DNA of 64,000 bases, from positions 248,001-312,000 of IMG/VR virus record IMGVR_UViG_3300035212_003113; one strand, 5' to 3'. The position numbers and the translations under genes were made by a program. A model generated the notes under the pieces. It worked only from the letters and a program-made list of their open reading frames with translations, was not told where the DNA came from and made no database searches. This document shows, in pieces, positions 1 to 64,000 of this stretch (positions are counted from its first letter, which is position 1; the number at the start of each line of letters is the position of its first letter).

Positions 1-1460
1 CAGGCCGCGGTTGACGCAGAGGCTGCTCGTGCAGCTGCCGCAGAGGCAGCTCTGGCTGACGATATTGCCGCAGAACAGGCTGCTCGTATTGCTGGTGATG
101 CAGCACTCGCCGCAGATCTTGATACTGAAGAGGCTCGCGCCCTCGCCGCAGAGGCAGATCTTGCTGCAGATATTACTGCAGAAGAGAACGCTCGCCAGGC
201 CGCAGATCTTGCTGAAACCGCTGCCCGTATTGCTGGTGACGAGAGCCTTCAGGCGGCTCTGACGAGTGAGATAAATGATCGCCTTGCCGCAGACCTTGCT
301 GTTCAGGCCGACCTGACCTCCGAGGTTAGCCGTGCTCTTGCTGCAGAAGCCGCAATTCAGGCAGAAGTTGATGCAGAAGAGGTAGCCCGTGCTGCCGGTG
401 ACGCACAGCTGACGTCTGATCTCGCTGACGAGGTTTCCCGTGCAACCGCTGCAGAGACCGCTCTCCAGGGCGAGATCGACGCAGAGGAGCTTGCTCGCGC
501 TGCTGCTGATACCGCTCTTGAGGCAGATATCGCAGCAGAAGAGGTACGCGCTCTGGCTGCGGAGGCAGCTCTACAGAGCGACCTCTCGGACGAGACCGCT
601 GCCCGCATTGCTGGTGACGCAACACTGACTGCAGACCTGTCTGCAGAAGTCGTTCGTGCAACGGCTGCAGAGGCCGGCCTACAGAGCCAGATCAGCAGCA
701 TTATCTCGAACGTGGATCCTGCGGCACTCGACTCCCTTACGGAGATCGTTGACGCATTCCAGGGTGCAGATGGTTATATTCTAGATTCGCTCGCTGCGCT
801 TTCAAGCGGCACGAACTCTGCTCTCCAGGCAGAGATTGTTCGCGCAACTGCGGCAGAAGTTGCCCTGCAGGCAGCTATCGATGCAGAGGCTGCAGCTCGC
901 GCAGCAGATGTTGACGCAGAAGAGGCCCGTGCTCTTGCGGCAGAAGTTGCCCTCCAGGCAGCCATTGATGCCGAGGCAGTAGCCCGCGCCGCTGACGTTG
1001 ATGCAGAGGAAGTTCGTGCCCTTGCTGCAGAGGCAGCACTGGCAGCCGATATTGCCACGGAAACTGCTCGTGCCACAGCGGCCGAGGCGGTTCTGACGGC
1101 AGATCTCGCTACAGAGGTTGCTCGCGCCACGGCAGCCGAAGGCGTTCTGACGTCAAATCTTAACTCCGAGATTGCTCGCGCTCTTGCTGCAGAGGATGCA
1201 CTCGACGCGGCAATCGCTGCCGAGACTGCTCGTGCAACGGCAGCAGAAGGCACGCTGACCGCCAATCTAAATAGCGAAATTATACGCGCCACGGCCGCCG
1301 AGCTGGCTCTTGATAATGCAATAGATGCAGAGGCAGCCGAGCGCGCAGCGCAGGACGGTTATCTTGCTGCAGATATTGCCGCAGAGGAGGCTCGTGCTCT
1401 GGCTGCTGAGGCCGCAGAGGCAGCTGCCCGCGCCGCCGCTGACGACGCGCTCGATGCTCG
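1..1460 (+). repeat. Degenerate 54-nt and 33-nt (18-aa and 11-aa) coding tandem repeats
   Basis: Examples: EVSRALAAEAAIQAEVDA, EEVARAAGDAQLTSDLAD, ETARATAAEAVLTADLAT, and short units such as EAAARAADVDA. Confidence 0.85.
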
Positions 1461-2439
1461 CCTTGACGGCATGGAGTCTGAGCGTAGCCAGATGGTACTG
1501 TTTGAGACGGCACCACAGGTTTATGCAGACGGTTCGCCTGGCTCGATTGATCCGATTGATGTCTCGCGTCTTCTGTTGTCGCCACCGCAGTCGCCTGTTC
1601 GCAATGGCTGGTATTTCCGCAACGCGGTAGCTAGCTCGAAGATCAACTGGTACCTGTTCGACGGTCTTGCGAATCCGGTAAAGGTCGGCAGCACGGCTGC
1701 GCCTGACCTTAATGGCTATATGGTCGTCACTGTTGACGGCAATGGTCTTTCGACCGGTCAAAACGTTCCAGTCTCTGGCCGTCCTTGGTTCTCGATGTAC
1801 GCAGGCACAAATATTGCTGCATTCCTGAATCGCGTAACCTTCCAGGTTCCATCGACAACCTCTCTCCCGGCCAAGACAAAGGTGATTCTTTACTTTGGTC
1901 AGGATCCGGGTGCCACGGTATATCCCGCCGATCAGACTCTGCAGCGCATTGCAATGACCTCTGTTTCTACCTCGGGTTCGCCTACGGCCGGAACGCAGGT
2001 GTTCTCTGTGGCAATAAACACGAATAGCGCCTCATCTGTTGATGCGGTCAAGATGGCTGTGGAGACGGCCGGCTTCTGGTCGTCCCCGGCTTCGCCGACG
2101 GCGACTAGCACCCGCTTCCACCGCCAGCTTTCGCTGCAGATTTCGGATCGCGTCACCCCGATCCAGTCTGTTTCGGTAAACAGCGACGTTCTCTGGCTGA
2201 CTGATGTTGTATTGGCGAATGCAACGTCCTCTACCCTGACCGTAACGCTGCCGCATGCAGCAATGCATAATGGTCGCCAGATCACGGTAAAGAAGACAGA
2301 CAGCAGTGCCAACAAGGTAATTGTAAAAGCTGTCTCTGGTACGATTGACGGAACTGCTGCCAGCACCGGCAAGCAGATTTTCCTGCAGTACGAGTCGCTC
2401 ACGGTCGTCTCAGACGGCTCGAACTGGCACGTACTCTGA
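1..2439 (+). CDS. Long Ala-rich coiled-coil fibre protein, 5'-truncated, with a globular middle domain and a small C-terminal beta domain
   Basis: Frame 1 is open from base 1 to the TGA at 2437-2439, so the track's start at 712 is only an internal GTG. It has about 25 E-x-x-(A)R-x-x-A-[ED] repeats of 18 or 11 aa, a DPAALDSLTEIVDAF motif, and a C-terminal VTLP..GRQITVKKTD..TIDG..YESLTVVSDGSNW domain typical of phage fibres. Confidence 0.8.
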   Translation, partial: QAAVDAEAARAAAAEAALADDIAAEQAARIAGDAALAADLDTEEARALAAEADLAADITAEENARQAADLAETAARIAGDESLQAALTSEINDRLAADLAVQADLTSEVSRALAAEAAIQAEVDAEEVARAAGDAQLTSDLADEVSRATAAETALQGEIDAEELARAAADTALEADIAAEEVRALAAEAALQSDLSDETAARIAGDATLTADLSAEVVRATAAEAGLQSQISSIISNVDPAALDSLTEIVDAFQGADGYILDSLAALSSGTNSALQAEIVRATAAEVALQAAIDAEAAARAADVDAEEARALAAEVALQAAIDAEAVARAADVDAEEVRALAAEAALAADIATETARATAAEAVLTADLATEVARATAAEGVLTSNLNSEIARALAAEDALDAAIAAETARATAAEGTLTANLNSEIIRATAAELALDNAIDAEAAERAAQDGYLAADIAAEEARALAAEAAEAAARAAADDALDARLDGMESERSQMVLFETAPQVYADGSPGSIDPIDVSRLLLSPPQSPVRNGWYFRNAVASSKINWYLFDGLANPVKVGSTAAPDLNGYMVVTVDGNGLSTGQNVPVSGRPWFSMYAGTNIAAFLNRVTFQVPSTTSLPAKTKVILYFGQDPGATVYPADQTLQRIAMTSVSTSGSPTAGTQVFSVAINTNSASSVDAVKMAVETAGFWSSPASPTATSTRFHRQLSLQISDRVTPIQSVSVNSDVLWLTDVVLANATSSTLTVTLPHAAMHNGRQITVKKTDSSANKVIVKAVSGTIDGTAASTGKQIFLQYESLTVVSDGSNWHVL

Positions 2440-2458
2440 TAATTAGCTAAATAGAATG

Positions 2459-2500
2459 TAAGCCCGGTTTCAGAGATGAAGCCGGGCTTATATCTTTCTA
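2459..2500 (+). terminator. Intrinsic terminator
   Basis: TAAGCCCGGTTTCA-GAGA-TGAAGCCGGGCTTA forms a 14-bp stem with one G:U pair and a GNRA loop, followed by TATCTTTCT, 20 nt after a double stop. Confidence 0.8.
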
Positions 2501-2521
2501 TCAAAAAATCGGGGGTTCTGC

Positions 2522-3808
2522 ATGACATTCCGCCCACACTCAGACAAGCTAAAGGCCCAGGATAGTAATCAGGTCATTAGCATTCCCAGCCTGCCAGAAG
2601 GGCGCGTACTAGTAAGAGCTGGAAGGATAATTTCAACAATCCTTGTTGGTCCAGATCAGATAGCTTTAAGCGGATTTCCGCTGCCTACCAGTGATACCCA
2701 GCTGTCTACAAAGCAGTACGTAGACGACGCAATATCTGACGCAATCGAGGGCACTATACTCGATGATATTGCATTCCTAAAGCTGGACGGCACACGTCCA
2801 ATGATGGGCGATTTAAATCTTGATGGATACAGGTTAAAGAATCTTCAGAATCCTGTAGAGATGCAGGATGCGGCGACAAAGTACTACGTAGAGACATTTG
2901 CCACCAATCGCCACCTAAGCAATCTTTGTCCCGGCACTGCGGTGAATCAGTGGCTTATTCCGGATGCAAATCTGACTCAGTCACTTGGTGCTCAGCAGGG
3001 CACATATGGTTCTGAGACGCCTAAGAACTGGGCAGCAGTATTTTCGCATGAATTTATTTCAGCTGGCACTGATCAGCTATATCTGGCATCGTGCTCTCCG
3101 GACATGGAGCCGGACTCTGCCGGCAGAGACGTCGTAATTACTGCAGACGGAGCAGGACTACTGGCCGGCACGGATGGTGGCGACATCAGACTGGAGACGG
3201 CAGCCGTATCCGGAGGCGGTGTTCGCGGTTCAGTGTTGCTTAATGCGGCCCGGCTTGATCTTAACCTTGTTAAGATAACAAGTCTTGCAAATCCGACCGA
3301 TCCAAAGGACGCTGCCAATAAAGAGTACGTAGATGACAAGATAGATTCTATGATGGCTGCCTCTGTGTCAGAGGGAGTCCTCAGTATATATGCTCCAGAC
3401 GGTTACACCGGTTCGATTTCTATATTCGGAAGTCAGCTAAGCCTAAATGGCGCGCCAATAACAAATGTGGCCGCTCCTACTGCGCCAAGCGATGTCGCAA
3501 CAAAAGAGTACGTAGATAGCCTTGCGCGGCTAAATGTCGTTACCAAGGCAGAGGACTATTTGGCTATTACGTCGGATAGGATAATTCTAGTCGACACTGC
3601 CACGAGCGATGTTAATATTGATCTTCCGTCCGCAGTCGGGCAATCTGGACTAGCAATATACATTAAAAGAATATCAGATGGCTTGAACAAGGCATACATA
3701 AATGCTCAGTTGGGTCAGACAATAGATGGTGATGGCTTTATTACGGTGCACTTGCAATGGGAGTCGCATACTCTTGTTTCTAATGGCGCAAACTGGTACG
3801 TGATGTGA
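2522..3808 (+). CDS. Fibre/collar-type structural protein with KxYVD repeats
   Basis: Repeats QLSTKQYVD, DAATKYYVE, DAANKEYVD and DVATKEYVD, each after P-x-x-x-x-D-like turns. It has the same C-terminal LP..IKR..TIDG..WESHTLVSNGANW domain as the upstream gene. Confidence 0.7.
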   Translation: MTFRPHSDKLKAQDSNQVISIPSLPEGRVLVRAGRIISTILVGPDQIALSGFPLPTSDTQLSTKQYVDDAISDAIEGTILDDIAFLKLDGTRPMMGDLNLDGYRLKNLQNPVEMQDAATKYYVETFATNRHLSNLCPGTAVNQWLIPDANLTQSLGAQQGTYGSETPKNWAAVFSHEFISAGTDQLYLASCSPDMEPDSAGRDVVITADGAGLLAGTDGGDIRLETAAVSGGGVRGSVLLNAARLDLNLVKITSLANPTDPKDAANKEYVDDKIDSMMAASVSEGVLSIYAPDGYTGSISIFGSQLSLNGAPITNVAAPTAPSDVATKEYVDSLARLNVVTKAEDYLAITSDRIILVDTATSDVNIDLPSAVGQSGLAIYIKRISDGLNKAYINAQLGQTIDGDGFITVHLQWESHTLVSNGANWYVM

Positions 3809-3814
3809 GGAAAA

Positions 3815-6800
3815 ATGCTGCCGATTTATACGCCCCTGCCAGAAGATGGCTATTGCGACACTCCGTATGATGGTCCAGATTTAATTCCGGGGGATGGATA
3901 CGTCGCCGCTCCAGCGCAGGCATCGTACGTCGTTCTTGCGCCATATCCAGCTCTGCCTAACGAGAGGGTTCTGCAGGCAGGAGACGGCGTAACGATCATA
4001 GATACCGGTCCAGATGGCACCGTAACAATAAGCGCCGGGCCATATGTCGGCGACATCACTGCCTCGACCCCGCTTGCCGTCACCGGTACTGATACAAAAA
4101 ACATATCCCTGACCGGCATAGTGCCTGTCCATCATGGTGGGACTGGTCACTTCTCTTATCTAGTAGGGGATCTGCTTGTAGCAGATAGCACCAATTCTTT
4201 TCAGAAGCTGCCTGCAGGGGACGACGGCTACGTTCTGATTGCATCTGGACCAGAGTCTCTGCCGACGTGGGGAAAGCTGGATATAGGCGGCTACGCAGAA
4301 GGCATTTTACCTGTGTCAAAAGGCGGCACCGGCACTGACAGCCTCGCCGCTTCTGGTATTTTAACTGTTAATTCTGCGGGGGATACGCTTGTATCTGTTA
4401 TCGGAAATACAAGTGGCCAGCACTTGGTGTGGACAGGGTCTGCATGGGAGCCGGAGGCGGTTGTAACCGGCGTTTCGGAGGTGACTGCTGCTGCACCAAT
4501 CACCTCGTCTGGCGGCACTAGTCCCGAAATAGGTCTGCAGAACAGCGGGGCGATTGCCGGCTCTTATGGCGGCGCCGCCAGTATACCAGTTATATCTGTA
4601 ACAGCAAAAGGGCTTGTATCTTCCATCACTGAGCAGGAAGCAGAGATCGATCTGACTGCAAATGTCACTGGAGTTTTGCCAGTATCAAGCGGTGGTACAA
4701 ATGCCACCGCCCTTGTTCCGCGCGGGGTGCTGCTCTCAAATCTTGACGGCTCTGCGGTTGTTTCAGTTCAAGGAATTTCAGAAGATGATCAGCTTGTGTG
4801 GGACGGCTTTGAATGGAAGCCGCGAGCATTTACGGGTCTTCTCGGTATAACAGGCATTCACCCAATAAATGTATCTGACGGTTATGTCGCCGAGGTATCG
4901 CTTGAGGATAGCGGAGTCGAAGCAGGAACATACGGTGGTACGGCAAGTTCAGCAGTTATTAGCGTAGACGCAAAGGGTATCGTTACGTCTGTTTCAAACG
5001 TTCCGATTACTGCTAGCCCAGGCGGTGTTGCAGGTGGCTCTCTAACGGGCCTATATCCAAATCCCGAGTTGCGTGACGGCTCGGTGTCCGAAGGCAAGAT
5101 CCTTGATGGAGCAGTTACTCCTCAGAAGCTCGCATCTACCGGCGTGATAGCTGGCACATATGGCAGCACAGATCCTGACTTCATTTTTTTAAATTCATTT
5201 CAGGTTAACACAAAAGGCCAGCTGACATCTGCAGAGCAGGCACCGCTTATCGCAGATGGCCTGCCTATAAAAGGCCAGGTACAGGGCATTATTGGTGCCA
5301 CTATTGCAGCATTAGCTGGAGATTTAGCCGGAGATCTGAGAGACTCTTTTGTAGTTGGCCTGGCTGGGCAAGACCTCGATCAGACGCTTCCCGGTGGCGA
5401 GGATTGGATTCTGGCGTGGGAGACCTATGATCCTGCCCCAGAAGAGCCGGATGCGCCACCTTCTGCAGATTATGATATATCGGTAGACGTTGGCCGGAAC
5501 ATGGTTTTCTCTACTTTTGGAGCAGCACTCCCGAGCTTTTCTAGAATTAGATTTGGTCTCCGCCCTGTGGAGCCGCTTGAGCCGCCAAGTCAGTTGCCAT
5601 CGCCCGTTGTTGGCGGAGTAGATTATTGGACGGTCGCAGGGAGCAGCTCTGGAAATCTAGTGGCATCAAGCCTTCAAAATGCAAAAGACGGTCATTTTAT
5701 AACATTTGCGTCAGAAGGTCTAAATGCCTACATAGAGTATTATCCGAGGACAGAGAGATCCCCTGCGATGGGTCGCTGGACCCCGAAAGATATTGCGCTC
5801 AAGCCGCTGGTTCCGGCTCCGACCGGTACCTATGGGTCCGTTGGCTCAATTCCAGTGATTACTGTAGATGATCGCGGCCGCACGACATCAGTATCCGTAA
5901 CATCTGATATCAGCGCATCACAGCTACAAGGTCATGCTATTTCGAGTGCTGCTCCCACTAACGGCCTAGCTCTTATGTGGGATGGTTATACTGATCAGTG
6001 GACTCCGTCCCCCGTCTCTCCCGCCCCGCTTTCTCCAAATCCAGAGGGCACGTACGGAGCAGGCAGCAGCATACCTGTTATAACTGTCAATGATCGTGGG
6101 CAGATAACGGCTGTCGCGCCTACCACTGTTAGCGGCGGCGACCTGGATGGGTCGTCGGGCTCAGTAAAGGTTGTTGGCCTGCAAGGAAATCCGGTCTCGT
6201 CTCTTAGTCCTGGTGGCGGACAAGTGCTGCTCTGGGACTCGACAGAGTGGATTCCGGCCACAGTCGGATCTCTTACGCCGTTTGTGCCAAGCCCTGATGG
6301 TTATTATGGCTCAAGCACAAGTGTTTCACAGATTACCGTAGATGAGTACGGCAGAATATCCGCAGTCGAGTCAGTAGCAATAGACATAAGCGGCATGCCG
6401 GTCGGGGGTCACGCCTCTGGAACGGTTGGGAATATCTCTATTTCTGTTGGAGGCGAGGTAACAGGTGATGTAGCAGATATACAGATACCGGTTGGTGGCG
6501 ACGTTGCCGGCCCGATATCTGATGCAACAGTTAGCGGTATACAGGGAGTAGGTGTTTCCGCAACCGCTCCTACTCCGGGTCAAGTTCTATATTTCAATGG
6601 CTCAGAATGGGTTCCTACTTCGACAACAGGCGGAGCACCTGTAGACTCGCAGTTTATAGTGGTATCGGCAGACGGCATTCTCGTAAACGAGCGCGTCCTG
6701 TCAGGCGGCACAAATATAACAATAACGGATAACGGCGCAGGGGCCTCACTCGAACTAGGGCTGAGTGAACTGCTTACCAGTACGACGGAGATTCCACCGG

Positions 6801-8149
6801 GTGGTGAGGCGTACGATAGACCCGGCACATACGGAGATGCAAATCGAGTCCCGCGCATAACGGTAGATATAAATGGCAGAATCACAGGAATTACGCAAGG
6901 AGTGCTGGAGTTAGGTGGCGATCTAGATGGCATAAATCTTGTTTCACCAACACCGCTGTCGCCACCAACTCTTAATCATACAACCATTATTAAGATTCAA
7001 GGTCGTACCGTAAGTGTTCCAGGGATTCCGTCACTTGGGCCCGATCCTGTCTCTGCAGACAGCGTCTTTACATGGAATGGCAGTGCCTGGGTGGCCAGGC
7101 TGGTGGATACAATACAGGGGCGCTCTGTCTCTGCAGCTGCTCCTGCTCTAGGCGACGGTCTTATGTGGGACGGCACTCAATGGGCGCCATACCAGTTGGC
7201 TGGCGCCGGAGATGTGTCCGGCCCTGATGGTGCAACAAATAACAGGATTTCGCTTTTTGATGGAGCATCCGGCAAGCTAATTAAGCAGTCGCTCGTCGGC
7301 ATAGATAGCTCGGGCAATGTCACAGGCGTTCGCACCCTGGCGGCCAGTCTTGATATATCTACTTCTGCAGATATTCATGCAGGAGCAGGTCTTTACGGAG
7401 TAACGCTTAATGTGACAGGATTGTCAACGCTTGCTTCTGTGGGCGCCTCATCAGTAACCACTGCATCGCTGACAGTAAATACTAGCGCAAACATAACGAA
7501 TGCTACGATTACAGGGACTTTTACCGGCGGCGGCACTTTCTCTGGATCTATATCTAGCGCAACAATAGGCTCATCTACTGCTGCTTCTCATGGCTCACGA
7601 CATGCCCCTGGTGGCCTTGATGCACTGGCTACTGCAGCACCACTGCATGGAATTGGCGCAGGCAATACGGAAGGCACTGCCACAAGCTTTGCTCGCAGTG
7701 ATCACGACCATACAATTCGTTCTGGCCTGACTAATCTAACAATCGGTGATATCGGAGATGGCCAATTCCTTAAGCGAGTTGACACAGAAATTGTCGGTGC
7801 CGCATCAGGTGCAGTCAAGGTATTGACGGGTAATTTTGTAGGCGAGTTGACGTCGACGCTGGACGGCAGCTCTCGCTGGTATCCGCCGAGCTTTGTACGC
7901 ATTCTTCGCGTATGGGCTTCGCTAGGCGAGTCTGCCGCAGGAGTCACTGAGTTTGATGTATTGAAAGGCAGCACGGGCACGCCAATCACTATTCTTCCTG
8001 CTCACCTGCAGATCGTTGCTGGCGAGCACAGGTCTGCGGATCTGCTGCTGTCTACCCCTGTGGATTTGAATATTTCAGAGTACATAACGATCTCTCTTGT
8101 TGCCGCAAATGGCGGAAGCAACGCAGTTGTTTTCATAGAATACGAATAA
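3815..8149 (+). CDS. Large modular Gly/Ser/Thr-rich tail-fibre-like protein (1444 aa)
   Basis: GAGG SD at about 3807. Seven G(T/S/Y)YG...IPVITVD.xGxI-type motifs, multiple L-x-W-[DN]-G-x-x-W hairpins and LPVxxGGTG repeats, all characteristic of phage fibres. Confidence 0.75.
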   Translation: MLPIYTPLPEDGYCDTPYDGPDLIPGDGYVAAPAQASYVVLAPYPALPNERVLQAGDGVTIIDTGPDGTVTISAGPYVGDITASTPLAVTGTDTKNISLTGIVPVHHGGTGHFSYLVGDLLVADSTNSFQKLPAGDDGYVLIASGPESLPTWGKLDIGGYAEGILPVSKGGTGTDSLAASGILTVNSAGDTLVSVIGNTSGQHLVWTGSAWEPEAVVTGVSEVTAAAPITSSGGTSPEIGLQNSGAIAGSYGGAASIPVISVTAKGLVSSITEQEAEIDLTANVTGVLPVSSGGTNATALVPRGVLLSNLDGSAVVSVQGISEDDQLVWDGFEWKPRAFTGLLGITGIHPINVSDGYVAEVSLEDSGVEAGTYGGTASSAVISVDAKGIVTSVSNVPITASPGGVAGGSLTGLYPNPELRDGSVSEGKILDGAVTPQKLASTGVIAGTYGSTDPDFIFLNSFQVNTKGQLTSAEQAPLIADGLPIKGQVQGIIGATIAALAGDLAGDLRDSFVVGLAGQDLDQTLPGGEDWILAWETYDPAPEEPDAPPSADYDISVDVGRNMVFSTFGAALPSFSRIRFGLRPVEPLEPPSQLPSPVVGGVDYWTVAGSSSGNLVASSLQNAKDGHFITFASEGLNAYIEYYPRTERSPAMGRWTPKDIALKPLVPAPTGTYGSVGSIPVITVDDRGRTTSVSVTSDISASQLQGHAISSAAPTNGLALMWDGYTDQWTPSPVSPAPLSPNPEGTYGAGSSIPVITVNDRGQITAVAPTTVSGGDLDGSSGSVKVVGLQGNPVSSLSPGGGQVLLWDSTEWIPATVGSLTPFVPSPDGYYGSSTSVSQITVDEYGRISAVESVAIDISGMPVGGHASGTVGNISISVGGEVTGDVADIQIPVGGDVAGPISDATVSGIQGVGVSATAPTPGQVLYFNGSEWVPTSTTGGAPVDSQFIVVSADGILVNERVLSGGTNITITDNGAGASLELGLSELLTSTTEIPPGGEAYDRPGTYGDANRVPRITVDINGRITGITQGVLELGGDLDGINLVSPTPLSPPTLNHTTIIKIQGRTVSVPGIPSLGPDPVSADSVFTWNGSAWVARLVDTIQGRSVSAAAPALGDGLMWDGTQWAPYQLAGAGDVSGPDGATNNRISLFDGASGKLIKQSLVGIDSSGNVTGVRTLAASLDISTSADIHAGAGLYGVTLNVTGLSTLASVGASSVTTASLTVNTSANITNATITGTFTGGGTFSGSISSATIGSSTAASHGSRHAPGGLDALATAAPLHGIGAGNTEGTATSFARSDHDHTIRSGLTNLTIGDIGDGQFLKRVDTEIVGAASGAVKVLTGNFVGELTSTLDGSSRWYPPSFVRILRVWASLGESAAGVTEFDVLKGSTGTPITILPAHLQIVAGEHRSADLLLSTPVDLNISEYITISLVAANGGSNAVVFIEYE

Positions 8150-8214
8150 GCACGTAGTAAAATACGCGGCTATATGCAGCGATAACAAAATCCCCGCACT
8201 CGCCAGGAGGGGCC

Positions 8215-9015
8215 ATGAAGAGAGTAAATCTGGCATTCTCAGGCTCTGGGCAGCTTTATCCTGCTTTTGTCGGCGTCCTCATGTGTCTAAAGGACCGCGG
8301 GTATTCTATCGCAGAAATAAGCGCTACTTCTGGCGGAGCAATAATCGCAGCAGCATTCGCGTCTGGTTTTGAGCCTGGCATAGAGCTAATATCTCTTATC
8401 AAGTCTACACTGCCTATTAAGAACAGGCTCTTTGATTTTTCATTGCGCTCACTTCTGCGTAGATGGGGCCTGATTAAAGGTGATAGGATTGAGGAGAAAT
8501 TCCGGAAGCATTTCTGTGCACGTCTGTCAGATTGCAAGGTTCCTCTTCATATAACTGCATCAAATATTTCTGCTCGCCGAGCACGTGTGATTAGCTCTGC
8601 AGCAGATCCTGACTTCAGCACAGCCCGCGCCGTACGCGCCTCGATCTCGCTTCCCTTTATATTCGCCCCGGTCGTTATAGACGGGGACATCTATGTAGAT
8701 GGTGGTTGGTTGATGAACTTGCCATGCGAGGTATTTAAAAATGATTTGCCGGTGCTTGCATTCAGGTTCAAGAACAGAAACGCAGTCAGTAGCAGTATCA
8801 AGAGCGCAGCGAAGTACGTGGGAGCACTACTGGAGGCAGTGATTGATGGCGATCCAGAGAGATTGCCGCGCGAGCCTATAAGTGTCATAGATATAGCCAC
8901 TAGACACAGCACTTTGTCATTTAATGTAAGTGATCGCGATGTCGACGAGATGATCCGCGAGGGCTATATCTCTACAGCAGAGTGGTTGGATAAAAATGAA
9001 GGCAAAGTCCAATAA
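8215..9015 (+). CDS. Patatin-like phospholipase
   Basis: Gly-rich loop FSGSGQLYPAFVG, nucleophile elbow ATSGG (G-x-S-x-G variant), RASISLPFIF and YVDGG catalytic Asp motif; AGGAGG SD upstream. Confidence 0.9.
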   Translation: MKRVNLAFSGSGQLYPAFVGVLMCLKDRGYSIAEISATSGGAIIAAAFASGFEPGIELISLIKSTLPIKNRLFDFSLRSLLRRWGLIKGDRIEEKFRKHFCARLSDCKVPLHITASNISARRARVISSAADPDFSTARAVRASISLPFIFAPVVIDGDIYVDGGWLMNLPCEVFKNDLPVLAFRFKNRNAVSSSIKSAAKYVGALLEAVIDGDPERLPREPISVIDIATRHSTLSFNVSDRDVDEMIREGYISTAEWLDKNEGKVQ

Positions 9016-9283
9016 ATGCGAGATATGCGACCTGGCCGAGGCACCTGTTCTCCATGTGCATCATATAATTCCGCGCCATGATCCGCGCTCGACAGAGCAC
9101 CTTAACAATCTTGTTACTGTATGTGCAAATTGCCATCATATGATTCATCGCACTCGCATAATTTGCGAGGGATGGTACAATACGAGCTCAGGGCGTCGTT
9201 TCTTTTGGAGGCGAGCAGGAGAGGAACCAAAGGTGGCCCAGGGAGTTGTACTATATATAGATGGTCGAGTAGAGATCGGCTAA
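8996..9283 (+). CDS. Small HNH endonuclease
   Basis: CEIC...HVHHIIP...NLVTVCANCH pattern. Confidence 0.88.
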   Translation: MKAKSNKCEICDLAEAPVLHVHHIIPRHDPRSTEHLNNLVTVCANCHHMIHRTRIICEGWYNTSSGRRFFWRRAGEEPKVAQGVVLYIDGRVEIG

Positions 9284-9362
9284 ATCAATTATTGCAATAG
9301 CAATAATAAAGATGTAATCGTAGACGAATCGGACAGTCCCGATTGGATAGGAGAGGAAGAAA

Positions 9363-9659
9363 ATGGAAGACAATAAGAAAAATCCTGTTGATCGTTTTCT
9401 CGAGCGCTCGGATCTTGGAGAGCTTGAGAGCAGCATCGCGGCTCGTCTTGTTAATGGTAAACAGCAGCTTGATGAAACCCAGGCCACTCTACAGCGCCTG
9501 CGTGACGAGCAACTTAAAATCGAGCAGCGCTTTGTTGGTCTGTCGCACCAAGTAAAGGCGATGGCTGACCTTGCTGCCGAGCTACAGACTCGTCACGAGA
9601 GCAAGTTTGCTCAGACAAACGAAGTAGTTGCTGCGCAGGCAACTGCTAATGCCGGCTGA
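9363..9659 (+). CDS. Hypothetical coiled-coil protein
   Basis: GAGGAAG SD; heptad-like QLDETQATLQRLRDEQLKIEQRF segment. Confidence 0.65.
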   Translation: MEDNKKNPVDRFLERSDLGELESSIAARLVNGKQQLDETQATLQRLRDEQLKIEQRFVGLSHQVKAMADLAAELQTRHESKFAQTNEVVAAQATANAG

Positions 9660-9674
9660 GGCAGGCGGGAACAG

Positions 9675-9953
9675 ATGAAGTACACCGGAGAAGTCGTTAA
9701 ATTTAAAGATCGCCAGGGCAGCTTTGGCTTTATTCGGACCGATGGTTCGAATCCAACAGATATTTTCTTTTATTACAAATATCTGTTGATGCCTGGATAC
9801 AAGACGGTTTCTCCGGGCACCCGCGTTGAATTCGAACTCGGAGAGAATCATCGCGGCAAGATGGCGATTAAAATTCGCATTATCAGCTTGCCCGATGGCT
9901 CCATTCCAGAGTACAGCTTGCAAGAGGATGTTGACAGCGATGGCCGAGAATAA
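9675..9953 (+). CDS. Cold-shock domain (CSD) nucleic-acid-binding protein
   Basis: YTGEVVKF..GSFGFI (RNP1-like), DIFFYY (RNP2-like), GYKTVSPGTRVEFELGENHRGKMAIKI follow the CspA fold pattern. Confidence 0.88.
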   Translation: MKYTGEVVKFKDRQGSFGFIRTDGSNPTDIFFYYKYLLMPGYKTVSPGTRVEFELGENHRGKMAIKIRIISLPDGSIPEYSLQEDVDSDGRE

Positions 9954-10383
9954 GATCACCAAACCAGTCATTCTGTATAATCCAACTTCAAAGCCAGTTT
10001 TTGTGCGAGATCTCGATCTCAAGGTAAAGGCTGGCGAAACTCTTGATGTGTTTGGGTATAGCAAGAAGATAACTGACAATATGGTTATTGCCTCTGCCGA
10101 GCGGGGCTCGCTGCGCGATGCCCTTGTTTCTGGATCGGTTATATTCGTTGACTCGACAACTGCCCGTCCGGCAGCTACGCGATTCACGGAGTCAACGCGG
10201 CCGATCTCGCGCCGTCAGCTGTTGGCCCCCGTATCAAAAGGCGCTTCTTCTAACTTTATAGATCGCCTGCAGCAGGACTTCTCGTCGCGCGTATTGACCG
10301 CGCCAGAGCAGGAAGTTGCCAAGAATACAGAGCAGCTTATCAACTCTGTAGATTTCGAAGGCTTCGACGATCCACTGGAATAA
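9940..10383 (+). CDS. Hypothetical protein, possibly virion-associated
   Basis: ATG at 9940 has a GAGG SD at about 9924, so it is preferred over the track's start at 9826. Sequence begins MAENKITKPVILYNPTSKPVFVRDL. Confidence 0.6.
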   Translation: MAENKITKPVILYNPTSKPVFVRDLDLKVKAGETLDVFGYSKKITDNMVIASAERGSLRDALVSGSVIFVDSTTARPAATRFTESTRPISRRQLLAPVSKGASSNFIDRLQQDFSSRVLTAPEQEVAKNTEQLINSVDFEGFDDPLE

Positions 10384-10439
10384 TTCACTATTATTTGGCA
10401 AGCAGAGAGTAGCTAGCATTCCAAATAAGCGGTGACAAA

Positions 10440-11327
10440 TTGACTCAAATCTTTTACAAAAGAGCTGCCATACCACCTGGCGGCACTATTCGCTTGGAAG
10501 TGCAATTCAGGGACTCTGCGGGCCTTGCCCGCGATACCGATCAATTTCCACAAATAGAAATCGCAAACAGCGCCGGCCTTGTTGTCCGCACTGCTTCCAA
10601 TTTTGGCGTTCGCCGACTCTCAGAGGGGCGTTATCGACTACAGTACGAGGTTCCGGATGGTTACGCCGATGGTGTCTGGAAAGATACGTGGTCTGCGACC
10701 CTTGACGGCTTTGCGAATATAGCCCGATTTGACTTCAACGTCATAAGCCAGGGCACAATTACTGCTACGGGTGACACGGTAACATCTCCTGAGATGAAGA
10801 TTGGCGATATCCCAAAGATCAACTTTACCCAGGAAGAGATTTTTGGCATAAATATGCTTATGCAGAAGCTCCGCTTCCGACTGAGAAATACGCAACGTAA
10901 GCCAGACGGAACGCGTTGCGATATTCTTTCCATAGAGGACATGGAGTCTTTTATATGGCTTGCGCTAAGCGAGTTCAATGCAACTCCTACGTTCACGGCA
11001 TATACGTTCGCAGATCCGTCGATTTATACGATTTTCTCTGACCTCATCGTAGAGGGCGCATACCTTAAGTCGCTGCCCAGCCTGATACCGGCCGAAGTGG
11101 GTCGCGAGTGGGTGGTTACGGACGACGGCATTTCAGTTACGCCTGCATCCGTTAGTGGCGCACTTAATAATATCTTATCAGCACTGTATTCTGAATATCG
11201 TGCGAAGCTAAAAGAGGCCAAGCGCAATCATCGTCCAGCTCCACTGGGCATGGGCGCCGGTCAGCTTGCAGTGGCGCATCCGACATTCCGCCGCCTGCGT
11301 AACATTAGATATACTGGTCAGTTCTAG
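10440..11327 (+). CDS. Neck/head-tail adaptor protein (T4 gp13-like C-terminus) with an N-terminal Ig-like domain
   Basis: N-terminal beta-sandwich pattern (IRLEVQFRD..GRYRLQYEVP..WKDTW). Helical C-terminal half with LRFRLRN..MESFIWLALSEFN..DDGISV..YSEYRAKLKEAK. TTG start; position in the neck cluster. Confidence 0.6.
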   Translation: MTQIFYKRAAIPPGGTIRLEVQFRDSAGLARDTDQFPQIEIANSAGLVVRTASNFGVRRLSEGRYRLQYEVPDGYADGVWKDTWSATLDGFANIARFDFNVISQGTITATGDTVTSPEMKIGDIPKINFTQEEIFGINMLMQKLRFRLRNTQRKPDGTRCDILSIEDMESFIWLALSEFNATPTFTAYTFADPSIYTIFSDLIVEGAYLKSLPSLIPAEVGREWVVTDDGISVTPASVSGALNNILSALYSEYRAKLKEAKRNHRPAPLGMGAGQLAVAHPTFRRLRNIRYTGQF

Positions 11328-11336
11328 GAGTAAAAA

Positions 11337-11603
11337 ATGGCAATTGTTCAAACAGGAGATAGGAATCACCAGCACTTTTCGGCATCTGCCGGCGATACAG
11401 TGGTTTTTACCCGTCCAGTGGTCAATATCATTATCACGGCAGCAGCGGGCGGCTGTACACTAGACTTTGACGGCTCTGCCGCAGAGGATGGAGTACCTCC
11501 TATGGCGCTGGCATCCGGCACCCACCAGCTTATTAATATTTTGGTAAAGAAGATAGTGGTAGGCGGAAGTGGTAGCATCACCGGCGTTGGAGTTTGCACC
11601 TAA
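11337..11603 (+). CDS. Small beta-rich hypothetical structural protein
   Basis: Strong AGGAG SD; 88 aa rich in Gly, Val and Thr. Confidence 0.6.
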   Translation: MAIVQTGDRNHQHFSASAGDTVVFTRPVVNIIITAAAGGCTLDFDGSAAEDGVPPMALASGTHQLINILVKKIVVGGSGSITGVGVCT

Positions 11604-12079
11604 TGAGCCTGGAACCCAGTTCTATAATAACAGAATTACTTTCAGTCGAGAATGGTATCTTGGCTGGGGGCTGGGTTCTTGCTGGCTACCTGTTGCTGCG
11701 CTTTTTCTCTAAAAAGGATGCGCAGACAGGCCTTGTCGAGTCAATGGGCCGCGAGCACGCCGTAGAGCTAAAGACTTTGCGCGAGTCTCATTCTGATGAG
11801 ATAAAGGCACTGCGTTCAGCCCATGCAGAGGAAATTAAGTCGCTGCGCGAAGCCCAGGATGATCGCATTAACGAGATTGAAGATGAACTGGGCAAGCGCC
11901 TGCATGAGGCGACTGCAAAGATAAATGATCTAAACGCCGCACATATCCAGATAATAACTGAAATGGCTGACAAACGGATCGGAGATCTGAAGTCAGTAAC
12001 AGAAGATTATAATGCCATGGCAGAATCCGTTAGAATAGCCCTAGAGAAGATCGCGGCCGGCTTTAGCCGAAAGCGATAG
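11603..12079 (+). CDS. Single-pass membrane protein with coiled coil (holin-like candidate)
   Basis: ATG overlaps the upstream TAA (TAATG). Transmembrane segment ILAGGWVLAGYLLLRFF is followed by a long charged heptad region. Confidence 0.55.
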   Translation: MSLEPSSIITELLSVENGILAGGWVLAGYLLLRFFSKKDAQTGLVESMGREHAVELKTLRESHSDEIKALRSAHAEEIKSLREAQDDRINEIEDELGKRLHEATAKINDLNAAHIQIITEMADKRIGDLKSVTEDYNAMAESVRIALEKIAAGFSRKR

Positions 12080-12094
12080 GCGAGGATCAATTAT

Positions 12095-12304
12095 ATGGCG
12101 AACAAAGGCAGCCCTATGGCCAACCGCGACTCGCGTCGCGAAAAACTCAAAAAGATTCGTGAGCAGGTCGTCGCTATGGATGACTGCGAAGAGCTACAAG
12201 AGCCCGAACCAGATGGCTGCTGCCTTGCCGAAGAGCTAAGTAGGATCAGAGATCTCATACGAAAGAGGAACGATGAAGCTATTCTTGCGACATGCACAAA
12301 ATGA
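12095..12304 (+). CDS. Small charged hypothetical protein
   Basis: GAGG SD at 12082; 69-aa ORF filling the gap between neighbouring genes. Confidence 0.5.
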   Translation: MANKGSPMANRDSRREKLKKIREQVVAMDDCEELQEPEPDGCCLAEELSRIRDLIRKRNDEAILATCTK

Positions 12305-12770
12305 TGCGATCAGTCGCATCCTCGCAAAAATAATAGACTTCCTAAAAGGATCGCAGGCGGTTCGCGGTATGTTTAGTCACTACCGGGTTCCGCTCGAGCG
12401 CATTCATGATGTAGATATTCGCTTCACAGAGCTGCCAGTGAGCGCGAAGACAAAAGATGAGATAATCTACATAAATAACAAGTTCCTAGAAGACTCTGAC
12501 TTCTCAGAAGAGATGCATTATATCGTCCACGAGATGTGTCACTGGCTGCAGCAGCGCTGTGATGATCCGTATGATCGCTTTCCGAAGGAGGGCACAGATT
12601 ATCTAGATATGCCTTCTGAATGGGAGGCGTTCATGTACCAGGCGCATTTTATGCGTGAATTTTATGGTGACGGCAGGGCAGAGGAGTATGTTGACGACCT
12701 GCTTGACTTCCATGAAATCGAGGGCGAGGAGCGCAAGAAAAAGCGCGAGGCTCTACTTCTCGATACCTAA
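12273..12770 (+). CDS. Zn-dependent metallopeptidase-like protein
   Basis: HEMCH (HExxH) motif with a downstream ExxA-like third ligand (PSEWEAF); GAGG SD. Confidence 0.75.
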   Translation: MKLFLRHAQNDAISRILAKIIDFLKGSQAVRGMFSHYRVPLERIHDVDIRFTELPVSAKTKDEIIYINNKFLEDSDFSEEMHYIVHEMCHWLQQRCDDPYDRFPKEGTDYLDMPSEWEAFMYQAHFMREFYGDGRAEEYVDDLLDFHEIEGEERKKKREALLLDT

Positions 12771-12813
12771 TAATTTGTCAGATATAGGCTACAATAGCTA
12801 TATCTGAGGACAA

Positions 12814-14814
12814 ATGACGATAACCGCACCAGCATGGATTGATCCGCGGCGCCCCGGGCTTAGATCCGCACGACAGAATGTTGCGGATGGTGACGTCATT
12901 CTCCAGGTAACAGAGGCTCTGCCGAGTTTGCTAGACCTACAGGTCTATTATCTTGTTTACTTTGGCGAGACCGCCCTACCTGCTCGACCGTCTCTGATTT
13001 CAGGCAGTGTGCCGATCACAGTTCCCGCAAACATGGCTGGAGGCGACTGGCTATTTGCAGTTTCTGCTGCAAACGGCGCCGGCCTAATGGACTTTCCCGG
13101 TCTTTCTGATGTCGGCGATAATCTTTATGCTTTTCCAGATCCAGTAAACCTCGCAGCTCCGCTCGGTCCATCGGATACTAGTATTTCATTTTCTACTTCT
13201 GCCGGCTATCCTGTGGACGGCTACATTGTCATAGGGACCGAAATATTGCGTTATTCGGGTCTTTCTGGCGACATAGCATCGGTATCAGGAAGAGCTTTAA
13301 ATGGAACGGTTATCGCCTCTCATGCTGCCGGTGCTCAGGTAGAATTGTGGACAGGCGTAGAAGCTGTGTCGGCAGACGTGCGTAGCATTCCATCATGTGG
13401 CCTTGATATACCCAAGTGGATAAACCCAAATAAAGTCGGCCTTGAGCAGGCGATAGACGTGGGCGATGGTTACACTGTTATTCTGAAATGGGATTACGCC
13501 ACTATCCCCGTAGGCTTTAGTCCGCTATATTATCAGATTTTCAAATCAAATGACCTAAAGGACTTGTACGATAAGCCGCTGTATCTGACGACCGACAACG
13601 AGGCAACTCTTGCCGGGGTGACGCCAAAAGAAGGTTATTATTACGGCGTCCGGGCATCCTATTTTCTGTCGGATTTTACTGTTGCCGGAATGACCAGTAC
13701 TGGGCCTCTGTATGAGTTTCCTGCTGCGACACAGCTAGAGGAGAATCTTCTTCAGGGGAACCTGGGATCTGTCCAGGTTGCGACAACAGCGGGCTATCCT
13801 GACTCGGGCCTGTTGAAGCTGGGTCACGAAATAGTTCGCTACAGTTCTAGGACGCCGGATTCATTCTTGATTTCTGCTCGCGATGTATTTGCACTAGGCT
13901 GGCCAGAGGATCTTCCGATTGGCACAGAGATTCAGATGTTTCGCGGCGTTGACGATGGTGCGTCTTACTTCTGGAAACTAAATACGTCATGGGATGCTTA
14001 TGGTCTCAGTGCTCTGCCACTTGAGCCAGGAGACGGATACTGGGGCTTTGGATATCTACAGGATCCCGACGGCTATCGAAATTTCCCAGAGGCAGCTCAG
14101 AACGAGGATCACTCTATCCAAGAGGAGGATGCTGCGAACGCGGATCCTTTTGATTATTGCGGATTTCGGTCAAATGATCAGTCGCAGCTGCTGAGCGGCG
14201 ACTTCTGCGCGCCACGTAGCCCGCATGGCAGCGGCACGTACCACGGCAACTCTGCACTAGGACAGGGTGGCGGCATAGATCTCTTTGAAGGCAACATGGA
14301 GCGCCAGGAGATACTGCTTGGCATAACTGGCGAACCGTTTGTCCTGTTGCGCAGGAAGTGGACCGGCAAGGTCTGTCCGCGCCTTTCGCACAGAACAGAG
14401 CATCCAGAGGCTCGTTGCTCGCTCTGTCTAGGAACCTCTTTTGAAGGGGGTTATGATCGTTATATTCATACTCGCCGCCTGCGACCAGCAGAAGAAAACC
14501 CAAATGGATTCCTAGGAATACGCGTCTCTCCTTATCAGGATGAGCTTGAGCTGGTTGACTCACGAGGCTTCTCTACTGAAAAGACTGACTTGAGCGCCTG
14601 GACACTTGCTCTGCCTACGATAAGAGACCGAGATATTCTTATTAGGTACTCATTTGACTACGAGACCGGGCGCGTTAAAGAGGAGTTCCGCTACGAAGTA
14701 CTAACCGTGCGTCGCAATAGAATAGCACTGGGTAAAGACGGCGCCCAGCACCTCACGCTTAAGAGACTCAATCCAACGGAAGAAGTTTATAAATTTGTAG
14801 TTAATATTTTCTGA
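12814..14814 (+). CDS. Neck/head-closure protein (T4 gp14-like C-terminus) fused to FN3/Ig-like domains
   Basis: Two repeated N-terminal units (GYPxxGxxxxGxEIxRYS..R). C-terminal GEPFVLLRRKWTG.C...CSLCLGTSFEGGY...WTL..P.IRDRDILIR..RYEV..V.R..Q.L.L.RL is typical of head-closure proteins. Confidence 0.6.
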   Translation: MTITAPAWIDPRRPGLRSARQNVADGDVILQVTEALPSLLDLQVYYLVYFGETALPARPSLISGSVPITVPANMAGGDWLFAVSAANGAGLMDFPGLSDVGDNLYAFPDPVNLAAPLGPSDTSISFSTSAGYPVDGYIVIGTEILRYSGLSGDIASVSGRALNGTVIASHAAGAQVELWTGVEAVSADVRSIPSCGLDIPKWINPNKVGLEQAIDVGDGYTVILKWDYATIPVGFSPLYYQIFKSNDLKDLYDKPLYLTTDNEATLAGVTPKEGYYYGVRASYFLSDFTVAGMTSTGPLYEFPAATQLEENLLQGNLGSVQVATTAGYPDSGLLKLGHEIVRYSSRTPDSFLISARDVFALGWPEDLPIGTEIQMFRGVDDGASYFWKLNTSWDAYGLSALPLEPGDGYWGFGYLQDPDGYRNFPEAAQNEDHSIQEEDAANADPFDYCGFRSNDQSQLLSGDFCAPRSPHGSGTYHGNSALGQGGGIDLFEGNMERQEILLGITGEPFVLLRRKWTGKVCPRLSHRTEHPEARCSLCLGTSFEGGYDRYIHTRRLRPAEENPNGFLGIRVSPYQDELELVDSRGFSTEKTDLSAWTLALPTIRDRDILIRYSFDYETGRVKEEFRYEVLTVRRNRIALGKDGAQHLTLKRLNPTEEVYKFVVNIF

Positions 14815-14821
14815 GGACAAG

Positions 14822-17716
14822 ATGGCAACCAAATATCCTGATGGCATAGATAATACTACTTCTCTTCCGTATATAACAAACGGCACTTCTCCGATGGTGG
14901 CAGAAGATATCAATCGCCTGCGTGACGCGGTTGTTGCAGTAGAGACTGAGTTGGGTGCAGATCCTAGCGGTACGTTTACGTCGGTTGCTGCGCGTGTTGC
15001 CGCAAATGAGCAAGCAATATCAGAGTATGCGCGTTCAGAATTCCTCGTTCTTTCGCATGATGGGTATGTGTCACGCGAGCGTGTATTTATGCCATCCACG
15101 AACTTCGCCGCGACTGATGGCGGACCTGGCTTCAACTACGAGCTGGATCTCGCTGCAAACGTGGGTATAGGCACCGCTACTCCCGCCTCAGACTATAGCC
15201 TCACTCTTGATGGAAATGGAACAACGCGAATTGGCGGAGTAACGCTGCGTAACGCTGGAACGGATACGTTTTACGTAGGAAGCGCCACGGCATCGGATTC
15301 TGCAAATATAAGATTAATGAATCCAAATGCGGGCTATGTTGCCGTTGGAACCGACGGCACTGAGCGCCTTAGGATCACTAGCGCAGGAGACGTAGGTCTG
15401 GGCACAACCTCTCCTGCCGGCCGACTGCACGTATCTGGCGGGGATTTGCTGGTGGATACGGGAGATGTTGGAATAGGTACCGCGACACCTGCGGGCCGAC
15501 TGCACGTATCTGGCGGGGATTTGCTGGTGGATACGGGAGATGTTGGAATAGGTACCCTCGCGCCAAGCGAGCTGCTACATGTATCTGGCGGCAACCTGCT
15601 GCTCGAGAGCAGTGCCGGTGCAGGTGTACCGTACGCTATCATGAAAGGCACTCAGGGTGGGGTCCAGCTGTCCAGTAATAACAATATTGGCAAAATGGAT
15701 ATTTTGGATAGCACCGGTGCGGTAGTAATATCACTTCTGAATGACGGCGATAATCGCCTGGTTGGCGCGAATAATGCTAATTTTTCATTCTACACGAATA
15801 ATACCGAGAAGATGAGGCTTTCCGCTACAGGCGAACTGCTTATAAACACAGTGACAAATCCTGATTCGGCGCAGATGCATGTTTCTGGCGGAGGGATTAC
15901 GCACTCGTCGAGTCAGTTTAACGCCCGTCCTGGTTCTGGCGTTAACTACGAGTGGGTAAATCGAGATGGCGCGGGGCACACATGGTATGTCAATTCTGCT
16001 GCGACGCAGGCGATGACTATTGCCGGCACGGGGAATGTCGGCATAGGAACTGTCTCTCCTGCTGCACAGCTTTCGATAGGATCTTCTAGTCAATTCCGGG
16101 TTGACTCCAGTGGCGACATCGTTCGCATAAATGATGTGCCATATGCATTTCCAGCGGTCCAGGGCGTTGCTAGCAGTGCGCTGCGTAACGATGGCAGCGG
16201 AGACCTAAGCTGGTCTTTGGTGCAGGACACTGAGATCGTCGGAGGTCTGCAGACTGTTGCCGACATCACTGCCCGGGATGCAATCGCCGCCGCCCAGCGC
16301 AAAGAAGGTATGGTTGTCTATAGCCAGGCCGATGACCGTCATTTTGTCCTCGAGGGCGGCGTAACCAATAGCGACTGGAAGGAGCTGGGCGATGACAACC
16401 GGCTCGTAGGCGGCCTACAGACCGTTGCCAGTACTGCGGCCCGCGATGCTATTCCTGCGGCCCGGCGAAAAGAGGGCATGATCGTCTATAGTCAGGCAGA
16501 TGATCGTCACTTCGTACTGGAAGGCGGGCTGACAAATTCTAATTGGAAAGAGCTAGGTGACGACGGGCGCCTTGTAGGAGGCATGCGCGTTGTCTCAAGC
16601 CTCTCGACGATCCCTCTTGCTAACCAGAAAGTTGACATGCTGGTCATGCTGTCGACTACCAATACTGTTTATCGTCTAAATGCCACGTCTGCACCACCAA
16701 TCCCAGCAGCTAATTGGGTTAAATTGTTTACGGCTAATGGCGGCACAGACACTATCGCTGCACTTGCGCTAGATGAGCTCTCTGTCTCTGGCATTGTCCT
16801 GCGTCAGATAGAGGCGGTGCATGCCAGAGGGCTTAAGGGACGGCAGTCTTCTGTTGACTATGGGTCATCGCGGGTACACTGGGGTTTTGAGCTTATGCCT
16901 GCGATTGTCTCACTTCTTCCCGATTTTGCGCCGGCGGCAACACTTAAGCCTGGCTACGGCGTTTCTGCCGATGGCCTCAATGTAAATCTCTCGTTAGATG
17001 TCACAGCTGATATTACTGATCCGGCTAATTACCTACCCTCCTCATCGCCACCAGTTTCATATCCTGCAAGCATCTACGCATTTGTCGACTACGACCAACA
17101 GCTTCGCTTTTCCACAACACCGCCTGATCAGTTTGGCAGACCGGCGACTGCCGAAGCTGGTTATGCTATTGGTGAATATGTATACGTAGGTATGATGAGA
17201 CCAATAGCTGCGGTAGGAGGGGACTTTGATACAGTATGGGGGGCGTTCTCAGTGTCTCACCTTGGAAATGGCGTCCGAAAGCTCTACTTCGGCGACATTG
17301 GCGATCTGGCCGCTCCCAACGTGGTGCCAATGTTCGAGTCAGACACCAATACTATGGTGCCGACGTCAACGCAGACTACGAATCTCCTTGACGGTGTGAC
17401 GGCGACGGTATTTCCAACTTGCTCTGAGGTTGAGGCGGTGTTGTTTGGTCAGGCATCCCCTAGTATTACGACTGGCGAGTATCTAGGATATGTGCGCGGA
17501 CATGGAGTATGGCTATCCTGTTCGGCGTACCGGACTGCTTCTGTGAGAAGCATATGGGAGCAAACCATCGTCGTAACACTTGCTACCAGCGAATCTCAAC
17601 TAACACTTGATAATGCTGTGCCGGCAAATCCAGGCAACTACACATTCTTATTCCTCAGCTGGGTGCGGGCCGCCATTGAGAACGTGAACCAGCCGGTTCC
17701 TCTCAAGAACCCGTAA
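14822..17716 (+). CDS. Fibre protein with GNVGIGT-type shaft repeats
   Basis: Repeated G[DN]VGIGTxxPxxxLHVxG units, three 56-aa GGL..RDAI..RKEGM repeats, and an N-terminal KYP.xIDxxxxLP domain. Confidence 0.75.
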   Translation: MATKYPDGIDNTTSLPYITNGTSPMVAEDINRLRDAVVAVETELGADPSGTFTSVAARVAANEQAISEYARSEFLVLSHDGYVSRERVFMPSTNFAATDGGPGFNYELDLAANVGIGTATPASDYSLTLDGNGTTRIGGVTLRNAGTDTFYVGSATASDSANIRLMNPNAGYVAVGTDGTERLRITSAGDVGLGTTSPAGRLHVSGGDLLVDTGDVGIGTATPAGRLHVSGGDLLVDTGDVGIGTLAPSELLHVSGGNLLLESSAGAGVPYAIMKGTQGGVQLSSNNNIGKMDILDSTGAVVISLLNDGDNRLVGANNANFSFYTNNTEKMRLSATGELLINTVTNPDSAQMHVSGGGITHSSSQFNARPGSGVNYEWVNRDGAGHTWYVNSAATQAMTIAGTGNVGIGTVSPAAQLSIGSSSQFRVDSSGDIVRINDVPYAFPAVQGVASSALRNDGSGDLSWSLVQDTEIVGGLQTVADITARDAIAAAQRKEGMVVYSQADDRHFVLEGGVTNSDWKELGDDNRLVGGLQTVASTAARDAIPAARRKEGMIVYSQADDRHFVLEGGLTNSNWKELGDDGRLVGGMRVVSSLSTIPLANQKVDMLVMLSTTNTVYRLNATSAPPIPAANWVKLFTANGGTDTIAALALDELSVSGIVLRQIEAVHARGLKGRQSSVDYGSSRVHWGFELMPAIVSLLPDFAPAATLKPGYGVSADGLNVNLSLDVTADITDPANYLPSSSPPVSYPASIYAFVDYDQQLRFSTTPPDQFGRPATAEAGYAIGEYVYVGMMRPIAAVGGDFDTVWGAFSVSHLGNGVRKLYFGDIGDLAAPNVVPMFESDTNTMVPTSTQTTNLLDGVTATVFPTCSEVEAVLFGQASPSITTGEYLGYVRGHGVWLSCSAYRTASVRSIWEQTIVVTLATSESQLTLDNAVPANPGNYTFLFLSWVRAAIENVNQPVPLKNP
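15419..15556 (+). repeat. Exact 63-nt direct repeat with a 75-nt period
   Basis: GGCCGACTGCACGTATCTGGCGGGGATTTGCTGGTGGATACGGGAGATGTTGGAATAGGTACC at 15419-15481 and 15494-15556. Confidence 0.92.
16235..16725 (+). repeat. Three coding repeats with a 168-nt (56-aa) period
   Basis: Units start at 16235, 16403 and 16571: IVGGLQTV..RDAI..RKEGMVVYSQADDRHFVLEGG..NSDWKELGDD. The third copy is diverged. Confidence 0.88.
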
Positions 17717-17858
17717 GGACCCAATAACCGCTTGCGATTTCTCCGGCGCCTTGATCTAGCTGATCTACCTGTCCTGAGCAGTGATGCCTCTGCGGTTAGT
17801 GGCAATATGTGGTAAAAATAGCGGCGCCCCAGCCTATGAATTTTAAGCGAAATTCTTT

Positions 17859-19142
17859 ATGCCGAAAAAAACAATCTTCCAAAGGCGCCCCAAGTCGATG
17901 GTCGCAATAAATAAAAAGCTCTGGGCCTCTTGTCAGGCATGGGCCAAGCGAACGTATGATGTGCATCCAAGCGCTTATTCTAATTCTGCCGCAGTAAAGA
18001 GGTATAATAAGATGGGCGGTAAGTGGCGCAAGCCGGCGGCTAAAATGAAGAAAAAAGCGGAAGAACTAAAGTTAAACATAAAAGAATCGGACATCGTGCC
18101 TCCTTTTAACAAAGAAGAGGCCCAGCTGCTTGTTGAGCGCATGGGTATCGATTTGGAGGAGATGGGCGTCACACTAGGCGAGTTTCTCAAAGGACTTAAC
18201 GTAGAGCTCGAGCACGAGTTTTTGACGCACCGCGATCCATCGGATACAGCACTCATCGCAATTGACCATCTTCATGAAGATCCCGAGTATTATACTAAGT
18301 TGCATAAAATGGAGAGCGGATCTGCAGACGCAAAAGACGGTCGTGCGCCCAGTATGACCATGAAAGACGAGCTGGAGTTGGCGAGTCGTCTTTTTGGCGT
18401 AGAGCGCCATGAAGTAGTTGACAGGCTGCACGAAATGCTTGAGGATGACTCTCATGTAAAGGTAGCAAAGCCATTGGGCGGTCTTGGGTACTGGCATAAA
18501 AAAGAGAAGTGGGTCGACATCTCTAGAAAAGACAAATCCGGCAAGCATCCGCCATGCGGGCGATCCGATGCCTCAAAAGGCGGCAAACCGCGCTGCAGGC
18601 CTGTCTCTGAGGCTGCTAAGCTATCTGCTGCGGAAAAGCGCTCGGAGTCCGATAAGAAGCGTCGCACAGAGCGTACACAAAAGCGCAAAGGTAAAAAGCC
18701 GCATATGGTTAAGTTTGACTACATGAAGAAAAAATCCGAGGAAAATATGAGCTTTAAGAAGATCGCAGCAGACCTAACGGCAATTGCCGAATCCGTAGAC
18801 TCCAAGGGCAACGAGGCCGCCGCTCGCGCCGTAGACGAGCTTGCGCTACGCCTTGTCTCGATTTCTTCTGAGCTTGCTGCAGTGCGACCAGAGCCGCGCA
18901 ACGACGCGCCCGTATCAGGTCTTGTCGTGAATGACGGCCATTCCATCTCAAAGTATGAGACCGCTGACGCGCTGGAGCGTGCCGTTGCTCGCAAGGAGAT
19001 GCGTCCAGCTCAGGTGGTCGCAGCTTTGTCGGATGCGCTTTATAATTCTGGCAATCTTTCGATGCAGGCAGAATTTGCCGCCGCCGGAAAGACCCTTCCT
19101 GCTGCGCTGAAGATCGCCAAGGTTGCTGGTCTAATTCGTTAA
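17859..19142 (+). CDS. Basic composite protein with DUF5872-like and DUF5661-like segments
   Basis: HPSAYSNSAAVKRYNKMGGKW and GLGYWHKKEKWVDIS..CGR..PRCRP resemble DUF5872-type phage proteins; GLNVELEHE..IAIDHLHEDPEYYTKL resembles DUF5661. Recognised from memory, not searched. Confidence 0.6.
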   Translation: MPKKTIFQRRPKSMVAINKKLWASCQAWAKRTYDVHPSAYSNSAAVKRYNKMGGKWRKPAAKMKKKAEELKLNIKESDIVPPFNKEEAQLLVERMGIDLEEMGVTLGEFLKGLNVELEHEFLTHRDPSDTALIAIDHLHEDPEYYTKLHKMESGSADAKDGRAPSMTMKDELELASRLFGVERHEVVDRLHEMLEDDSHVKVAKPLGGLGYWHKKEKWVDISRKDKSGKHPPCGRSDASKGGKPRCRPVSEAAKLSAAEKRSESDKKRRTERTQKRKGKKPHMVKFDYMKKKSEENMSFKKIAADLTAIAESVDSKGNEAAARAVDELALRLVSISSELAAVRPEPRNDAPVSGLVVNDGHSISKYETADALERAVARKEMRPAQVVAALSDALYNSGNLSMQAEFAAAGKTLPAALKIAKVAGLIR

Positions 19143-19169
19143 GATATACGGATTTTGCCATTATATGGC

Positions 19170-20168
19170 ATGAGAAAGTATATCCCGCATGCAGTTGCGG
19201 CTGTACTGGCAGCTGCACTACTATTCTTTGGTTTCACAATATTTCAGCTTCGGGGCGAGCTTGATGCTACCAGGCAAGCACTTGATGCTCAGCAAGGCCA
19301 GATAACTGGCCAGAAAAGCGAACTCCAGCGTGCAGACGTGAAGCTGGGTTTGGCAGAATCTGATCTTGTGTCTAGGGATGCTATAATATCAAGATATAAG
19401 AAAGATGTTCAAGACTTAAACATCCAGATTGGCAAGCTAAAGGGTGGTGGCCGTCCCAAGCCTACGTCTGCCGACAGCGGAACAGTAGTTGTTGGCGGAA
19501 CTACCGGCGGCACTGGCACGGTAACAGTTGTTCCACAGGAACCTGTCGCCCCAGGCGAGGCAGCTCCGCTGGTAACAGCTTATTCCTGGTCTGATAACTC
19601 TAGCCGCTTTCACCTTGTTGACCCAGATATAGGAAATCCAGGAGACGAGACTTTTACGTATAAGCTAAAGATTCGGGTAAACGGCTACATCCTCGAGGAC
19701 GAAACCGGCCGAATTCGAGGTCGCCAAGTGGTTGCAAGAGAGCTAATAGAAAAGCGAATGCCGGACGGCACTGTTCGTGTTGAAGAAGGACCACCGCTGC
19801 CAATTGAAGACAATATCTACCAGTACTCGCTGCCAAAGCCCGAGAAAAAGCTTTTTGACGTATTCCGTCTGCGTGGCTATGCGCTATTTGATACATCGCT
19901 TAATCCTGGGTTCGGTGTCGAGCTACTCAACGTCGGGCGATATTTTGATTACGTCAACATAGGACTGGGACCATTTGCTTCTATAGAGGTCTCCGATTTG
20001 CCTAATTCTTTGCAATCAAGCTTGCTGGGACTGGGCCTTCAGTATACCCTTGCTCCGCCGGCAATTTCGACCAATATTGGAATAGGATTGGGAATCGCCA
20101 CCCCAGCTGACGACCTATTTGGTAGGTTTCAGATAACCGGAAATGTAATATTCTATCTTACCAACTGA
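19170..20168 (+). CDS. Membrane-anchored coiled-coil protein with a C-terminal beta-barrel-like region (spanin candidate)
   Basis: MRKY followed by a transmembrane segment (AVAAVLAAALLFFGFTIF), about 70 aa of coiled coil, and C-terminal alternating Gly/hydrophobic strands. ATG 19170 is preferred over TTG 19155. Confidence 0.55.
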   Translation: MRKYIPHAVAAVLAAALLFFGFTIFQLRGELDATRQALDAQQGQITGQKSELQRADVKLGLAESDLVSRDAIISRYKKDVQDLNIQIGKLKGGGRPKPTSADSGTVVVGGTTGGTGTVTVVPQEPVAPGEAAPLVTAYSWSDNSSRFHLVDPDIGNPGDETFTYKLKIRVNGYILEDETGRIRGRQVVARELIEKRMPDGTVRVEEGPPLPIEDNIYQYSLPKPEKKLFDVFRLRGYALFDTSLNPGFGVELLNVGRYFDYVNIGLGPFASIEVSDLPNSLQSSLLGLGLQYTLAPPAISTNIGIGLGIATPADDLFGRFQITGNVIFYLTN

Positions 20169-20175
20169 GTGAAAA

Positions 20176-23100
20176 ATGTCTAAGTTCCCGAACGAGATAG
20201 ATACCGATGCCGAACTGCCAAGTGTTATTGACGGCTCTACCGAGATTGCGGGAGAGGTAATAAATGCACACAAGGACGCTCTGCTTGCGATTGAGCGCAC
20301 GCTCGGCACCGATCCACAGGGCAGTGCTGCTAGTCTAGCTGACCGCCTTGATGTCAGTATAAATGCAGACGGCACTCTTAATTCGACAGCAATTGCCGCT
20401 GCATGGCTACTCTCGTCACCAATAACAAATGCGCATGTCAGCTCCGCCGCTGCGATTGATGAGTCCAAGATAAACTTGGATGTGCCGACCGCGCTACTAC
20501 AAGACCAGATAACAGACCTGACGATAGATGTGGAGGCGTTGCAGGGCTCAGTAGCGGCAGAGGTCGCTCAGCTAGCTGGTCATATCACTGGTACAGATGA
20601 TCGGCATATTGCGCAGCACATAATTGTTTCACCATCAGTTGCATCTGGTAGTAATGTGCAAACTGCACTGCAGAACGCTTATACTGCGCTTAACGATCAT
20701 ATATCTGATCCAGTAGGTGCTCACGATGCAGATGCAGTATCCTATTCTCCCTCTCCTGGCTCAAACCTAACTGCCTCAAGTGTTGGAGGCGCGCTAGATG
20801 AGATCGATTCTAATTTCATTAATCGCGTCAACAGACATCTGGATACGGCTCATTCAAACGGTGTGTCATCCGATGGATATGTTTACCTGGGTGGTCAGGG
20901 CGCAGTCAACGCAGCATCGCTTGCAACAGTGCCTTTTCAACCACTAGGTGGACAGCCCCGCATAAAAATAGGCGGAATAAATCACGCCACGTTGATTTCT
21001 CGCGGCGCAAATCCAGCCGGGCTTGGCTCTACGGCATCTGCCGTTGTAGTTGACTACTCTGATGGTTATTCGCTTTACACTGTCGATGTAACCGGCCTTA
21101 ACTCAGTGCCGTATCCAACTGGCAGCGAAAATCGCTTGCGCGGAGTTGTCTCTAAGTTTAACGAGGCCTTTAGGACTGCAGGCGCTCTTGTGACAGCTTT
21201 CCAATATCAGAATGAAGTTGTCCTTCAGCATAATACTCCAGACGGGTATATCGTTGTGCGCGCGCCGTCCATAGCATCTGCGGCAGATGTGCTCGGATTT
21301 TCTGCTGTAGTCGGGCAGGAGGTGCAGCCTATTTCGCACCTCATCTCGGTTACAGATGGAATTCCACTTGATGCATGGACGCCACTTGCATCAGGACCCA
21401 TCACTCTCTCGGGCTCATCTGTTTCACTTGTTTTGTCTGCTGCTGTTGCCGTCGGCTCGCTGCTGCACATAGTGTCTCATACCGCCCTTGGTGCAGGAAC
21501 GTATCAGGTGGTTGCAGCTGTTGGTACAAGCGTGACGCTTAACCGCCCGGTTCCTGCCGGAACATTCTCGTACTCTGTGTTTCCAGACTCACTAGGACTG
21601 GGAGCCATCTCGTCTGGTACCACGTACGAGGTATTTGTTAATTCTAGCGGCGTGCCGAGTGCCTATTCGCGTGCAAATATAACTATTTCGCAAATAAGTG
21701 GCGTTCGCATTTCCGAATGCCGCCTTCAGCCTGGCACCTATACGCTTTCGCTAACAGGCACCGGCTCAAATCGGTCTGCTTTCTTGAGCAGCGGAACCTC
21801 TACAGGCCGCGCAGCCACTCTTGCGCAAGGCTATCTTGGCCAGCTAGTGCTCGAAGCTCCACTTGGACTTGGGACGGCGACACTTGATGTTGTTTCACTG
21901 TCTCCATCTTCGCCTGCGACCGACACGTTTGTGGTCACCGAGTCCGCTGAAAATGATGATCTGCAACTTATTTGCAGTTACTGGTCCAATGGCTCTGTGG
22001 CAGAGTTTCCAACTGATGCGCGGAATCTCGGACTTGTTAATTCAGCTGCACTAGCAACAGACGTATTCACCCGTAGTCTGGCCGCATTTCCAAGTAATCG
22101 TATAAACGGTTTTGTCTCGGGCGGCGCTCCTGCCGGTGCAGGCAGTTCCTCTCTGCAAATGCCTGCATCGAAGGTCATGATTGGTGGCGTAATTAAGAGC
22201 CTTCCTGCCGCAACCATAGACTTTGCCGGTATCCCAGTTGCATACGGCACCTATAATCTTTATATAGATCTTGCAGGGTCTCTCCGACTCGGTCTCGAGT
22301 CTGGGACTGGTACATCTCTCAGCAGTATTCTTGTGCGCGGAGAGGTGCCGGTGGCCAGAGTGGTGCATACTGGTTTGCTAGACATAACAGATATTCGCCT
22401 GTTCTCGCTACCAGTGCCGCCAAGTGATCGTCTGTTGGTCGCCGGTAGTCCGGGAACTTATCACTGCTCTGGTATTGCAGGCGCCCTGCTTGTTGCCGAG
22501 GCCGGTGGATTTCGCAAGGTCGTCATGCAAGGTGACCAGAGCGTGACGTCTGACGTAGTCATTCCGCCTAATATAGGCGTAGAAGGACCTGCTGCCCTGA
22601 CATGTCGTACACTTTCTCTTGGCGCCAGCTCAGCGATTACTGTGTCAGATATCACCACTACGGTGACAACGCCAACTGTAGTTGGTGTATCTGCTCTAGA
22701 CACAGGAACAATAGATGCGAAGAACATAACTACTCGCTCTGTGTCGCTGTCAGAGTACTCGTCGCTTCGATTTCTCAGCTGCTCGCTAACGGGATCAAGC
22801 GGATCAGGCATAGTGACGCTTAGCATCTCTGGAGCAGGAGTTTCTATTGCTGGCGCAGCACCTGGCGCAACCTTGTCGTTTGCATCAGGCGGCACGGCAT
22901 CTGTTGCTGCTGTGTCCGATCTCCGGATCGCAGACCTTTCAGCTGTATTTGACTCTGCACAATTTGACTGGATGGCTATATCTGGAGTGTGTGACCGGAT
23001 CGTTTTTGACGGCTTATCGATGCAGCGATCTGGCTCAATATCTGCTGCGCAGATTGGAACGCACAGCGCTGTATCTAACACAGGGACGATTTCAAACATA

Positions 23101-24840
23101 GTGATGCGCGACTGCTCATTTGCAGAGTGCGGAAAAATTCTCAGCAACGCAGGCACAATCGAGTTCGTTTCTATGTCCGGTTGCTCTGGTAGTAACTTTG
23201 GCGGTTTGCTGAGGTCCGCATCATCGGCCGCTGTTTCAGGCGCGGCCCTGTCTGAGTTCTATGGGTATCGTCTATACGGCAACGTATTGGAAATGTCTGG
23301 CACGGCAAACGTGACTCTGAGCGACTCTGTATTCTATGGCACTTTTGGTGCGTCACAGACCCGTGCACGTGCATTTTATTCTACAGATGCCACGGCTACA
23401 CCATCCTCTGTCAGTGCCACGATAAGCAAGTGCACTTTTTCCGGCATAGCTTTCGAGGATTACTTCATCGCGGCCACAGGCCTTCTTCTGGCCTCATCTG
23501 TGCGACTAGATATTTCGGACTGTGCTTTCTCTGGTATCAGCTCAAGCATTTCTCAGTCAAACCGAGCATCGGCAGCCGGAAATCTTATCTATTGGAATTC
23601 CGACGCACGTCTGCGCATATCTGGATGCAGCATGCTATCATGTGCCTTTAAGATTGCCATGGGCTATAATTTCGAGCTATCTGGTAATGCTATAGAGATA
23701 AGTGCTTCGGCGACAGAGCGTCAGTTATTTAATATTAGCAAGTCTATTCCCGCTACTGATCCGGCATATTTGCGCCCGCTTGCAAAACTAGATGAAAATA
23801 GTATTGCTGTTGATGGCCTGAGCCTTGTGCAGCTAAGCTCCGTCTCACTAAACGGCAATAGTATCGCTGCGGATCGATTTATATTTGATTATGGCGTATC
23901 AGACTCGCCGCTGCCACTGGCTGCCGGATACGCTGTCTCAGGCAACTCTTTTGAGAGTACAGATGCAACAGCAGGGACCGCATTTGTGATTTATCCCGGC
24001 TATATCGCTGATTCCAATAAGTTTTATGGCCAGAGCACAGGCAATCTTCTGACTCTTGGCACTCTTTCTTCTGGTACAGGCTTTCTGAAATTCACGAATA
24101 ATGCATGCAGCTACCTTCCGCCCTCTCCCGCCCAAGCGATCCTGTCAATTGACGATGGGCCTCTGTCAGGCGTAAAATACTTGCTTAGTAGCAACATTAT
24201 ACAACTGGCAGATCCAGCTGGCAGCGCAGTAGACAATGCAATACAGATTGCTCCGAATAACGTTGTTTGCTCGCAGAACTATATAGTTGGCGACAGCATT
24301 ACCGGTGTAATATTCCGCGCCGTTGGTTCTGGCCAAAGTGGCTGCAGAATGACTGAGAACGTCATTTCTGGCGGCACTGCTGACGGCACAGATTTGCCAT
24401 CCGATACAAATACATTTGAAAATAATCGCGGAATAGCAAACACGTATTCGTTAAGTCCGTTTGGCACACTGCTATCCGACCCAGCAGATTGGACCTCATC
24501 TGGTACCGAAATAAGCTCTTCTGCGAACGGCGCCGTGGCATGGATCCGTATAGATACCCCTGCAGGCGAACTTTTGGAAGTGGCCGGCGGCTTTGACTTT
24601 AGCGCAGTCTCGGGATCAGTGACTCTTCAGCTGTACACCGTTTCTTCGACATCTACTGCATCGACTCTTGTTGGCAGCGCTACCCTGACGCCAACATCAA
24701 TAGGTTATGCATCGGCAAGTATAATACCTAGCACGGCTCCTTTTATAGGACCGCTAAAAACTGCAGCTCTCAAGATAACGAGAAATGCCGGCAGTGCCAC
24801 TGTAAAACTAGGAAATATCAGGGCGGTAGTTAAACTATGA
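20176..24840 (+). CDS. Giant tail fibre/tailspike with a right-handed beta-helix region (1554 aa)
   Basis: N-terminal SKFP.EID..LP docking domain. The C-terminal half has pectin-lyase-like rungs with Cys/Asn ladders (RDCSFAECG, SKCTFSG, SDCAFSG, LSGNAI, LNGNSI, VSGNSF). Confidence 0.7.
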   Translation: MSKFPNEIDTDAELPSVIDGSTEIAGEVINAHKDALLAIERTLGTDPQGSAASLADRLDVSINADGTLNSTAIAAAWLLSSPITNAHVSSAAAIDESKINLDVPTALLQDQITDLTIDVEALQGSVAAEVAQLAGHITGTDDRHIAQHIIVSPSVASGSNVQTALQNAYTALNDHISDPVGAHDADAVSYSPSPGSNLTASSVGGALDEIDSNFINRVNRHLDTAHSNGVSSDGYVYLGGQGAVNAASLATVPFQPLGGQPRIKIGGINHATLISRGANPAGLGSTASAVVVDYSDGYSLYTVDVTGLNSVPYPTGSENRLRGVVSKFNEAFRTAGALVTAFQYQNEVVLQHNTPDGYIVVRAPSIASAADVLGFSAVVGQEVQPISHLISVTDGIPLDAWTPLASGPITLSGSSVSLVLSAAVAVGSLLHIVSHTALGAGTYQVVAAVGTSVTLNRPVPAGTFSYSVFPDSLGLGAISSGTTYEVFVNSSGVPSAYSRANITISQISGVRISECRLQPGTYTLSLTGTGSNRSAFLSSGTSTGRAATLAQGYLGQLVLEAPLGLGTATLDVVSLSPSSPATDTFVVTESAENDDLQLICSYWSNGSVAEFPTDARNLGLVNSAALATDVFTRSLAAFPSNRINGFVSGGAPAGAGSSSLQMPASKVMIGGVIKSLPAATIDFAGIPVAYGTYNLYIDLAGSLRLGLESGTGTSLSSILVRGEVPVARVVHTGLLDITDIRLFSLPVPPSDRLLVAGSPGTYHCSGIAGALLVAEAGGFRKVVMQGDQSVTSDVVIPPNIGVEGPAALTCRTLSLGASSAITVSDITTTVTTPTVVGVSALDTGTIDAKNITTRSVSLSEYSSLRFLSCSLTGSSGSGIVTLSISGAGVSIAGAAPGATLSFASGGTASVAAVSDLRIADLSAVFDSAQFDWMAISGVCDRIVFDGLSMQRSGSISAAQIGTHSAVSNTGTISNIVMRDCSFAECGKILSNAGTIEFVSMSGCSGSNFGGLLRSASSAAVSGAALSEFYGYRLYGNVLEMSGTANVTLSDSVFYGTFGASQTRARAFYSTDATATPSSVSATISKCTFSGIAFEDYFIAATGLLLASSVRLDISDCAFSGISSSISQSNRASAAGNLIYWNSDARLRISGCSMLSCAFKIAMGYNFELSGNAIEISASATERQLFNISKSIPATDPAYLRPLAKLDENSIAVDGLSLVQLSSVSLNGNSIAADRFIFDYGVSDSPLPLAAGYAVSGNSFESTDATAGTAFVIYPGYIADSNKFYGQSTGNLLTLGTLSSGTGFLKFTNNACSYLPPSPAQAILSIDDGPLSGVKYLLSSNIIQLADPAGSAVDNAIQIAPNNVVCSQNYIVGDSITGVIFRAVGSGQSGCRMTENVISGGTADGTDLPSDTNTFENNRGIANTYSLSPFGTLLSDPADWTSSGTEISSSANGAVAWIRIDTPAGELLEVAGGFDFSAVSGSVTLQLYTVSSTSTASTLVGSATLTPTSIGYASASIIPSTAPFIGPLKTAALKITRNAGSATVKLGNIRAVVKL

Positions 24841-27800
24841 GCAAATACCCAGCAAATCTAGATGACGATTCTTCGCTACCATCTGTTATAGATGGCTCGA
24901 CAGAGATAAGCGGCGAAGTAATCAATGCTCTAAAAGATGCCGTACTGGCAGTCCAGCGTGCTATTGGTGCGGACCCTCAGGGTGTCCTTGCTGACCTAGT
25001 CACAAGGCTTGCCGTGTCCATCAATGACGACGGCACCCTTAAGTCTAGCGCACTGGTTGTTGCCGCTATAGTGAATGGCCAGATTGCAGCAGCAGCAGGT
25101 ATCGAGGAGTCTAAACTTGCCCTCGATTTCTCCACGCAATTCCTGCGCGATCAGATAACATCAAATGACATAGATATCCAGGCTCTCCAGGCAGGCCTGG
25201 CGCAACTTATTGCTGACTTCTCCAGTCATCATCTAAGCGGTGCTTTTCCGCATGACTCTGAGCAGATTCTGCTCGATTCTGACTTCCCAGCATCTACACC
25301 GCCGTGGCTGACCGGTATAGTCGGCACGACCGTCGCTGACGCTATACGCGAGCTGGCCGATGCACTTGCTTCACACACCTCTCCATCAGCAGTGGCCGCT
25401 CATCAAGCGTCCAGTATATCTGTCTCTGCGACGTTTAGCCACATCACTGCCAACAATGTCCAGGATGCACTTGAGCAACTAGAGTCTCAGCGCAGCACTG
25501 AGCTGGAGCGCCACCTAGATGATGCGCACTCAAATGGCATCTCTGCATGGGAAAATGATCCCATGGGCTGGAATCGCAATTTGCAGCTGTATCCTGTCTC
25601 CGGCACCACTGCTGCGACAGTGATATCTCGCTACGTCATCGATTTTGGCTCGGATGCACTCGCTTCTTTCAGGGTTGCTCGTGGAGAGGTACTCGTATTT
25701 AATGACGAGGCCTACGTAATCTCTGATGTTGGTCCGCGTACAGGTACAGGCTCAAAGCCCACTCTCGACGGCACCCAGCTAGAGCTCTTTAGGCCACTGC
25801 CGGTGTCCTCCGGAGTTATACAGGCAGCGATCTTTGGCAGATCAAGTGTATCAAATCTAAAGGTAGCTCTGGCCGCTACTGCATTTCCTGGTACAGCGAC
25901 TGCTGATACCGTTCTCCTGGCACGGCCGAATGCTGCAAAGGCAGTTAGCCTCGGGCTGAAGCCGCTTTTCATCGACTCGCTGTGCGAGTTGCATCTTGAG
26001 GTTTCTACCGGCACTGCGACAAGTAAAGCAGTAGTGATTGACAATCTGCACCTTGATAGAACAGGGACCTTGGCAGTGACAAAGGTTAGCGCTGCCAGTG
26101 TTGCAGATAGAATTAATTATGTTTTGTGTAGTGCTGCAGAGGGCAACTTTATACCTGCTGCTGCGTATGTCATAGGCAGCGAGATTGCAATAGTACATAA
26201 TTGGTCTGACTCTGCAGATTACTGGCTCAAGATAACAGGCACGACCGCGGCTGCGGCTCGTGGCGCCGAGCTATGTGGCTTTGGCAGTAATGGTGCTGGC
26301 CTAGTTGGGTTCCGCAGCTATCCGAGCATAACTGGTAGATTCTCGGTAAATGGCATAACGCATCAGGATTTCGCCTCGTACTATGCTGGCGCTGCATCTA
26401 TATCCGGTAACACTATCGACATAGGTACTCCCACTGCTCCGCTTGGCATTCTTCCTGGTCATGTTGTACACGTTATAACTGCTAGTACGCACCCAGAGAT
26501 CGGTTCATACCAAATAACTGCAGTTGGCCCAAATACCGTTCAAATCGGCGTAGCCTTGACAGCAACTGCGACAGGAGTAGTCAGAATAGATGCCTCTTCA
26601 GTTTCGCTCGCCGATCTAGATGGCTCACCGAATGCGATAATAAGCGAGATTTTCGTTGATCGCGATGGCTTTACTGGTGCATTTACTCGAGCTTCTGCGC
26701 AGGAAGGTATTTCCGGCGCTGAGCTGATTGACATCTCAGACTCTCGCCTGGCTGGCACCGAGACGTTGCTGGGCACCTCTCCATCTGCAGGACAGGTTGC
26801 ACTGCAATTCAGTGGCGCTGCCGACTCTAATAAGCGCACACTACGGACCAGTCTCGCCGGTCGCACTCGCATCTATGATCGGACCGGCATGTCATGGGCT
26901 GACTTCGCACTAACCGGTGCCCTTGGCACTGGCAGTACGCAACTGCAATTCTTTGATCATACGGATGAAGAGGAGTTGTTGGAAATTGCCGCCGTTCGCT
27001 TCTTTGATCGCAGGGTGCGCTCAGTAAGCGACAAGCGTCTTTTTGGTAGCCTTGGTCTAGACGAGCTGCGAGAGGACGTCACACAGGCATACGTGGAGAC
27101 GCCACTTGCCGAGTTGCGCAGCAGCGGTGTTGTTCGTGGATTTAGTATCCTGGCTGACAACATTGATGGACCTAGTGTATCGCCCAACTATCCCGCAGGC
27201 ACCCTCATGGTGCTTCTGGATGGCGGCGTCGCCTATGTAGATGGTGTCCGTGTCGAGCAGACGTCTCAGTACGCTGCAATTCCGCCTGTTGATGGTACTT
27301 ATTTTGTATGCATCAACGTAGGCGGAATGTTTCAGGTAATAAGCGACACGGACTTTTCGCTTGCCGAGATAATTGAAGGCCTTGCAGGCTCACTTGTGCC
27401 GTTGCTTTCAGTTGAACGAACCGCGACTCCACAAATCGAGAGCACTGTCGTCGCGTACAATATCGCTAATATTGACGAGCGCATAGATGCAGTACTTGAC
27501 CTGACAAATAACTTTGTCGGCAACTTCTCAACAATAGCGGCAGCAATAGCATACCTAAATGCATATCCTTTTGAAGAGCGCTCACGACTTCGAATCGTTA
27601 GTCGTCGCGCGTCGGACAATATTTCGATTGCCGGCCTCACTGCGCCTGTGTCAATCAGTGTAGATGGCTACCTAGGACAGATCTCCGTATCATCTGACTG
27701 CGCGGTTAGCTCTGATACGTTTGCTGGGCGCGCGGAGCCGCATGTCACTACACTCGTGGTCAATACAGAGAGATTTGTCGCTAATAATCTGATACTCAGC

Positions 27801-30800
27801 TCGGTCAATATCGATCTCGCTGGAATTAGTGGCGGCTCATATGTATTTGAAAATTGCGAATTCCTAGAGGGTGCCTCGATATCTGTGGCCGGATCATTTG
27901 GACTCGGCTCACTCGTATTCAAGAATTGCAGCAGCCGAGGCGGCACATTTGCGCTACAGTGCAGTACTACTGACGGTTCTATAAAGATCTCTGGCTGCAG
28001 CTTTTCTGCGACACCGGCCACGTCTTCGTCGGCTCACGGCGGCTCAATCAGTATCACTGCAGCTTCATGTAGTGTCGAGGACACCAGCCTGGTGGGCGTT
28101 GGCTTCACATGGGGCGGCAGCGGCACAGAGTTCGGTCTCGCGGTATCTAATCTAGAAATAACCGATGTCTCGGTAACATCTGCAAGAAGCGGCTTCACAT
28201 GCGCATCTGGTCATGCGATGATAAACGATCTTCGCGTGCGTCGGTCGTATCGCCAATCTGGCTCAATAGTCGATCTAGGGCAGACAGTTACTTCGCGGAT
28301 TGCGGGTCTGCTTATAGATACCTGCGAAGTGCAGTTTACTGTAGGCGTCGCCTCGCTACTGCGCGGTGGTGGCGAGTCAGTGCTGGATGGAGCGGTTGTA
28401 TCAGAGCTAAGCATGCCTGCTCCTGCATCAACCGATCCACATATTGCGATACCGAATGTATTTGGTTTCCTGTATGATGGCCCCGAGATCATATCCATTG
28501 TCGCAGACAATATTTCGGAATCGGTCGGAGTCGGATCGTCGAGCACGAGTGGTGCAGACGGCATAACAGGCTCATCTGCTGAGTCGTCACTTCAGCCTGG
28601 CATCTCTGGCCTAAGTATAAGCGCGAGCGATCTTCCCCTTGGATCTGGTTATGTACTAAGCGGCAACACCATTTCTGGATATCTTGCTGGCCAGAGCGTC
28701 CTGGTTCCTTCGGTATCTGGACTGGCTGATAGAGGACTGCTGCAGTCACATGTTAACCAGTCAGGCATTCTTGCTGTGTCGTATCGAGTTCAGAAGCGCC
28801 CCGATGTTTCTGATCCGGTTGACGTAGGCTTTATAAAAATTGTAGATGTTTCTGACGATCATCCTCTAACGCCGTCTACAGGTTCATTCTCTACTGGCTA
28901 TCAGTTGACCTATTCGGGTGGCGAGTTATCATGGGCGCTTGGCGAGCCGGTCACACCAGTGCTGAGTACTACGCATCGACTTTATACGTCTGACTACAGT
29001 GGTTGGATTGATGTGTACATTTCTTCGGCGCCTACTGGCAGTGGCACCGACCTGTACCGCGTATTGCCTTCTGTGAGAGATGCAGGCAAGCTGCTTCTTG
29101 GTCACTACTGGTGGGATGGGGCTGCCGTACTAGGCACGCCTGTGGACAAGAGGTACTTTGGGAATGTCGCAGGTAATAGCCTTGCTGATAGCGCTCGGGC
29201 CCCGGAGCTCCTATCGACCGCTGATACTCGTGGCGCTAGCATATTTTCCGGAGGCCTGACGGTTACTGATTCTGGCATAGGCCTCAATGCAGTTAGAATG
29301 TATGGGCCAATGACTGCATATGTCGATGGTCGTCGTTTTGCCGTGCCACTGAGGGTCGGAACAGACAGCGTCAACAGTGGTCGTGGTGGTTACGGCGGCA
29401 TAACAATGCCGGGTGCAGACAACTATATCTATGTAGATTCTTCTGGCGTGCTACTCATTGATGCCTTAGCATGGCCTACTGCGGTGCATGCCAAGGTCGC
29501 GAGAGTGCAGGTCTCGGGCGGCGCAGTTACAAGTATAGATGACTTTAGGGAGTCTTCTGTTTTCTTAACGTCCGGATTATCAGAAGAGTGGCGCATAAGT
29601 GCAACTCCTTCTGCGCTTGGAATAAACTCCAATGCCATTGGAATCCAGAAGACGCTTAACATAGCCAATCTCGGCTTAACCACTCTTAATCTTGGCTCAG
29701 GTACAGGGGCATCGACTGTTGCCATCAATAGTGCCGTGGCCACCGTATCGCCTAGGCTTGATACTAATGGAGGGATTGGGATATCTAGTGGCAATACGCT
29801 TAATATAGGAAATGTTTCCAATATAACATCTGCCGGTGGAATAAATATTGGTACACTGAATGCAACAGGCTACATAACTCTCGGAAGAGATGACTATCTT
29901 ACTCCTGCTATATCGCTGTATTCTGCTGGGAATGCTATCGTATCAAAAGGAGGCCCGGTTTTGATTGGGTCTTTCGCAGAGGGACTGGACAGTTCTCTCA
30001 TATATCAGTACACGTATAGCGATGATGGTGGCACTGAGGTCATAATGCAGTCGCCCGCTCCTGGCTCTGCGGATGATACAAAGATCTCGAATGCGATATC
30101 CAGAGGTTCGACATCCGCCAGTATAGCGATGACCATACCAAACGGTGGTTCTGCAAGCAGCCTAGCCATGGAGGCCAACTACATCTCACTTGAAGGCTCT
30201 ACAGGTGGCGTAAGCATAGTAGGAGACATGAGTATATCAGGAGATATACTTGGTAATCTTGATGTACAGCAGGACCTTTTCGTTGGAGATGACTTAATAG
30301 TAAGTGACAATGCTAGAATTGTCGGAGACCTTAAGCTGGAACCAGATCCGACGAACGGCGTCATCTGGAGGTACGTAAGTGTGCCGACTGTGCCTGCTCA
30401 CTATATAGCTCAAGTGGATTTCCCTGGGGCAGAAACTGATCTACCTTCGAGCCCTTTTGATTTTAAAGATGAGTTTGGTAGCTTTAATAGTGCTGCTGCA
30501 GGATATATCGGCATAGTGGATATAACCAGATTTTTGGGAGAATTTCCTCATATCAGGCAGATAGAAGTAAGTGTCGAGAAACTAAATGTGACTGGAGGTG
30601 AGAACTTCAGAATGGCACTTATAAATGAATTCGGACAGAAGCTTGGGATTGCCACAGGTGGTACCGTTACTGTCTCAATTACAGGGGCTTCTGCTGCTGG
30701 CTGGTTCTCAAATGGCACTTATCAAACGTACATAGGGTATGAAGATCCTATGACAGTGGGTACTTCATATGAGGCAACAATTACGTACAATGTCACTGAT

Positions 30801-31007
30801 TTTACAGAAGGAACAGGGCTAGGGAATTTGATCCTCACAAGAGATTTTGTCACATCGGCTCTGTATGGTTCTAATCCGTCCAAAAAAGTTTATCTTGCAT
30901 GGAGGGCTAAAGACGGGGCAGCTAACAATCAATGGCTGATAAATTACATTAGATTAAAGGTAGGAAACTATAATCTAAATTCTGCACTTAGTATAACGTC
31001 TTTCTAG
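24837..31007 (+). CDS. Giant tail fibre/tailspike paralog (2056 aa)
   Basis: ATGA overlap with the upstream gene. N-terminus is clearly homologous to the upstream gene (MSKYP.NLD..LPSVIDGSTEISGEVINA.KDA); has a beta-helix-like middle and a beta-rich tip. Confidence 0.7.
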   Translation: MSKYPANLDDDSSLPSVIDGSTEISGEVINALKDAVLAVQRAIGADPQGVLADLVTRLAVSINDDGTLKSSALVVAAIVNGQIAAAAGIEESKLALDFSTQFLRDQITSNDIDIQALQAGLAQLIADFSSHHLSGAFPHDSEQILLDSDFPASTPPWLTGIVGTTVADAIRELADALASHTSPSAVAAHQASSISVSATFSHITANNVQDALEQLESQRSTELERHLDDAHSNGISAWENDPMGWNRNLQLYPVSGTTAATVISRYVIDFGSDALASFRVARGEVLVFNDEAYVISDVGPRTGTGSKPTLDGTQLELFRPLPVSSGVIQAAIFGRSSVSNLKVALAATAFPGTATADTVLLARPNAAKAVSLGLKPLFIDSLCELHLEVSTGTATSKAVVIDNLHLDRTGTLAVTKVSAASVADRINYVLCSAAEGNFIPAAAYVIGSEIAIVHNWSDSADYWLKITGTTAAAARGAELCGFGSNGAGLVGFRSYPSITGRFSVNGITHQDFASYYAGAASISGNTIDIGTPTAPLGILPGHVVHVITASTHPEIGSYQITAVGPNTVQIGVALTATATGVVRIDASSVSLADLDGSPNAIISEIFVDRDGFTGAFTRASAQEGISGAELIDISDSRLAGTETLLGTSPSAGQVALQFSGAADSNKRTLRTSLAGRTRIYDRTGMSWADFALTGALGTGSTQLQFFDHTDEEELLEIAAVRFFDRRVRSVSDKRLFGSLGLDELREDVTQAYVETPLAELRSSGVVRGFSILADNIDGPSVSPNYPAGTLMVLLDGGVAYVDGVRVEQTSQYAAIPPVDGTYFVCINVGGMFQVISDTDFSLAEIIEGLAGSLVPLLSVERTATPQIESTVVAYNIANIDERIDAVLDLTNNFVGNFSTIAAAIAYLNAYPFEERSRLRIVSRRASDNISIAGLTAPVSISVDGYLGQISVSSDCAVSSDTFAGRAEPHVTTLVVNTERFVANNLILSSVNIDLAGISGGSYVFENCEFLEGASISVAGSFGLGSLVFKNCSSRGGTFALQCSTTDGSIKISGCSFSATPATSSSAHGGSISITAASCSVEDTSLVGVGFTWGGSGTEFGLAVSNLEITDVSVTSARSGFTCASGHAMINDLRVRRSYRQSGSIVDLGQTVTSRIAGLLIDTCEVQFTVGVASLLRGGGESVLDGAVVSELSMPAPASTDPHIAIPNVFGFLYDGPEIISIVADNISESVGVGSSSTSGADGITGSSAESSLQPGISGLSISASDLPLGSGYVLSGNTISGYLAGQSVLVPSVSGLADRGLLQSHVNQSGILAVSYRVQKRPDVSDPVDVGFIKIVDVSDDHPLTPSTGSFSTGYQLTYSGGELSWALGEPVTPVLSTTHRLYTSDYSGWIDVYISSAPTGSGTDLYRVLPSVRDAGKLLLGHYWWDGAAVLGTPVDKRYFGNVAGNSLADSARAPELLSTADTRGASIFSGGLTVTDSGIGLNAVRMYGPMTAYVDGRRFAVPLRVGTDSVNSGRGGYGGITMPGADNYIYVDSSGVLLIDALAWPTAVHAKVARVQVSGGAVTSIDDFRESSVFLTSGLSEEWRISATPSALGINSNAIGIQKTLNIANLGLTTLNLGSGTGASTVAINSAVATVSPRLDTNGGIGISSGNTLNIGNVSNITSAGGINIGTLNATGYITLGRDDYLTPAISLYSAGNAIVSKGGPVLIGSFAEGLDSSLIYQYTYSDDGGTEVIMQSPAPGSADDTKISNAISRGSTSASIAMTIPNGGSASSLAMEANYISLEGSTGGVSIVGDMSISGDILGNLDVQQDLFVGDDLIVSDNARIVGDLKLEPDPTNGVIWRYVSVPTVPAHYIAQVDFPGAETDLPSSPFDFKDEFGSFNSAAAGYIGIVDITRFLGEFPHIRQIEVSVEKLNVTGGENFRMALINEFGQKLGIATGGTVTVSITGASAAGWFSNGTYQTYIGYEDPMTVGTSYEATITYNVTDFTEGTGLGNLILTRDFVTSALYGSNPSKKVYLAWRAKDGAANNQWLINYIRLKVGNYNLNSALSITSF

Positions 31008-31016
31008 GAGTAAGCA

Positions 31017-31694
31017 ATGTCCGAGTCAAGTAAAACTGCCATAGATATAGTTTATGATATTCCAGATGATCTCTCTCTGATTCAGGCTAAAATGGCAGCA
31101 ATCGAATCAAAGATAGTGTTCCTAGATCAGAAATTAAACATGATTCTAAGTGCAGTATCTAGAGCAGCAGCTGAAAAAGCTGACCCAGAGCAGGTGCTTG
31201 GAAAAGATGCATCTGCCGCAGGCACAAGTTCTGAAGATTCTGAAGTAATGGAAATCCGCCCGCAGCAGCAGCAGCAGCAACAGCCACAGTCACAGCCTTT
31301 TAGCTTTGACCGAAAGCCAGAAAAGCTCCCAGAAGGCCCCGCACTAACTCTTCCCGCAAAAGTGCCCGAAGGGATCCGTATCCCGGCCAAGGACATCGAT
31401 CCTATGCCGCAAAACGCAATCCATTCTGAGCCCGTGCCGGAGAAGCAGACATCCACTCTTATTCGTGGCCGCCTAAAGGAGCGCGAAGGCTCTTCTATCG
31501 CAGCGGTTGACGTCAAGATTTTTGATGAAAAGAGCGTAATGGTCAAGAAGACCAAGACTGCCGCAACTGGCGAGTGGATTGCCATGTTGCCGCCCGGCGA
31601 ATATACAGCGGAATTTACAAAACCCGGCCAAAAACCACTATTTAAACCAATAAGTGTGGTATCAGGAAAGAAGGAACTCGAAATACTAATCTAA
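31017..31694 (+). CDS. Hypothetical protein: N-terminal coiled coil, Pro/Gln linker, C-terminal prealbumin-like (carboxypeptidase-regulatory-like) beta domain
   Basis: AGGAG SD; C-terminal IRGRLK..VDVKIFD..TKTAATGEWIAMLPPGEYTAEFTKPG pattern. Confidence 0.55.
   Translation: MSESSKTAIDIVYDIPDDLSLIQAKMAAIESKIVFLDQKLNMILSAVSRAAAEKADPEQVLGKDASAAGTSSEDSEVMEIRPQQQQQQQPQSQPFSFDRKPEKLPEGPALTLPAKVPEGIRIPAKDIDPMPQNAIHSEPVPEKQTSTLIRGRLKEREGSSIAAVDVKIFDEKSVMVKKTKTAATGEWIAMLPPGEYTAEFTKPGQKPLFKPISVVSGKKELEILI
31263..31283 (+). repeat. (CAG)5-CAA-CAG poly-Gln tract
   Basis: Read directly; encodes Q7. Confidence 0.9.
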
Positions 31695-32749
31695 TGCGCG
31701 GAACAACTGGCTTTATAGCGAACTCTGATATCTATGTTCTGGACAAGATTGTCCAGAATACTGCTATGGAGGCAGGCAGAAATCTGCTTATAGATCAGTT
31801 GCGTGAAGGTTTTGCCCGTGATCGCATGTATCGCTGGGTTCCGGATGACTGGGGTTTTGGAAAGACTCCTCCTGCAGCTGGTCTAGGCCCTGATGCAGGC
31901 ATGAATGATGACACCACCACGCGCCTTTATATAGGCGCGCAGTACAAGAATGCCGGATCATTCCTACCTGCTATAATAGTCAAGCAGAATTCAATACAGT
32001 ACAAGCCTGTCTCAATAAATCAAAACAAATGGGACTTTGAGTACGGGCATGTGCCGGTAATGGACGAGTCTGGCCAGGTAGAGTATATTCGCTCGCCCGT
32101 GGCCTACAGCTTTGTGGGTCTGTGGGAGAGCAGTTACGAGATAAAGATATTGTCACGAAGCCTAGTGGATACAACGCGGCTTCATGATATCATTATGATA
32201 ATGCTCACGTCAACTTTCCGCTACACTCTTCAGCAAAGCGGGCTCTTTATAAAAGAGATTCGCGGTGGCGGCGAGCAGGCAGAGACATATGGCTCAAATG
32301 ACCCGTATTACTTCTCTACGATAACACTTGATACGATCTCAGAGTTCCGCCGCAGGATCCCGATATCTAGCGCCATTGAGCGCATCCAGGTCTGTCTGGA
32401 TATGGACATAATTGAGACCGATCTCCCGCCTGCGTCTACTGCGCGTATCGCAGTAGAGCCAGCCGGCGACTTCAGAGTGTATTTTGGAGCAGAGAGCTTC
32501 TCACTGCTTAACGCTACCAATATAGAATCCTTGCCATTTTATCTACAAGCGACGCCAGCCGGGCAATACAGCTTTACTGTTGATCCCGGCCAGTTTGCTT
32601 TCTTTGCTGCACCTGCCCGTGACTCAGTAGTCTTCTCCGTGGGCTACTTTACTGAGATAGGCAGTGTTATCAGCGAAGGTATCCTTTATAGTGTCTACAG
32701 ATCCAACGTTCCCGGCCTCGGGACGATATCTTTCGAGGTGAGTTTATAA
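31694..32749 (+). CDS. Tail terminator/completion protein (T4 gp15-like) with a C-terminal extension
   Basis: Lies immediately before the sheath gene; pattern IGAQY..FLPAIIVK..WESSYEIKILSRS..LHDIIMIML..YFSTITLDTISEFR. Confidence 0.55.
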   Translation: MRGTTGFIANSDIYVLDKIVQNTAMEAGRNLLIDQLREGFARDRMYRWVPDDWGFGKTPPAAGLGPDAGMNDDTTTRLYIGAQYKNAGSFLPAIIVKQNSIQYKPVSINQNKWDFEYGHVPVMDESGQVEYIRSPVAYSFVGLWESSYEIKILSRSLVDTTRLHDIIMIMLTSTFRYTLQQSGLFIKEIRGGGEQAETYGSNDPYYFSTITLDTISEFRRRIPISSAIERIQVCLDMDIIETDLPPASTARIAVEPAGDFRVYFGAESFSLLNATNIESLPFYLQATPAGQYSFTVDPGQFAFFAAPARDSVVFSVGYFTEIGSVISEGILYSVYRSNVPGLGTISFEVSL

Positions 32750-32849
32750 CATCTTGCAATAAATAAAAATCTACTCGAGATAATCGGTGTACCGATCAAT
32801 TAATGTTTTTTTAACAGGCTAGAGCTGAACCAGCACTTTGGGGTCTTTA

Positions 32850-35411
32850 ATGGCAAATATTCCAGGAATCAATACTCGCGTCCGCCCCGGCGTTTTCGTC
32901 AGACAGAGAGTTCGCACCAATACCGTCAGCATTGCTGGCGGTCTGCGCACTACCCTCATCATGGGCGAGGGCCGCGCAGAGGAGACTCTTGCGTTCCAGG
33001 CCCGCGGTGGCGGCCTCGACGGCGTAAATCCCGACTTCAGCGGCAATACAAATGCTCCGGATGGCCGTCACTTCCAGATCTCCCAGATTGATCTAGTTCC
33101 GAATCGTACCGATATTCGCAAGAATGGCGTTGCTCTGCGCGTACTGGAGCAATCAATCACTGCAGGCGCATTTGACTCGCGCTATGACGTTCGTGTTGAC
33201 CCGCTAACTGGCCGCGTTCAGCTCCAGGGCGCTAGCCTCCAGGACTTCGGAACAGAGAGCGGCCTACCAGTCTATTACAAGCGTTTTGCCTCGAACTCGG
33301 GTAACGGAACCCTTGATGTCTCGACTACCTCGCTTCTCAGCACGAATGCACAGCCAGAGACCTGGACCGTGCGCTGCACTGCTGTTTCAAAGGACGGCAC
33401 CGGCACGATAATCCCTGGTCGTGCTCTTTTCTCGGTAACCGGTTCGGTAACCGGCGCTGTTCGTGATACGGCTGGCGACCAGATTCGCTGGAAGTCAGAC
33501 GGCAATTCGTACAGCAACGGCGTTCTGCAGTTCTCGATCACCGAGGGCAGCCAGCCATTCAACGTTGGTGATAAGTTCGTCGTCACTGTTAATAGCGGCG
33601 TACTTGTAACCGGCGACAGCCTTGACGCTGTTTATATCGCAAATTCTTTTGTAAACGATCCTCAGGAATTCTTCTCTCCTACCGATCTGTACGCGAAGCA
33701 CGGCCAGCCCAGCGAAGACAACACTCTTGCTCTCGGCGCTGCCATGGCATTTGAGAACGGCGCAGCTTCTGTAGTTGCGCTACAGTGCAAGCCACCGGTT
33801 CCGCGTCAGACCTCAGAGCTGCTTATGGCAGCTGACAATCCCCTTAGCATAGAGGTCGAGGGCGCAACTGGTAACGAGGACATGGAGGATTGCATTTTCG
33901 CAATCAATGGCGGCGGCACCCCCGACACCGACTCCAAGATCAATGTTTTTGTAGTCAACCCGGACGGCAGCGAAGAGCAGATCCGTACGCTTGACAAGGC
34001 AGAGTTCTATGACCCAGCCAATGGCGACTCGATGCTCGCGGTCTACACGAACTTCTCCGCAGTAGCTACAAACTCCTACACGGCAGTCATGCTGCTTGAG
34101 ATGCTCCAGGAGGGCACCGACGGCTATGTCTATGACCTAGGCGGCGACACGTTCTTCCAGACAACCACGGGCGTATTCTCGGCCAGCGATGTTGGCAACT
34201 TCATCGATATCTTCGATGCTGGCGCAACCAACACCTTTGGTCGCTACGAGATCCTAGATGTTGGCGACGGCTACGGCGCGACCGGAATTGTCAAGGTGCT
34301 GCTGAATACGTCTGTTACCGGCTCAGTTGCCCAGAGTGGCAGCGATCTGCGCTGGTTCCTGCTCAACAGTGACACCGAGAGCAGCTCGGCATACTTCTGC
34401 CTGAGCGATGACATTGTTGACCTGCACCTCACGGCTGGCAAGGGCCTCCGCATTCAGTACGTAGACGTTGACGATGCAGATTATTTTGACACGAATTGGC
34501 TGCAGGGTTACCAGGCTGCCGAGCAGGTAGACGTACAGTTTGTTGTCCCTCTCCCCCGTCAGGCTATTAGCAATATCTTTGCCGCTGGCAAAGCACACGT
34601 TCTTTCTCAGAGCACGATTCTGAATGCTCAGGAGCGCATCCTGATCTGCGGTGCAATCAATGGTCTGGTACCAGAGAATCTGACTGGCGCCGAAGATGCA
34701 GCAGTTGAAAATATCGGCATCTTCGAGGGCATCCAGGGCGATGATCCGCAGGAAGTGCTAGACGGCGACATCGAAGATCTTGCCAACTACTCGGTACTTG
34801 ATGCATTCGGCGACACGCAGCGCGTCATCTATGTCGGCCCCGACCAGATTGTTCGTAATCTCGGTGCCGCAGGCAATACCGTTCTCTCGGGCTACTTCAT
34901 GGCTCCGGCTCTTTCCGGCTACCTGAGCGCCAAGTCGTTTGTTGCAGAGCCTGCCACAAATAAGACTCTTGCTGGCTTCTCTATCCCGCGTTCACGTTCG
35001 TATCGCCCAAGCGTCGTAAACAGCCTTATTGCTGCAGGCGTATGCTTGCTAGAGCCGGTTGCTGGTGGTGGCCGCATTGTTCATGGTATTACGACTGCTT
35101 CCTCGGGCGCAGCTGAAGACGAAGAAATCTCGATTGTAGAAGTTCGCGACTACGTCGTACGCGTTCTGCGAAATGGCCTGCGCAGCTTTGTCGGCCGTAT
35201 CAATTCACCAACAATTCTACAGGAGCTTTCTGCTGCTGTTGACAAGATCATGCGCGCAATGGAGACACAGGGACTTATAACGGGCTATGCCGACATTGTC
35301 GTCTCAATTAATCCCACAGATGCGCGTCAGGTAGATATCGGCGTTCGCGCATTCCCAGCGGGTCCGCTAAACTACGTGTTTGCCGATATAGAATTCACGC
35401 TAGGCGGCTGA
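32850..35411 (+). CDS. Contractile tail sheath protein with insertion domains
   Basis: N-terminal RPGVFVR; C-terminal LIAAGVCLLE..RIVHGITT..EISIVEVRDYV..FVGR..VDIGVRAFPAGPLNYVFADIEF is the sheath C-terminal signature. ATG 32850 is preferred over TTG 32838. Confidence 0.9.
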   Translation: MANIPGINTRVRPGVFVRQRVRTNTVSIAGGLRTTLIMGEGRAEETLAFQARGGGLDGVNPDFSGNTNAPDGRHFQISQIDLVPNRTDIRKNGVALRVLEQSITAGAFDSRYDVRVDPLTGRVQLQGASLQDFGTESGLPVYYKRFASNSGNGTLDVSTTSLLSTNAQPETWTVRCTAVSKDGTGTIIPGRALFSVTGSVTGAVRDTAGDQIRWKSDGNSYSNGVLQFSITEGSQPFNVGDKFVVTVNSGVLVTGDSLDAVYIANSFVNDPQEFFSPTDLYAKHGQPSEDNTLALGAAMAFENGAASVVALQCKPPVPRQTSELLMAADNPLSIEVEGATGNEDMEDCIFAINGGGTPDTDSKINVFVVNPDGSEEQIRTLDKAEFYDPANGDSMLAVYTNFSAVATNSYTAVMLLEMLQEGTDGYVYDLGGDTFFQTTTGVFSASDVGNFIDIFDAGATNTFGRYEILDVGDGYGATGIVKVLLNTSVTGSVAQSGSDLRWFLLNSDTESSSAYFCLSDDIVDLHLTAGKGLRIQYVDVDDADYFDTNWLQGYQAAEQVDVQFVVPLPRQAISNIFAAGKAHVLSQSTILNAQERILICGAINGLVPENLTGAEDAAVENIGIFEGIQGDDPQEVLDGDIEDLANYSVLDAFGDTQRVIYVGPDQIVRNLGAAGNTVLSGYFMAPALSGYLSAKSFVAEPATNKTLAGFSIPRSRSYRPSVVNSLIAAGVCLLEPVAGGGRIVHGITTASSGAAEDEEISIVEVRDYVVRVLRNGLRSFVGRINSPTILQELSAAVDKIMRAMETQGLITGYADIVVSINPTDARQVDIGVRAFPAGPLNYVFADIEFTLGG

Positions 35412-35432
35412 TAGAGTTTTTAGGAGTTAATA

Positions 35433-36107
35433 ATGGGCTACCCCTATACTGGATCATCTACAACATCGGCTACCAGCACCGGCCTATCTACACAGATAAT
35501 TGTGAAGGTAGACGGCGTCGCTGTCGGCGGTATTCAGACAATGAATATCGACCAACGCCGTGACGTACAGAGAATAACGGAAGTTGGCACAGACGGCACA
35601 ATCGAGCTTGTTCCGCGCAGCGCGACGACCTTTGAGCTAACGATTGATCGCATTTACTTTGATCGCAAGACGATCACAGAGGCTCTAAACCGCCAGTTTA
35701 TCAACATTCAGTCACAGCGTTACCCGTTCGATATCTACGTCTACGACATGCATAATGTGACCGCTGCGAGCGTATCGTCAGCTGCCGGTGGCGAAGCAGA
35801 TACCGGTGCATTTGACGTGGCTCCTAATGCAACCGCAGGTATCATGGTAACTGTGTACGAGAATTGCTGGATTACGAGCAAGCGTGAGTCGTACACGACC
35901 AGCGACTACGTTATTACCCAGAACGTAGCTGTTGCTGCCGAGTTCTGTCACACGTTCATGGACAACGCTAATACAAGCGTTGCAGACGCCCGCGGTCCAG
36001 CTCTTGATGATAGCGAAGAGGGCAAGCTGCGCAAGCTCGAGCGCCTCGTTGACCGCGCTCGTCCGGGCAGCCTTGACGCCCGTGGCGTTGGCGGCGTAGT
36101 ATTCTGA
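35433..36107 (+). CDS. Tail tube protein
   Basis: Follows the sheath gene; strong AGGAG SD; IIVKVDGVAVGGIQ..RITEVG..ELVP..ELTIDRI..VYENCWI pattern; terminator downstream. Confidence 0.8.
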   Translation: MGYPYTGSSTTSATSTGLSTQIIVKVDGVAVGGIQTMNIDQRRDVQRITEVGTDGTIELVPRSATTFELTIDRIYFDRKTITEALNRQFINIQSQRYPFDIYVYDMHNVTAASVSSAAGGEADTGAFDVAPNATAGIMVTVYENCWITSKRESYTTSDYVITQNVAVAAEFCHTFMDNANTSVADARGPALDDSEEGKLRKLERLVDRARPGSLDARGVGGVVF

Positions 36108-36129
36108 ATCTGACAGTTAAATACTGAGG

Positions 36130-36160
36130 AAAAGGCCCGCTTATAGCGGGCTCTTTTCGT
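36130..36160 (+). terminator. Intrinsic terminator after the tube gene
   Basis: AAAAG-GCCCGCT-TAT-AGCGGGC-TCTTTT: GC-rich stem with a U-tract, and an A-tract upstream. Confidence 0.85.
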
Positions 36161-36200
36161 TGTAACTGTACTAGGCCAATAAGGCAAAAAGAGGAGTAAA

Positions 36201-36857
36201 GTGGAAAAGAATAAACCAGGCAAAACGCCATTCATTCATCCGAGCTTAGCGTCGGCAAATACCCCAAATCCAACACCGGCTCAGCGCGGCAAGTCGCGCA
36301 TCGCCCCAGGTGCAGCGCGCGGCGTAGTCATCGAGCACGAGGCTCCACCAGAAACCGCTTCTTCGCGTTCGTCTATTCCGCCAGAGCTACTAGTGTCTCC
36401 GCCACAGCAGGAACCAGATGCTCCTACGGGGGAAGCTGCAAAGATTGAGCAGCGCAAGCATGATGTGATCAACAGGCTATTGCTATTTACCCAACCTATG
36501 TACAAGACCGTGGAGCTAGGCGGCATGCAGTTCCGTTTCAAGGTTATGACTCCTTCGGACACAGCACACGTCATCAAGATCTTTAATGCCATGCCAGAGG
36601 ACGAGCAGACGCTTATGCGCAACCGCATCCTGAATCTGGCTGCCGCTCTCATCGATGTAGACGGCGTATCACTTGAGTCGATTTACAAGGGCACGCTTTC
36701 ACGAGACGTTGTACTGATGCGCTACTCAGAGCTGATGAAGTGGAGTAATCCTGTGCTTAACGGCGTGCTCGCTGCGCATGATAAGCTGCTAGAGGATATG
36801 AAGCAGGAGTATCTGCCGGATTTTCTCAAGCAGCCGAAAAAGGAGAGCACCGGCTGA
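36201..36857 (+). CDS. Tail assembly chaperone (lambda G analog)
   Basis: Lies between tube and tape measure genes; GAGGAG SD with GTG start; pattern FRFKVMT..RILNLAAALIDVDG..W..PVLNGVL. Confidence 0.75.
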   Translation: MEKNKPGKTPFIHPSLASANTPNPTPAQRGKSRIAPGAARGVVIEHEAPPETASSRSSIPPELLVSPPQQEPDAPTGEAAKIEQRKHDVINRLLLFTQPMYKTVELGGMQFRFKVMTPSDTAHVIKIFNAMPEDEQTLMRNRILNLAAALIDVDGVSLESIYKGTLSRDVVLMRYSELMKWSNPVLNGVLAAHDKLLEDMKQEYLPDFLKQPKKESTG

Positions 36858-36881
36858 TTTGGCAGATGAGTAAAGCTCTCC
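36805..36881 (+). other. Putative programmed -1 ribosomal frameshift signal
   Basis: Internal AGGAG at 36805-09; slippery G GAT TTT at 36818-24; stem 1 CAGCCG 36831-36 / CGGCTG 36851-56; stem 2 GGAGAGC 36842-48 / GCTCTCC 36875-81. Confidence 0.75.
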
Positions 36882-37162
36882 ACAAGCACCCATGGGAGTT
36901 GGGGATTGAAACAATGTCCCCGCTCCTTCTTGCTTGGTACAGGTCCAATATAGACAGAGATGCCAAAGAACAGGCAGATGATTATATAGCAATAGCGGAG
37001 TATTTAGCTAGCTTCTCGAACCCAAAGGCCGTAGAGCAGGTACAAAGCGCTCGTCGGCGCCCCAAAGAAGAAACAAGCGAAGGTATGCTGCGGACTCTGC
37101 GTGCAATCTCCGGCAAGCATCTGACCGACGAGCAAATCAAAAAGAACATTACTCAGAAGTAG
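36866..37162 (+). CDS. Second tail chaperone segment (lambda T analog), probably expressed mainly as a frameshift fusion
   Basis: In the -1 frame relative to the upstream gene and open back to 36785; no properly spaced SD before ATG 36866; directly precedes the tape measure gene. Confidence 0.7.
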   Translation: MSKALHKHPWELGIETMSPLLLAWYRSNIDRDAKEQADDYIAIAEYLASFSNPKAVEQVQSARRRPKEETSEGMLRTLRAISGKHLTDEQIKKNITQK

Positions 37163-37169
37163 GCGATAA

Positions 37170-39314
37170 GTGGACGACATTAGCCTTGAAAATATTCAAA
37201 AGCTGCTTTCTCAGTCTGGTAATTCCGATACCAAGGTTGACGATGGCACTTTGAACAAGCTAAAAGATTGGGCCAACAAGGCGTCTAAGCTACTAACGGG
37301 CATGGGCTTTGATTCGTCAGAGATGAAGAATAAGATTACGGATGCCCTTGTCTCAGCGGGCAAAAAAGGCATCAGCGGCATCAATGAGCTTCTGAAGAGT
37401 ACGATTGGTCAGGGCTTTACCGTAGACACTGTTTATAATATGCTCGGCCTTGATACTTTCAAGGCTGATGCAGAAAATACTCTTGGTGCCTTAAAGGGCG
37501 TGCTACAGGATACTGGTATAATTCCAATAGAACTTTCACTTGACTCTGCCGAGGTTCAAGTAGAAAAACTGAAGGAAATGATAGGGAAAGGCGGTCTCAG
37601 CAAGCTGGCCATATCTTTTGGCGCAACCAAGCTCGCTGACCAGTTGCGCACGGTAAGGACACAATACACCGAGCCACTAACCAAGGATCTGGATGATTTA
37701 AGAATTACAGCAGGCGCTATTTTTGCAGTGAGGTCAAATCCATTCGGGGCGATTCGTGAAGATGTGACCGCGAGCACAGAATCTCTTAAGGTTTTTCAGC
37801 AAAAGTTTGCCAGAGAGGCCATTGCCTTGCAGTTCAGTCTAGGTATCGATGCTACTGACGCCAAGCGAGAGCTGCAGAGTGTCTACGCTGGGCTTGATGA
37901 TTCTCTTAGGCAGTTGTCTGGATTCTCTATAAAGAGTGGTGATCAAAACATTGAGGGTGCTGAGGCGGTAGTTGTCGCTGCGAAGGCAATTGGAGTCGAG
38001 GTACAAGAAATCACAGGCGATATAAATGAGATGACTTCTCGCTTTGGGCTTTCTGGAGAGCAGGCCGCCGAGAGAATAATGACTATAGGTAAGGCATCTG
38101 CCGCCTCTGGTCTTAGCATGAGGGCCTTCAAAGATCTTGTTATGGACAGCGCCGGTCAGTTTGGCAGCTTTGGAGATGCCACAGAGGAGTCTGCCGCACT
38201 GCTTGAGCGCTTTACAAAGAACGCCAGCCGTGAGCGCATGAAGGCCGTAACTGATGCATTCAAGGGCGTTGCTAGCGGAATAGCAGGTATGACGGATGAG
38301 ATGAAAGCATTCGTCTCTATGGGTACCGAACTTTCTGGTGGCGGCGGTGCAATTGAGTCCATAGTGCGCTTAGAAGAGGCCATGCAGTCTGGTGACAAAG
38401 ATGCTCTTCAGGGCATTTTTGATGAGACGATGGCCAGGATCGAGGAGCTCACGGGCTCGCCGCTCATGACCATGCAGGAGGCCGTTTCGTCCGGCCAAGA
38501 AAGTACATTTTATCAGCAGGCTGCTCTTGCAAAGCAATTCGGCTTCGCAGGAAACCGGGCGCAAGCGAGCGACGTATTCTCTGCATACCGAACAGGCACA
38601 GTTGACATAGGTGATATCAAAGACCGCCAGATGCCAGCTGATCTTGGTACGCAGGCTAGAGAGAAGATGGCCGGTCAGATGGGTGCCGGCGAGATGGCTG
38701 AGAACTTGCTGCGCGGAGTAGCTGCTCAGCAAAAATTCAATGCTCTCTGGGCAGATACGACAACCTCTTTCATGGCCCAGACACAGGATCTTGGTAAAAA
38801 GTTAGTGGACATAACTGGTCAATTTACTAAAGCTGAGGACATAATCTCTGCATACGTTAGTGATCCTAAGTTAAAGCAGGCTGCGGCTGGCAAAGATGTA
38901 CCCAAGGGCACTACTCGAGAGACTGCAGCCTCTGCCATGGAGGCTCAGGGGACGGCAGGGGTAGGTAGGACTGGAACGATGACAGAGGCGCAGGCCTATG
39001 CAGGTGTCGTAATAGATGCTTCGCGTTTTGAGGCCGGGCTCGTGGCAGGCATTACTCCTGCTGTCAGCGCATCTATAGCTGCTGCAACCGCTGCTATTAC
39101 AGAAACAGTGATAAAGAACGCCTCAAATGCTGCTGCGGGCGGGGCTGCAGGTGTCATCCCCGCTGCTGCCGTAGTTGGTGCTAATCAGCCACCCGTCAAT
39201 ATCCAGGTAGAGGTAACCGTCAAAGGAAGCGATCTAAAAGACATGATCGAAGTCAAGGCTAAGCCAATCGCTGCCCAAGCGGCGCGCTGGTCTGCCGGCA
39301 TGCCCAATCCGTAA
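37170..39314 (+). CDS. Tape measure protein
   Basis: 714 aa, predominantly helical and Ala/Gly/Glu-rich, following the chaperones; GTG start. Confidence 0.75.
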   Translation: MDDISLENIQKLLSQSGNSDTKVDDGTLNKLKDWANKASKLLTGMGFDSSEMKNKITDALVSAGKKGISGINELLKSTIGQGFTVDTVYNMLGLDTFKADAENTLGALKGVLQDTGIIPIELSLDSAEVQVEKLKEMIGKGGLSKLAISFGATKLADQLRTVRTQYTEPLTKDLDDLRITAGAIFAVRSNPFGAIREDVTASTESLKVFQQKFAREAIALQFSLGIDATDAKRELQSVYAGLDDSLRQLSGFSIKSGDQNIEGAEAVVVAAKAIGVEVQEITGDINEMTSRFGLSGEQAAERIMTIGKASAASGLSMRAFKDLVMDSAGQFGSFGDATEESAALLERFTKNASRERMKAVTDAFKGVASGIAGMTDEMKAFVSMGTELSGGGGAIESIVRLEEAMQSGDKDALQGIFDETMARIEELTGSPLMTMQEAVSSGQESTFYQQAALAKQFGFAGNRAQASDVFSAYRTGTVDIGDIKDRQMPADLGTQAREKMAGQMGAGEMAENLLRGVAAQQKFNALWADTTTSFMAQTQDLGKKLVDITGQFTKAEDIISAYVSDPKLKQAAAGKDVPKGTTRETAASAMEAQGTAGVGRTGTMTEAQAYAGVVIDASRFEAGLVAGITPAVSASIAAATAAITETVIKNASNAAAGGAAGVIPAAAVVGANQPPVNIQVEVTVKGSDLKDMIEVKAKPIAAQAARWSAGMPNP

Positions 39315-39324
39315 AAACTAACAC

Positions 39325-40191
39325 ATGGTAGACAATAAAAGATTCCTAATAAACAAGACCGGTCTCACTGCAGCCTATCGCACGCAGCGTGACGTAATCA
39401 TATGGCGTACGCCTGGTCTTGGTTTTATAGAGATGTACATAAATCCGCAACAGGTACGCATCTCGCAGCGCAAGGTCTCCACGTCTACTCGCACTAAAGC
39501 AGGTTTTGTCTACCAGTATGCTGGTGAAGATTTGACAACTATCGCTATAGATGGCACAACCGGCAGCGCTGGTATAGAAGGCATAAATCTTCTTGAGAAA
39601 GTGTATCGTGCCGAGCAGATAAGATTTGAGCAGATTGCTTCTACTACAGAGACACAGCAAGCCCTTGGTAATGCAGGTTCTTCAATAGGCTCCGCCTTTA
39701 CGAGTGCATTTGGCTCACCTAATTCAAATTCGCCAGTAGATATTTTTGGCTCTGTCTTAGAGTTCGGTAGCAATCTTATTGGAGCCGATCCTTTTGAGCA
39801 GCCGTATCCAACTCTAGCAACTCTTGCATCAGCAGTAGAGATGAACTACCAGGGCGTTACATATCGTGGTTATTTTACTGAGTTTTCTTATACGGAAAGC
39901 GCTCAGAGTCCGGGTCTATTTGACTACAACATATCTTTCACATCTTACGCAAAGAGTGGCGAGCGTCTTAACTTTATGCCATGGCACAGGCGCCCTGATG
40001 GTCAATCCAACAGCGACAGACTGGATAATTTCAGTATCTCTGATGTGACTGATCCAAATGCCCCTCCAGAAACAGATGCTAATTCTGGTGCTCCTCCTGT
40101 CGATACTTCTGGAATCCAGAAGGCTCTTGCTGGCAGAAAGTTAATCGGCATTGGCGCGTTTACCGGAGAGGACTTGACCGATAATGAATAG
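39325..40191 (+). CDS. Tail tube initiator / baseplate organiser
   Basis: MYINPQQVRISQRK..RTKAG..QYAGEDLTTIAIDGTTG..YRGYFTEFSYTESA..FDYNISF pattern, directly after the tape measure gene. Confidence 0.65.
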   Translation: MVDNKRFLINKTGLTAAYRTQRDVIIWRTPGLGFIEMYINPQQVRISQRKVSTSTRTKAGFVYQYAGEDLTTIAIDGTTGSAGIEGINLLEKVYRAEQIRFEQIASTTETQQALGNAGSSIGSAFTSAFGSPNSNSPVDIFGSVLEFGSNLIGADPFEQPYPTLATLASAVEMNYQGVTYRGYFTEFSYTESAQSPGLFDYNISFTSYAKSGERLNFMPWHRRPDGQSNSDRLDNFSISDVTDPNAPPETDANSGAPPVDTSGIQKALAGRKLIGIGAFTGEDLTDNE

Positions 40192-40221
40192 ACTGCTGTA
40201 GCGCGGCGGTAAGGAACAGGC

Positions 40222-43200
40222 ATGGCCATTTTAACAGGTACTGCAAGAAATAGATTCGCTGGGTTTTCAGAATCAAATGCTATGGGTGCATCTGATGGCA
40301 CGAAGGGCATTACCGATGGCGTTCTCGGCTTTTTTGAGTCACTCGCACAGCATGCCGATCAGTTTCAGCCATCCTTTACAGAAGACGGCTTCTATGAAAG
40401 CCCAGCTATAGTCGCGCCCGGTGTGCGCCCAACATCAGAGAAAATCCCTTCTCAGCGCCGCCATATTACTCAGAGGCCCAAGGCCACTGTTTTTATCAAG
40501 AAGAAGCAATTTGGTTCTCTTGCTAGTAATAATGAACTGCGCATGCTTGATGAGGATGAGAAGCTATACTTGCGCTGCGTAAAAGCACTATTCCGTCGCA
40601 AGTGCGAAGAGATGGCGTTTCACGAGAGCCTTGTCAACATCTCTTCGATATATGAAACCAGCGGATTTCTTCTTACGGATGATCTGCTCGATAGCTCGCT
40701 TGATTATGTGATCAATGTTGTTGGCTCGCTATCCGGAGCGAGTGATATAATCTCTTCTATTGGCTCAAGCTCTTTTCTTGGCTCCCAGATGGGATTTGAA
40801 GATCGCTTTCTTTCATTCATGCAAGGCCTTTATAGAGCAAAGCAGCGCAGTCAGCGCAGTCGTGCGTCCGCATTTACGCGCTGGGTAGATGACCCAGCAG
40901 AGCCGGATTATGCAGGACTGGGGCCTGGCACCGGCACGATTGAGCTAAACATGGTAAGCTCACTCAGCTCTTCGTGCGGCCTTAATGACGGCAGCTCATC
41001 CCTAGAGATAGAGGATCCGTATCAACTAATGCTTATTACGGCCGCAGATATCGAGAATGCACTGTATATTGCAACTTCGCGTTCATATCAGATATCCAGA
41101 TTCTATGATGCGACTGCCTCTTTCCGACTCGCGATTGCACAGAATGCAGACCGCCGTCTCAATTTCCTGCGCCAGAAGCGCGGCGAGAAAGAGATATCCT
41201 TTGAGTTTGTTGAGAATGACACCGGAGAGATGCAGCCAACTGCGACTCTTGGATATGTAGATGCGGCCAAACTAAAGTATTACCAGTGGGTCGGCGGCAT
41301 CTTGAGTGCTGATGACAAGGAGGAAGCAACAGGGGTCGGTCTTAACGCTGAAGATATAGTTCTTGTCAATCAGATTGTCTCTAATCTCCGGCAGTATCGT
41401 GATGCGACCACGATCCCTCCTGCTCAGCCAGGCCTAAATGCATCTGAATCCGATCTTCGCAGGCTTTCTAAACTACGCGATAAGATGCGCAGAGACTTCC
41501 TGGGTCAGCACGTTATACAGCCAATGGATCAGATAACGCTATTCGCGAATAGTAATACATACGACGTCACGCCGGTGGGGGGCATAGTAGATGTATTGAG
41601 TGGTGCCTCTGCACGCTTAACCGATACGCTTGATCCGCAACTCATTGAGCAGGAGCGGGCCGACATTCTTGGCTCCAATAGCGGCACTGATCCGCTCAGT
41701 TTTGCCAATGATCTTGGTCTCGCCGCGCTCTATAATTCTATCCGCAAAAAGAATATATTTAGAGACGACGGCGCCTGCATATTCTCTGGCTTAGCAGAGC
41801 AGATCTCTGATAGGTATGACTCATCTGGCGGTACGTTCAAGGTTAGCGTATCTTGTCAATCGAACCTGCAATACCTACAGGTAAGCCGATACACATTCAA
41901 GCCTGACCTCAATAATACACTAGGAGCTGTTAATGATCCGCTTACGCCTTTTAATTTAGACGCGGCGGTCGACCCTGCCAGCGGTCTGATTATAGCAGAT
42001 AAGTTTGAGCTAAGTGACAAAAACAAAGAACGCCTTGATTTCCTGCGCATTGCCTCTGGGCCTCTTGTCTCTAAGAAGCTAAGAGGCATAGACGATATAC
42101 TCTCTGATAAGCGCAATGGCTTGGCCATAATCTCTCACACGCCTGGACTTGCATACAAGTGGAAAGAAGGCATTATTTCTGTTGCTCTTGATGCTCCAGG
42201 CGGTGGCGGTAATCCTGGTGGTATCTCGTCTCTTAGGCAGCCGTTTGCAAAGCTTGATGCGGCAAACATTGCCAGTATACTCATTACTGGGCAGCCATAT
42301 GATTACGCTACCTTTCTAGAGGGCGTCTCAAAGGTCAGTGGTACATCATCGAACCCCACCAATCTTGCTAGAGATTTTTTCAATTATCTGTTCGAGTATA
42401 CCGACAGGGTGAAGAAATACTATGGCAATTTTATACCAGCCAAGGACCGCACTCTAGACAAAGACTCTGTGATGGCATATTACCAAGCCAAGAATGCTCT
42501 AACAGCTCTAAACACAAGAGCAAACCGACTTATAACAAAGTTAAATGAGCTGAGCCGGCAACAGAAGGTCGGACAGGGTACTTCTACTGATCAGCAGAAA
42601 CTTCAGGACGAGATAATCCGCATCTCATCAGAGATATCTGAGCTTCAGACCAAGGCTCTGCCTAGCGGCGTACAGCTTTCTTTAGAGGGAAATAATGCTT
42701 TCCTGTCTGTAGATGCTATCGACAGGGTTCAGGCAGATCGGGAGATACTGTACAAGACCAAGCGCAAACCCGAAGACGTACGATTCAACAAGGACAAGAA
42801 TTACTTTATTGTGTCCTCTGACTACGACACCGAGTTTATCATACAGGCATTTGCTGCGAGCCTCGGCAATTTCTCTATGTACGATGCAGAATACAGCTCT
42901 CCGCTTGAAACGATTCGGGCAGCAGTCAGCGCTCTGCAGCTCGAGTTCTTTGCTGATCCAGATGGAAACCTTGTATTGCGCCCGCCGCGCTATAATCGTA
43001 CACCACTTAGTCTGATGCTGGACATGATCCGGAGAATGCCTCCTGGTCAGGGCTCCATGTTGCCAGCATTCGTTAGAAATGTCCTGGCATCGCGGACCAA
43101 TAGCCTAAAAGATGCGATCTTCAAGAACGAGCTTAACATTGCCAAAGATCTTTATTCAATTGGTCTTTCAGAAAGCGAAGTCTCTGGCAATGAGGGCAGC

Positions 43201-44961
43201 GTTTTTCCGTTTATAACTCGCTCTTCTGGCAATGCTTCTGGCGCAGTAAGCTCGCCATTTCAGCTGAATGAGACTGCAGTAATTTCCGAGATGGAGCGTG
43301 TCTTCTCTCCTGGTACAGGCGGCAGCATTACATCTAGCTTTGTATTCGGTCCTGCATCAAGAGTGAAGACGATAGACCGAGTGGTTGCAAATAAGGAGAA
43401 TGAGAATGCAGACGTGCAGCAGCGCCTCACAGACGTCATTATCGCAATTCGCAGCTTAGCCGGAGAGTCGGTGAGCGATGTGCTTGTTAGCAAGGCAGAA
43501 ACAGAGGCAAAGGCAGCTCTCGCAAAGTTAAAGCTAGATAATATCCGCGGTCTTGTGGCTGCTAAACTTACCTCGATATCCGGCCATTTAAATGACCGGA
43601 GAACGCTACTCCGGTCTCTTTATGACACCATAAAGAGAGAGAGTGCTGGCGCTGTATCACCGCTTGAACAAGTAGGTGCCTCTGCGCTCGCAGCCATGGG
43701 AACTGACTTCCAGTCTGCTATTGGTATCTTCGGAAGCATGTCCGGCGCATCTTTGCCGCCAGTATTAGAGAATCTAGTTGAAAATGATTTAACAAATACA
43801 GATGGACCAGGAAGTGCAAAACGCTTTATCATAAATGATGCAGTGGTTATATCTGGTAGCTTTTCACATCGGCCTCCTGAGTACAATCAAGTATCAGTAA
43901 CAGGCGCCTTGGACTTTATATCTCCTGAAGCCAGCGGTACAATCGGTGAGCTACCTGCGCTCACTGCAGTTGCTACAGATTTCGACTCGTGGCGACAGTA
44001 CGGCTTTAGAGACAACTCTCCAATCCGTCGTCCAGATATGACTTCTGCGGAGACTCAGTGCGCGCCTTATGCTTCTCTAATGCTTGCAACTCAGCGCAAG
44101 AAGATTCACTCTGGCCGCATCACAGTCATTGGTAACGAGTATTATCGTCCAGGCGATAACGTATATCTTTCGTATCGCAATATGATTTATTATGTTACGA
44201 ACGTCAGCCACAATTTAAGCCTAAATGATGGTAGCTTTACTACTGAGCTTGATCTGGCTTATGGCAGACCTCCTGGCGAAATCATTCCGACGCCTCTTGA
44301 TATAATCGGTGCTGCGCCGAGCGGTGCTTCTTTCTTAACCAAAAAGTATCGTATGGCAAATTCTCAGGACCGCGCATCTACTCAGACTGCAAAAGGTCCG
44401 ACAATACTTAATCTAGGAACTTTTCACATTTCTCCGGCACTTAGACAAAGAGTTGGCACAACACGTCCTACAGAGCTGATGAGCACAATAGTTAAAGCCA
44501 ATGGATCAGAGCTAGATAATGTAGTGCTAAAGGCTCGAGCCCGCGTACTAGCATCTCCTACTCAGGCAGGAAAAAGTGCAAAGATAGAAGTAAGGGGATA
44601 TTATATCTCGGCAGAAGGTGATGTTCAAAAATCTGCCGTTGATACATGTTCCGGAATGATCTCCAGACTTATTGCCGAAAGGTTATCAGGTGGCGGAGCA
44701 CCTCCTGTTTCAAAAACAACAGACGATGGTTCACGATCCACGGGTCAAGCTCAGGCAACCAGTAGCCCCGGCGCGAACAGCCCGATTGCAGTCAGTCATA
44801 GGGTTATAGATATATCTGCTGATTTTAGCGATGAAGAGCGGTTGCAGATGCCATTCCCATCCGAAGATGCATGGCTTTCTGCTTCGCCAGTAAAGGTATC
44901 AGAGACCAAGACGATAGATTTGCCTGTAAATGCATTTGACATAGTCTTTGTTATAACCTAA
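40222..44961 (+). CDS. Baseplate hub (gp27/GpD-like) with very large insertions
   Basis: LEFFADPDGNLVLRPPRY; YNQVSVTG; YGFR; GRITVIGNEYYRPGDNVY..YYVTNVSHN..FTTELDL match hub signatures. Confidence 0.75.
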   Translation: MAILTGTARNRFAGFSESNAMGASDGTKGITDGVLGFFESLAQHADQFQPSFTEDGFYESPAIVAPGVRPTSEKIPSQRRHITQRPKATVFIKKKQFGSLASNNELRMLDEDEKLYLRCVKALFRRKCEEMAFHESLVNISSIYETSGFLLTDDLLDSSLDYVINVVGSLSGASDIISSIGSSSFLGSQMGFEDRFLSFMQGLYRAKQRSQRSRASAFTRWVDDPAEPDYAGLGPGTGTIELNMVSSLSSSCGLNDGSSSLEIEDPYQLMLITAADIENALYIATSRSYQISRFYDATASFRLAIAQNADRRLNFLRQKRGEKEISFEFVENDTGEMQPTATLGYVDAAKLKYYQWVGGILSADDKEEATGVGLNAEDIVLVNQIVSNLRQYRDATTIPPAQPGLNASESDLRRLSKLRDKMRRDFLGQHVIQPMDQITLFANSNTYDVTPVGGIVDVLSGASARLTDTLDPQLIEQERADILGSNSGTDPLSFANDLGLAALYNSIRKKNIFRDDGACIFSGLAEQISDRYDSSGGTFKVSVSCQSNLQYLQVSRYTFKPDLNNTLGAVNDPLTPFNLDAAVDPASGLIIADKFELSDKNKERLDFLRIASGPLVSKKLRGIDDILSDKRNGLAIISHTPGLAYKWKEGIISVALDAPGGGGNPGGISSLRQPFAKLDAANIASILITGQPYDYATFLEGVSKVSGTSSNPTNLARDFFNYLFEYTDRVKKYYGNFIPAKDRTLDKDSVMAYYQAKNALTALNTRANRLITKLNELSRQQKVGQGTSTDQQKLQDEIIRISSEISELQTKALPSGVQLSLEGNNAFLSVDAIDRVQADREILYKTKRKPEDVRFNKDKNYFIVSSDYDTEFIIQAFAASLGNFSMYDAEYSSPLETIRAAVSALQLEFFADPDGNLVLRPPRYNRTPLSLMLDMIRRMPPGQGSMLPAFVRNVLASRTNSLKDAIFKNELNIAKDLYSIGLSESEVSGNEGSVFPFITRSSGNASGAVSSPFQLNETAVISEMERVFSPGTGGSITSSFVFGPASRVKTIDRVVANKENENADVQQRLTDVIIAIRSLAGESVSDVLVSKAETEAKAALAKLKLDNIRGLVAAKLTSISGHLNDRRTLLRSLYDTIKRESAGAVSPLEQVGASALAAMGTDFQSAIGIFGSMSGASLPPVLENLVENDLTNTDGPGSAKRFIINDAVVISGSFSHRPPEYNQVSVTGALDFISPEASGTIGELPALTAVATDFDSWRQYGFRDNSPIRRPDMTSAETQCAPYASLMLATQRKKIHSGRITVIGNEYYRPGDNVYLSYRNMIYYVTNVSHNLSLNDGSFTTELDLAYGRPPGEIIPTPLDIIGAAPSGASFLTKKYRMANSQDRASTQTAKGPTILNLGTFHISPALRQRVGTTRPTELMSTIVKANGSELDNVVLKARARVLASPTQAGKSAKIEVRGYYISAEGDVQKSAVDTCSGMISRLIAERLSGGGAPPVSKTTDDGSRSTGQAQATSSPGANSPIAVSHRVIDISADFSDEERLQMPFPSEDAWLSASPVKVSETKTIDLPVNAFDIVFVIT

Positions 44962-44962
44962 T

Positions 44963-47092
44963 ATGCCAAATCATCTCGACATTATTCCGAATATACTGCG
45001 CATAGCCACGATAGAAGAGGTGGCTGTTTCGCCTGGTGCGGCATTACCCTCCGTATGTACGATTAAATTTGATGATGCAGAAAGAACGGCAGAGGCATTC
45101 TTGCCTCATCCGGCAGGAGTTGGAGACCAGGGTCTTTTTATAGTGCCGAAAAAAGGCACCAGAGTTCTGGTTGGTCGTGGCGACAGCAACCGATTTTTCA
45201 TAGTATCATATTACACCGGTCCTTTTCTGAATTCTATTTCAGGTCAGTCACGCCTTGGATCGCTGTCTGTCAAGTCGTCGCCACCACCGCTATCTTCAAC
45301 TCCCGGCGAAGTGATAATAAACGGCAGTCGCGGGGCTTACTCGAAGTACGGAGTAGACGGAGAGATACTAAGCAAATTTGGTGATACTGGCTCGATATCA
45401 CTGAGCCCGAGTGCCACCATAGGGAAATATGCCAAGGGGGCGTACACAAGTCTTTCATCCGGATATCATGTATCCGGAGAAGTGCGGCGCGAGAGCGAGC
45501 CAACCGAATTCTGGAAGACCAAGGAGCGACTAGCTGGCACCGACTTTGATGGCGCGTTGCGCCCTATTGGTCGCGACCCTACGCTTCCTATTTCTTCTTA
45601 TACAAGCGGTCCAAATATTCACCGCAATCCTCCATTTGTAGAGCAGCGAAGTGTTGTGTACGAGTATGCCCGTGATTACTTAGTCAATGACGCAGCGATA
45701 GAAAAAAATCTTTATAAAGAGGCAAATCCAAGCCTTGGCATTAGTGACCTAAAGTTAGAGCGCCAAGGTAGCAGGACCGATGCATTTGGGATCGGGCCTT
45801 TACAATACAATGTCCTATCTGAAACCCTGTTGGGTACAGCGGTTGACGTTTACAAAAATATACTCGACCTAAATCGCAATCCAATTGCCCCTGAGCCAGG
45901 CGCATCTACTCCTGATCAACAGATATCTGCACAGTATGATGCTCTACGCCGCAGCATAAAATTTCATTTCGAGCTGAACTCGAGAAAAGCTACGGACAGC
46001 ATCACACTGGACTCAGACAATCCTGTATTTAGCGGTGGGCCGACTGGCTACCTTGCTGATCACTCTCGATGGAGTATCGATGTTGATGCCGAAGGTCAGA
46101 CGAAGATAAACATTCCGGCGTCTTCGTCAACTGGCAACATACCGGTTCACTCTAGATATGTGTCATCGTCTTTTTTGGCAACTGTTTCAGAGTCTGACTC
46201 TGACTTATCTAAGACTCATTACATGGTACGCAATCCTGGTAGCAGGGATTCCCTAAGCAGTAATAACTCTGAAGAGCTACGCAAAGATATTGTCCATTAT
46301 AACTATTCGAGCACATCTACGGAGAGCGGCGTCGAGATAGACGACAAGAATAGTCCAAAGTCGCAGAATACTCGCGCATTCCGATGGACAATGCCGCATC
46401 ATGACCCGGCCCTCTGGGATATTCTTAATCTAAAAACGCGTATTAGTGCTCTACCACACTGGTATCCAGATGGATCAGGCGTAAGCTCTGAGCAAAGCTA
46501 TCTTGGGCTGCTGGGCCGGCCAGTAATCCCAACCGGAGCTCTTACCAACTCTGCATCTGGCTATGTGTCATCCAATGGCATATATGTAAGCCCTAATGCA
46601 GGTGGCCGCAGTGTTAGCCTTAATCTCGACGGCAGTCTGGAAATGGCACTTGGTGCTGATCAGGCTAGCGGCAAATCTGCTATTATTGATGCGGCGGGAT
46701 CGCTAATCGCGCGCGTCGGCAAGGATTCTTCTTCGAATTCAATCGTATTGGCTGCAGATGGCGACACTACGCTTGTAGTTGGTGCAAGCAGCAAGAGCGG
46801 AGATGCCATAAGGATTCCAGGCGGGAACCTAAAGATATTTGTTCAGAATGCTGAAGGTGGTACCGCTGCCATAGAGATAATTGACGGAAACGTGCACATC
46901 AAGAGTGCTCCTAATAAGAATATCGTATTCGAGAGCTCTAGCAATATAATCTTAAGTGCAGGCCATAATGTGCTTATCAATGGCGAGCGCATCGGCTTCT
47001 ACGGCAAATATGAGAGCGATGGCAGCAAGGTCTATGGCGGCAAGGCAGGCGTAGGCGAGCGCCAGATGGTTCGTAATGGTCAGGTGATATAA
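44963..47092 (+). CDS. Baseplate central spike (gp5/gpV-like)
   Basis: N-terminal OB-fold pattern (ATIEEV..FLPHP..FIVPKKGTRVLVG) and C-terminal beta-helix/prism rungs (SVSLNLDGSLEMALG, IIDAAGSLIARVG, IVFESSSNIILSAG). Confidence 0.72.
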   Translation: MPNHLDIIPNILRIATIEEVAVSPGAALPSVCTIKFDDAERTAEAFLPHPAGVGDQGLFIVPKKGTRVLVGRGDSNRFFIVSYYTGPFLNSISGQSRLGSLSVKSSPPPLSSTPGEVIINGSRGAYSKYGVDGEILSKFGDTGSISLSPSATIGKYAKGAYTSLSSGYHVSGEVRRESEPTEFWKTKERLAGTDFDGALRPIGRDPTLPISSYTSGPNIHRNPPFVEQRSVVYEYARDYLVNDAAIEKNLYKEANPSLGISDLKLERQGSRTDAFGIGPLQYNVLSETLLGTAVDVYKNILDLNRNPIAPEPGASTPDQQISAQYDALRRSIKFHFELNSRKATDSITLDSDNPVFSGGPTGYLADHSRWSIDVDAEGQTKINIPASSSTGNIPVHSRYVSSSFLATVSESDSDLSKTHYMVRNPGSRDSLSSNNSEELRKDIVHYNYSSTSTESGVEIDDKNSPKSQNTRAFRWTMPHHDPALWDILNLKTRISALPHWYPDGSGVSSEQSYLGLLGRPVIPTGALTNSASGYVSSNGIYVSPNAGGRSVSLNLDGSLEMALGADQASGKSAIIDAAGSLIARVGKDSSSNSIVLAADGDTTLVVGASSKSGDAIRIPGGNLKIFVQNAEGGTAAIEIIDGNVHIKSAPNKNIVFESSSNIILSAGHNVLINGERIGFYGKYESDGSKVYGGKAGVGERQMVRNGQVI

Positions 47093-49218
47093 TGGCTGTT
47101 AATCCACTAGATGTAGCGCAGTGCCTGACGTCCGATGACCCGGTCAATCCAAGCGAGACCATGGCTCTGCTCATAAGCACACTGGGGCCTCTTCTGCCAG
47201 GTGCTGGTATACCGTATAATCCTGACATCCCTCAGATCGATGGCGTTATAGGCTCTAGTGCAAATTACGTCCTAAAGCTTCCTGGCGGAATAACGACTCC
47301 AAACATATCTGTTCCTGGAGCGACCAATATACTTGAGTTCTTGCAACCGCTACTAAATGTCATAAGCACTGCCCTTATTGTTCTTGGTCCAATAAAGGTT
47401 TTGATCGATATAATTGTTGCGATAATAAATGTCTTCTGTGCTTTCCCAAATCCAGCTAAGATGGCTGCGGCTATTATTCAGCTCATCACTGCGATGGCAT
47501 CTCTTGCCACGCTATTTCCAATAGCCGCTGCACTTGTACTACTCATAGAGCTGCTTAAGACCATCATAATGATACTTTCAGCAATACTGCTGATAATTGT
47601 ACCAAAGATTGAGCTTATAATACGAAATGCGGAAACGATACAGACGGCTTTCAGTGGCGATGAGACAGCCGTCAAAGGAGCTTCAGACAAGATCTGCGGT
47701 CTTGTGCAGGATGCATTAAATGACCTAGGCATCCTTTCACCTATAAATTCTTTGCTTTCGCTCATAGCTGCATTTGCTGGACTAGCTTCTCCTGCGCTTT
47801 GTTCGTCCGCATGCTGTGATGATTGTCCAAAAATAGTCAGAAATCCCCCAGAAGGGCGCCTCAAGTACCTTGATACTCAGGATGATGGTGCGACATTCCG
47901 CGTGGAGTTAATAGATGCGACTTATTCTGAGAACCTAAACAGTAACGCGCAGCCATTTGCAGAAGTCGGAACATCAATTCCTTTCTTCAGGGCTATTGAG
48001 CAGGCAGTTCCAATCCTTGCGCTAAACTATGCAGATACTTCGCCAAGTGAGCCGGCAGGCTCTTTTGTGGAGGATATTGGTCGCAAGCAGTATATCGATG
48101 CCTTTAGGGTCATGATTAATAAACGACTTGGTCAAGCAAACGTGTCTACTGTTACAGGAAGCTATGGCGCAGTAATTGCGTACAGCAGTCCACACGGATT
48201 TATGGCTGGCCAAGAGGTATACTTTCTTGGGTCATCATTTTCAGGCTTCGGTGTGGTAGAGTCTTTGATAAGCCCAACTACGATTATCGCAAAAATGCAA
48301 AATCTGGCCACTACTACGGTTACTGTACCAGTGGGAAACCTTGTTACTCATGGGATATATAGCGTAGCTTCGATGATTCGTGGTGGAATAGAGAATAATT
48401 TTAATCCAATTATGGCACTGAAACTTATTCCTGGCTCAAGTCGGCTGTCATCTGCAGAGACGAATTATATAATGGTTGTTGACGAAAATTCTGTAACCGA
48501 TCTCACCTCCGGCTGTAGAATTGACGTAGAAAGCGCCGTTAATGATTATAATTCTACAATAGGAAATGTACCTGGTAACGATGGAGTTCCTGCCTCGCCG
48601 TACACCGGTTCTTTGAGCGAGCTCCTTGGCGTTGATGTTGCTTCACTTACTCTGGATAACGTTGATGCGCTAAAGGCTGCAATTCAGGCTCGCCTGATTA
48701 CTCCTCTGCTTCCCCCTGGTGACATTATATCTCTTGTCAGAGCAGACTTAGATAAAATGGGCAAGCTGCTCGAAAGAGCGATGTGCGTTTCTGTTAGCGC
48801 AACTAACAGTATCTTCACCTCTTCTGCACAGGCTCTTGATATTTCATCTGAGCAGAAGATCCTGCTAACATTTCAGCCTCGCAGCATTGGAGTAAATGGT
48901 GGCAAGCCGATTATGGCCGGTATGCCGTCTACGATAGATGTGCGCGGCATCTTTACCGCTACGCATGGTACGCTTTCGGACGTACAGTTTGATTCCGAAA
49001 CAGGCACCTATACTGCAGAGTTAGTATCCACGTCTGCAGGTACCGCAGAAGTTCGCGCGTACTTTCTTACGGCAGATGTCTGCTCAAGTCCTGCTCAGGA
49101 CGCACCGCGTCTTGGCTTTCCTCCCAAGGTCTTGGAAGTAAGATTCATCGAGGGCAATCTGCGCCCACGGCGCCAGGGCAGACAGTACCTACCATCTGCT
49201 GGCGGCAGGAGACGGTGA
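47092..49218 (+). CDS. Unknown protein with a long hydrophobic helical N-terminus and a C-terminal Ig-like domain
   Basis: About 100 aa rich in Ile/Leu/Ala; Cys cluster CSSACCDDCP; C-terminal FTATHGTLSDV..GTYTAELVSTSAGTAEVRAY resembles invasin/Big domains. Confidence 0.6.
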   Translation: MAVNPLDVAQCLTSDDPVNPSETMALLISTLGPLLPGAGIPYNPDIPQIDGVIGSSANYVLKLPGGITTPNISVPGATNILEFLQPLLNVISTALIVLGPIKVLIDIIVAIINVFCAFPNPAKMAAAIIQLITAMASLATLFPIAAALVLLIELLKTIIMILSAILLIIVPKIELIIRNAETIQTAFSGDETAVKGASDKICGLVQDALNDLGILSPINSLLSLIAAFAGLASPALCSSACCDDCPKIVRNPPEGRLKYLDTQDDGATFRVELIDATYSENLNSNAQPFAEVGTSIPFFRAIEQAVPILALNYADTSPSEPAGSFVEDIGRKQYIDAFRVMINKRLGQANVSTVTGSYGAVIAYSSPHGFMAGQEVYFLGSSFSGFGVVESLISPTTIIAKMQNLATTTVTVPVGNLVTHGIYSVASMIRGGIENNFNPIMALKLIPGSSRLSSAETNYIMVVDENSVTDLTSGCRIDVESAVNDYNSTIGNVPGNDGVPASPYTGSLSELLGVDVASLTLDNVDALKAAIQARLITPLLPPGDIISLVRADLDKMGKLLERAMCVSVSATNSIFTSSAQALDISSEQKILLTFQPRSIGVNGGKPIMAGMPSTIDVRGIFTATHGTLSDVQFDSETGTYTAELVSTSAGTAEVRAYFLTADVCSSPAQDAPRLGFPPKVLEVRFIEGNLRPRRQGRQYLPSAGGRRR

Positions 49219-50765
49219 TGACAAATAAGACCGATACTGCGTCGAACTCTGCGTTCCTAAGTGCCGAAGTTGACGCTTCGAAGATATTTGAATCTCTTGT
49301 GCAGATATCAAATGGACTGCGCTCTTCTGATCCTGTAACAAAAGGCAGGATTCCTCGTGCAGATGAAAAGCTGGACTCAAAAGATGGCGAGTCGCTTTTT
49401 AACGCTTTCCTGCGCGCAATTGGCATGCCAGCTGTTCGCGATGACGAGTCGCTAGGCAAGGATATAAATAATGAGCAGAAGAGCCAGGATGGCACGCTCA
49501 ATTACTTTCAGTATGCAGATATAGGACTGAATGCAGATGATGTAGCAAAGGTTATTCAACGCGAGCAGGCGCTGGCTGCGAACAGGCCCATCGATTACCA
49601 GGCCACTCCTGATAAGGCTAATGTCTTAAGCGGACTTCAATTTATGCTATCCCCCCCTGCTCCTGATGCCGGAGTCAAAGGAGAAGGAGGTCGTCGATCT
49701 ATTTTTCCGCTTGTTGCATGTGGTGACGTCACGGTATATCCTCTTTCGAACAGAACAAAGCCAATGTTTGGTAATTCTGGCGACCCTAATGGTTATGTGC
49801 AACAGCGCTGTTTCCTTGAATTCATATTGATCACAAAGTTCGCTGCAAAGCAAACTGAAATTAGCTCTGAGTTGCGAGAAGCAATAAAAGTAAAACTACT
49901 TAGTATCGGCGTAGCCGAAGGCTCAAATGCTCCTGATCCTCGTGCCAATGAAAAACAGGCCATAATTGGAAATCTGGGCAATGAAGAGGTATTTTCTCTT
50001 CGAGTTATTCAAAAGCTATTTCAGGCACTGGAGGCCTCTGCAATTGATTATGCAGAGTCTAAAAAACTTGTTCGTAGCTATATGCAAGATGTGACCTATG
50101 TGCCAGTGTTCAATGGTCGTTCGCCATTTGTGCGCCAGGGTAATTTTGAAATATCATATGAAGAAATAATCAAATTTCTTGATGAAAATGACCCAAATAA
50201 GAAAATTGAGCTAGGTCTGGACAAGAAACCACGTCTTGATGCCGCGATAGATAGTTTAGATCTTGAAAAAACGCAGTCAGAGCAGTTTTTTGACATCTTT
50301 ATTCCGGCGGCCAACAAACCAGAGGATGATATAGATTTTCTTCTCGGCGCCGGCAGCGGTGAGGCGTTTGGAACTGGAACTTTCGAAGACATAGTGGTCT
50401 CAATCTGCACGCTGGACAGAAATAGGGTGGACGAAGAGATCAAATCCAAAAAGTCCGAGATGACTCGTATTCGAGCTGAGCTAGAGTTGCTGCGCAGCAA
50501 GCTGGATATATATTCAGGATATACCTACGGTCTCTCAATATTTGATTTTTTAGCAATAATACTCTCTTTGTATATATTGCCGCAATCAACTATAAGCGAG
50601 TTGGTGAATGCTGAAGGCAGGAATAGGTTTTTCGAAACAAGGGGCAGCTTTCCTTCAACAGGACTTTCTGCATCAGCTGAGCGCAAAAAATTCGAAGAAA
50701 CCGTAACCCAAGTCCTCAATATAGCTAGGGCAGCATTCGATAAGGCTGAGAAGGGTTCCAAGTAA
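49218..50765 (+). CDS. Hypothetical helical protein in the baseplate cluster
   Basis: ATG overlaps the upstream TGA; AGGAG SD; coiled-coil segment RVDEEIKSKKSEMTRIRAELELLRSKL. Confidence 0.6.
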   Translation: MTNKTDTASNSAFLSAEVDASKIFESLVQISNGLRSSDPVTKGRIPRADEKLDSKDGESLFNAFLRAIGMPAVRDDESLGKDINNEQKSQDGTLNYFQYADIGLNADDVAKVIQREQALAANRPIDYQATPDKANVLSGLQFMLSPPAPDAGVKGEGGRRSIFPLVACGDVTVYPLSNRTKPMFGNSGDPNGYVQQRCFLEFILITKFAAKQTEISSELREAIKVKLLSIGVAEGSNAPDPRANEKQAIIGNLGNEEVFSLRVIQKLFQALEASAIDYAESKKLVRSYMQDVTYVPVFNGRSPFVRQGNFEISYEEIIKFLDENDPNKKIELGLDKKPRLDAAIDSLDLEKTQSEQFFDIFIPAANKPEDDIDFLLGAGSGEAFGTGTFEDIVVSICTLDRNRVDEEIKSKKSEMTRIRAELELLRSKLDIYSGYTYGLSIFDFLAIILSLYILPQSTISELVNAEGRNRFFETRGSFPSTGLSASAERKKFEETVTQVLNIARAAFDKAEKGSK

Positions 50766-50767
50766 AA

Positions 50768-51196
50768 ATGAGCTTTGACTTCAAACTTGCAAATGGTACT
50801 TTTTCGCTAGGCCCCGATGGAGACATCCAGCGCGCATATGGCCAGGAAAAGCTATCGCAGGACGTGGTCAAGATAATTGCCACTGCCGTAGGGACAAATC
50901 TGTTACATAAGTGGTATGGCTCATCAATACCGGATAATCTTGTAGGATCTGGCCTAAATCGGCAGTTCCTGGAGGCCGAGATCATCCGTAGTATCGGCTA
51001 TAGCCTGCAGAATCTCAAGGCCCTGCAGGAGCAGCAGGAGCGGGCTGGCCAAATATTGCTTCCAAGTGAGGCGATCAGGTCTGTCGAGGATATAAGTATC
51101 CTGCCAACTAATGATCCCCGAGCAATAGGAATTGTAATAGCAATTCGTACGCGATCAGGCAAAATTGCCCAAGAGACGCTCGCACTCCGGATTTAA
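50768..51196 (+). CDS. Baseplate wedge / sheath initiator (T4 gp25 / P2 W-like)
   Basis: 142 aa; KLSQDVVKII.T..G..H.WYGS..EI.RS..AIRSVEDISI pattern; located just before the J-like gene. Confidence 0.8.
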   Translation: MSFDFKLANGTFSLGPDGDIQRAYGQEKLSQDVVKIIATAVGTNLLHKWYGSSIPDNLVGSGLNRQFLEAEIIRSIGYSLQNLKALQEQQERAGQILLPSEAIRSVEDISILPTNDPRAIGIVIAIRTRSGKIAQETLALRI

Positions 51197-51205
51197 AGGT
51201 GAATC

Positions 51206-54200
51206 GTGGCCAGAATTAAGTCACTAGAAGAGATTGTGCTGTCAATGCTTGACTTCATCCGACTGGCACAGCCGGATGCAAACCTGAATCCCGGCAGCGT
51301 AATTCGCGATACCATGGTTGATATGCCTGCGACTGCCATTTCCCAGCTCTATGATGAGTTGCGAGCAGCATCAGGCTTTCAGGCCATACTTGCAGCGACC
51401 GGTTCTGAGCTCGACAAGATTGCAAGAAACTACAGCATCTCCCGCAACACTGGCAGCCCAGCCCGTGGCGTTGCTGTCCTTACTACAAACAATTTAGAAG
51501 CCAATATTTCGATACCAAATGGCACTTTTTTTATCTCGAGAAATGGCCAGAAGTTCCGCACCCTAAGTGACACCCTTATGGATGCCGCTAGGCCGAATAT
51601 CTATCGCTCTAATGCGGTCCGGCTGGCCAATGACCTGCAAATGATTGGCATTCTCGACCAGTTCGCCGTAGAGGTGAGCGTACAGGCCATTTCGCCAGGG
51701 GTTGCTGGTAGAATAAGCAAGTACCAGCTACTAAGCCATGGTATCCCCGGCATATCGAATATAACAAACATCTCTTCTTTCACCGGCGGCAGCAGTATAG
51801 AATCAGATGATCAGTTCCGAAACAGAATCTTGTCTATATTCCGCGGAGCAAATACCGGTACCGAGACCGCTTACCTTGGCGCCGTAAATGCCGACAATCG
51901 GGTTATCTCTAGCGCAGTAATAGGCCCAGGAAATCCACTCATGACTCGTGACGGGACCGTTACTGTCGAAGACGAGTACGGCAATATTACGATAATCAGC
52001 AGCGGTACCGGTGGCAAGGCAGATATACTTGTCCAGGGATCTGAGATCCTGCGTAATACAGAATCATTTATCTTCAATGACCGCTCTGGTACAGAGAACC
52101 CATCTGATCCGATAAACGATCAGGTCCTAGGTCTGCGTGGAGAGGACTCTGATTTAGACATGGCTCAGCGCCGTCGCAATGCCGTAGAATCTGGATCATT
52201 TCCGTATCAGCCAGTTGATTCAGTAGTAACGCTATCTGGCAGCCTTTCTGGAGCCAACTTTGTTCAGGCGTACATAGACGAGGCAGGAGTCGAGCGCGGC
52301 AACTTTAAACTAATCAAGGACGATGGCGCATTTCGTGGCAGTCCATTCGGCTTTGACAGGCTTCACTTTATATCTAACGAGATCGATCTTCAGAGTGAGC
52401 AGGTATCAAAGCCGCAGCTCGGCAGCAAAGATCCTCTTAACTTCACCGACGTAACTCACATCGACTCCATCTTCCAAAATATTTCAGTAGTACGAGAAGT
52501 TGCCACTACCGACCCAGTAAATCGTCAGTTTGTGACTGTGCGCCATACGCCTGTGCTTGCTGTTGACCGAGTAACTAACGCAACCACTGGTGAGCGCTAC
52601 CGCATAATCTCTCAGAACCCTGATGGCACTGGTACTCTCAATACAACCGGACGCATACAGATCGCCGGAGCAACCTTGCCACGCAGCACTGATATTATCG
52701 AAGTCAGTTATACTTGGCAGGCGCAGTTTGATAAATATGTCGATTACGATAATCTCATGGATGCTAATCGATCACGAACGGCAATAGATAGCGTTGACTG
52801 GGGTTATTCGGCACGCGTAGAGCTAGAGGAGACCGCCACTGTTTATTCTATAGCAGACGGTTATCATGTGCTGACCACGTATCCGATTAATCGTGTGACG
52901 AATGTCTACACCTATACTCGCGAGACAGTAAACCGCTCTGGCGGCAAGCTAATCCTTGCTGAGTCTATACTGGACATTCTATCTGTCCTGGATGCAGACG
53001 GCAGGGAAGTGTTCTTTACTGCTGCTGGGAATGGCAGTTTCTCCGGTTCTTCTATAACTCTCCCCACTGACTCGCTCCTACTAGAGGGAGAGCCGGCCAC
53101 GGTTACCTATAATACGACTGATGTCTTCAGCCCAGACAACGAGGATCTTGGTAGCTTTACCGGAAACAAGATACTGCTGTCAAGCGATATCGGCATCTCT
53201 ACTCCTGTTCTAGTAGACTATGTTGCTGCTCACCAGGAGTTGCTCCCGAATACTGCCCTATCCAGCCTGCCGGCATTTGGAGTAGAAAACGAATGGTCGG
53301 CTAACGGAATTATCTCTGGCGAACAGCCAACGCTATTTTCCTGGTCGGCCGGTCAGCGCACCGCTGTACAGGTGTTGGCTCCTACGCATCTGCGCATGCT
53401 AGTTAGCAATACCTCTTCTTCTGGCCGTCTGCTCATTCGCGGTCTTGCTTGGAAACGCATAGAGTCCACTTTTGTGAGCACCAACGAGGGACTGACACTA
53501 GATCTGTCCCAGGTTATCAGGCAGCAGCTCGGCACTCTGCCCACGGGTGCCTTCCTGGCCTCGGTCGACTCTCTTGAAAGCGTTGTTGTAGAGAATGGCG
53601 CAGCAACATCGGTAAATTTTCAGTATGATCTACAGAACTACGAGCTGCAGACCGCCATCTGGGATCGAGGTGCGATAGAGAATACATCTCTGCTGCCTAC
53701 CGCATTCTCCCTGCCAAGTACTTCTGCAAATGCAGCTGTCGAGCCCATAAGCGGCACTGGCCTGCGAGTATCTTTCTCTATAATTTACCCGATCATAGAG
53801 AGACTGACTGTTTCTGCCGCTGGCGAGCAGATAACCGAGAACAAGTTCGTGTTTGTCGAGGAGATCCGGATAGACTCTGGCTTTAGAAATCTCTCAAATG
53901 TTGTTGCTGGCAATATTACTATATCGGCACTTAATCAGCCATCAACAAATTCACAGTATTTTGTTAACTACTCGTACAAAGCTCCTAAAGAGGGCGAGCG
54001 CATAACCGTTGTCTACAACTATGATTCGCTAATGGCCGAGCTCACTGCAGCTGTCGAGACGGTACGTCCAATTGGCGGAGACATACTGGTTCGCAAGAAG
54101 GATTCGGTTGATCTTTATACGGAAGTAGAGGTCACTCCGCTACCAACATTCACTGGATCGACCTCAACCCTGCAGAGCACCGTCTCGCAGCGCATTACTG

Positions 54201-54403
54201 ACTTTATAAATGGACAGACAGCTGGCTCGACAATAGATGCTAGCGATATAATTAACGCAGTCTACGTAATAGCAGGTGTAGATCGCGTAATCATAAATAA
54301 ATTTAATACTGAGGATGTTGTTGCTATAAAGAAGAGCATAGTTGGCCGCGATGATAAATTCTTTGTCGCTCGCTCTGTTGTAGTAAATATCGTGAATAGG
54401 TGA
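51206..54403 (+). CDS. Baseplate J/gp6-like wedge protein with a large insertion
   Basis: NLNPGSVIRD..GSELDKIARNYSISR..A.G..EVSVQA..G..FTGGSSIESDDQFRNRI; C-terminal VRPIGGDILV..SDIINAVYVIAGVDRV. Confidence 0.88.
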   Translation: MARIKSLEEIVLSMLDFIRLAQPDANLNPGSVIRDTMVDMPATAISQLYDELRAASGFQAILAATGSELDKIARNYSISRNTGSPARGVAVLTTNNLEANISIPNGTFFISRNGQKFRTLSDTLMDAARPNIYRSNAVRLANDLQMIGILDQFAVEVSVQAISPGVAGRISKYQLLSHGIPGISNITNISSFTGGSSIESDDQFRNRILSIFRGANTGTETAYLGAVNADNRVISSAVIGPGNPLMTRDGTVTVEDEYGNITIISSGTGGKADILVQGSEILRNTESFIFNDRSGTENPSDPINDQVLGLRGEDSDLDMAQRRRNAVESGSFPYQPVDSVVTLSGSLSGANFVQAYIDEAGVERGNFKLIKDDGAFRGSPFGFDRLHFISNEIDLQSEQVSKPQLGSKDPLNFTDVTHIDSIFQNISVVREVATTDPVNRQFVTVRHTPVLAVDRVTNATTGERYRIISQNPDGTGTLNTTGRIQIAGATLPRSTDIIEVSYTWQAQFDKYVDYDNLMDANRSRTAIDSVDWGYSARVELEETATVYSIADGYHVLTTYPINRVTNVYTYTRETVNRSGGKLILAESILDILSVLDADGREVFFTAAGNGSFSGSSITLPTDSLLLEGEPATVTYNTTDVFSPDNEDLGSFTGNKILLSSDIGISTPVLVDYVAAHQELLPNTALSSLPAFGVENEWSANGIISGEQPTLFSWSAGQRTAVQVLAPTHLRMLVSNTSSSGRLLIRGLAWKRIESTFVSTNEGLTLDLSQVIRQQLGTLPTGAFLASVDSLESVVVENGAATSVNFQYDLQNYELQTAIWDRGAIENTSLLPTAFSLPSTSANAAVEPISGTGLRVSFSIIYPIIERLTVSAAGEQITENKFVFVEEIRIDSGFRNLSNVVAGNITISALNQPSTNSQYFVNYSYKAPKEGERITVVYNYDSLMAELTAAVETVRPIGGDILVRKKDSVDLYTEVEVTPLPTFTGSTSTLQSTVSQRITDFINGQTAGSTIDASDIINAVYVIAGVDRVIINKFNTEDVVAIKKSIVGRDDKFFVARSVVVNIVNR

Positions 54404-54407
54404 ACCG

Positions 54408-57400
54408 ATGTTTAGAGCAACGGAAATTTCTGTACGCGGCTATGATTCTATCCAGATCGCATTTAGCGACTTCCCGTCCGATGATATAACTCCGGATAAT
54501 TTTTCAATAGTCAGCAACTTCGCGAGTGAGGCGCCGCTACAGGTCCACTCTCTGCAGATTACCAAGAAGGTAATCACGCTGTATCATTCGCTCTCCTCTC
54601 CGCTGGTCAGCTACACCCTGATAATGCAGGACACTGCTTTTCGTTCGTTCGTTTCGCAGTCAGGAGAGCCGCTGCAGATCGACGGCAGCGCTAACAAATT
54701 TATTTTCATTGGGCCAGAGTCGCCAAACGGCATACGCGACAACATGCTCGATTATCTGACAAGCGTATACGATGGCTTCGAGAACAATCTGCTGCACAAG
54801 CATGTGTCTGGTCTGGCCGAGCAGCTGCTTTCGGCACGCACTGCAATAAGACAAAAATCCAACTCCGTTTACTTGGAAGAGGTGGTCCAGGATCAGCTCA
54901 TTTCACGCGGATCTCATAATTCTGATCGTCTGCCGGACGAAGGTGCATTCCAGGTAGATCGGGTCTCTGCAAGGGTCACAGGAGATGCGCTAACCTCGTC
55001 GAGCTTTTTATTTTCAAAAGCAACCGTGGATTCTTTCTCTGCATTTCCAGAGTACAACAACCCAACGCTGTCCTCTTTTCCCAGCATACCCTACTCTCTG
55101 CAGCAGGTGGTTGCGACAGAGATAGTTTCTAATTCTGAGAGAATAAGCAACAGCTTTTCTGGGCTAACGCTGAGCCTTTCAAAAGAGAATATTACGCAAG
55201 TCATCTCTGTTGTTCTACGTAGCGGTGGGACGAGCTATCCATACGACATCACTACGTATCCGATTGGATTACTTAGCAACCGGTATGATACTGCTTTCTC
55301 GTACAGCAACCTATCTCTGCAGAGCAATCAATTTCGCCTGGATCCGGCTGCTGTCCAGTCTGGTCACATTCCAGAGCCCGTGCCGAGCGACGAATGGTAC
55401 GTAACATACGCATATAAAGACCTTGGCAGATTGCCTGATTTTGCTTCAGTGGAAGTGTACGAAGTGAAGACGCAGGTTCGCGAACGAACGCCTGCTGTAT
55501 CCAATGTCTTTTCTCTTCAGAAGTTTCCAATTGTTTGGCCTGACGGTTCGCCAGCAGCCGCAGGAGCAGTAGAATTCTTGAATCCGCTAGCATCTGGTAG
55601 CGCACCAGCATTCGGCTCGACACATCCCGCATTCTTGGATGAAATCCCGTTTGACAGACTTTTGCCTCCAGCAAATCCAGGTGAATTCGCAGTAGATTAT
55701 ACAACTGGCCAGGTTCTTGTCTACGGTGAGGCCCTCGGTGGGCTAGGTACAGGTTCTTTTCCTCCTGTTGCAAGCTACTCATACCGCAGAACGTACTCTG
55801 GCGGTACTGATTATATCGTCGACCCGGAGTCAAGTGACATTGTTGCTGCCGTTGGCCGGGGTCTTGATGGTCGCCAGGTCTATCTTGACGTCAAGCATGA
55901 ACAGGTCTATGTACCAGGCGTAGATTATGTTGCCGAGACCCATAATGAAGCTCTGAATGAGTACATAGACAATCGACTTTTTGGAAATTCACGGATACAA
56001 ACGCTGTACGCCCCTATCACTGATGTGTTTCGCGTTTTTAACGAGACTACTGGTGAAACCTATAATGTAGACTACTACAGTCGCCATGAGATCAGCATAT
56101 CCGGCTCTCAGTTACCTCGTCGCCAGAATATCTATACAGAAGGTGCCCGCTTTAAGCAAGTGCTGCGCGAAGAGCTCTATATATCGTCAATTGCACGAGA
56201 TCTTGGTGCCGAGTGCGTATTTTCAGTGAGCCTCCAGAACTTTCCTGTGATGGCAGCCAGCCTTCCACAGATAGGCTCAGCGACAAATACTTCATTTGCC
56301 CCCGACTCTGCTCTGCTACTTGCAGAATACTATTTTGATGGTGATCTTCAGTCGCTTTCAGACAACCTTGATAAACTCCAATCTGTTGGTGATTACGTCG
56401 TAGACTACAGCGCTGGAATACTATACTTCCGAGCGCCAACTGACTCGGACTTTTTCGTAGGCACTGTTAACTATTTGTGCGGGGCAATTCAACCATCTAA
56501 TTCTCAGATAACCTCTGTAGACGTAATGCGCTATTCGGCCACCCCTACCAGTGAACCACTTCGCACAGTTGATCACAGTAGCTTCACTGCCACAGAAATA
56601 ATGCCTGCAGAGCTGCTGGCCTCATCTGAGCGCTTCCTCGGAGGCAATACCGGCAATCCGGTGTTATTCGGTACTCGTCAATGGGGGCGCCTTGCAAGTT
56701 GGCAGGTAGGCAGTGACATACTACATGTCGCAGATGCGCTTTTCACTGCAGATGTAGCAGATGGCAATCATTTTGTTCAGTTTGAAGATGAATCCCAGCG
56801 TCAGATTCTACAGTATATTGCACCGACCATTGTACGGGTAGATCTTCCGTTTACCGATAACGATGCAGACGTCGCATGGGTACTTCTGGACACGGATCTT
56901 GCTGACGGATACACTGTAGCAACAACCTATGAAGCACGAGATGTTCGGGGCGTATATCTACTTAGTGAGATAAACGACCCTCTGTCGCCGGTGCCAGTTT
57001 CAGTTGCAACAAATTACTGGGACAGATCTGTTGATCGAATCTCTGGAAATCAGCTCATATTTAATAATTCGCTTGCTAAGGCGCTGCCAGTCGGATCTGC
57101 GCTTGTTATCGATTACGACTTTGGCAACCTCTTTGTTGATTATGAATTTGTTATAGATAAACTACGTGTTGATTACGAGTGGGGAGATAATCAGATCCGC
57201 TGGCTGACCGCACTACCTGTTGGCACTGACTACTACTGCACCTATCGCTATGGTGCAATGCGCCGTGAACTGCTTGAAAATTTCGCAGTAATGCTTGGCC
57301 TGCCAGAGCTGCTAAATGCAGACCTAGATATGAACCGCGAGACTATTCGCGACTTGACTAGGGCTGCGATGACAGTCTTTGCCGGCGGACCAACGCTGCG

Positions 57401-58997
57401 ATCTATGCAGCAGATGGGACAGATTCCCACGCTTATAAAGCCTACCATAAACGAGCTCACCTTTGGTGAGTGGACGCTTGGGCGAGATAATTTGTTTCCT
57501 GCGCCACCTGCTGTTGTTGGCACCACTGCATTCGGTCCTGGTCGATGGGGCTCTGGTCTTGATACTAGCTCTTGCCACATAGAGATGCCTGCTGAAAAGA
57601 TAATCAGTCATCGCAACGGTTCCTTTTTCTGCAAAATTCGACCACTGTGGGCCGGTATAAATAACAACTCCCCGTTTACCATGGATGTGGACGTTCCAGC
57701 GGACGAGATTTGGATTGGCGCTGCTGGTTTTCATCCTGATGCGGTTCCTTTTAATCTTGATCTTGATCAGGTCCAGAATGTATCGGGTCGTCCATACCAG
57801 CTGGGCTCTCGTCGCGGTTTATTTGTTTGGTTTGATCCTGATGAGAAGCGCTGGCAGGTCACATTCTGTGGCACAAGCGGAGAGACCGCAGTTGGGATAA
57901 TAGAGTCGGCCGGCAAAGCAGTATACGTTCAGGATGGATATGTAAACGCATATCTTGACACTGAGATTACTGACACCAGGACTTCCTCCGGGTCTATCAT
58001 TGAATTCTCGTTTTTGATCGATTCTGAGGATACTGGCGGCACAGAGCTTGCTAGCGAATACACTGATGAGACAGGTGCTGTTGTAGTGGACCCTATCTAT
58101 ACAGATTCACTTGTATTTGTCTCATCTGCTCCTAACTACATATTTGATACAGGTACCGAAAGACGCTCCAGGATCTCACTTTATCGGGATGAATGGGGCT
58201 ACCTTACTCTCTGTGCGATTGACGCCAGCGGACGTCGCCACTGGCGAGTTAGCGCCGATATACGGTCATGGGAGCCTGGCGACGTACACAGTGTGGGCGC
58301 GTCGTGGATGATGAACAGTCCCGAGGGCAGGGATGAGATGCACCTATTTATAGATGGACAAGAAGTACCAAATATCTATAGATTTAACAGCCCATTTGTA
58401 CCTGGCAGTCTTTTCAGGTCTGTTGCCGTGGAGCAAATGGCCGCAGCAACCCGGCCGGTAATTGCGATAGCCGATGGTATAACGGTCGATGGCTCTGATA
58501 CGGTATCTTCTGCTGGCACCGACTTCTCAGTACTCGGTATTTTACCAGGCGATACGCTAACTATTCTGGAAGATACAAATGATGGGCTAGGGAGTCCTTA
58601 TACCATTCTGGCTGTTTCTGGTGGCGAGCTAGTGCTCGACTCACCTATGACGCTGAGTCTGTCTTCGGTAAAATTTTCATTAAATTCGCAATCTTACGTG
58701 GTTACTGCTAGTAATGAATCGGGGTTTTCTGTTGCTGTTGGCGGTACGGAGTTAGTTGGGCCGACTGGGGACGAACCGCAGTACTCCATTACCCGCTCCG
58801 GCGGTAACTATATATTGACGGTTTACGATGGGCTGCAGATAGGCGATTTCATTGAAGTTCGTACTCTTGGACTATCCGTGTCCCGGGCACTTTCGATTGC
58901 CATGGTTCCTGGCGAGGGCGGAGTGCCTGCTTCCTATATACTGACAGAAGATGGCGATATACTGATCACAGAGTCGGGTGATCTAATCACATTGTAG
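54408..58997 (+). CDS. Large baseplate wedge protein (gp7/P2 I-like core) with Ig-like and LamG-like domains
   Basis: LLENFAVMLG..RETIR..GPTLRSM pattern; GSFFCKIRPLW and VHSVGASW..MHLFIDGQEV LamG-like strands; follows the J-like gene. Confidence 0.6.
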   Translation: MFRATEISVRGYDSIQIAFSDFPSDDITPDNFSIVSNFASEAPLQVHSLQITKKVITLYHSLSSPLVSYTLIMQDTAFRSFVSQSGEPLQIDGSANKFIFIGPESPNGIRDNMLDYLTSVYDGFENNLLHKHVSGLAEQLLSARTAIRQKSNSVYLEEVVQDQLISRGSHNSDRLPDEGAFQVDRVSARVTGDALTSSSFLFSKATVDSFSAFPEYNNPTLSSFPSIPYSLQQVVATEIVSNSERISNSFSGLTLSLSKENITQVISVVLRSGGTSYPYDITTYPIGLLSNRYDTAFSYSNLSLQSNQFRLDPAAVQSGHIPEPVPSDEWYVTYAYKDLGRLPDFASVEVYEVKTQVRERTPAVSNVFSLQKFPIVWPDGSPAAAGAVEFLNPLASGSAPAFGSTHPAFLDEIPFDRLLPPANPGEFAVDYTTGQVLVYGEALGGLGTGSFPPVASYSYRRTYSGGTDYIVDPESSDIVAAVGRGLDGRQVYLDVKHEQVYVPGVDYVAETHNEALNEYIDNRLFGNSRIQTLYAPITDVFRVFNETTGETYNVDYYSRHEISISGSQLPRRQNIYTEGARFKQVLREELYISSIARDLGAECVFSVSLQNFPVMAASLPQIGSATNTSFAPDSALLLAEYYFDGDLQSLSDNLDKLQSVGDYVVDYSAGILYFRAPTDSDFFVGTVNYLCGAIQPSNSQITSVDVMRYSATPTSEPLRTVDHSSFTATEIMPAELLASSERFLGGNTGNPVLFGTRQWGRLASWQVGSDILHVADALFTADVADGNHFVQFEDESQRQILQYIAPTIVRVDLPFTDNDADVAWVLLDTDLADGYTVATTYEARDVRGVYLLSEINDPLSPVPVSVATNYWDRSVDRISGNQLIFNNSLAKALPVGSALVIDYDFGNLFVDYEFVIDKLRVDYEWGDNQIRWLTALPVGTDYYCTYRYGAMRRELLENFAVMLGLPELLNADLDMNRETIRDLTRAAMTVFAGGPTLRSMQQMGQIPTLIKPTINELTFGEWTLGRDNLFPAPPAVVGTTAFGPGRWGSGLDTSSCHIEMPAEKIISHRNGSFFCKIRPLWAGINNNSPFTMDVDVPADEIWIGAAGFHPDAVPFNLDLDQVQNVSGRPYQLGSRRGLFVWFDPDEKRWQVTFCGTSGETAVGIIESAGKAVYVQDGYVNAYLDTEITDTRTSSGSIIEFSFLIDSEDTGGTELASEYTDETGAVVVDPIYTDSLVFVSSAPNYIFDTGTERRSRISLYRDEWGYLTLCAIDASGRRHWRVSADIRSWEPGDVHSVGASWMMNSPEGRDEMHLFIDGQEVPNIYRFNSPFVPGSLFRSVAVEQMAAATRPVIAIADGITVDGSDTVSSAGTDFSVLGILPGDTLTILEDTNDGLGSPYTILAVSGGELVLDSPMTLSLSSVKFSLNSQSYVVTASNESGFSVAVGGTELVGPTGDEPQYSITRSGGNYILTVYDGLQIGDFIEVRTLGLSVSRALSIAMVPGEGGVPASYILTEDGDILITESGDLITL

Positions 58998-59026
58998 TTG
59001 CATTATCAATACTTGTTTGAGGGTTT

Positions 59027-59671
59027 ATGGCAAATAAGCGCATTAGTGAGCTAGATCTATCGGGTGGGCTTGCATCTGACGACTTGCTTGTAGTGGTTGA
59101 TACCGGTACTGGCGAGACTCAAAAGGCGAGCCTTTCGCAAGCTCTGGACTATATTGCAGATAATCTTTCTACGGGCGATGTTACTGGTACGGGTAATGCG
59201 GGCAATGTGGCATTATGGACTGGTGCGTCCACTTTGTCATACGATGCTAATTTATACTGGGATGGCGCGAATGATCGACTAGGCATGGGTACGGCGATGC
59301 CTGCTACAGCACTTGACGTCGTTGGTACAATCACGGCATCGGCTGGAGTTGTATCTCCAATTCAGACTAATGCACAGTCAGCTTCTTACGTACTGGCTCT
59401 ATCCGATGCATCTAAAATTGTTGAAGTTGCTGTGTCCTCGCCATCTACTGCTACGATAACAGTTCCTCTAGACAGCAGCGTTGCCTTTCCAATCGGTACA
59501 CAAATAATTGTATCACAAACTGGTACAGGTGCTGTTGACATTGCTGGTGAAGTAGGCGTTACAATTGATTATCGCAGTGGACTGGGGCTAGATCTTAATG
59601 GTCAGTGGGCTGCCGCTACACTGATTAAGCGCGCAGCTGACACCTGGATGCTGTTTGGTGATCTAGTATGA
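59027..59671 (+). CDS. Short fibre/adaptor protein
   Basis: MANKRISEL..DDLLVVVD..ETQK N-terminus; C-terminal NAQSASYVLALSD..TITVP..VAFPIGTQI..GQWAAATLIKRAADTWMLFGDL domain common in phage fibres. Confidence 0.7.
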   Translation: MANKRISELDLSGGLASDDLLVVVDTGTGETQKASLSQALDYIADNLSTGDVTGTGNAGNVALWTGASTLSYDANLYWDGANDRLGMGTAMPATALDVVGTITASAGVVSPIQTNAQSASYVLALSDASKIVEVAVSSPSTATITVPLDSSVAFPIGTQIIVSQTGTGAVDIAGEVGVTIDYRSGLGLDLNGQWAAATLIKRAADTWMLFGDLV

Positions 59672-60078
59672 TCACGCCTGCTGTTTTAGGAACCATTGCA
59701 GTAAGGCGCGCAATCTTCTCAGGTACTCCATTGGAGTCATTTGAGTACGCTGGCGTCTGGCCGGGAACTCTCAGTGACCCTGCATATCCCGATACCTTTA
59801 CTGGCTTCTTGTCGCCTTCCAACGCGACGCCACTGGAGTCGTTTGAGTACGCGGGCAACTGGCCTGGGACAATCTCCGACCCTGCATATCCCTCAACGTT
59901 CACCGGCTTCGCCACGCCGTCAGACACGACGCCGTTAGAATCATTTGAGTATGTGGGCGGCTGGCCGGGAGCTCTCAACGACCCTGCGTATCCCGATACC
60001 TTTACTGGTTTCTTGTCGCCGTCAGATGCGACACCGCTGGAGTCTTTTGAGGCCGCAGGGAGCTGGCCGGGGACCTGA
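59668..60078 (+). CDS. Small tandem-repeat protein (34-aa units)
   Basis: ATGA overlap with the upstream gene; three complete and one partial TPLESFEYxGxWPGxxxDPAYPxTFTGFxxPSxx units. Confidence 0.75.
   Translation: MITPAVLGTIAVRRAIFSGTPLESFEYAGVWPGTLSDPAYPDTFTGFLSPSNATPLESFEYAGNWPGTISDPAYPSTFTGFATPSDTTPLESFEYVGGWPGALNDPAYPDTFTGFLSPSDATPLESFEAAGSWPGT
59725..60075 (+). repeat. Tandem coding repeat with a 102-nt period
   Basis: Units start at 59725, 59827, 59929 and 60031; differences are mostly synonymous. Confidence 0.92.
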
Positions 60079-60122
60079 TATCAACTGATGTACGGAATAC
60101 GCAGACGTACTAGGAGGCTACG

Positions 60123-60800
60123 ATGTCTTTTGCAGATTGGACTTTTGTAACAAACGGGCTTGCCAGTAACGCGGAGCCTTATGCTCCGAGCGGTGTGATA
60201 CCTGCGCCTAGCATCGCGTCAGGTTCGTATGCCCGAATCATAAACGGAGATGGAAGCTCGTCGTCTTACGCTGGTTTCGTGCCATCGAACGCATCATTTA
60301 CCGGCGTTCCGGCGACGAAGGCGATTCGTATTCAAGCGTTCATCCGCTTGAACGGGAGCGTCGGGCAGTTTCTTATGGCTGCAAAATACACCCCGGCTGG
60401 TTTCAATAGTATTAGCGGCTACGCGCTAGGCACAAACAGATCATCTGCCCCTTCTTTGTTTTTTAGAACCCCTGGCAGCCAGACAACATTGATAAACAGC
60501 ATTTCTATCGATGTTTGGTACAGCTTCCGCATGACGGTGTATCCCATTTCTCCGACGGTAGACCGCATAATCTGCGAGCAAGAGTCTTCTCCGGGGAGCG
60601 GTGTATGGTCATCAACATTCGCAGACGGCAATGGAGATATCACCATTGACCAAAGCATTACTCCTTCGCAGTACGTCGCATGGGGAGGATCGACGAACAA
60701 TGGTGTATTTGGCGCAGGCGGCTACCTCGGTAGCCCCGGAAACACCATCATTGATATGATGCAAGTGTCGTTGGCAACAGTGCCTGTGCCAATTCCGTGA
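60123..60800 (+). CDS. Concanavalin/lectin-like beta-sandwich protein
   Basis: GGAGG SD; AIRIQAFIRL..WYSFRMTVY..IIDMMQVS strand pattern typical of jelly-roll lectin domains. Confidence 0.55.
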   Translation: MSFADWTFVTNGLASNAEPYAPSGVIPAPSIASGSYARIINGDGSSSSYAGFVPSNASFTGVPATKAIRIQAFIRLNGSVGQFLMAAKYTPAGFNSISGYALGTNRSSAPSLFFRTPGSQTTLINSISIDVWYSFRMTVYPISPTVDRIICEQESSPGSGVWSSTFADGNGDITIDQSITPSQYVAWGGSTNNGVFGAGGYLGSPGNTIIDMMQVSLATVPVPIP

Positions 60801-61159
60801 TACTCTGATGAGTATGTTGTCCGGCCCTGGCTACAGCCTGCTTGCTATCTAGCCAAGGGAGCTGTTATTGAGTATGGGTCACTTGTTCGCCCAAAGTGCG
60901 CTTACTCTCCCAGATCGACATCGGCATATAGCTCGGTACCGAGTGCAGCTCCAAATAGTGATTTTTATTTCTAGTGGGCTGCCTACCTGAGATCTTTACC
61001 AGTTTTTGACTAAACTTTATTACTAGGCCAATGGCCTTGTAATGGCCTAATAGGCCATGCAAATGTAATAATAAACAGACAACTCATGAGAGCATGCTGC
61101 CACTAGTCATGCAAGCAAATACTTGGTTATTACTCGAATCGGAATAACCAGAGGTAGAC

Positions 61160-63121
61160 GTGATAGGACCTAATCAATTAGCTATTCGAGCCGCGCCGCC
61201 TATTGACCTGCAGTCAATAGACTGTTATCGCGTTATTCTTGAGAAGAAAGCAGTATTCTCAGGCACTTCATTTGATTTTGGAACAGGCTCCTTTTCAGGC
61301 TCCGGGCCAATTTTTGGAACATTCGCGGCACTGCCTCAGCCATCAAACAGCATAAATGGCAAAAAACTAGTAATTACTCTGGATGGCACAAATCTGGGTA
61401 TCGGCAGTCATACGGTTACTATAACCGGAACCTCATATAGCTCGGCAACCACAGAGACGATCACCTTTGCCTCATCCGGTGTACAGCAGACTGTCGAATT
61501 CTGGAAAACAATTGATTCAATAGATATTTCGGTAGAAGTAGACGATCCAGTGTATCCAGCTGCCGCCATTCAGATTGTCGAGGCAGTACCGCTCACCCAG
61601 TCTGAAAATGATGGGATTAATGCCGAAGTCTATTCCTATGATAACGGCGTCATTACGTTCCGCATTGCAGGTACAGATAACGACTTTATACTTTCCTCTG
61701 GATATTATCTTCTTGACTATCCATCGCCTATTTCTATTCAGATGGCTGACAAAGGCCGTCTTATTATAGGCGCAGATGTCTCCGGCGTATATCGCGGTGA
61801 GGCAATTATCGAGGCACCATCTTTTTATTCTTCGACTCTAGAAGATGTGCGCATAGGCGAGAGCAGTGATATCCTTAATCAAACCCTGCTTCATAATTCT
61901 CCATTCCCTCCGGCTAAGATGCCAGAGGCGACCCTGCTCCTCGATTTTGATGAGCACGTAAAGGATATAACAGGAATCTATCCAGCATTCCTCAGTCAAT
62001 TCAAAACCGCATCCAGATCCCTGAACTCTGCCTTTGAAGATGCACTTTATGTTGATCGCAGGATCGTACTGGATAATGCTAGAGAGCTAGTAGGTCCGCG
62101 GCGTGGTACAATAGAATTTTTTCTATCGCCGCTTTTAGATACATACTATGATGAGAACGAATACAGATTCATCATGGATATTACGTCTCTTAAAAGCATT
62201 GATACCGTTAGCACAACCTCTAATACCATTATACTGCCATTTAAAGCCAGAAGCGTAAACCGCGTATACCTAAAAGGCGATGACACGCGAGAAAATCTTC
62301 TTGGACCGCGTAGTCTGCTTTCCGATGGACGTACCATTCGTCTGCCAAGCAGGCTGCCTGCTCAAAGAACAGCTGTTACCGTAGAATACACGCCAATAGA
62401 CTTCGAGGGTGATCGCATATCGCTTTATCTCGACGGCTACAACAATGTTAATTTTGCTATAACGGCCAACAATATTACTCGGGTGATCTCTAGAGAGATC
62501 GACTGGAAGCGAGACAGCTGGCATCGTATAATGGCCACTTGGGATGTTTCAAACATAGACAACTTCGACCAGATGCGGCTATTCCTTGATGGCACAGAAA
62601 ATAACATAGTTACGTGGGGCAGTCCCGGCTTTATCTGGGGGGGCGGACATGTATGGGGAACATCTGCCACAGGTGTAACCGGCAGCCAGGCCTTAATTGA
62701 CGATATAAACCTAGTTGACGAGTTCAGTGTAATAAATATTGGCTCTGATTTTTCTGGCTCGCAGCAATATTTGATGAAAATGGATAACTTAAGATTTAGC
62801 TCTATTGCTCGCCAGCCTGTGCGCATTGGTGCGCTTGATTATGACTTAGTATGGAATGACAACCTAGGTGCAGTATCTCCTGTTATACCCGATGCTTTTA
62901 CAAAAGGTTTATTTGACTTCAATCGATCTGACTCTGAGAGCGACCGCTTGGCAAATCTTATCAGCACAGAGGGCTCGCTGTATTCAATCGGCGTAGAGAT
63001 TGATGACGGATTTAACAAAATACTTTCGTCTGAGCGCAGTCGAGAGGCCCTGCTAAGCATCTATCAAAAAATAAAGCCGGCACATATGCGCCTGTTCTCA
63101 AAGTTTAAGCAAGAGATCTGA
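61160..63121 (+). CDS. Baseplate-region protein with LamG-like domains
   Basis: GAGG SD with GTG start; GTIEFFLSP..RISLYLD..SWHRIMATW..MRLFLDG..MDNLRFSS LamG pattern; ends KIKPAHMRL as in wedge-type proteins. Confidence 0.6.
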   Translation: MIGPNQLAIRAAPPIDLQSIDCYRVILEKKAVFSGTSFDFGTGSFSGSGPIFGTFAALPQPSNSINGKKLVITLDGTNLGIGSHTVTITGTSYSSATTETITFASSGVQQTVEFWKTIDSIDISVEVDDPVYPAAAIQIVEAVPLTQSENDGINAEVYSYDNGVITFRIAGTDNDFILSSGYYLLDYPSPISIQMADKGRLIIGADVSGVYRGEAIIEAPSFYSSTLEDVRIGESSDILNQTLLHNSPFPPAKMPEATLLLDFDEHVKDITGIYPAFLSQFKTASRSLNSAFEDALYVDRRIVLDNARELVGPRRGTIEFFLSPLLDTYYDENEYRFIMDITSLKSIDTVSTTSNTIILPFKARSVNRVYLKGDDTRENLLGPRSLLSDGRTIRLPSRLPAQRTAVTVEYTPIDFEGDRISLYLDGYNNVNFAITANNITRVISREIDWKRDSWHRIMATWDVSNIDNFDQMRLFLDGTENNIVTWGSPGFIWGGGHVWGTSATGVTGSQALIDDINLVDEFSVINIGSDFSGSQQYLMKMDNLRFSSIARQPVRIGALDYDLVWNDNLGAVSPVIPDAFTKGLFDFNRSDSESDRLANLISTEGSLYSIGVEIDDGFNKILSSERSREALLSIYQKIKPAHMRLFSKFKQEI

Positions 63122-63130
63122 GGAAATAAA

Positions 63131-64000
63131 ATGACTCAAAAACGCCCGCATTGGTTTGATTTTCAGAAGGTCACTACAAATGATCTTAAGGCAGAGCAGG
63201 ATGCTTGGCTTAGCGCCGTAGGCGGTGCCACTACCGGTGCATCAGGGACTGGCGTTCAGCTTGATAGTCCGCTAGAATCAGTTGTACTCGACACAGGAAG
63301 CCTAAATACTACCCAATCGGCGTGGGTAGCTACAGATTCTTTTGACGGTCGTGGCGTTCTGCTGGAAGAGTACGCCTGCAAGGATATCGTAAATGGCAAT
63401 CAAATTTCGGTAACGCTTACGGACACAGCCGTTAGCGAGCGCGTTCCGCTGATACTAACTGTTATTGGAACGGATTTTGATGATAATCCATATTACGAAC
63501 ATGTGCGTTGCCCGGTAAATGGACGCTATCATACGTATGGCCACTTTAAGATTGTCAAGAATATAATGTTTCAAAACATGTTTGGCAATACCGATGCGCG
63601 GATTGACGGTCGCGGTTGCCTAGCACTTGGTGCTAATGGTGGTCGCGCAGTTGTGTCAGAGGCCAGCTCAATGCTGCCAGCTGCAGATACAATTGTTGAA
63701 TCACAGTCCAAAACGCCTGACATTGTTTTTGCTGACTACAAGCTATACGATAGCGGCAAGACGCTTGATCAGGTGCTTGCTGAATCACTTGGATCAGAAT
63801 ACAGCGTAGATCAGCTTAACGTCAATACATCTATTTCTGAAACAAAACTTTTTAGTGCCGGCGCCTCTTCCGAGGTTACATATGGTCAGAAATTCAGGAT
63901 GCGTGGTAACAATATCCAGAAGATCCAGCTGCTGCTTGCACTGGACTCTGGATCTTCTTGGTCTGGAGAGATTGCGGTAGGGCTTAAAAAGCTACTTAAC
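63131..64000 (+). CDS. Baseplate/fibre-attachment protein, 3'-truncated (absent from the supplied track)
   Basis: GAGGA SD; frame is open from ATG 63131 to the window end: MTQKRPHWFDFQKVTTNDLKAEQ..., resembling the N-terminal 'F.D.Q..T..DL..EQ' motif of contractile-tail proteins. Confidence 0.65.
   Translation, partial: MTQKRPHWFDFQKVTTNDLKAEQDAWLSAVGGATTGASGTGVQLDSPLESVVLDTGSLNTTQSAWVATDSFDGRGVLLEEYACKDIVNGNQISVTLTDTAVSERVPLILTVIGTDFDDNPYYEHVRCPVNGRYHTYGHFKIVKNIMFQNMFGNTDARIDGRGCLALGANGGRAVVSEASSMLPAADTIVESQSKTPDIVFADYKLYDSGKTLDQVLAESLGSEYSVDQLNVNTSISETKLFSAGASSEVTYGQKFRMRGNNIQKIQLLLALDSGSSWSGEIAVGLKKLLN

What the first reader, a model, noticed from the sequence alone, without database searches (positions are those of the whole stretch)
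59027..60800. Three-gene cassette: adaptor, four-repeat 'ESFE..W' linker and lectin-like domain (possible multivalent strand complementation)
Seen: the adaptor ends ..WMLFGDL and is coupled (ATGA) to a protein with a short hydrophobic head (MITPAVLGTIA) and four TPLESFE.(A/V)G.WPG motifs at 34-aa spacing on Pro-rich spacers; the last copy stops right after the motif. The next gene is a jelly-roll-like domain starting abruptly at MSFADW. Established: many ConA-like and cleaved-adhesin domains begin with an 'E[SD]FE..G..P..W' strand. Inference: each repeat donates that first strand to one copy of the lectin protein, making a beads-on-a-string adhesin whose valency is set by repeat number. I know of no description of this in phages.
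Basis: partly seen in the sequence, partly recalled or inferred. Interest (0 to 1): 0.65.

Follow-up and report, generated by a model that had tools for sequence, protein, structure and literature searches.

The report
Phage fibre connector: peptide array plus lectin
A giant phage's tail-fibre region holds a small protein ending in four copies of an 'ESFE..W' peptide, followed by a lectin-fold protein with a fixed N-terminus; this gene pair recurs in many uncultured phages and is sometimes fused, so it is probably an undescribed way of joining fibre parts.

Summary
ORF1 (59027-59671), ORF2 (59668-60078, four ESFE..W motifs 34 aa apart, ending right after the fourth) and ORF3 (60123-60800) are as described. 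ORF3 folds confidently as a ConA-like sandwich.

New findings:
- ORF2 and ORF3 form a conserved gene pair. Every relative whose upstream DNA I could read has an ESFE..W array ending at or just after the W. The next gene then starts M-A-x-x-D-W/F at residue 1.
- The ORF3 family has 189 representative clusters, none in Pfam, PHROGs, NCBIfam, PDB or cultured phages.
- Five representatives (six sequences) are natural fusions of a head and one motif to the lectin.
- In one relative the array is the C-terminal tail of a 4495-aa adhesin-like protein.

- ORF3's fold looks complete without a donated strand.
- The last motif is consistently a different type from the internal ones.
- Fusions carry only one motif.
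- The fused motif is not modelled as packed in cis.
- The complex prediction gave no verdict.

My best reading is a peptide-domain docking pair that joins fibre parts. The truncated last unit meets ORF3's N-terminal strand. The internal units act as a stalk or as extra docking sites. ORF1 is an ordinary short tail-fibre protein and not a conserved partner. Valency set by repeat number remains possible at about 0.2.

The parts
59027..59671 (+). ORF1, 214 aa: short tail-fibre / minor-tail protein. Neighbour and possibly the local anchor for ORF2, but not a conserved member of the module.
   Evidence: ORF. Residues 97-213 match the extreme C-terminus of PHROG tail families (phrog_8780, E 6e-19). 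Residues 90-213 are about 45% identical to Gordonia phage minor tail proteins. Upstream genes differ in relatives.
59668..59671 (+). ATGA overlap: ORF1 stop and ORF2 start (translational coupling).
   Evidence: Sequence. A similar 1-nt overlap occurs in L002 and a 4-nt overlap in L012.
59668..60078 (+). ORF2, 136 aa: head plus ESFE..W array (connector / docking-peptide protein).
   Evidence: Homologues P0018-P0025, P0032 and P0033 have 2-3 motifs and the same ending. The ESM Atlas model of ORF2 alone has pLDDT 0.43.
59668..59727 (+). ORF2 head, aa 1-20 (MITPAVLGTIA..): variable N-terminal anchor segment.
   Evidence: At least three short head types, plus one long 55-aa head, occur among homologues.
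59728..59829 (+). Internal unit 1 (aa 21-54), internal-type motif ESFEY..W.GT followed by D..YP.TF.GF.
59830..59931 (+). Internal unit 2 (aa 55-88).
59932..60033 (+). Internal unit 3 (aa 89-122).
60034..60075 (+). Truncated terminal unit (aa 123-136, PLESFEAAGSWPGT). Terminal-type motif at the extreme C-terminus and the proposed docking element for ORF3.
   Evidence: The terminal type (no aromatic residue after F-E, ending 0-5 residues after the W) is seen in all 16 arrays examined. The same type is present in the natural fusions.
60112..60117 (+). AGGAGG ribosome-binding site of ORF3, 5 nt before the ATG.
   Evidence: Comparable sites (AGGAG, AAGGAG) precede the lectin gene in L003, L006, L008, L010, L012 and L014.
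60123..60800 (+). ORF3, 225 aa: complete ConA-like beta-sandwich of an undescribed family.
   Evidence: AlphaFold2 pLDDT 89.2. VIA Z 15.3 to 2a5z, and 12-14.7 to CBM66, ERGIC-53, PL7 lyases, legume lectins and two mycobacteriophage baseplate / receptor-binding domains. No Pfam, PHROG, NCBIfam or PDB sequence match. 189 representative clusters.
60123..60146 (+). N-terminal signature of ORF3 (MSFADWTF), the family hallmark M-A/S-x-x-D-W/F-x-F/I at residues 1-8. Proposed partner strand of the terminal motif.
   Evidence: D5 and W6 are invariant in A1 and A2. 135 of 165 family sequences have M-x3-[DN]-[WFY] at residues 1-6. It forms strand 6-10 in the model.

Best explanation
ORF2 and ORF3 are the two halves of a fibre-joining module in the baseplate / tail-fibre region of a 372-kb jumbo myovirus.

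Partner A, here the small ORF2, is anchored by a variable N-terminal head. It ends in an array of ESFE..W units whose last unit is cut off at the extreme C-terminus. Partner B, here ORF3, is translated separately from the next gene. It is a complete ConA-like sandwich whose strictly N-terminal M-A-x-x-D-W/F strand is the family hallmark.

I propose that the truncated last unit of A and the N-terminal strand or adjacent face of B bind each other by peptide-domain docking, most simply beta-strand augmentation. This hangs the lectin-fold protein on the end of A. The three complete internal 34-aa units, rich in conserved aromatics and each under purifying selection, would form a self-contained stalk that sets reach. 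Less likely, they are further docking sites. ORF3 itself would be the distal glycan-binding tip. In relatives the same domain carries cadherin, LamG, RCC1 or Ig modules behind it.

Shown: the anatomy, the fold, the conserved gene pairing, the fusions, and the internal / terminal motif dichotomy. Inferred: physical binding, which surfaces touch, virion location, and glycan binding.
For: (1) Conserved adjacency and order in every relative with readable upstream sequence:
- L002, L003, L006/7, L008/9, L010 (two successive divergent pairs), L012/13, L015 and L017.
- L004, where the array protein carries an extra domain.
- L014, where the array is the C-terminal tail of a 4495-aa LamG/PA14/GLEYA protein, and the next gene encodes an ORF3-like domain plus cadherins plus LamG.
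 The pairing persists where lectin identity to ORF3 has fallen to about 25%.

(2) Rosetta-stone fusions of a head and one motif to the lectin occur in five representative clusters. One of them was seen as two 87%-identical sequences from different samples.

(3) Both elements are pinned to chain termini. The array ends 0-5 residues after the last W in 16 of 16 arrays, or runs straight into a fused domain in P0020 and P0026. The lectin signature sits at residues 1-6 in 135 of 165 members.

(4) Terminal and internal motifs are distinct types: 0 of 16 against 23 of 25 have an aromatic residue after F-E. Fusions carry the terminal type.

(5) The copies are under purifying selection, with pN/pS 0.14-0.32 and pS near saturation.

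(6) ORF3 is a complete ConA-like fold. Structural neighbours include phage baseplate / receptor-binding domains 8zdo_a and 9n6a.

(7) Location: the cassette lies directly after the gp25-like and gp6/J-like baseplate genes and a 1529-aa protein.

(8) In long relatives the ORF3-like domain is N-terminal to adhesin modules. That is the position of attachment domains in phage fibres (the positional rule is my own knowledge).
Against: No direct evidence of binding was obtained. In the natural fusion P0058, AlphaFold2 does not place the motif on the domain (residues 1-21 are below pLDDT 50). ORF2 alone is predicted disordered, so a folded 'bead' stalk is unsupported. In some relatives the pair or fusion sits beside dUTPase, PurA, RuvC or primase genes and not in a clear structural block, so virion membership is not certain. 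L003 and L015 have two motifs and two lectin genes, which fits multivalency better than tip-only docking. No relative exists in cultured phages, so no proteomic or structural data are available.
Confidence: 0.55

Rival explanations
1. One reading: multivalent scaffold. Every ESFE..W unit binds one copy of ORF3, donating a strand or docking as a peptide. ORF2 would then display four lectins, with valency set by repeat number, a scaffoldin-like string of beads.
For: Internal motifs are at least as conserved as the terminal one across very divergent loci, and each copy is under purifying selection. L003 and L015 have two motifs followed by two lectin genes. The lectin gene always has a strong ribosome-binding site while ORF2's is weak or coupled, which is compatible with an excess of lectin. 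The motif-lectin link itself is well supported.
Against: Internal and terminal motifs are systematically different types, and all fusions carry a single terminal-type motif. ORF3's fold is complete and does not need a donated first strand. Motif number (2-5) is mostly paired with one lectin gene. In L014 each internal unit is followed in cis by a short ..D-W..V segment resembling the next protein's N-terminus, which suggests the internal units are self-satisfied.
Confidence: 0.2
2. Split-domain relic or obligate heterodimer with no fibre role. The pair is one ancestral protein (head, ESFE, lectin) split by gene fission. ORF2 then serves only as a folding or assembly helper for ORF3, or the two act in a non-virion function such as cell-surface modification during infection.
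For: Compact fusions exist in which the lectin's own D-F/W takes the place of the motif's W (P0061, P0076, P0089). Some loci lie among nucleotide-metabolism or replication genes. ORF2 alone is predicted disordered.
Against: The array also ends a 4495-aa adhesin-like protein, and the partner domain heads cadherin/LamG proteins. That fits structural joining and not chaperoning. In the window the cassette lies inside the baseplate / fibre block. The multiplication and conservation of internal units are unexplained by a simple fission.
Confidence: 0.15
3. ORF2 and ORF3 are made as one polypeptide by programmed readthrough, frameshift or ribosome bypass across the short gap. The apparent two-gene structure would then be an artefact of ORF calling.
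For: In L002, L003, L006 and L008 the two ORFs are in the same frame, separated by one stop and 3-42 nt. Both sides keep a W codon near the junction.
Against: In the window, L010 and L004 the frames differ. Gaps range from 3 to 69 nt with no conserved sequence. L006 has two consecutive stops. The initiator Met and a strong ribosome-binding site are conserved before every lectin gene, and M1 is invariant in the family.
Confidence: 0.03

Closest known systems
Branched receptor-binding-protein systems of Klebsiella / E. coli podophages (KP32, K11, KP34): branching domain of RBP1 plus conserved docking peptide of RBP2 (PMC13352976)
   Same: A short conserved peptide on one fibre protein and a domain on another form the specific pair that builds a multi-part receptor-binding apparatus. 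The two genes are adjacent, and the modules are exchangeable between proteins.
   Different: In those phages the peptide is at the N-terminus of the secondary RBP and the receiving domain sits inside the primary RBP. Here the peptide is at the C-terminus of the upstream protein and is repeated 2-5 times. The receiving candidate is an N-terminal ConA-like domain of the downstream protein. There is no sequence relation. Binding is shown experimentally there and only inferred here.
Donor-strand complementation / exchange in chaperone-usher pili (my own knowledge)
   Same: A terminal peptide of one subunit is proposed to pair as a beta-strand with the next subunit, giving head-to-tail assembly. 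The elements are pinned to chain termini.
   Different: Pilins have an incomplete Ig fold that cannot fold without the donated strand. ORF3 models as a complete 14-strand ConA-like sandwich alone. No chaperone or usher is present. Strand pairing here is a hypothesis.
Cohesin-dockerin scaffoldins of cellulosomes (my own knowledge)
   Same: Repeated docking elements on one chain could set the number of attached subunits.
   Different: Cohesins are folded domains of about 150 aa, and dockerins are Ca-binding modules on the cargo. Here the repeated element is a 12-14-aa motif within a 29-58-aa unit, and occupancy of the internal copies is unproven and doubtful.
ConA-like lectin/glucanase superfamily: SO2946-like (2a5z), CBM66, ERGIC-53 / legume lectins, PL7 lyases, and mycobacteriophage baseplate and receptor-binding domains (8zdo_a, 9n6a)
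   Same: ORF3 has the same fold over essentially its whole length, with Z 12-15, rmsd about 3 A and 160-183 aligned residues.
   Different: Sequence identity is 5-12%. No Pfam, NCBIfam, PHROG or PDB sequence match was found. No family stands out above the others, so no sugar specificity or catalytic function can be transferred.

Membership tests
ConA-like lectin/glucanase fold (ORF3) | Two-sheet beta-sandwich jelly roll of about 200 residues that superposes on solved members | tested here: met
   AlphaFold2 pLDDT 89.2, 14 strands. VIA Z 15.3 to 2a5z and 12-14.7 to many ConA-like domains, covering model residues 1-221. Foldseek probability 1.00.
Curated ConA-like sequence families (Pfam Laminin_G_3, Cleaved_Adhesin and others; NCBIfam choice-of-anchor types) | Match to the family HMM above its cut-off | tested here: not met
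   ORF3 has no Pfam family at E up to 1 and no meaningful NCBIfam hit. A family profile finds no PDB sequence. ORF3 is therefore a member of the fold but not of any described family.
Lectin in the functional sense (ORF3) | Carbohydrate-binding site, or metal site as in legume lectins | not testable with these tools
   No close structural relative stands out and model coordinates are not inspectable here. The conserved R38, K88, Y100, R136 and D147 are candidates for binding either sugar or peptide.
Donor-strand complementation systems | Acceptor subunit has an incomplete fold with a missing strand and an open groove | tested here: not met
   ORF3 is predicted complete and confident on its own, and it aligns end to end with complete domains. 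A prediction cannot exclude an extra edge strand being added.
Donor-strand complementation systems | Donor peptide pairs as a strand with the acceptor | tested here: inconclusive
   The cis-fused motif in P0058 is modelled below pLDDT 50. No usable trans prediction was obtained.
Branched RBP docking pairs (KP32 type) | T4 gp10-like branching domain in RBP1 and an N-terminal conserved peptide in RBP2 | tested here: not met
   No such domain was found in ORF1-3 by Pfam or PHROG. The polarity is reversed: a C-terminal peptide array and an N-terminal receiving domain. This is an analogy of principle only (PMC13352976).
New two-gene module 'ESFE..W array + MAxxDW ConA-like protein' (defined here) | Array whose last, truncated unit ends the upstream protein, with the next gene starting M-A/S-x-x-D-W/F and homologous to ORF3 | tested here: met
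   The window meets all three features. So do 10 further distinct loci.
Phage tail-fibre / minor-tail tip domain (ORF1) | HMM match of the C-terminal domain, ending at the profile end | tested here: met
   phrog_8780 at 642-755 of 755 with E 6e-19, plus phrog_18179, 21510 and 21978. About 45% identity to Gordonia phage minor tail proteins.

The most novel reading that the evidence does not exclude
The ESFE..W array is a genuine multivalent scaffold. Each unit, internal ones included, captures one ConA-like protein by adding a strand next to its N-terminal strand. Repeat number (1 in the fusions, 2-5 in arrays) would then tune how many lectin heads, or whole cadherin/LamG adhesins, a phage fibre displays. 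That would make it a phage counterpart of cellulosome scaffoldins, built from a 12-residue motif.
Probability: 0.2. Interest if true: 0.8.

Novelty: new variant of a known kind. Interest (0 to 1): 0.6.

Why it matters
Phage host range is set by how receptor-binding parts are hung on the tail. Only a few docking principles are known: anchor domains, gp10-like branching domains with a conserved peptide, and adaptor proteins.

This pair would add another. It is a short C-terminal peptide unit, often repeated, recognised by an N-terminal ConA-like domain. It is found in at least 189 sequence clusters of uncultured phages and is absent from every curated family library I searched. The same two elements join very different cargo: a bare lectin, cadherin-LamG adhesins, RCC1 or Ig modules, and a 4495-aa giant.

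If binding is confirmed, the pair gives a rule for annotating fibre connectivity in jumbo-phage genomes, where most tail proteins are otherwise unannotatable. It would also be a compact, natural plug-and-socket pair for studying fibre assembly. The varying repeat number gives a direct handle on whether phages tune fibre length or valency by repeat expansion.

Tried and rejected
- Complex prediction of ORF3 (with alignment A1) plus ORF2 residues 103-136 scored ipSAE 0.02 against a mark of 0.32. The controls were not run and the tool's verdict was 'no answer' (after two busy refusals). I use this neither for nor against binding.
- DNA and protein searches of cultured phages with the region, ORF2, ORF3, P0184 and P0097 found no match.
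- IMG/VR and JGI metagenome scans with ORF3 or A1 found nothing. A scan with A4 gave L017, which was useful, and L018, an unrelated 626-aa protein sharing only a short SPGSGIW stretch, which I rejected.
- Readthrough, frameshift or bypass joining ORF2 to ORF3 is rejected, because frames and gaps vary and the ribosome-binding site and Met are conserved.
- A second ESFE..P.GW in the genome (G000 85418) is internal to an unrelated 213-aa ORF and is a chance match.
- The extra C-terminal domain of P0026 is not related to ORF3 (hhalign probability 0.1) and has no Pfam hit.
- The weak DUF6330 hit of ORF2 (E 0.026, below the cut-off) led nowhere, and no paper mentions it.
- The ORF1 PDB sequence search gave only noise. 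ORF1 against the L002 upstream fragment showed no BLAST similarity despite a similar-looking ending.
- The ESM Atlas look-alikes of ORF2 scored below 0.8 and are uninformative.
- The promoter / terminator scan of 58900-61250 found nothing above shuffled expectation.
I also recall it from memory, but it remains a lead only.
- I did not use the reads tools or another genetic code. The botulinum-toxin binding-domain hits are generic fold matches only.
Full report
**Setting.** The window is bases 248001-312000 of a 371,675-bp virus record with direct terminal repeats, rated complete. All large ORFs lie on the + strand. PHROG matches identify the following:
- tail-fibre proteins near the start of the window;
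- a tail sheath at 32838-35411;
- a gp25-like baseplate protein at 50768-51196;
- a gp6/J-like wedge protein at 51206-54403.

The wedge protein's best cultured relative is Bacillus phage G gp188, at 30% identity over a quarter of the protein. The finding therefore lies in the baseplate / fibre block of a distant jumbo myovirus, just after a 1529-aa protein. It is followed by a 359-nt non-coding gap and more large proteins that have no family match.

**The observation.** The three ORFs, the ATGA overlap, the four motifs at exact 34-aa spacing, the stop three codons after the last W, and the MSFADW start behind an AGGAGG site are all present.
- Tandem Repeats Finder sees one array: period 102, 3.4 copies, 73% matches.
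- Between copies, synonymous sites are close to saturated (pS 0.48-0.87) while replacement changes are few (pN 0.06-0.18). The copies are therefore old duplications, each kept by selection in the + frame.
- The strict motif occurs nowhere else in the genome.

**ORF1.** Its last 120 or so residues match the extreme C-terminus of several PHROG tail families. They are about 45% identical to the tips of Gordonia phage minor tail proteins. ORF1 is a short tail-fibre protein. The gene upstream of the array in relatives can be any of the following:
- a protein with a comparable-looking tip (L002);
- a LamG protein (L003);
- a RuvC-like nuclease (L006);
- a gene in a lysis region (L008);
- a 318-aa unknown (L012).

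ORF1 is therefore not a conserved member of the module.

**ORF3.** With 17 homologues as the alignment, AlphaFold2 gives pLDDT 89.2 and pTM 0.88, with 14 strands starting at residues 6-10.
- Foldseek and the Foldseek-independent aligner both place it in the ConA-like lectin/glucanase fold. The best match is Z 15.3 to SO2946 (2a5z). Matches at Z 12-14.7 include CBM66, ERGIC-53, PL7 lyases, the Aap lectin, legume lectins and two mycobacteriophage baseplate or receptor-binding domains.
- Model residues 1-221 are covered by these alignments.
- No family stands out from the rest, and identity is 5-12%.
- Pfam, PHROGs, NCBIfam and a profile search of PDB sequences all return nothing.

'Lectin-like jelly roll' is therefore correct at the fold level. 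The fold appears complete without any donated strand.

**The family and its N-terminus.**
- The word search found 17 standalone homologues of 219-232 aa.
- A profile search of 1.84 billion representatives found 189 clusters at E up to 0.001, of which 97 are at 1e-10 or better.
- Almost all are proteins of 215-270 aa whose first residue aligns with profile position 1.
- 135 of 165 sequences start M-x3-[D/N]-[W/F/Y]. Ala is at position 2 in 104 of them and Asp at position 5 in 132.
- Eight members are longer than 300 aa. Of the seven I scanned, five carry known modules after the N-terminal domain: four cadherin repeats plus LamG, cadherins plus PKD, RCC1 repeats, or an Ig-like domain.
- None of the three family queries I tried matches a cultured phage.

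**The pair.** ORF2 homologues have two or three motifs and end at or just after the last W. The arrangement 'array, short gap, lectin gene' appeared wherever I could read the DNA upstream of a family member:

| Locus | Arrangement |
|---|---|
| L002 | three motifs |
| L003 | two motifs, then two lectin paralogues |
| L006/L007 | three motifs |
| L008/L009 | two motifs |
| L010 | two successive, mutually divergent pairs |
| L012/L013 | long 55-aa head, two motifs |
| L015 | at least two motifs, then two lectin-like genes |
| L017 | two motifs |

Three further cases extend the picture.
- In L004 the array protein continues after its last motif into an unrelated domain of about 260 aa, and the lectin gene still follows.
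- In L014 the array is the C-terminal tail of a 4495-aa protein with LamG, PA14, GLEYA and Ig hits. It has four units of about 58 aa plus a truncated last motif. Twenty nucleotides later the 933-aa lectin-cadherin-LamG protein begins.

**Fusions.** Five representatives carry an N-terminal extension. It consists of a head like those of the array proteins, plus one motif, joined directly to the lectin.
- In P0058 and its 87%-identical relative P0178, which has four member sequences on two contigs, the complete terminal motif ..GWPGT runs straight into M-T-D-F.
- Their nearest unfused relatives start M-A-F-T-D-F.
- In P0061, P0076 and P0089 the lectin's own D-F sits where the motif's W would be.

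The motif and the lectin N-terminus are neighbours in a single chain in some lineages.

- ORF3 does not look like a fold lacking its first strand.
- The motifs are of two kinds. In short-unit arrays the residue after F-E is Tyr or Phe in 23 of 25 internal motifs (Leu in the other two) and in none of 16 terminal motifs. Internal motifs continue W-x-G-T..D..Y-P-x-T-F-x-G-F, whereas terminal ones stop. Fusions have one motif of the terminal kind.
- In the long units of L014, each internal motif is followed 8-9 residues later by a ..D-W..V segment resembling the next protein's N-terminus. In P0058 the spacing W-P-G-T-x-x-D equals that of the window's internal units. This suggests internal units are completed in cis and only the last one needs a partner in trans. 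I rate this as a lead and not a result.
- AlphaFold2 of the fusion P0058 (56-sequence alignment) models the domain well, at pLDDT 87.4. It leaves residues 1-21 below 50, so it gives no picture of the contact.
- Repeat number does not track lectin gene number. However, L003 and L015 (two motifs, two lectins) keep multivalency alive.

**Alternatives considered.**
- One polypeptide by recoding is unlikely. Frames and gap lengths (3-69 nt) vary, L006 has two stops, and every lectin gene keeps its own Met and ribosome-binding site.
- A non-structural role cannot be excluded. In L017 and on the P0058 contig the genes lie beside dUTPase-type and PurA-type genes, and in L006, L010 and L012 they lie next to RuvC, primase and SbcCD-like genes. 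The giant adhesin-like partner in L014 and the window's own position argue for a fibre role.

**Comparison with known systems.** The closest principle is the branching-domain / conserved-peptide pair that builds dual-RBP podophages, shown experimentally for KP32, K11 and KP34 (PMC13352976). Polarity, folds and sequences all differ here, and the peptide is repeated. Donor-strand complementation of pili and cohesin-dockerin scaffoldins are analogies for the two possible modes. The defining 'incomplete acceptor fold' of the former is not met.

**Verdict.**
- The functional link between array and lectin-fold protein is strongly supported by synteny and fusions.
- The specific claim of one lectin per repeat by first-strand donation is unproven and, on balance, less likely than tip docking with a repeat stalk.
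- The module is undescribed in the curated libraries and paper searches available here. I rate it a new variant of peptide-domain docking in phage fibres, with interest 0.6.

Noticed in passing
window 60801-61159: A 359-nt non-coding gap after ORF3, the longest nearby. It holds GGCC-centred palindromes (61019-61058) and AT-rich inverted repeats. No consensus terminator or promoter was found, so it may mark a transcription-unit boundary or a regulatory site.
   Followed up: partly
window 3815-8149, 20176-24840, 24837-31007, 40222-44961, 54408-58997: Five ORFs of 1444-2056 aa in the tail module. They have no PHROG match, or only a marginal one. Pfam was run only on 54408-58997 and found nothing. 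They are giant structural proteins of unknown role.
   Followed up: partly
window 59625-59978 (- strand): A 117-aa antisense ORF that mirrors the ORF2 repeat. It is most likely a by-product of the repeat, because selection (pN/pS) and homologue conservation support the + frame.
   Followed up: partly
L014:1-2980 and 3001-5802: A 4495-aa protein (LamG, PA14, GLEYA, Ig hits) ends in four 58-aa ESFE-type units plus a truncated one. It is followed by a 933-aa protein with an ORF3-like domain, four cadherin repeats and LamG. This is the most elaborate form of the module.
   Followed up: partly
L010:1045-2145: A second, strongly diverged array / lectin pair (84 aa and 273 aa) lies directly after the first pair in the same contig. 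This is a tandem duplication of the whole two-gene module.
   Followed up: partly
L010:3360-4910 and L012:6873-8501: The SbcD-like (Metallophos) gene of these related phages carries an intein-splicing domain hit.
   Followed up: no
L017:691-2710 and the contig of P0058: In these relatives the pair or fusion sits right after adenylosuccinate-synthase-like and dUTPase/dCTP-deaminase genes, and before PMM and Dam genes. That is not an obvious structural block and is a caveat for the virion role.
   Followed up: no
L011:1122-1763 (G000 85121-85762): The only other ESFE..P.GW in the genome is internal to an unrelated 213-aa ORF with a hydrophobic tail. It is a chance match.
   Followed up: yes
window 59027-59100: ORF1 begins MANKRISELD.., an N-terminal pattern I recall from many phage fibre proteins. 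It may be the virion-attachment end. This was not tested.
   Followed up: no
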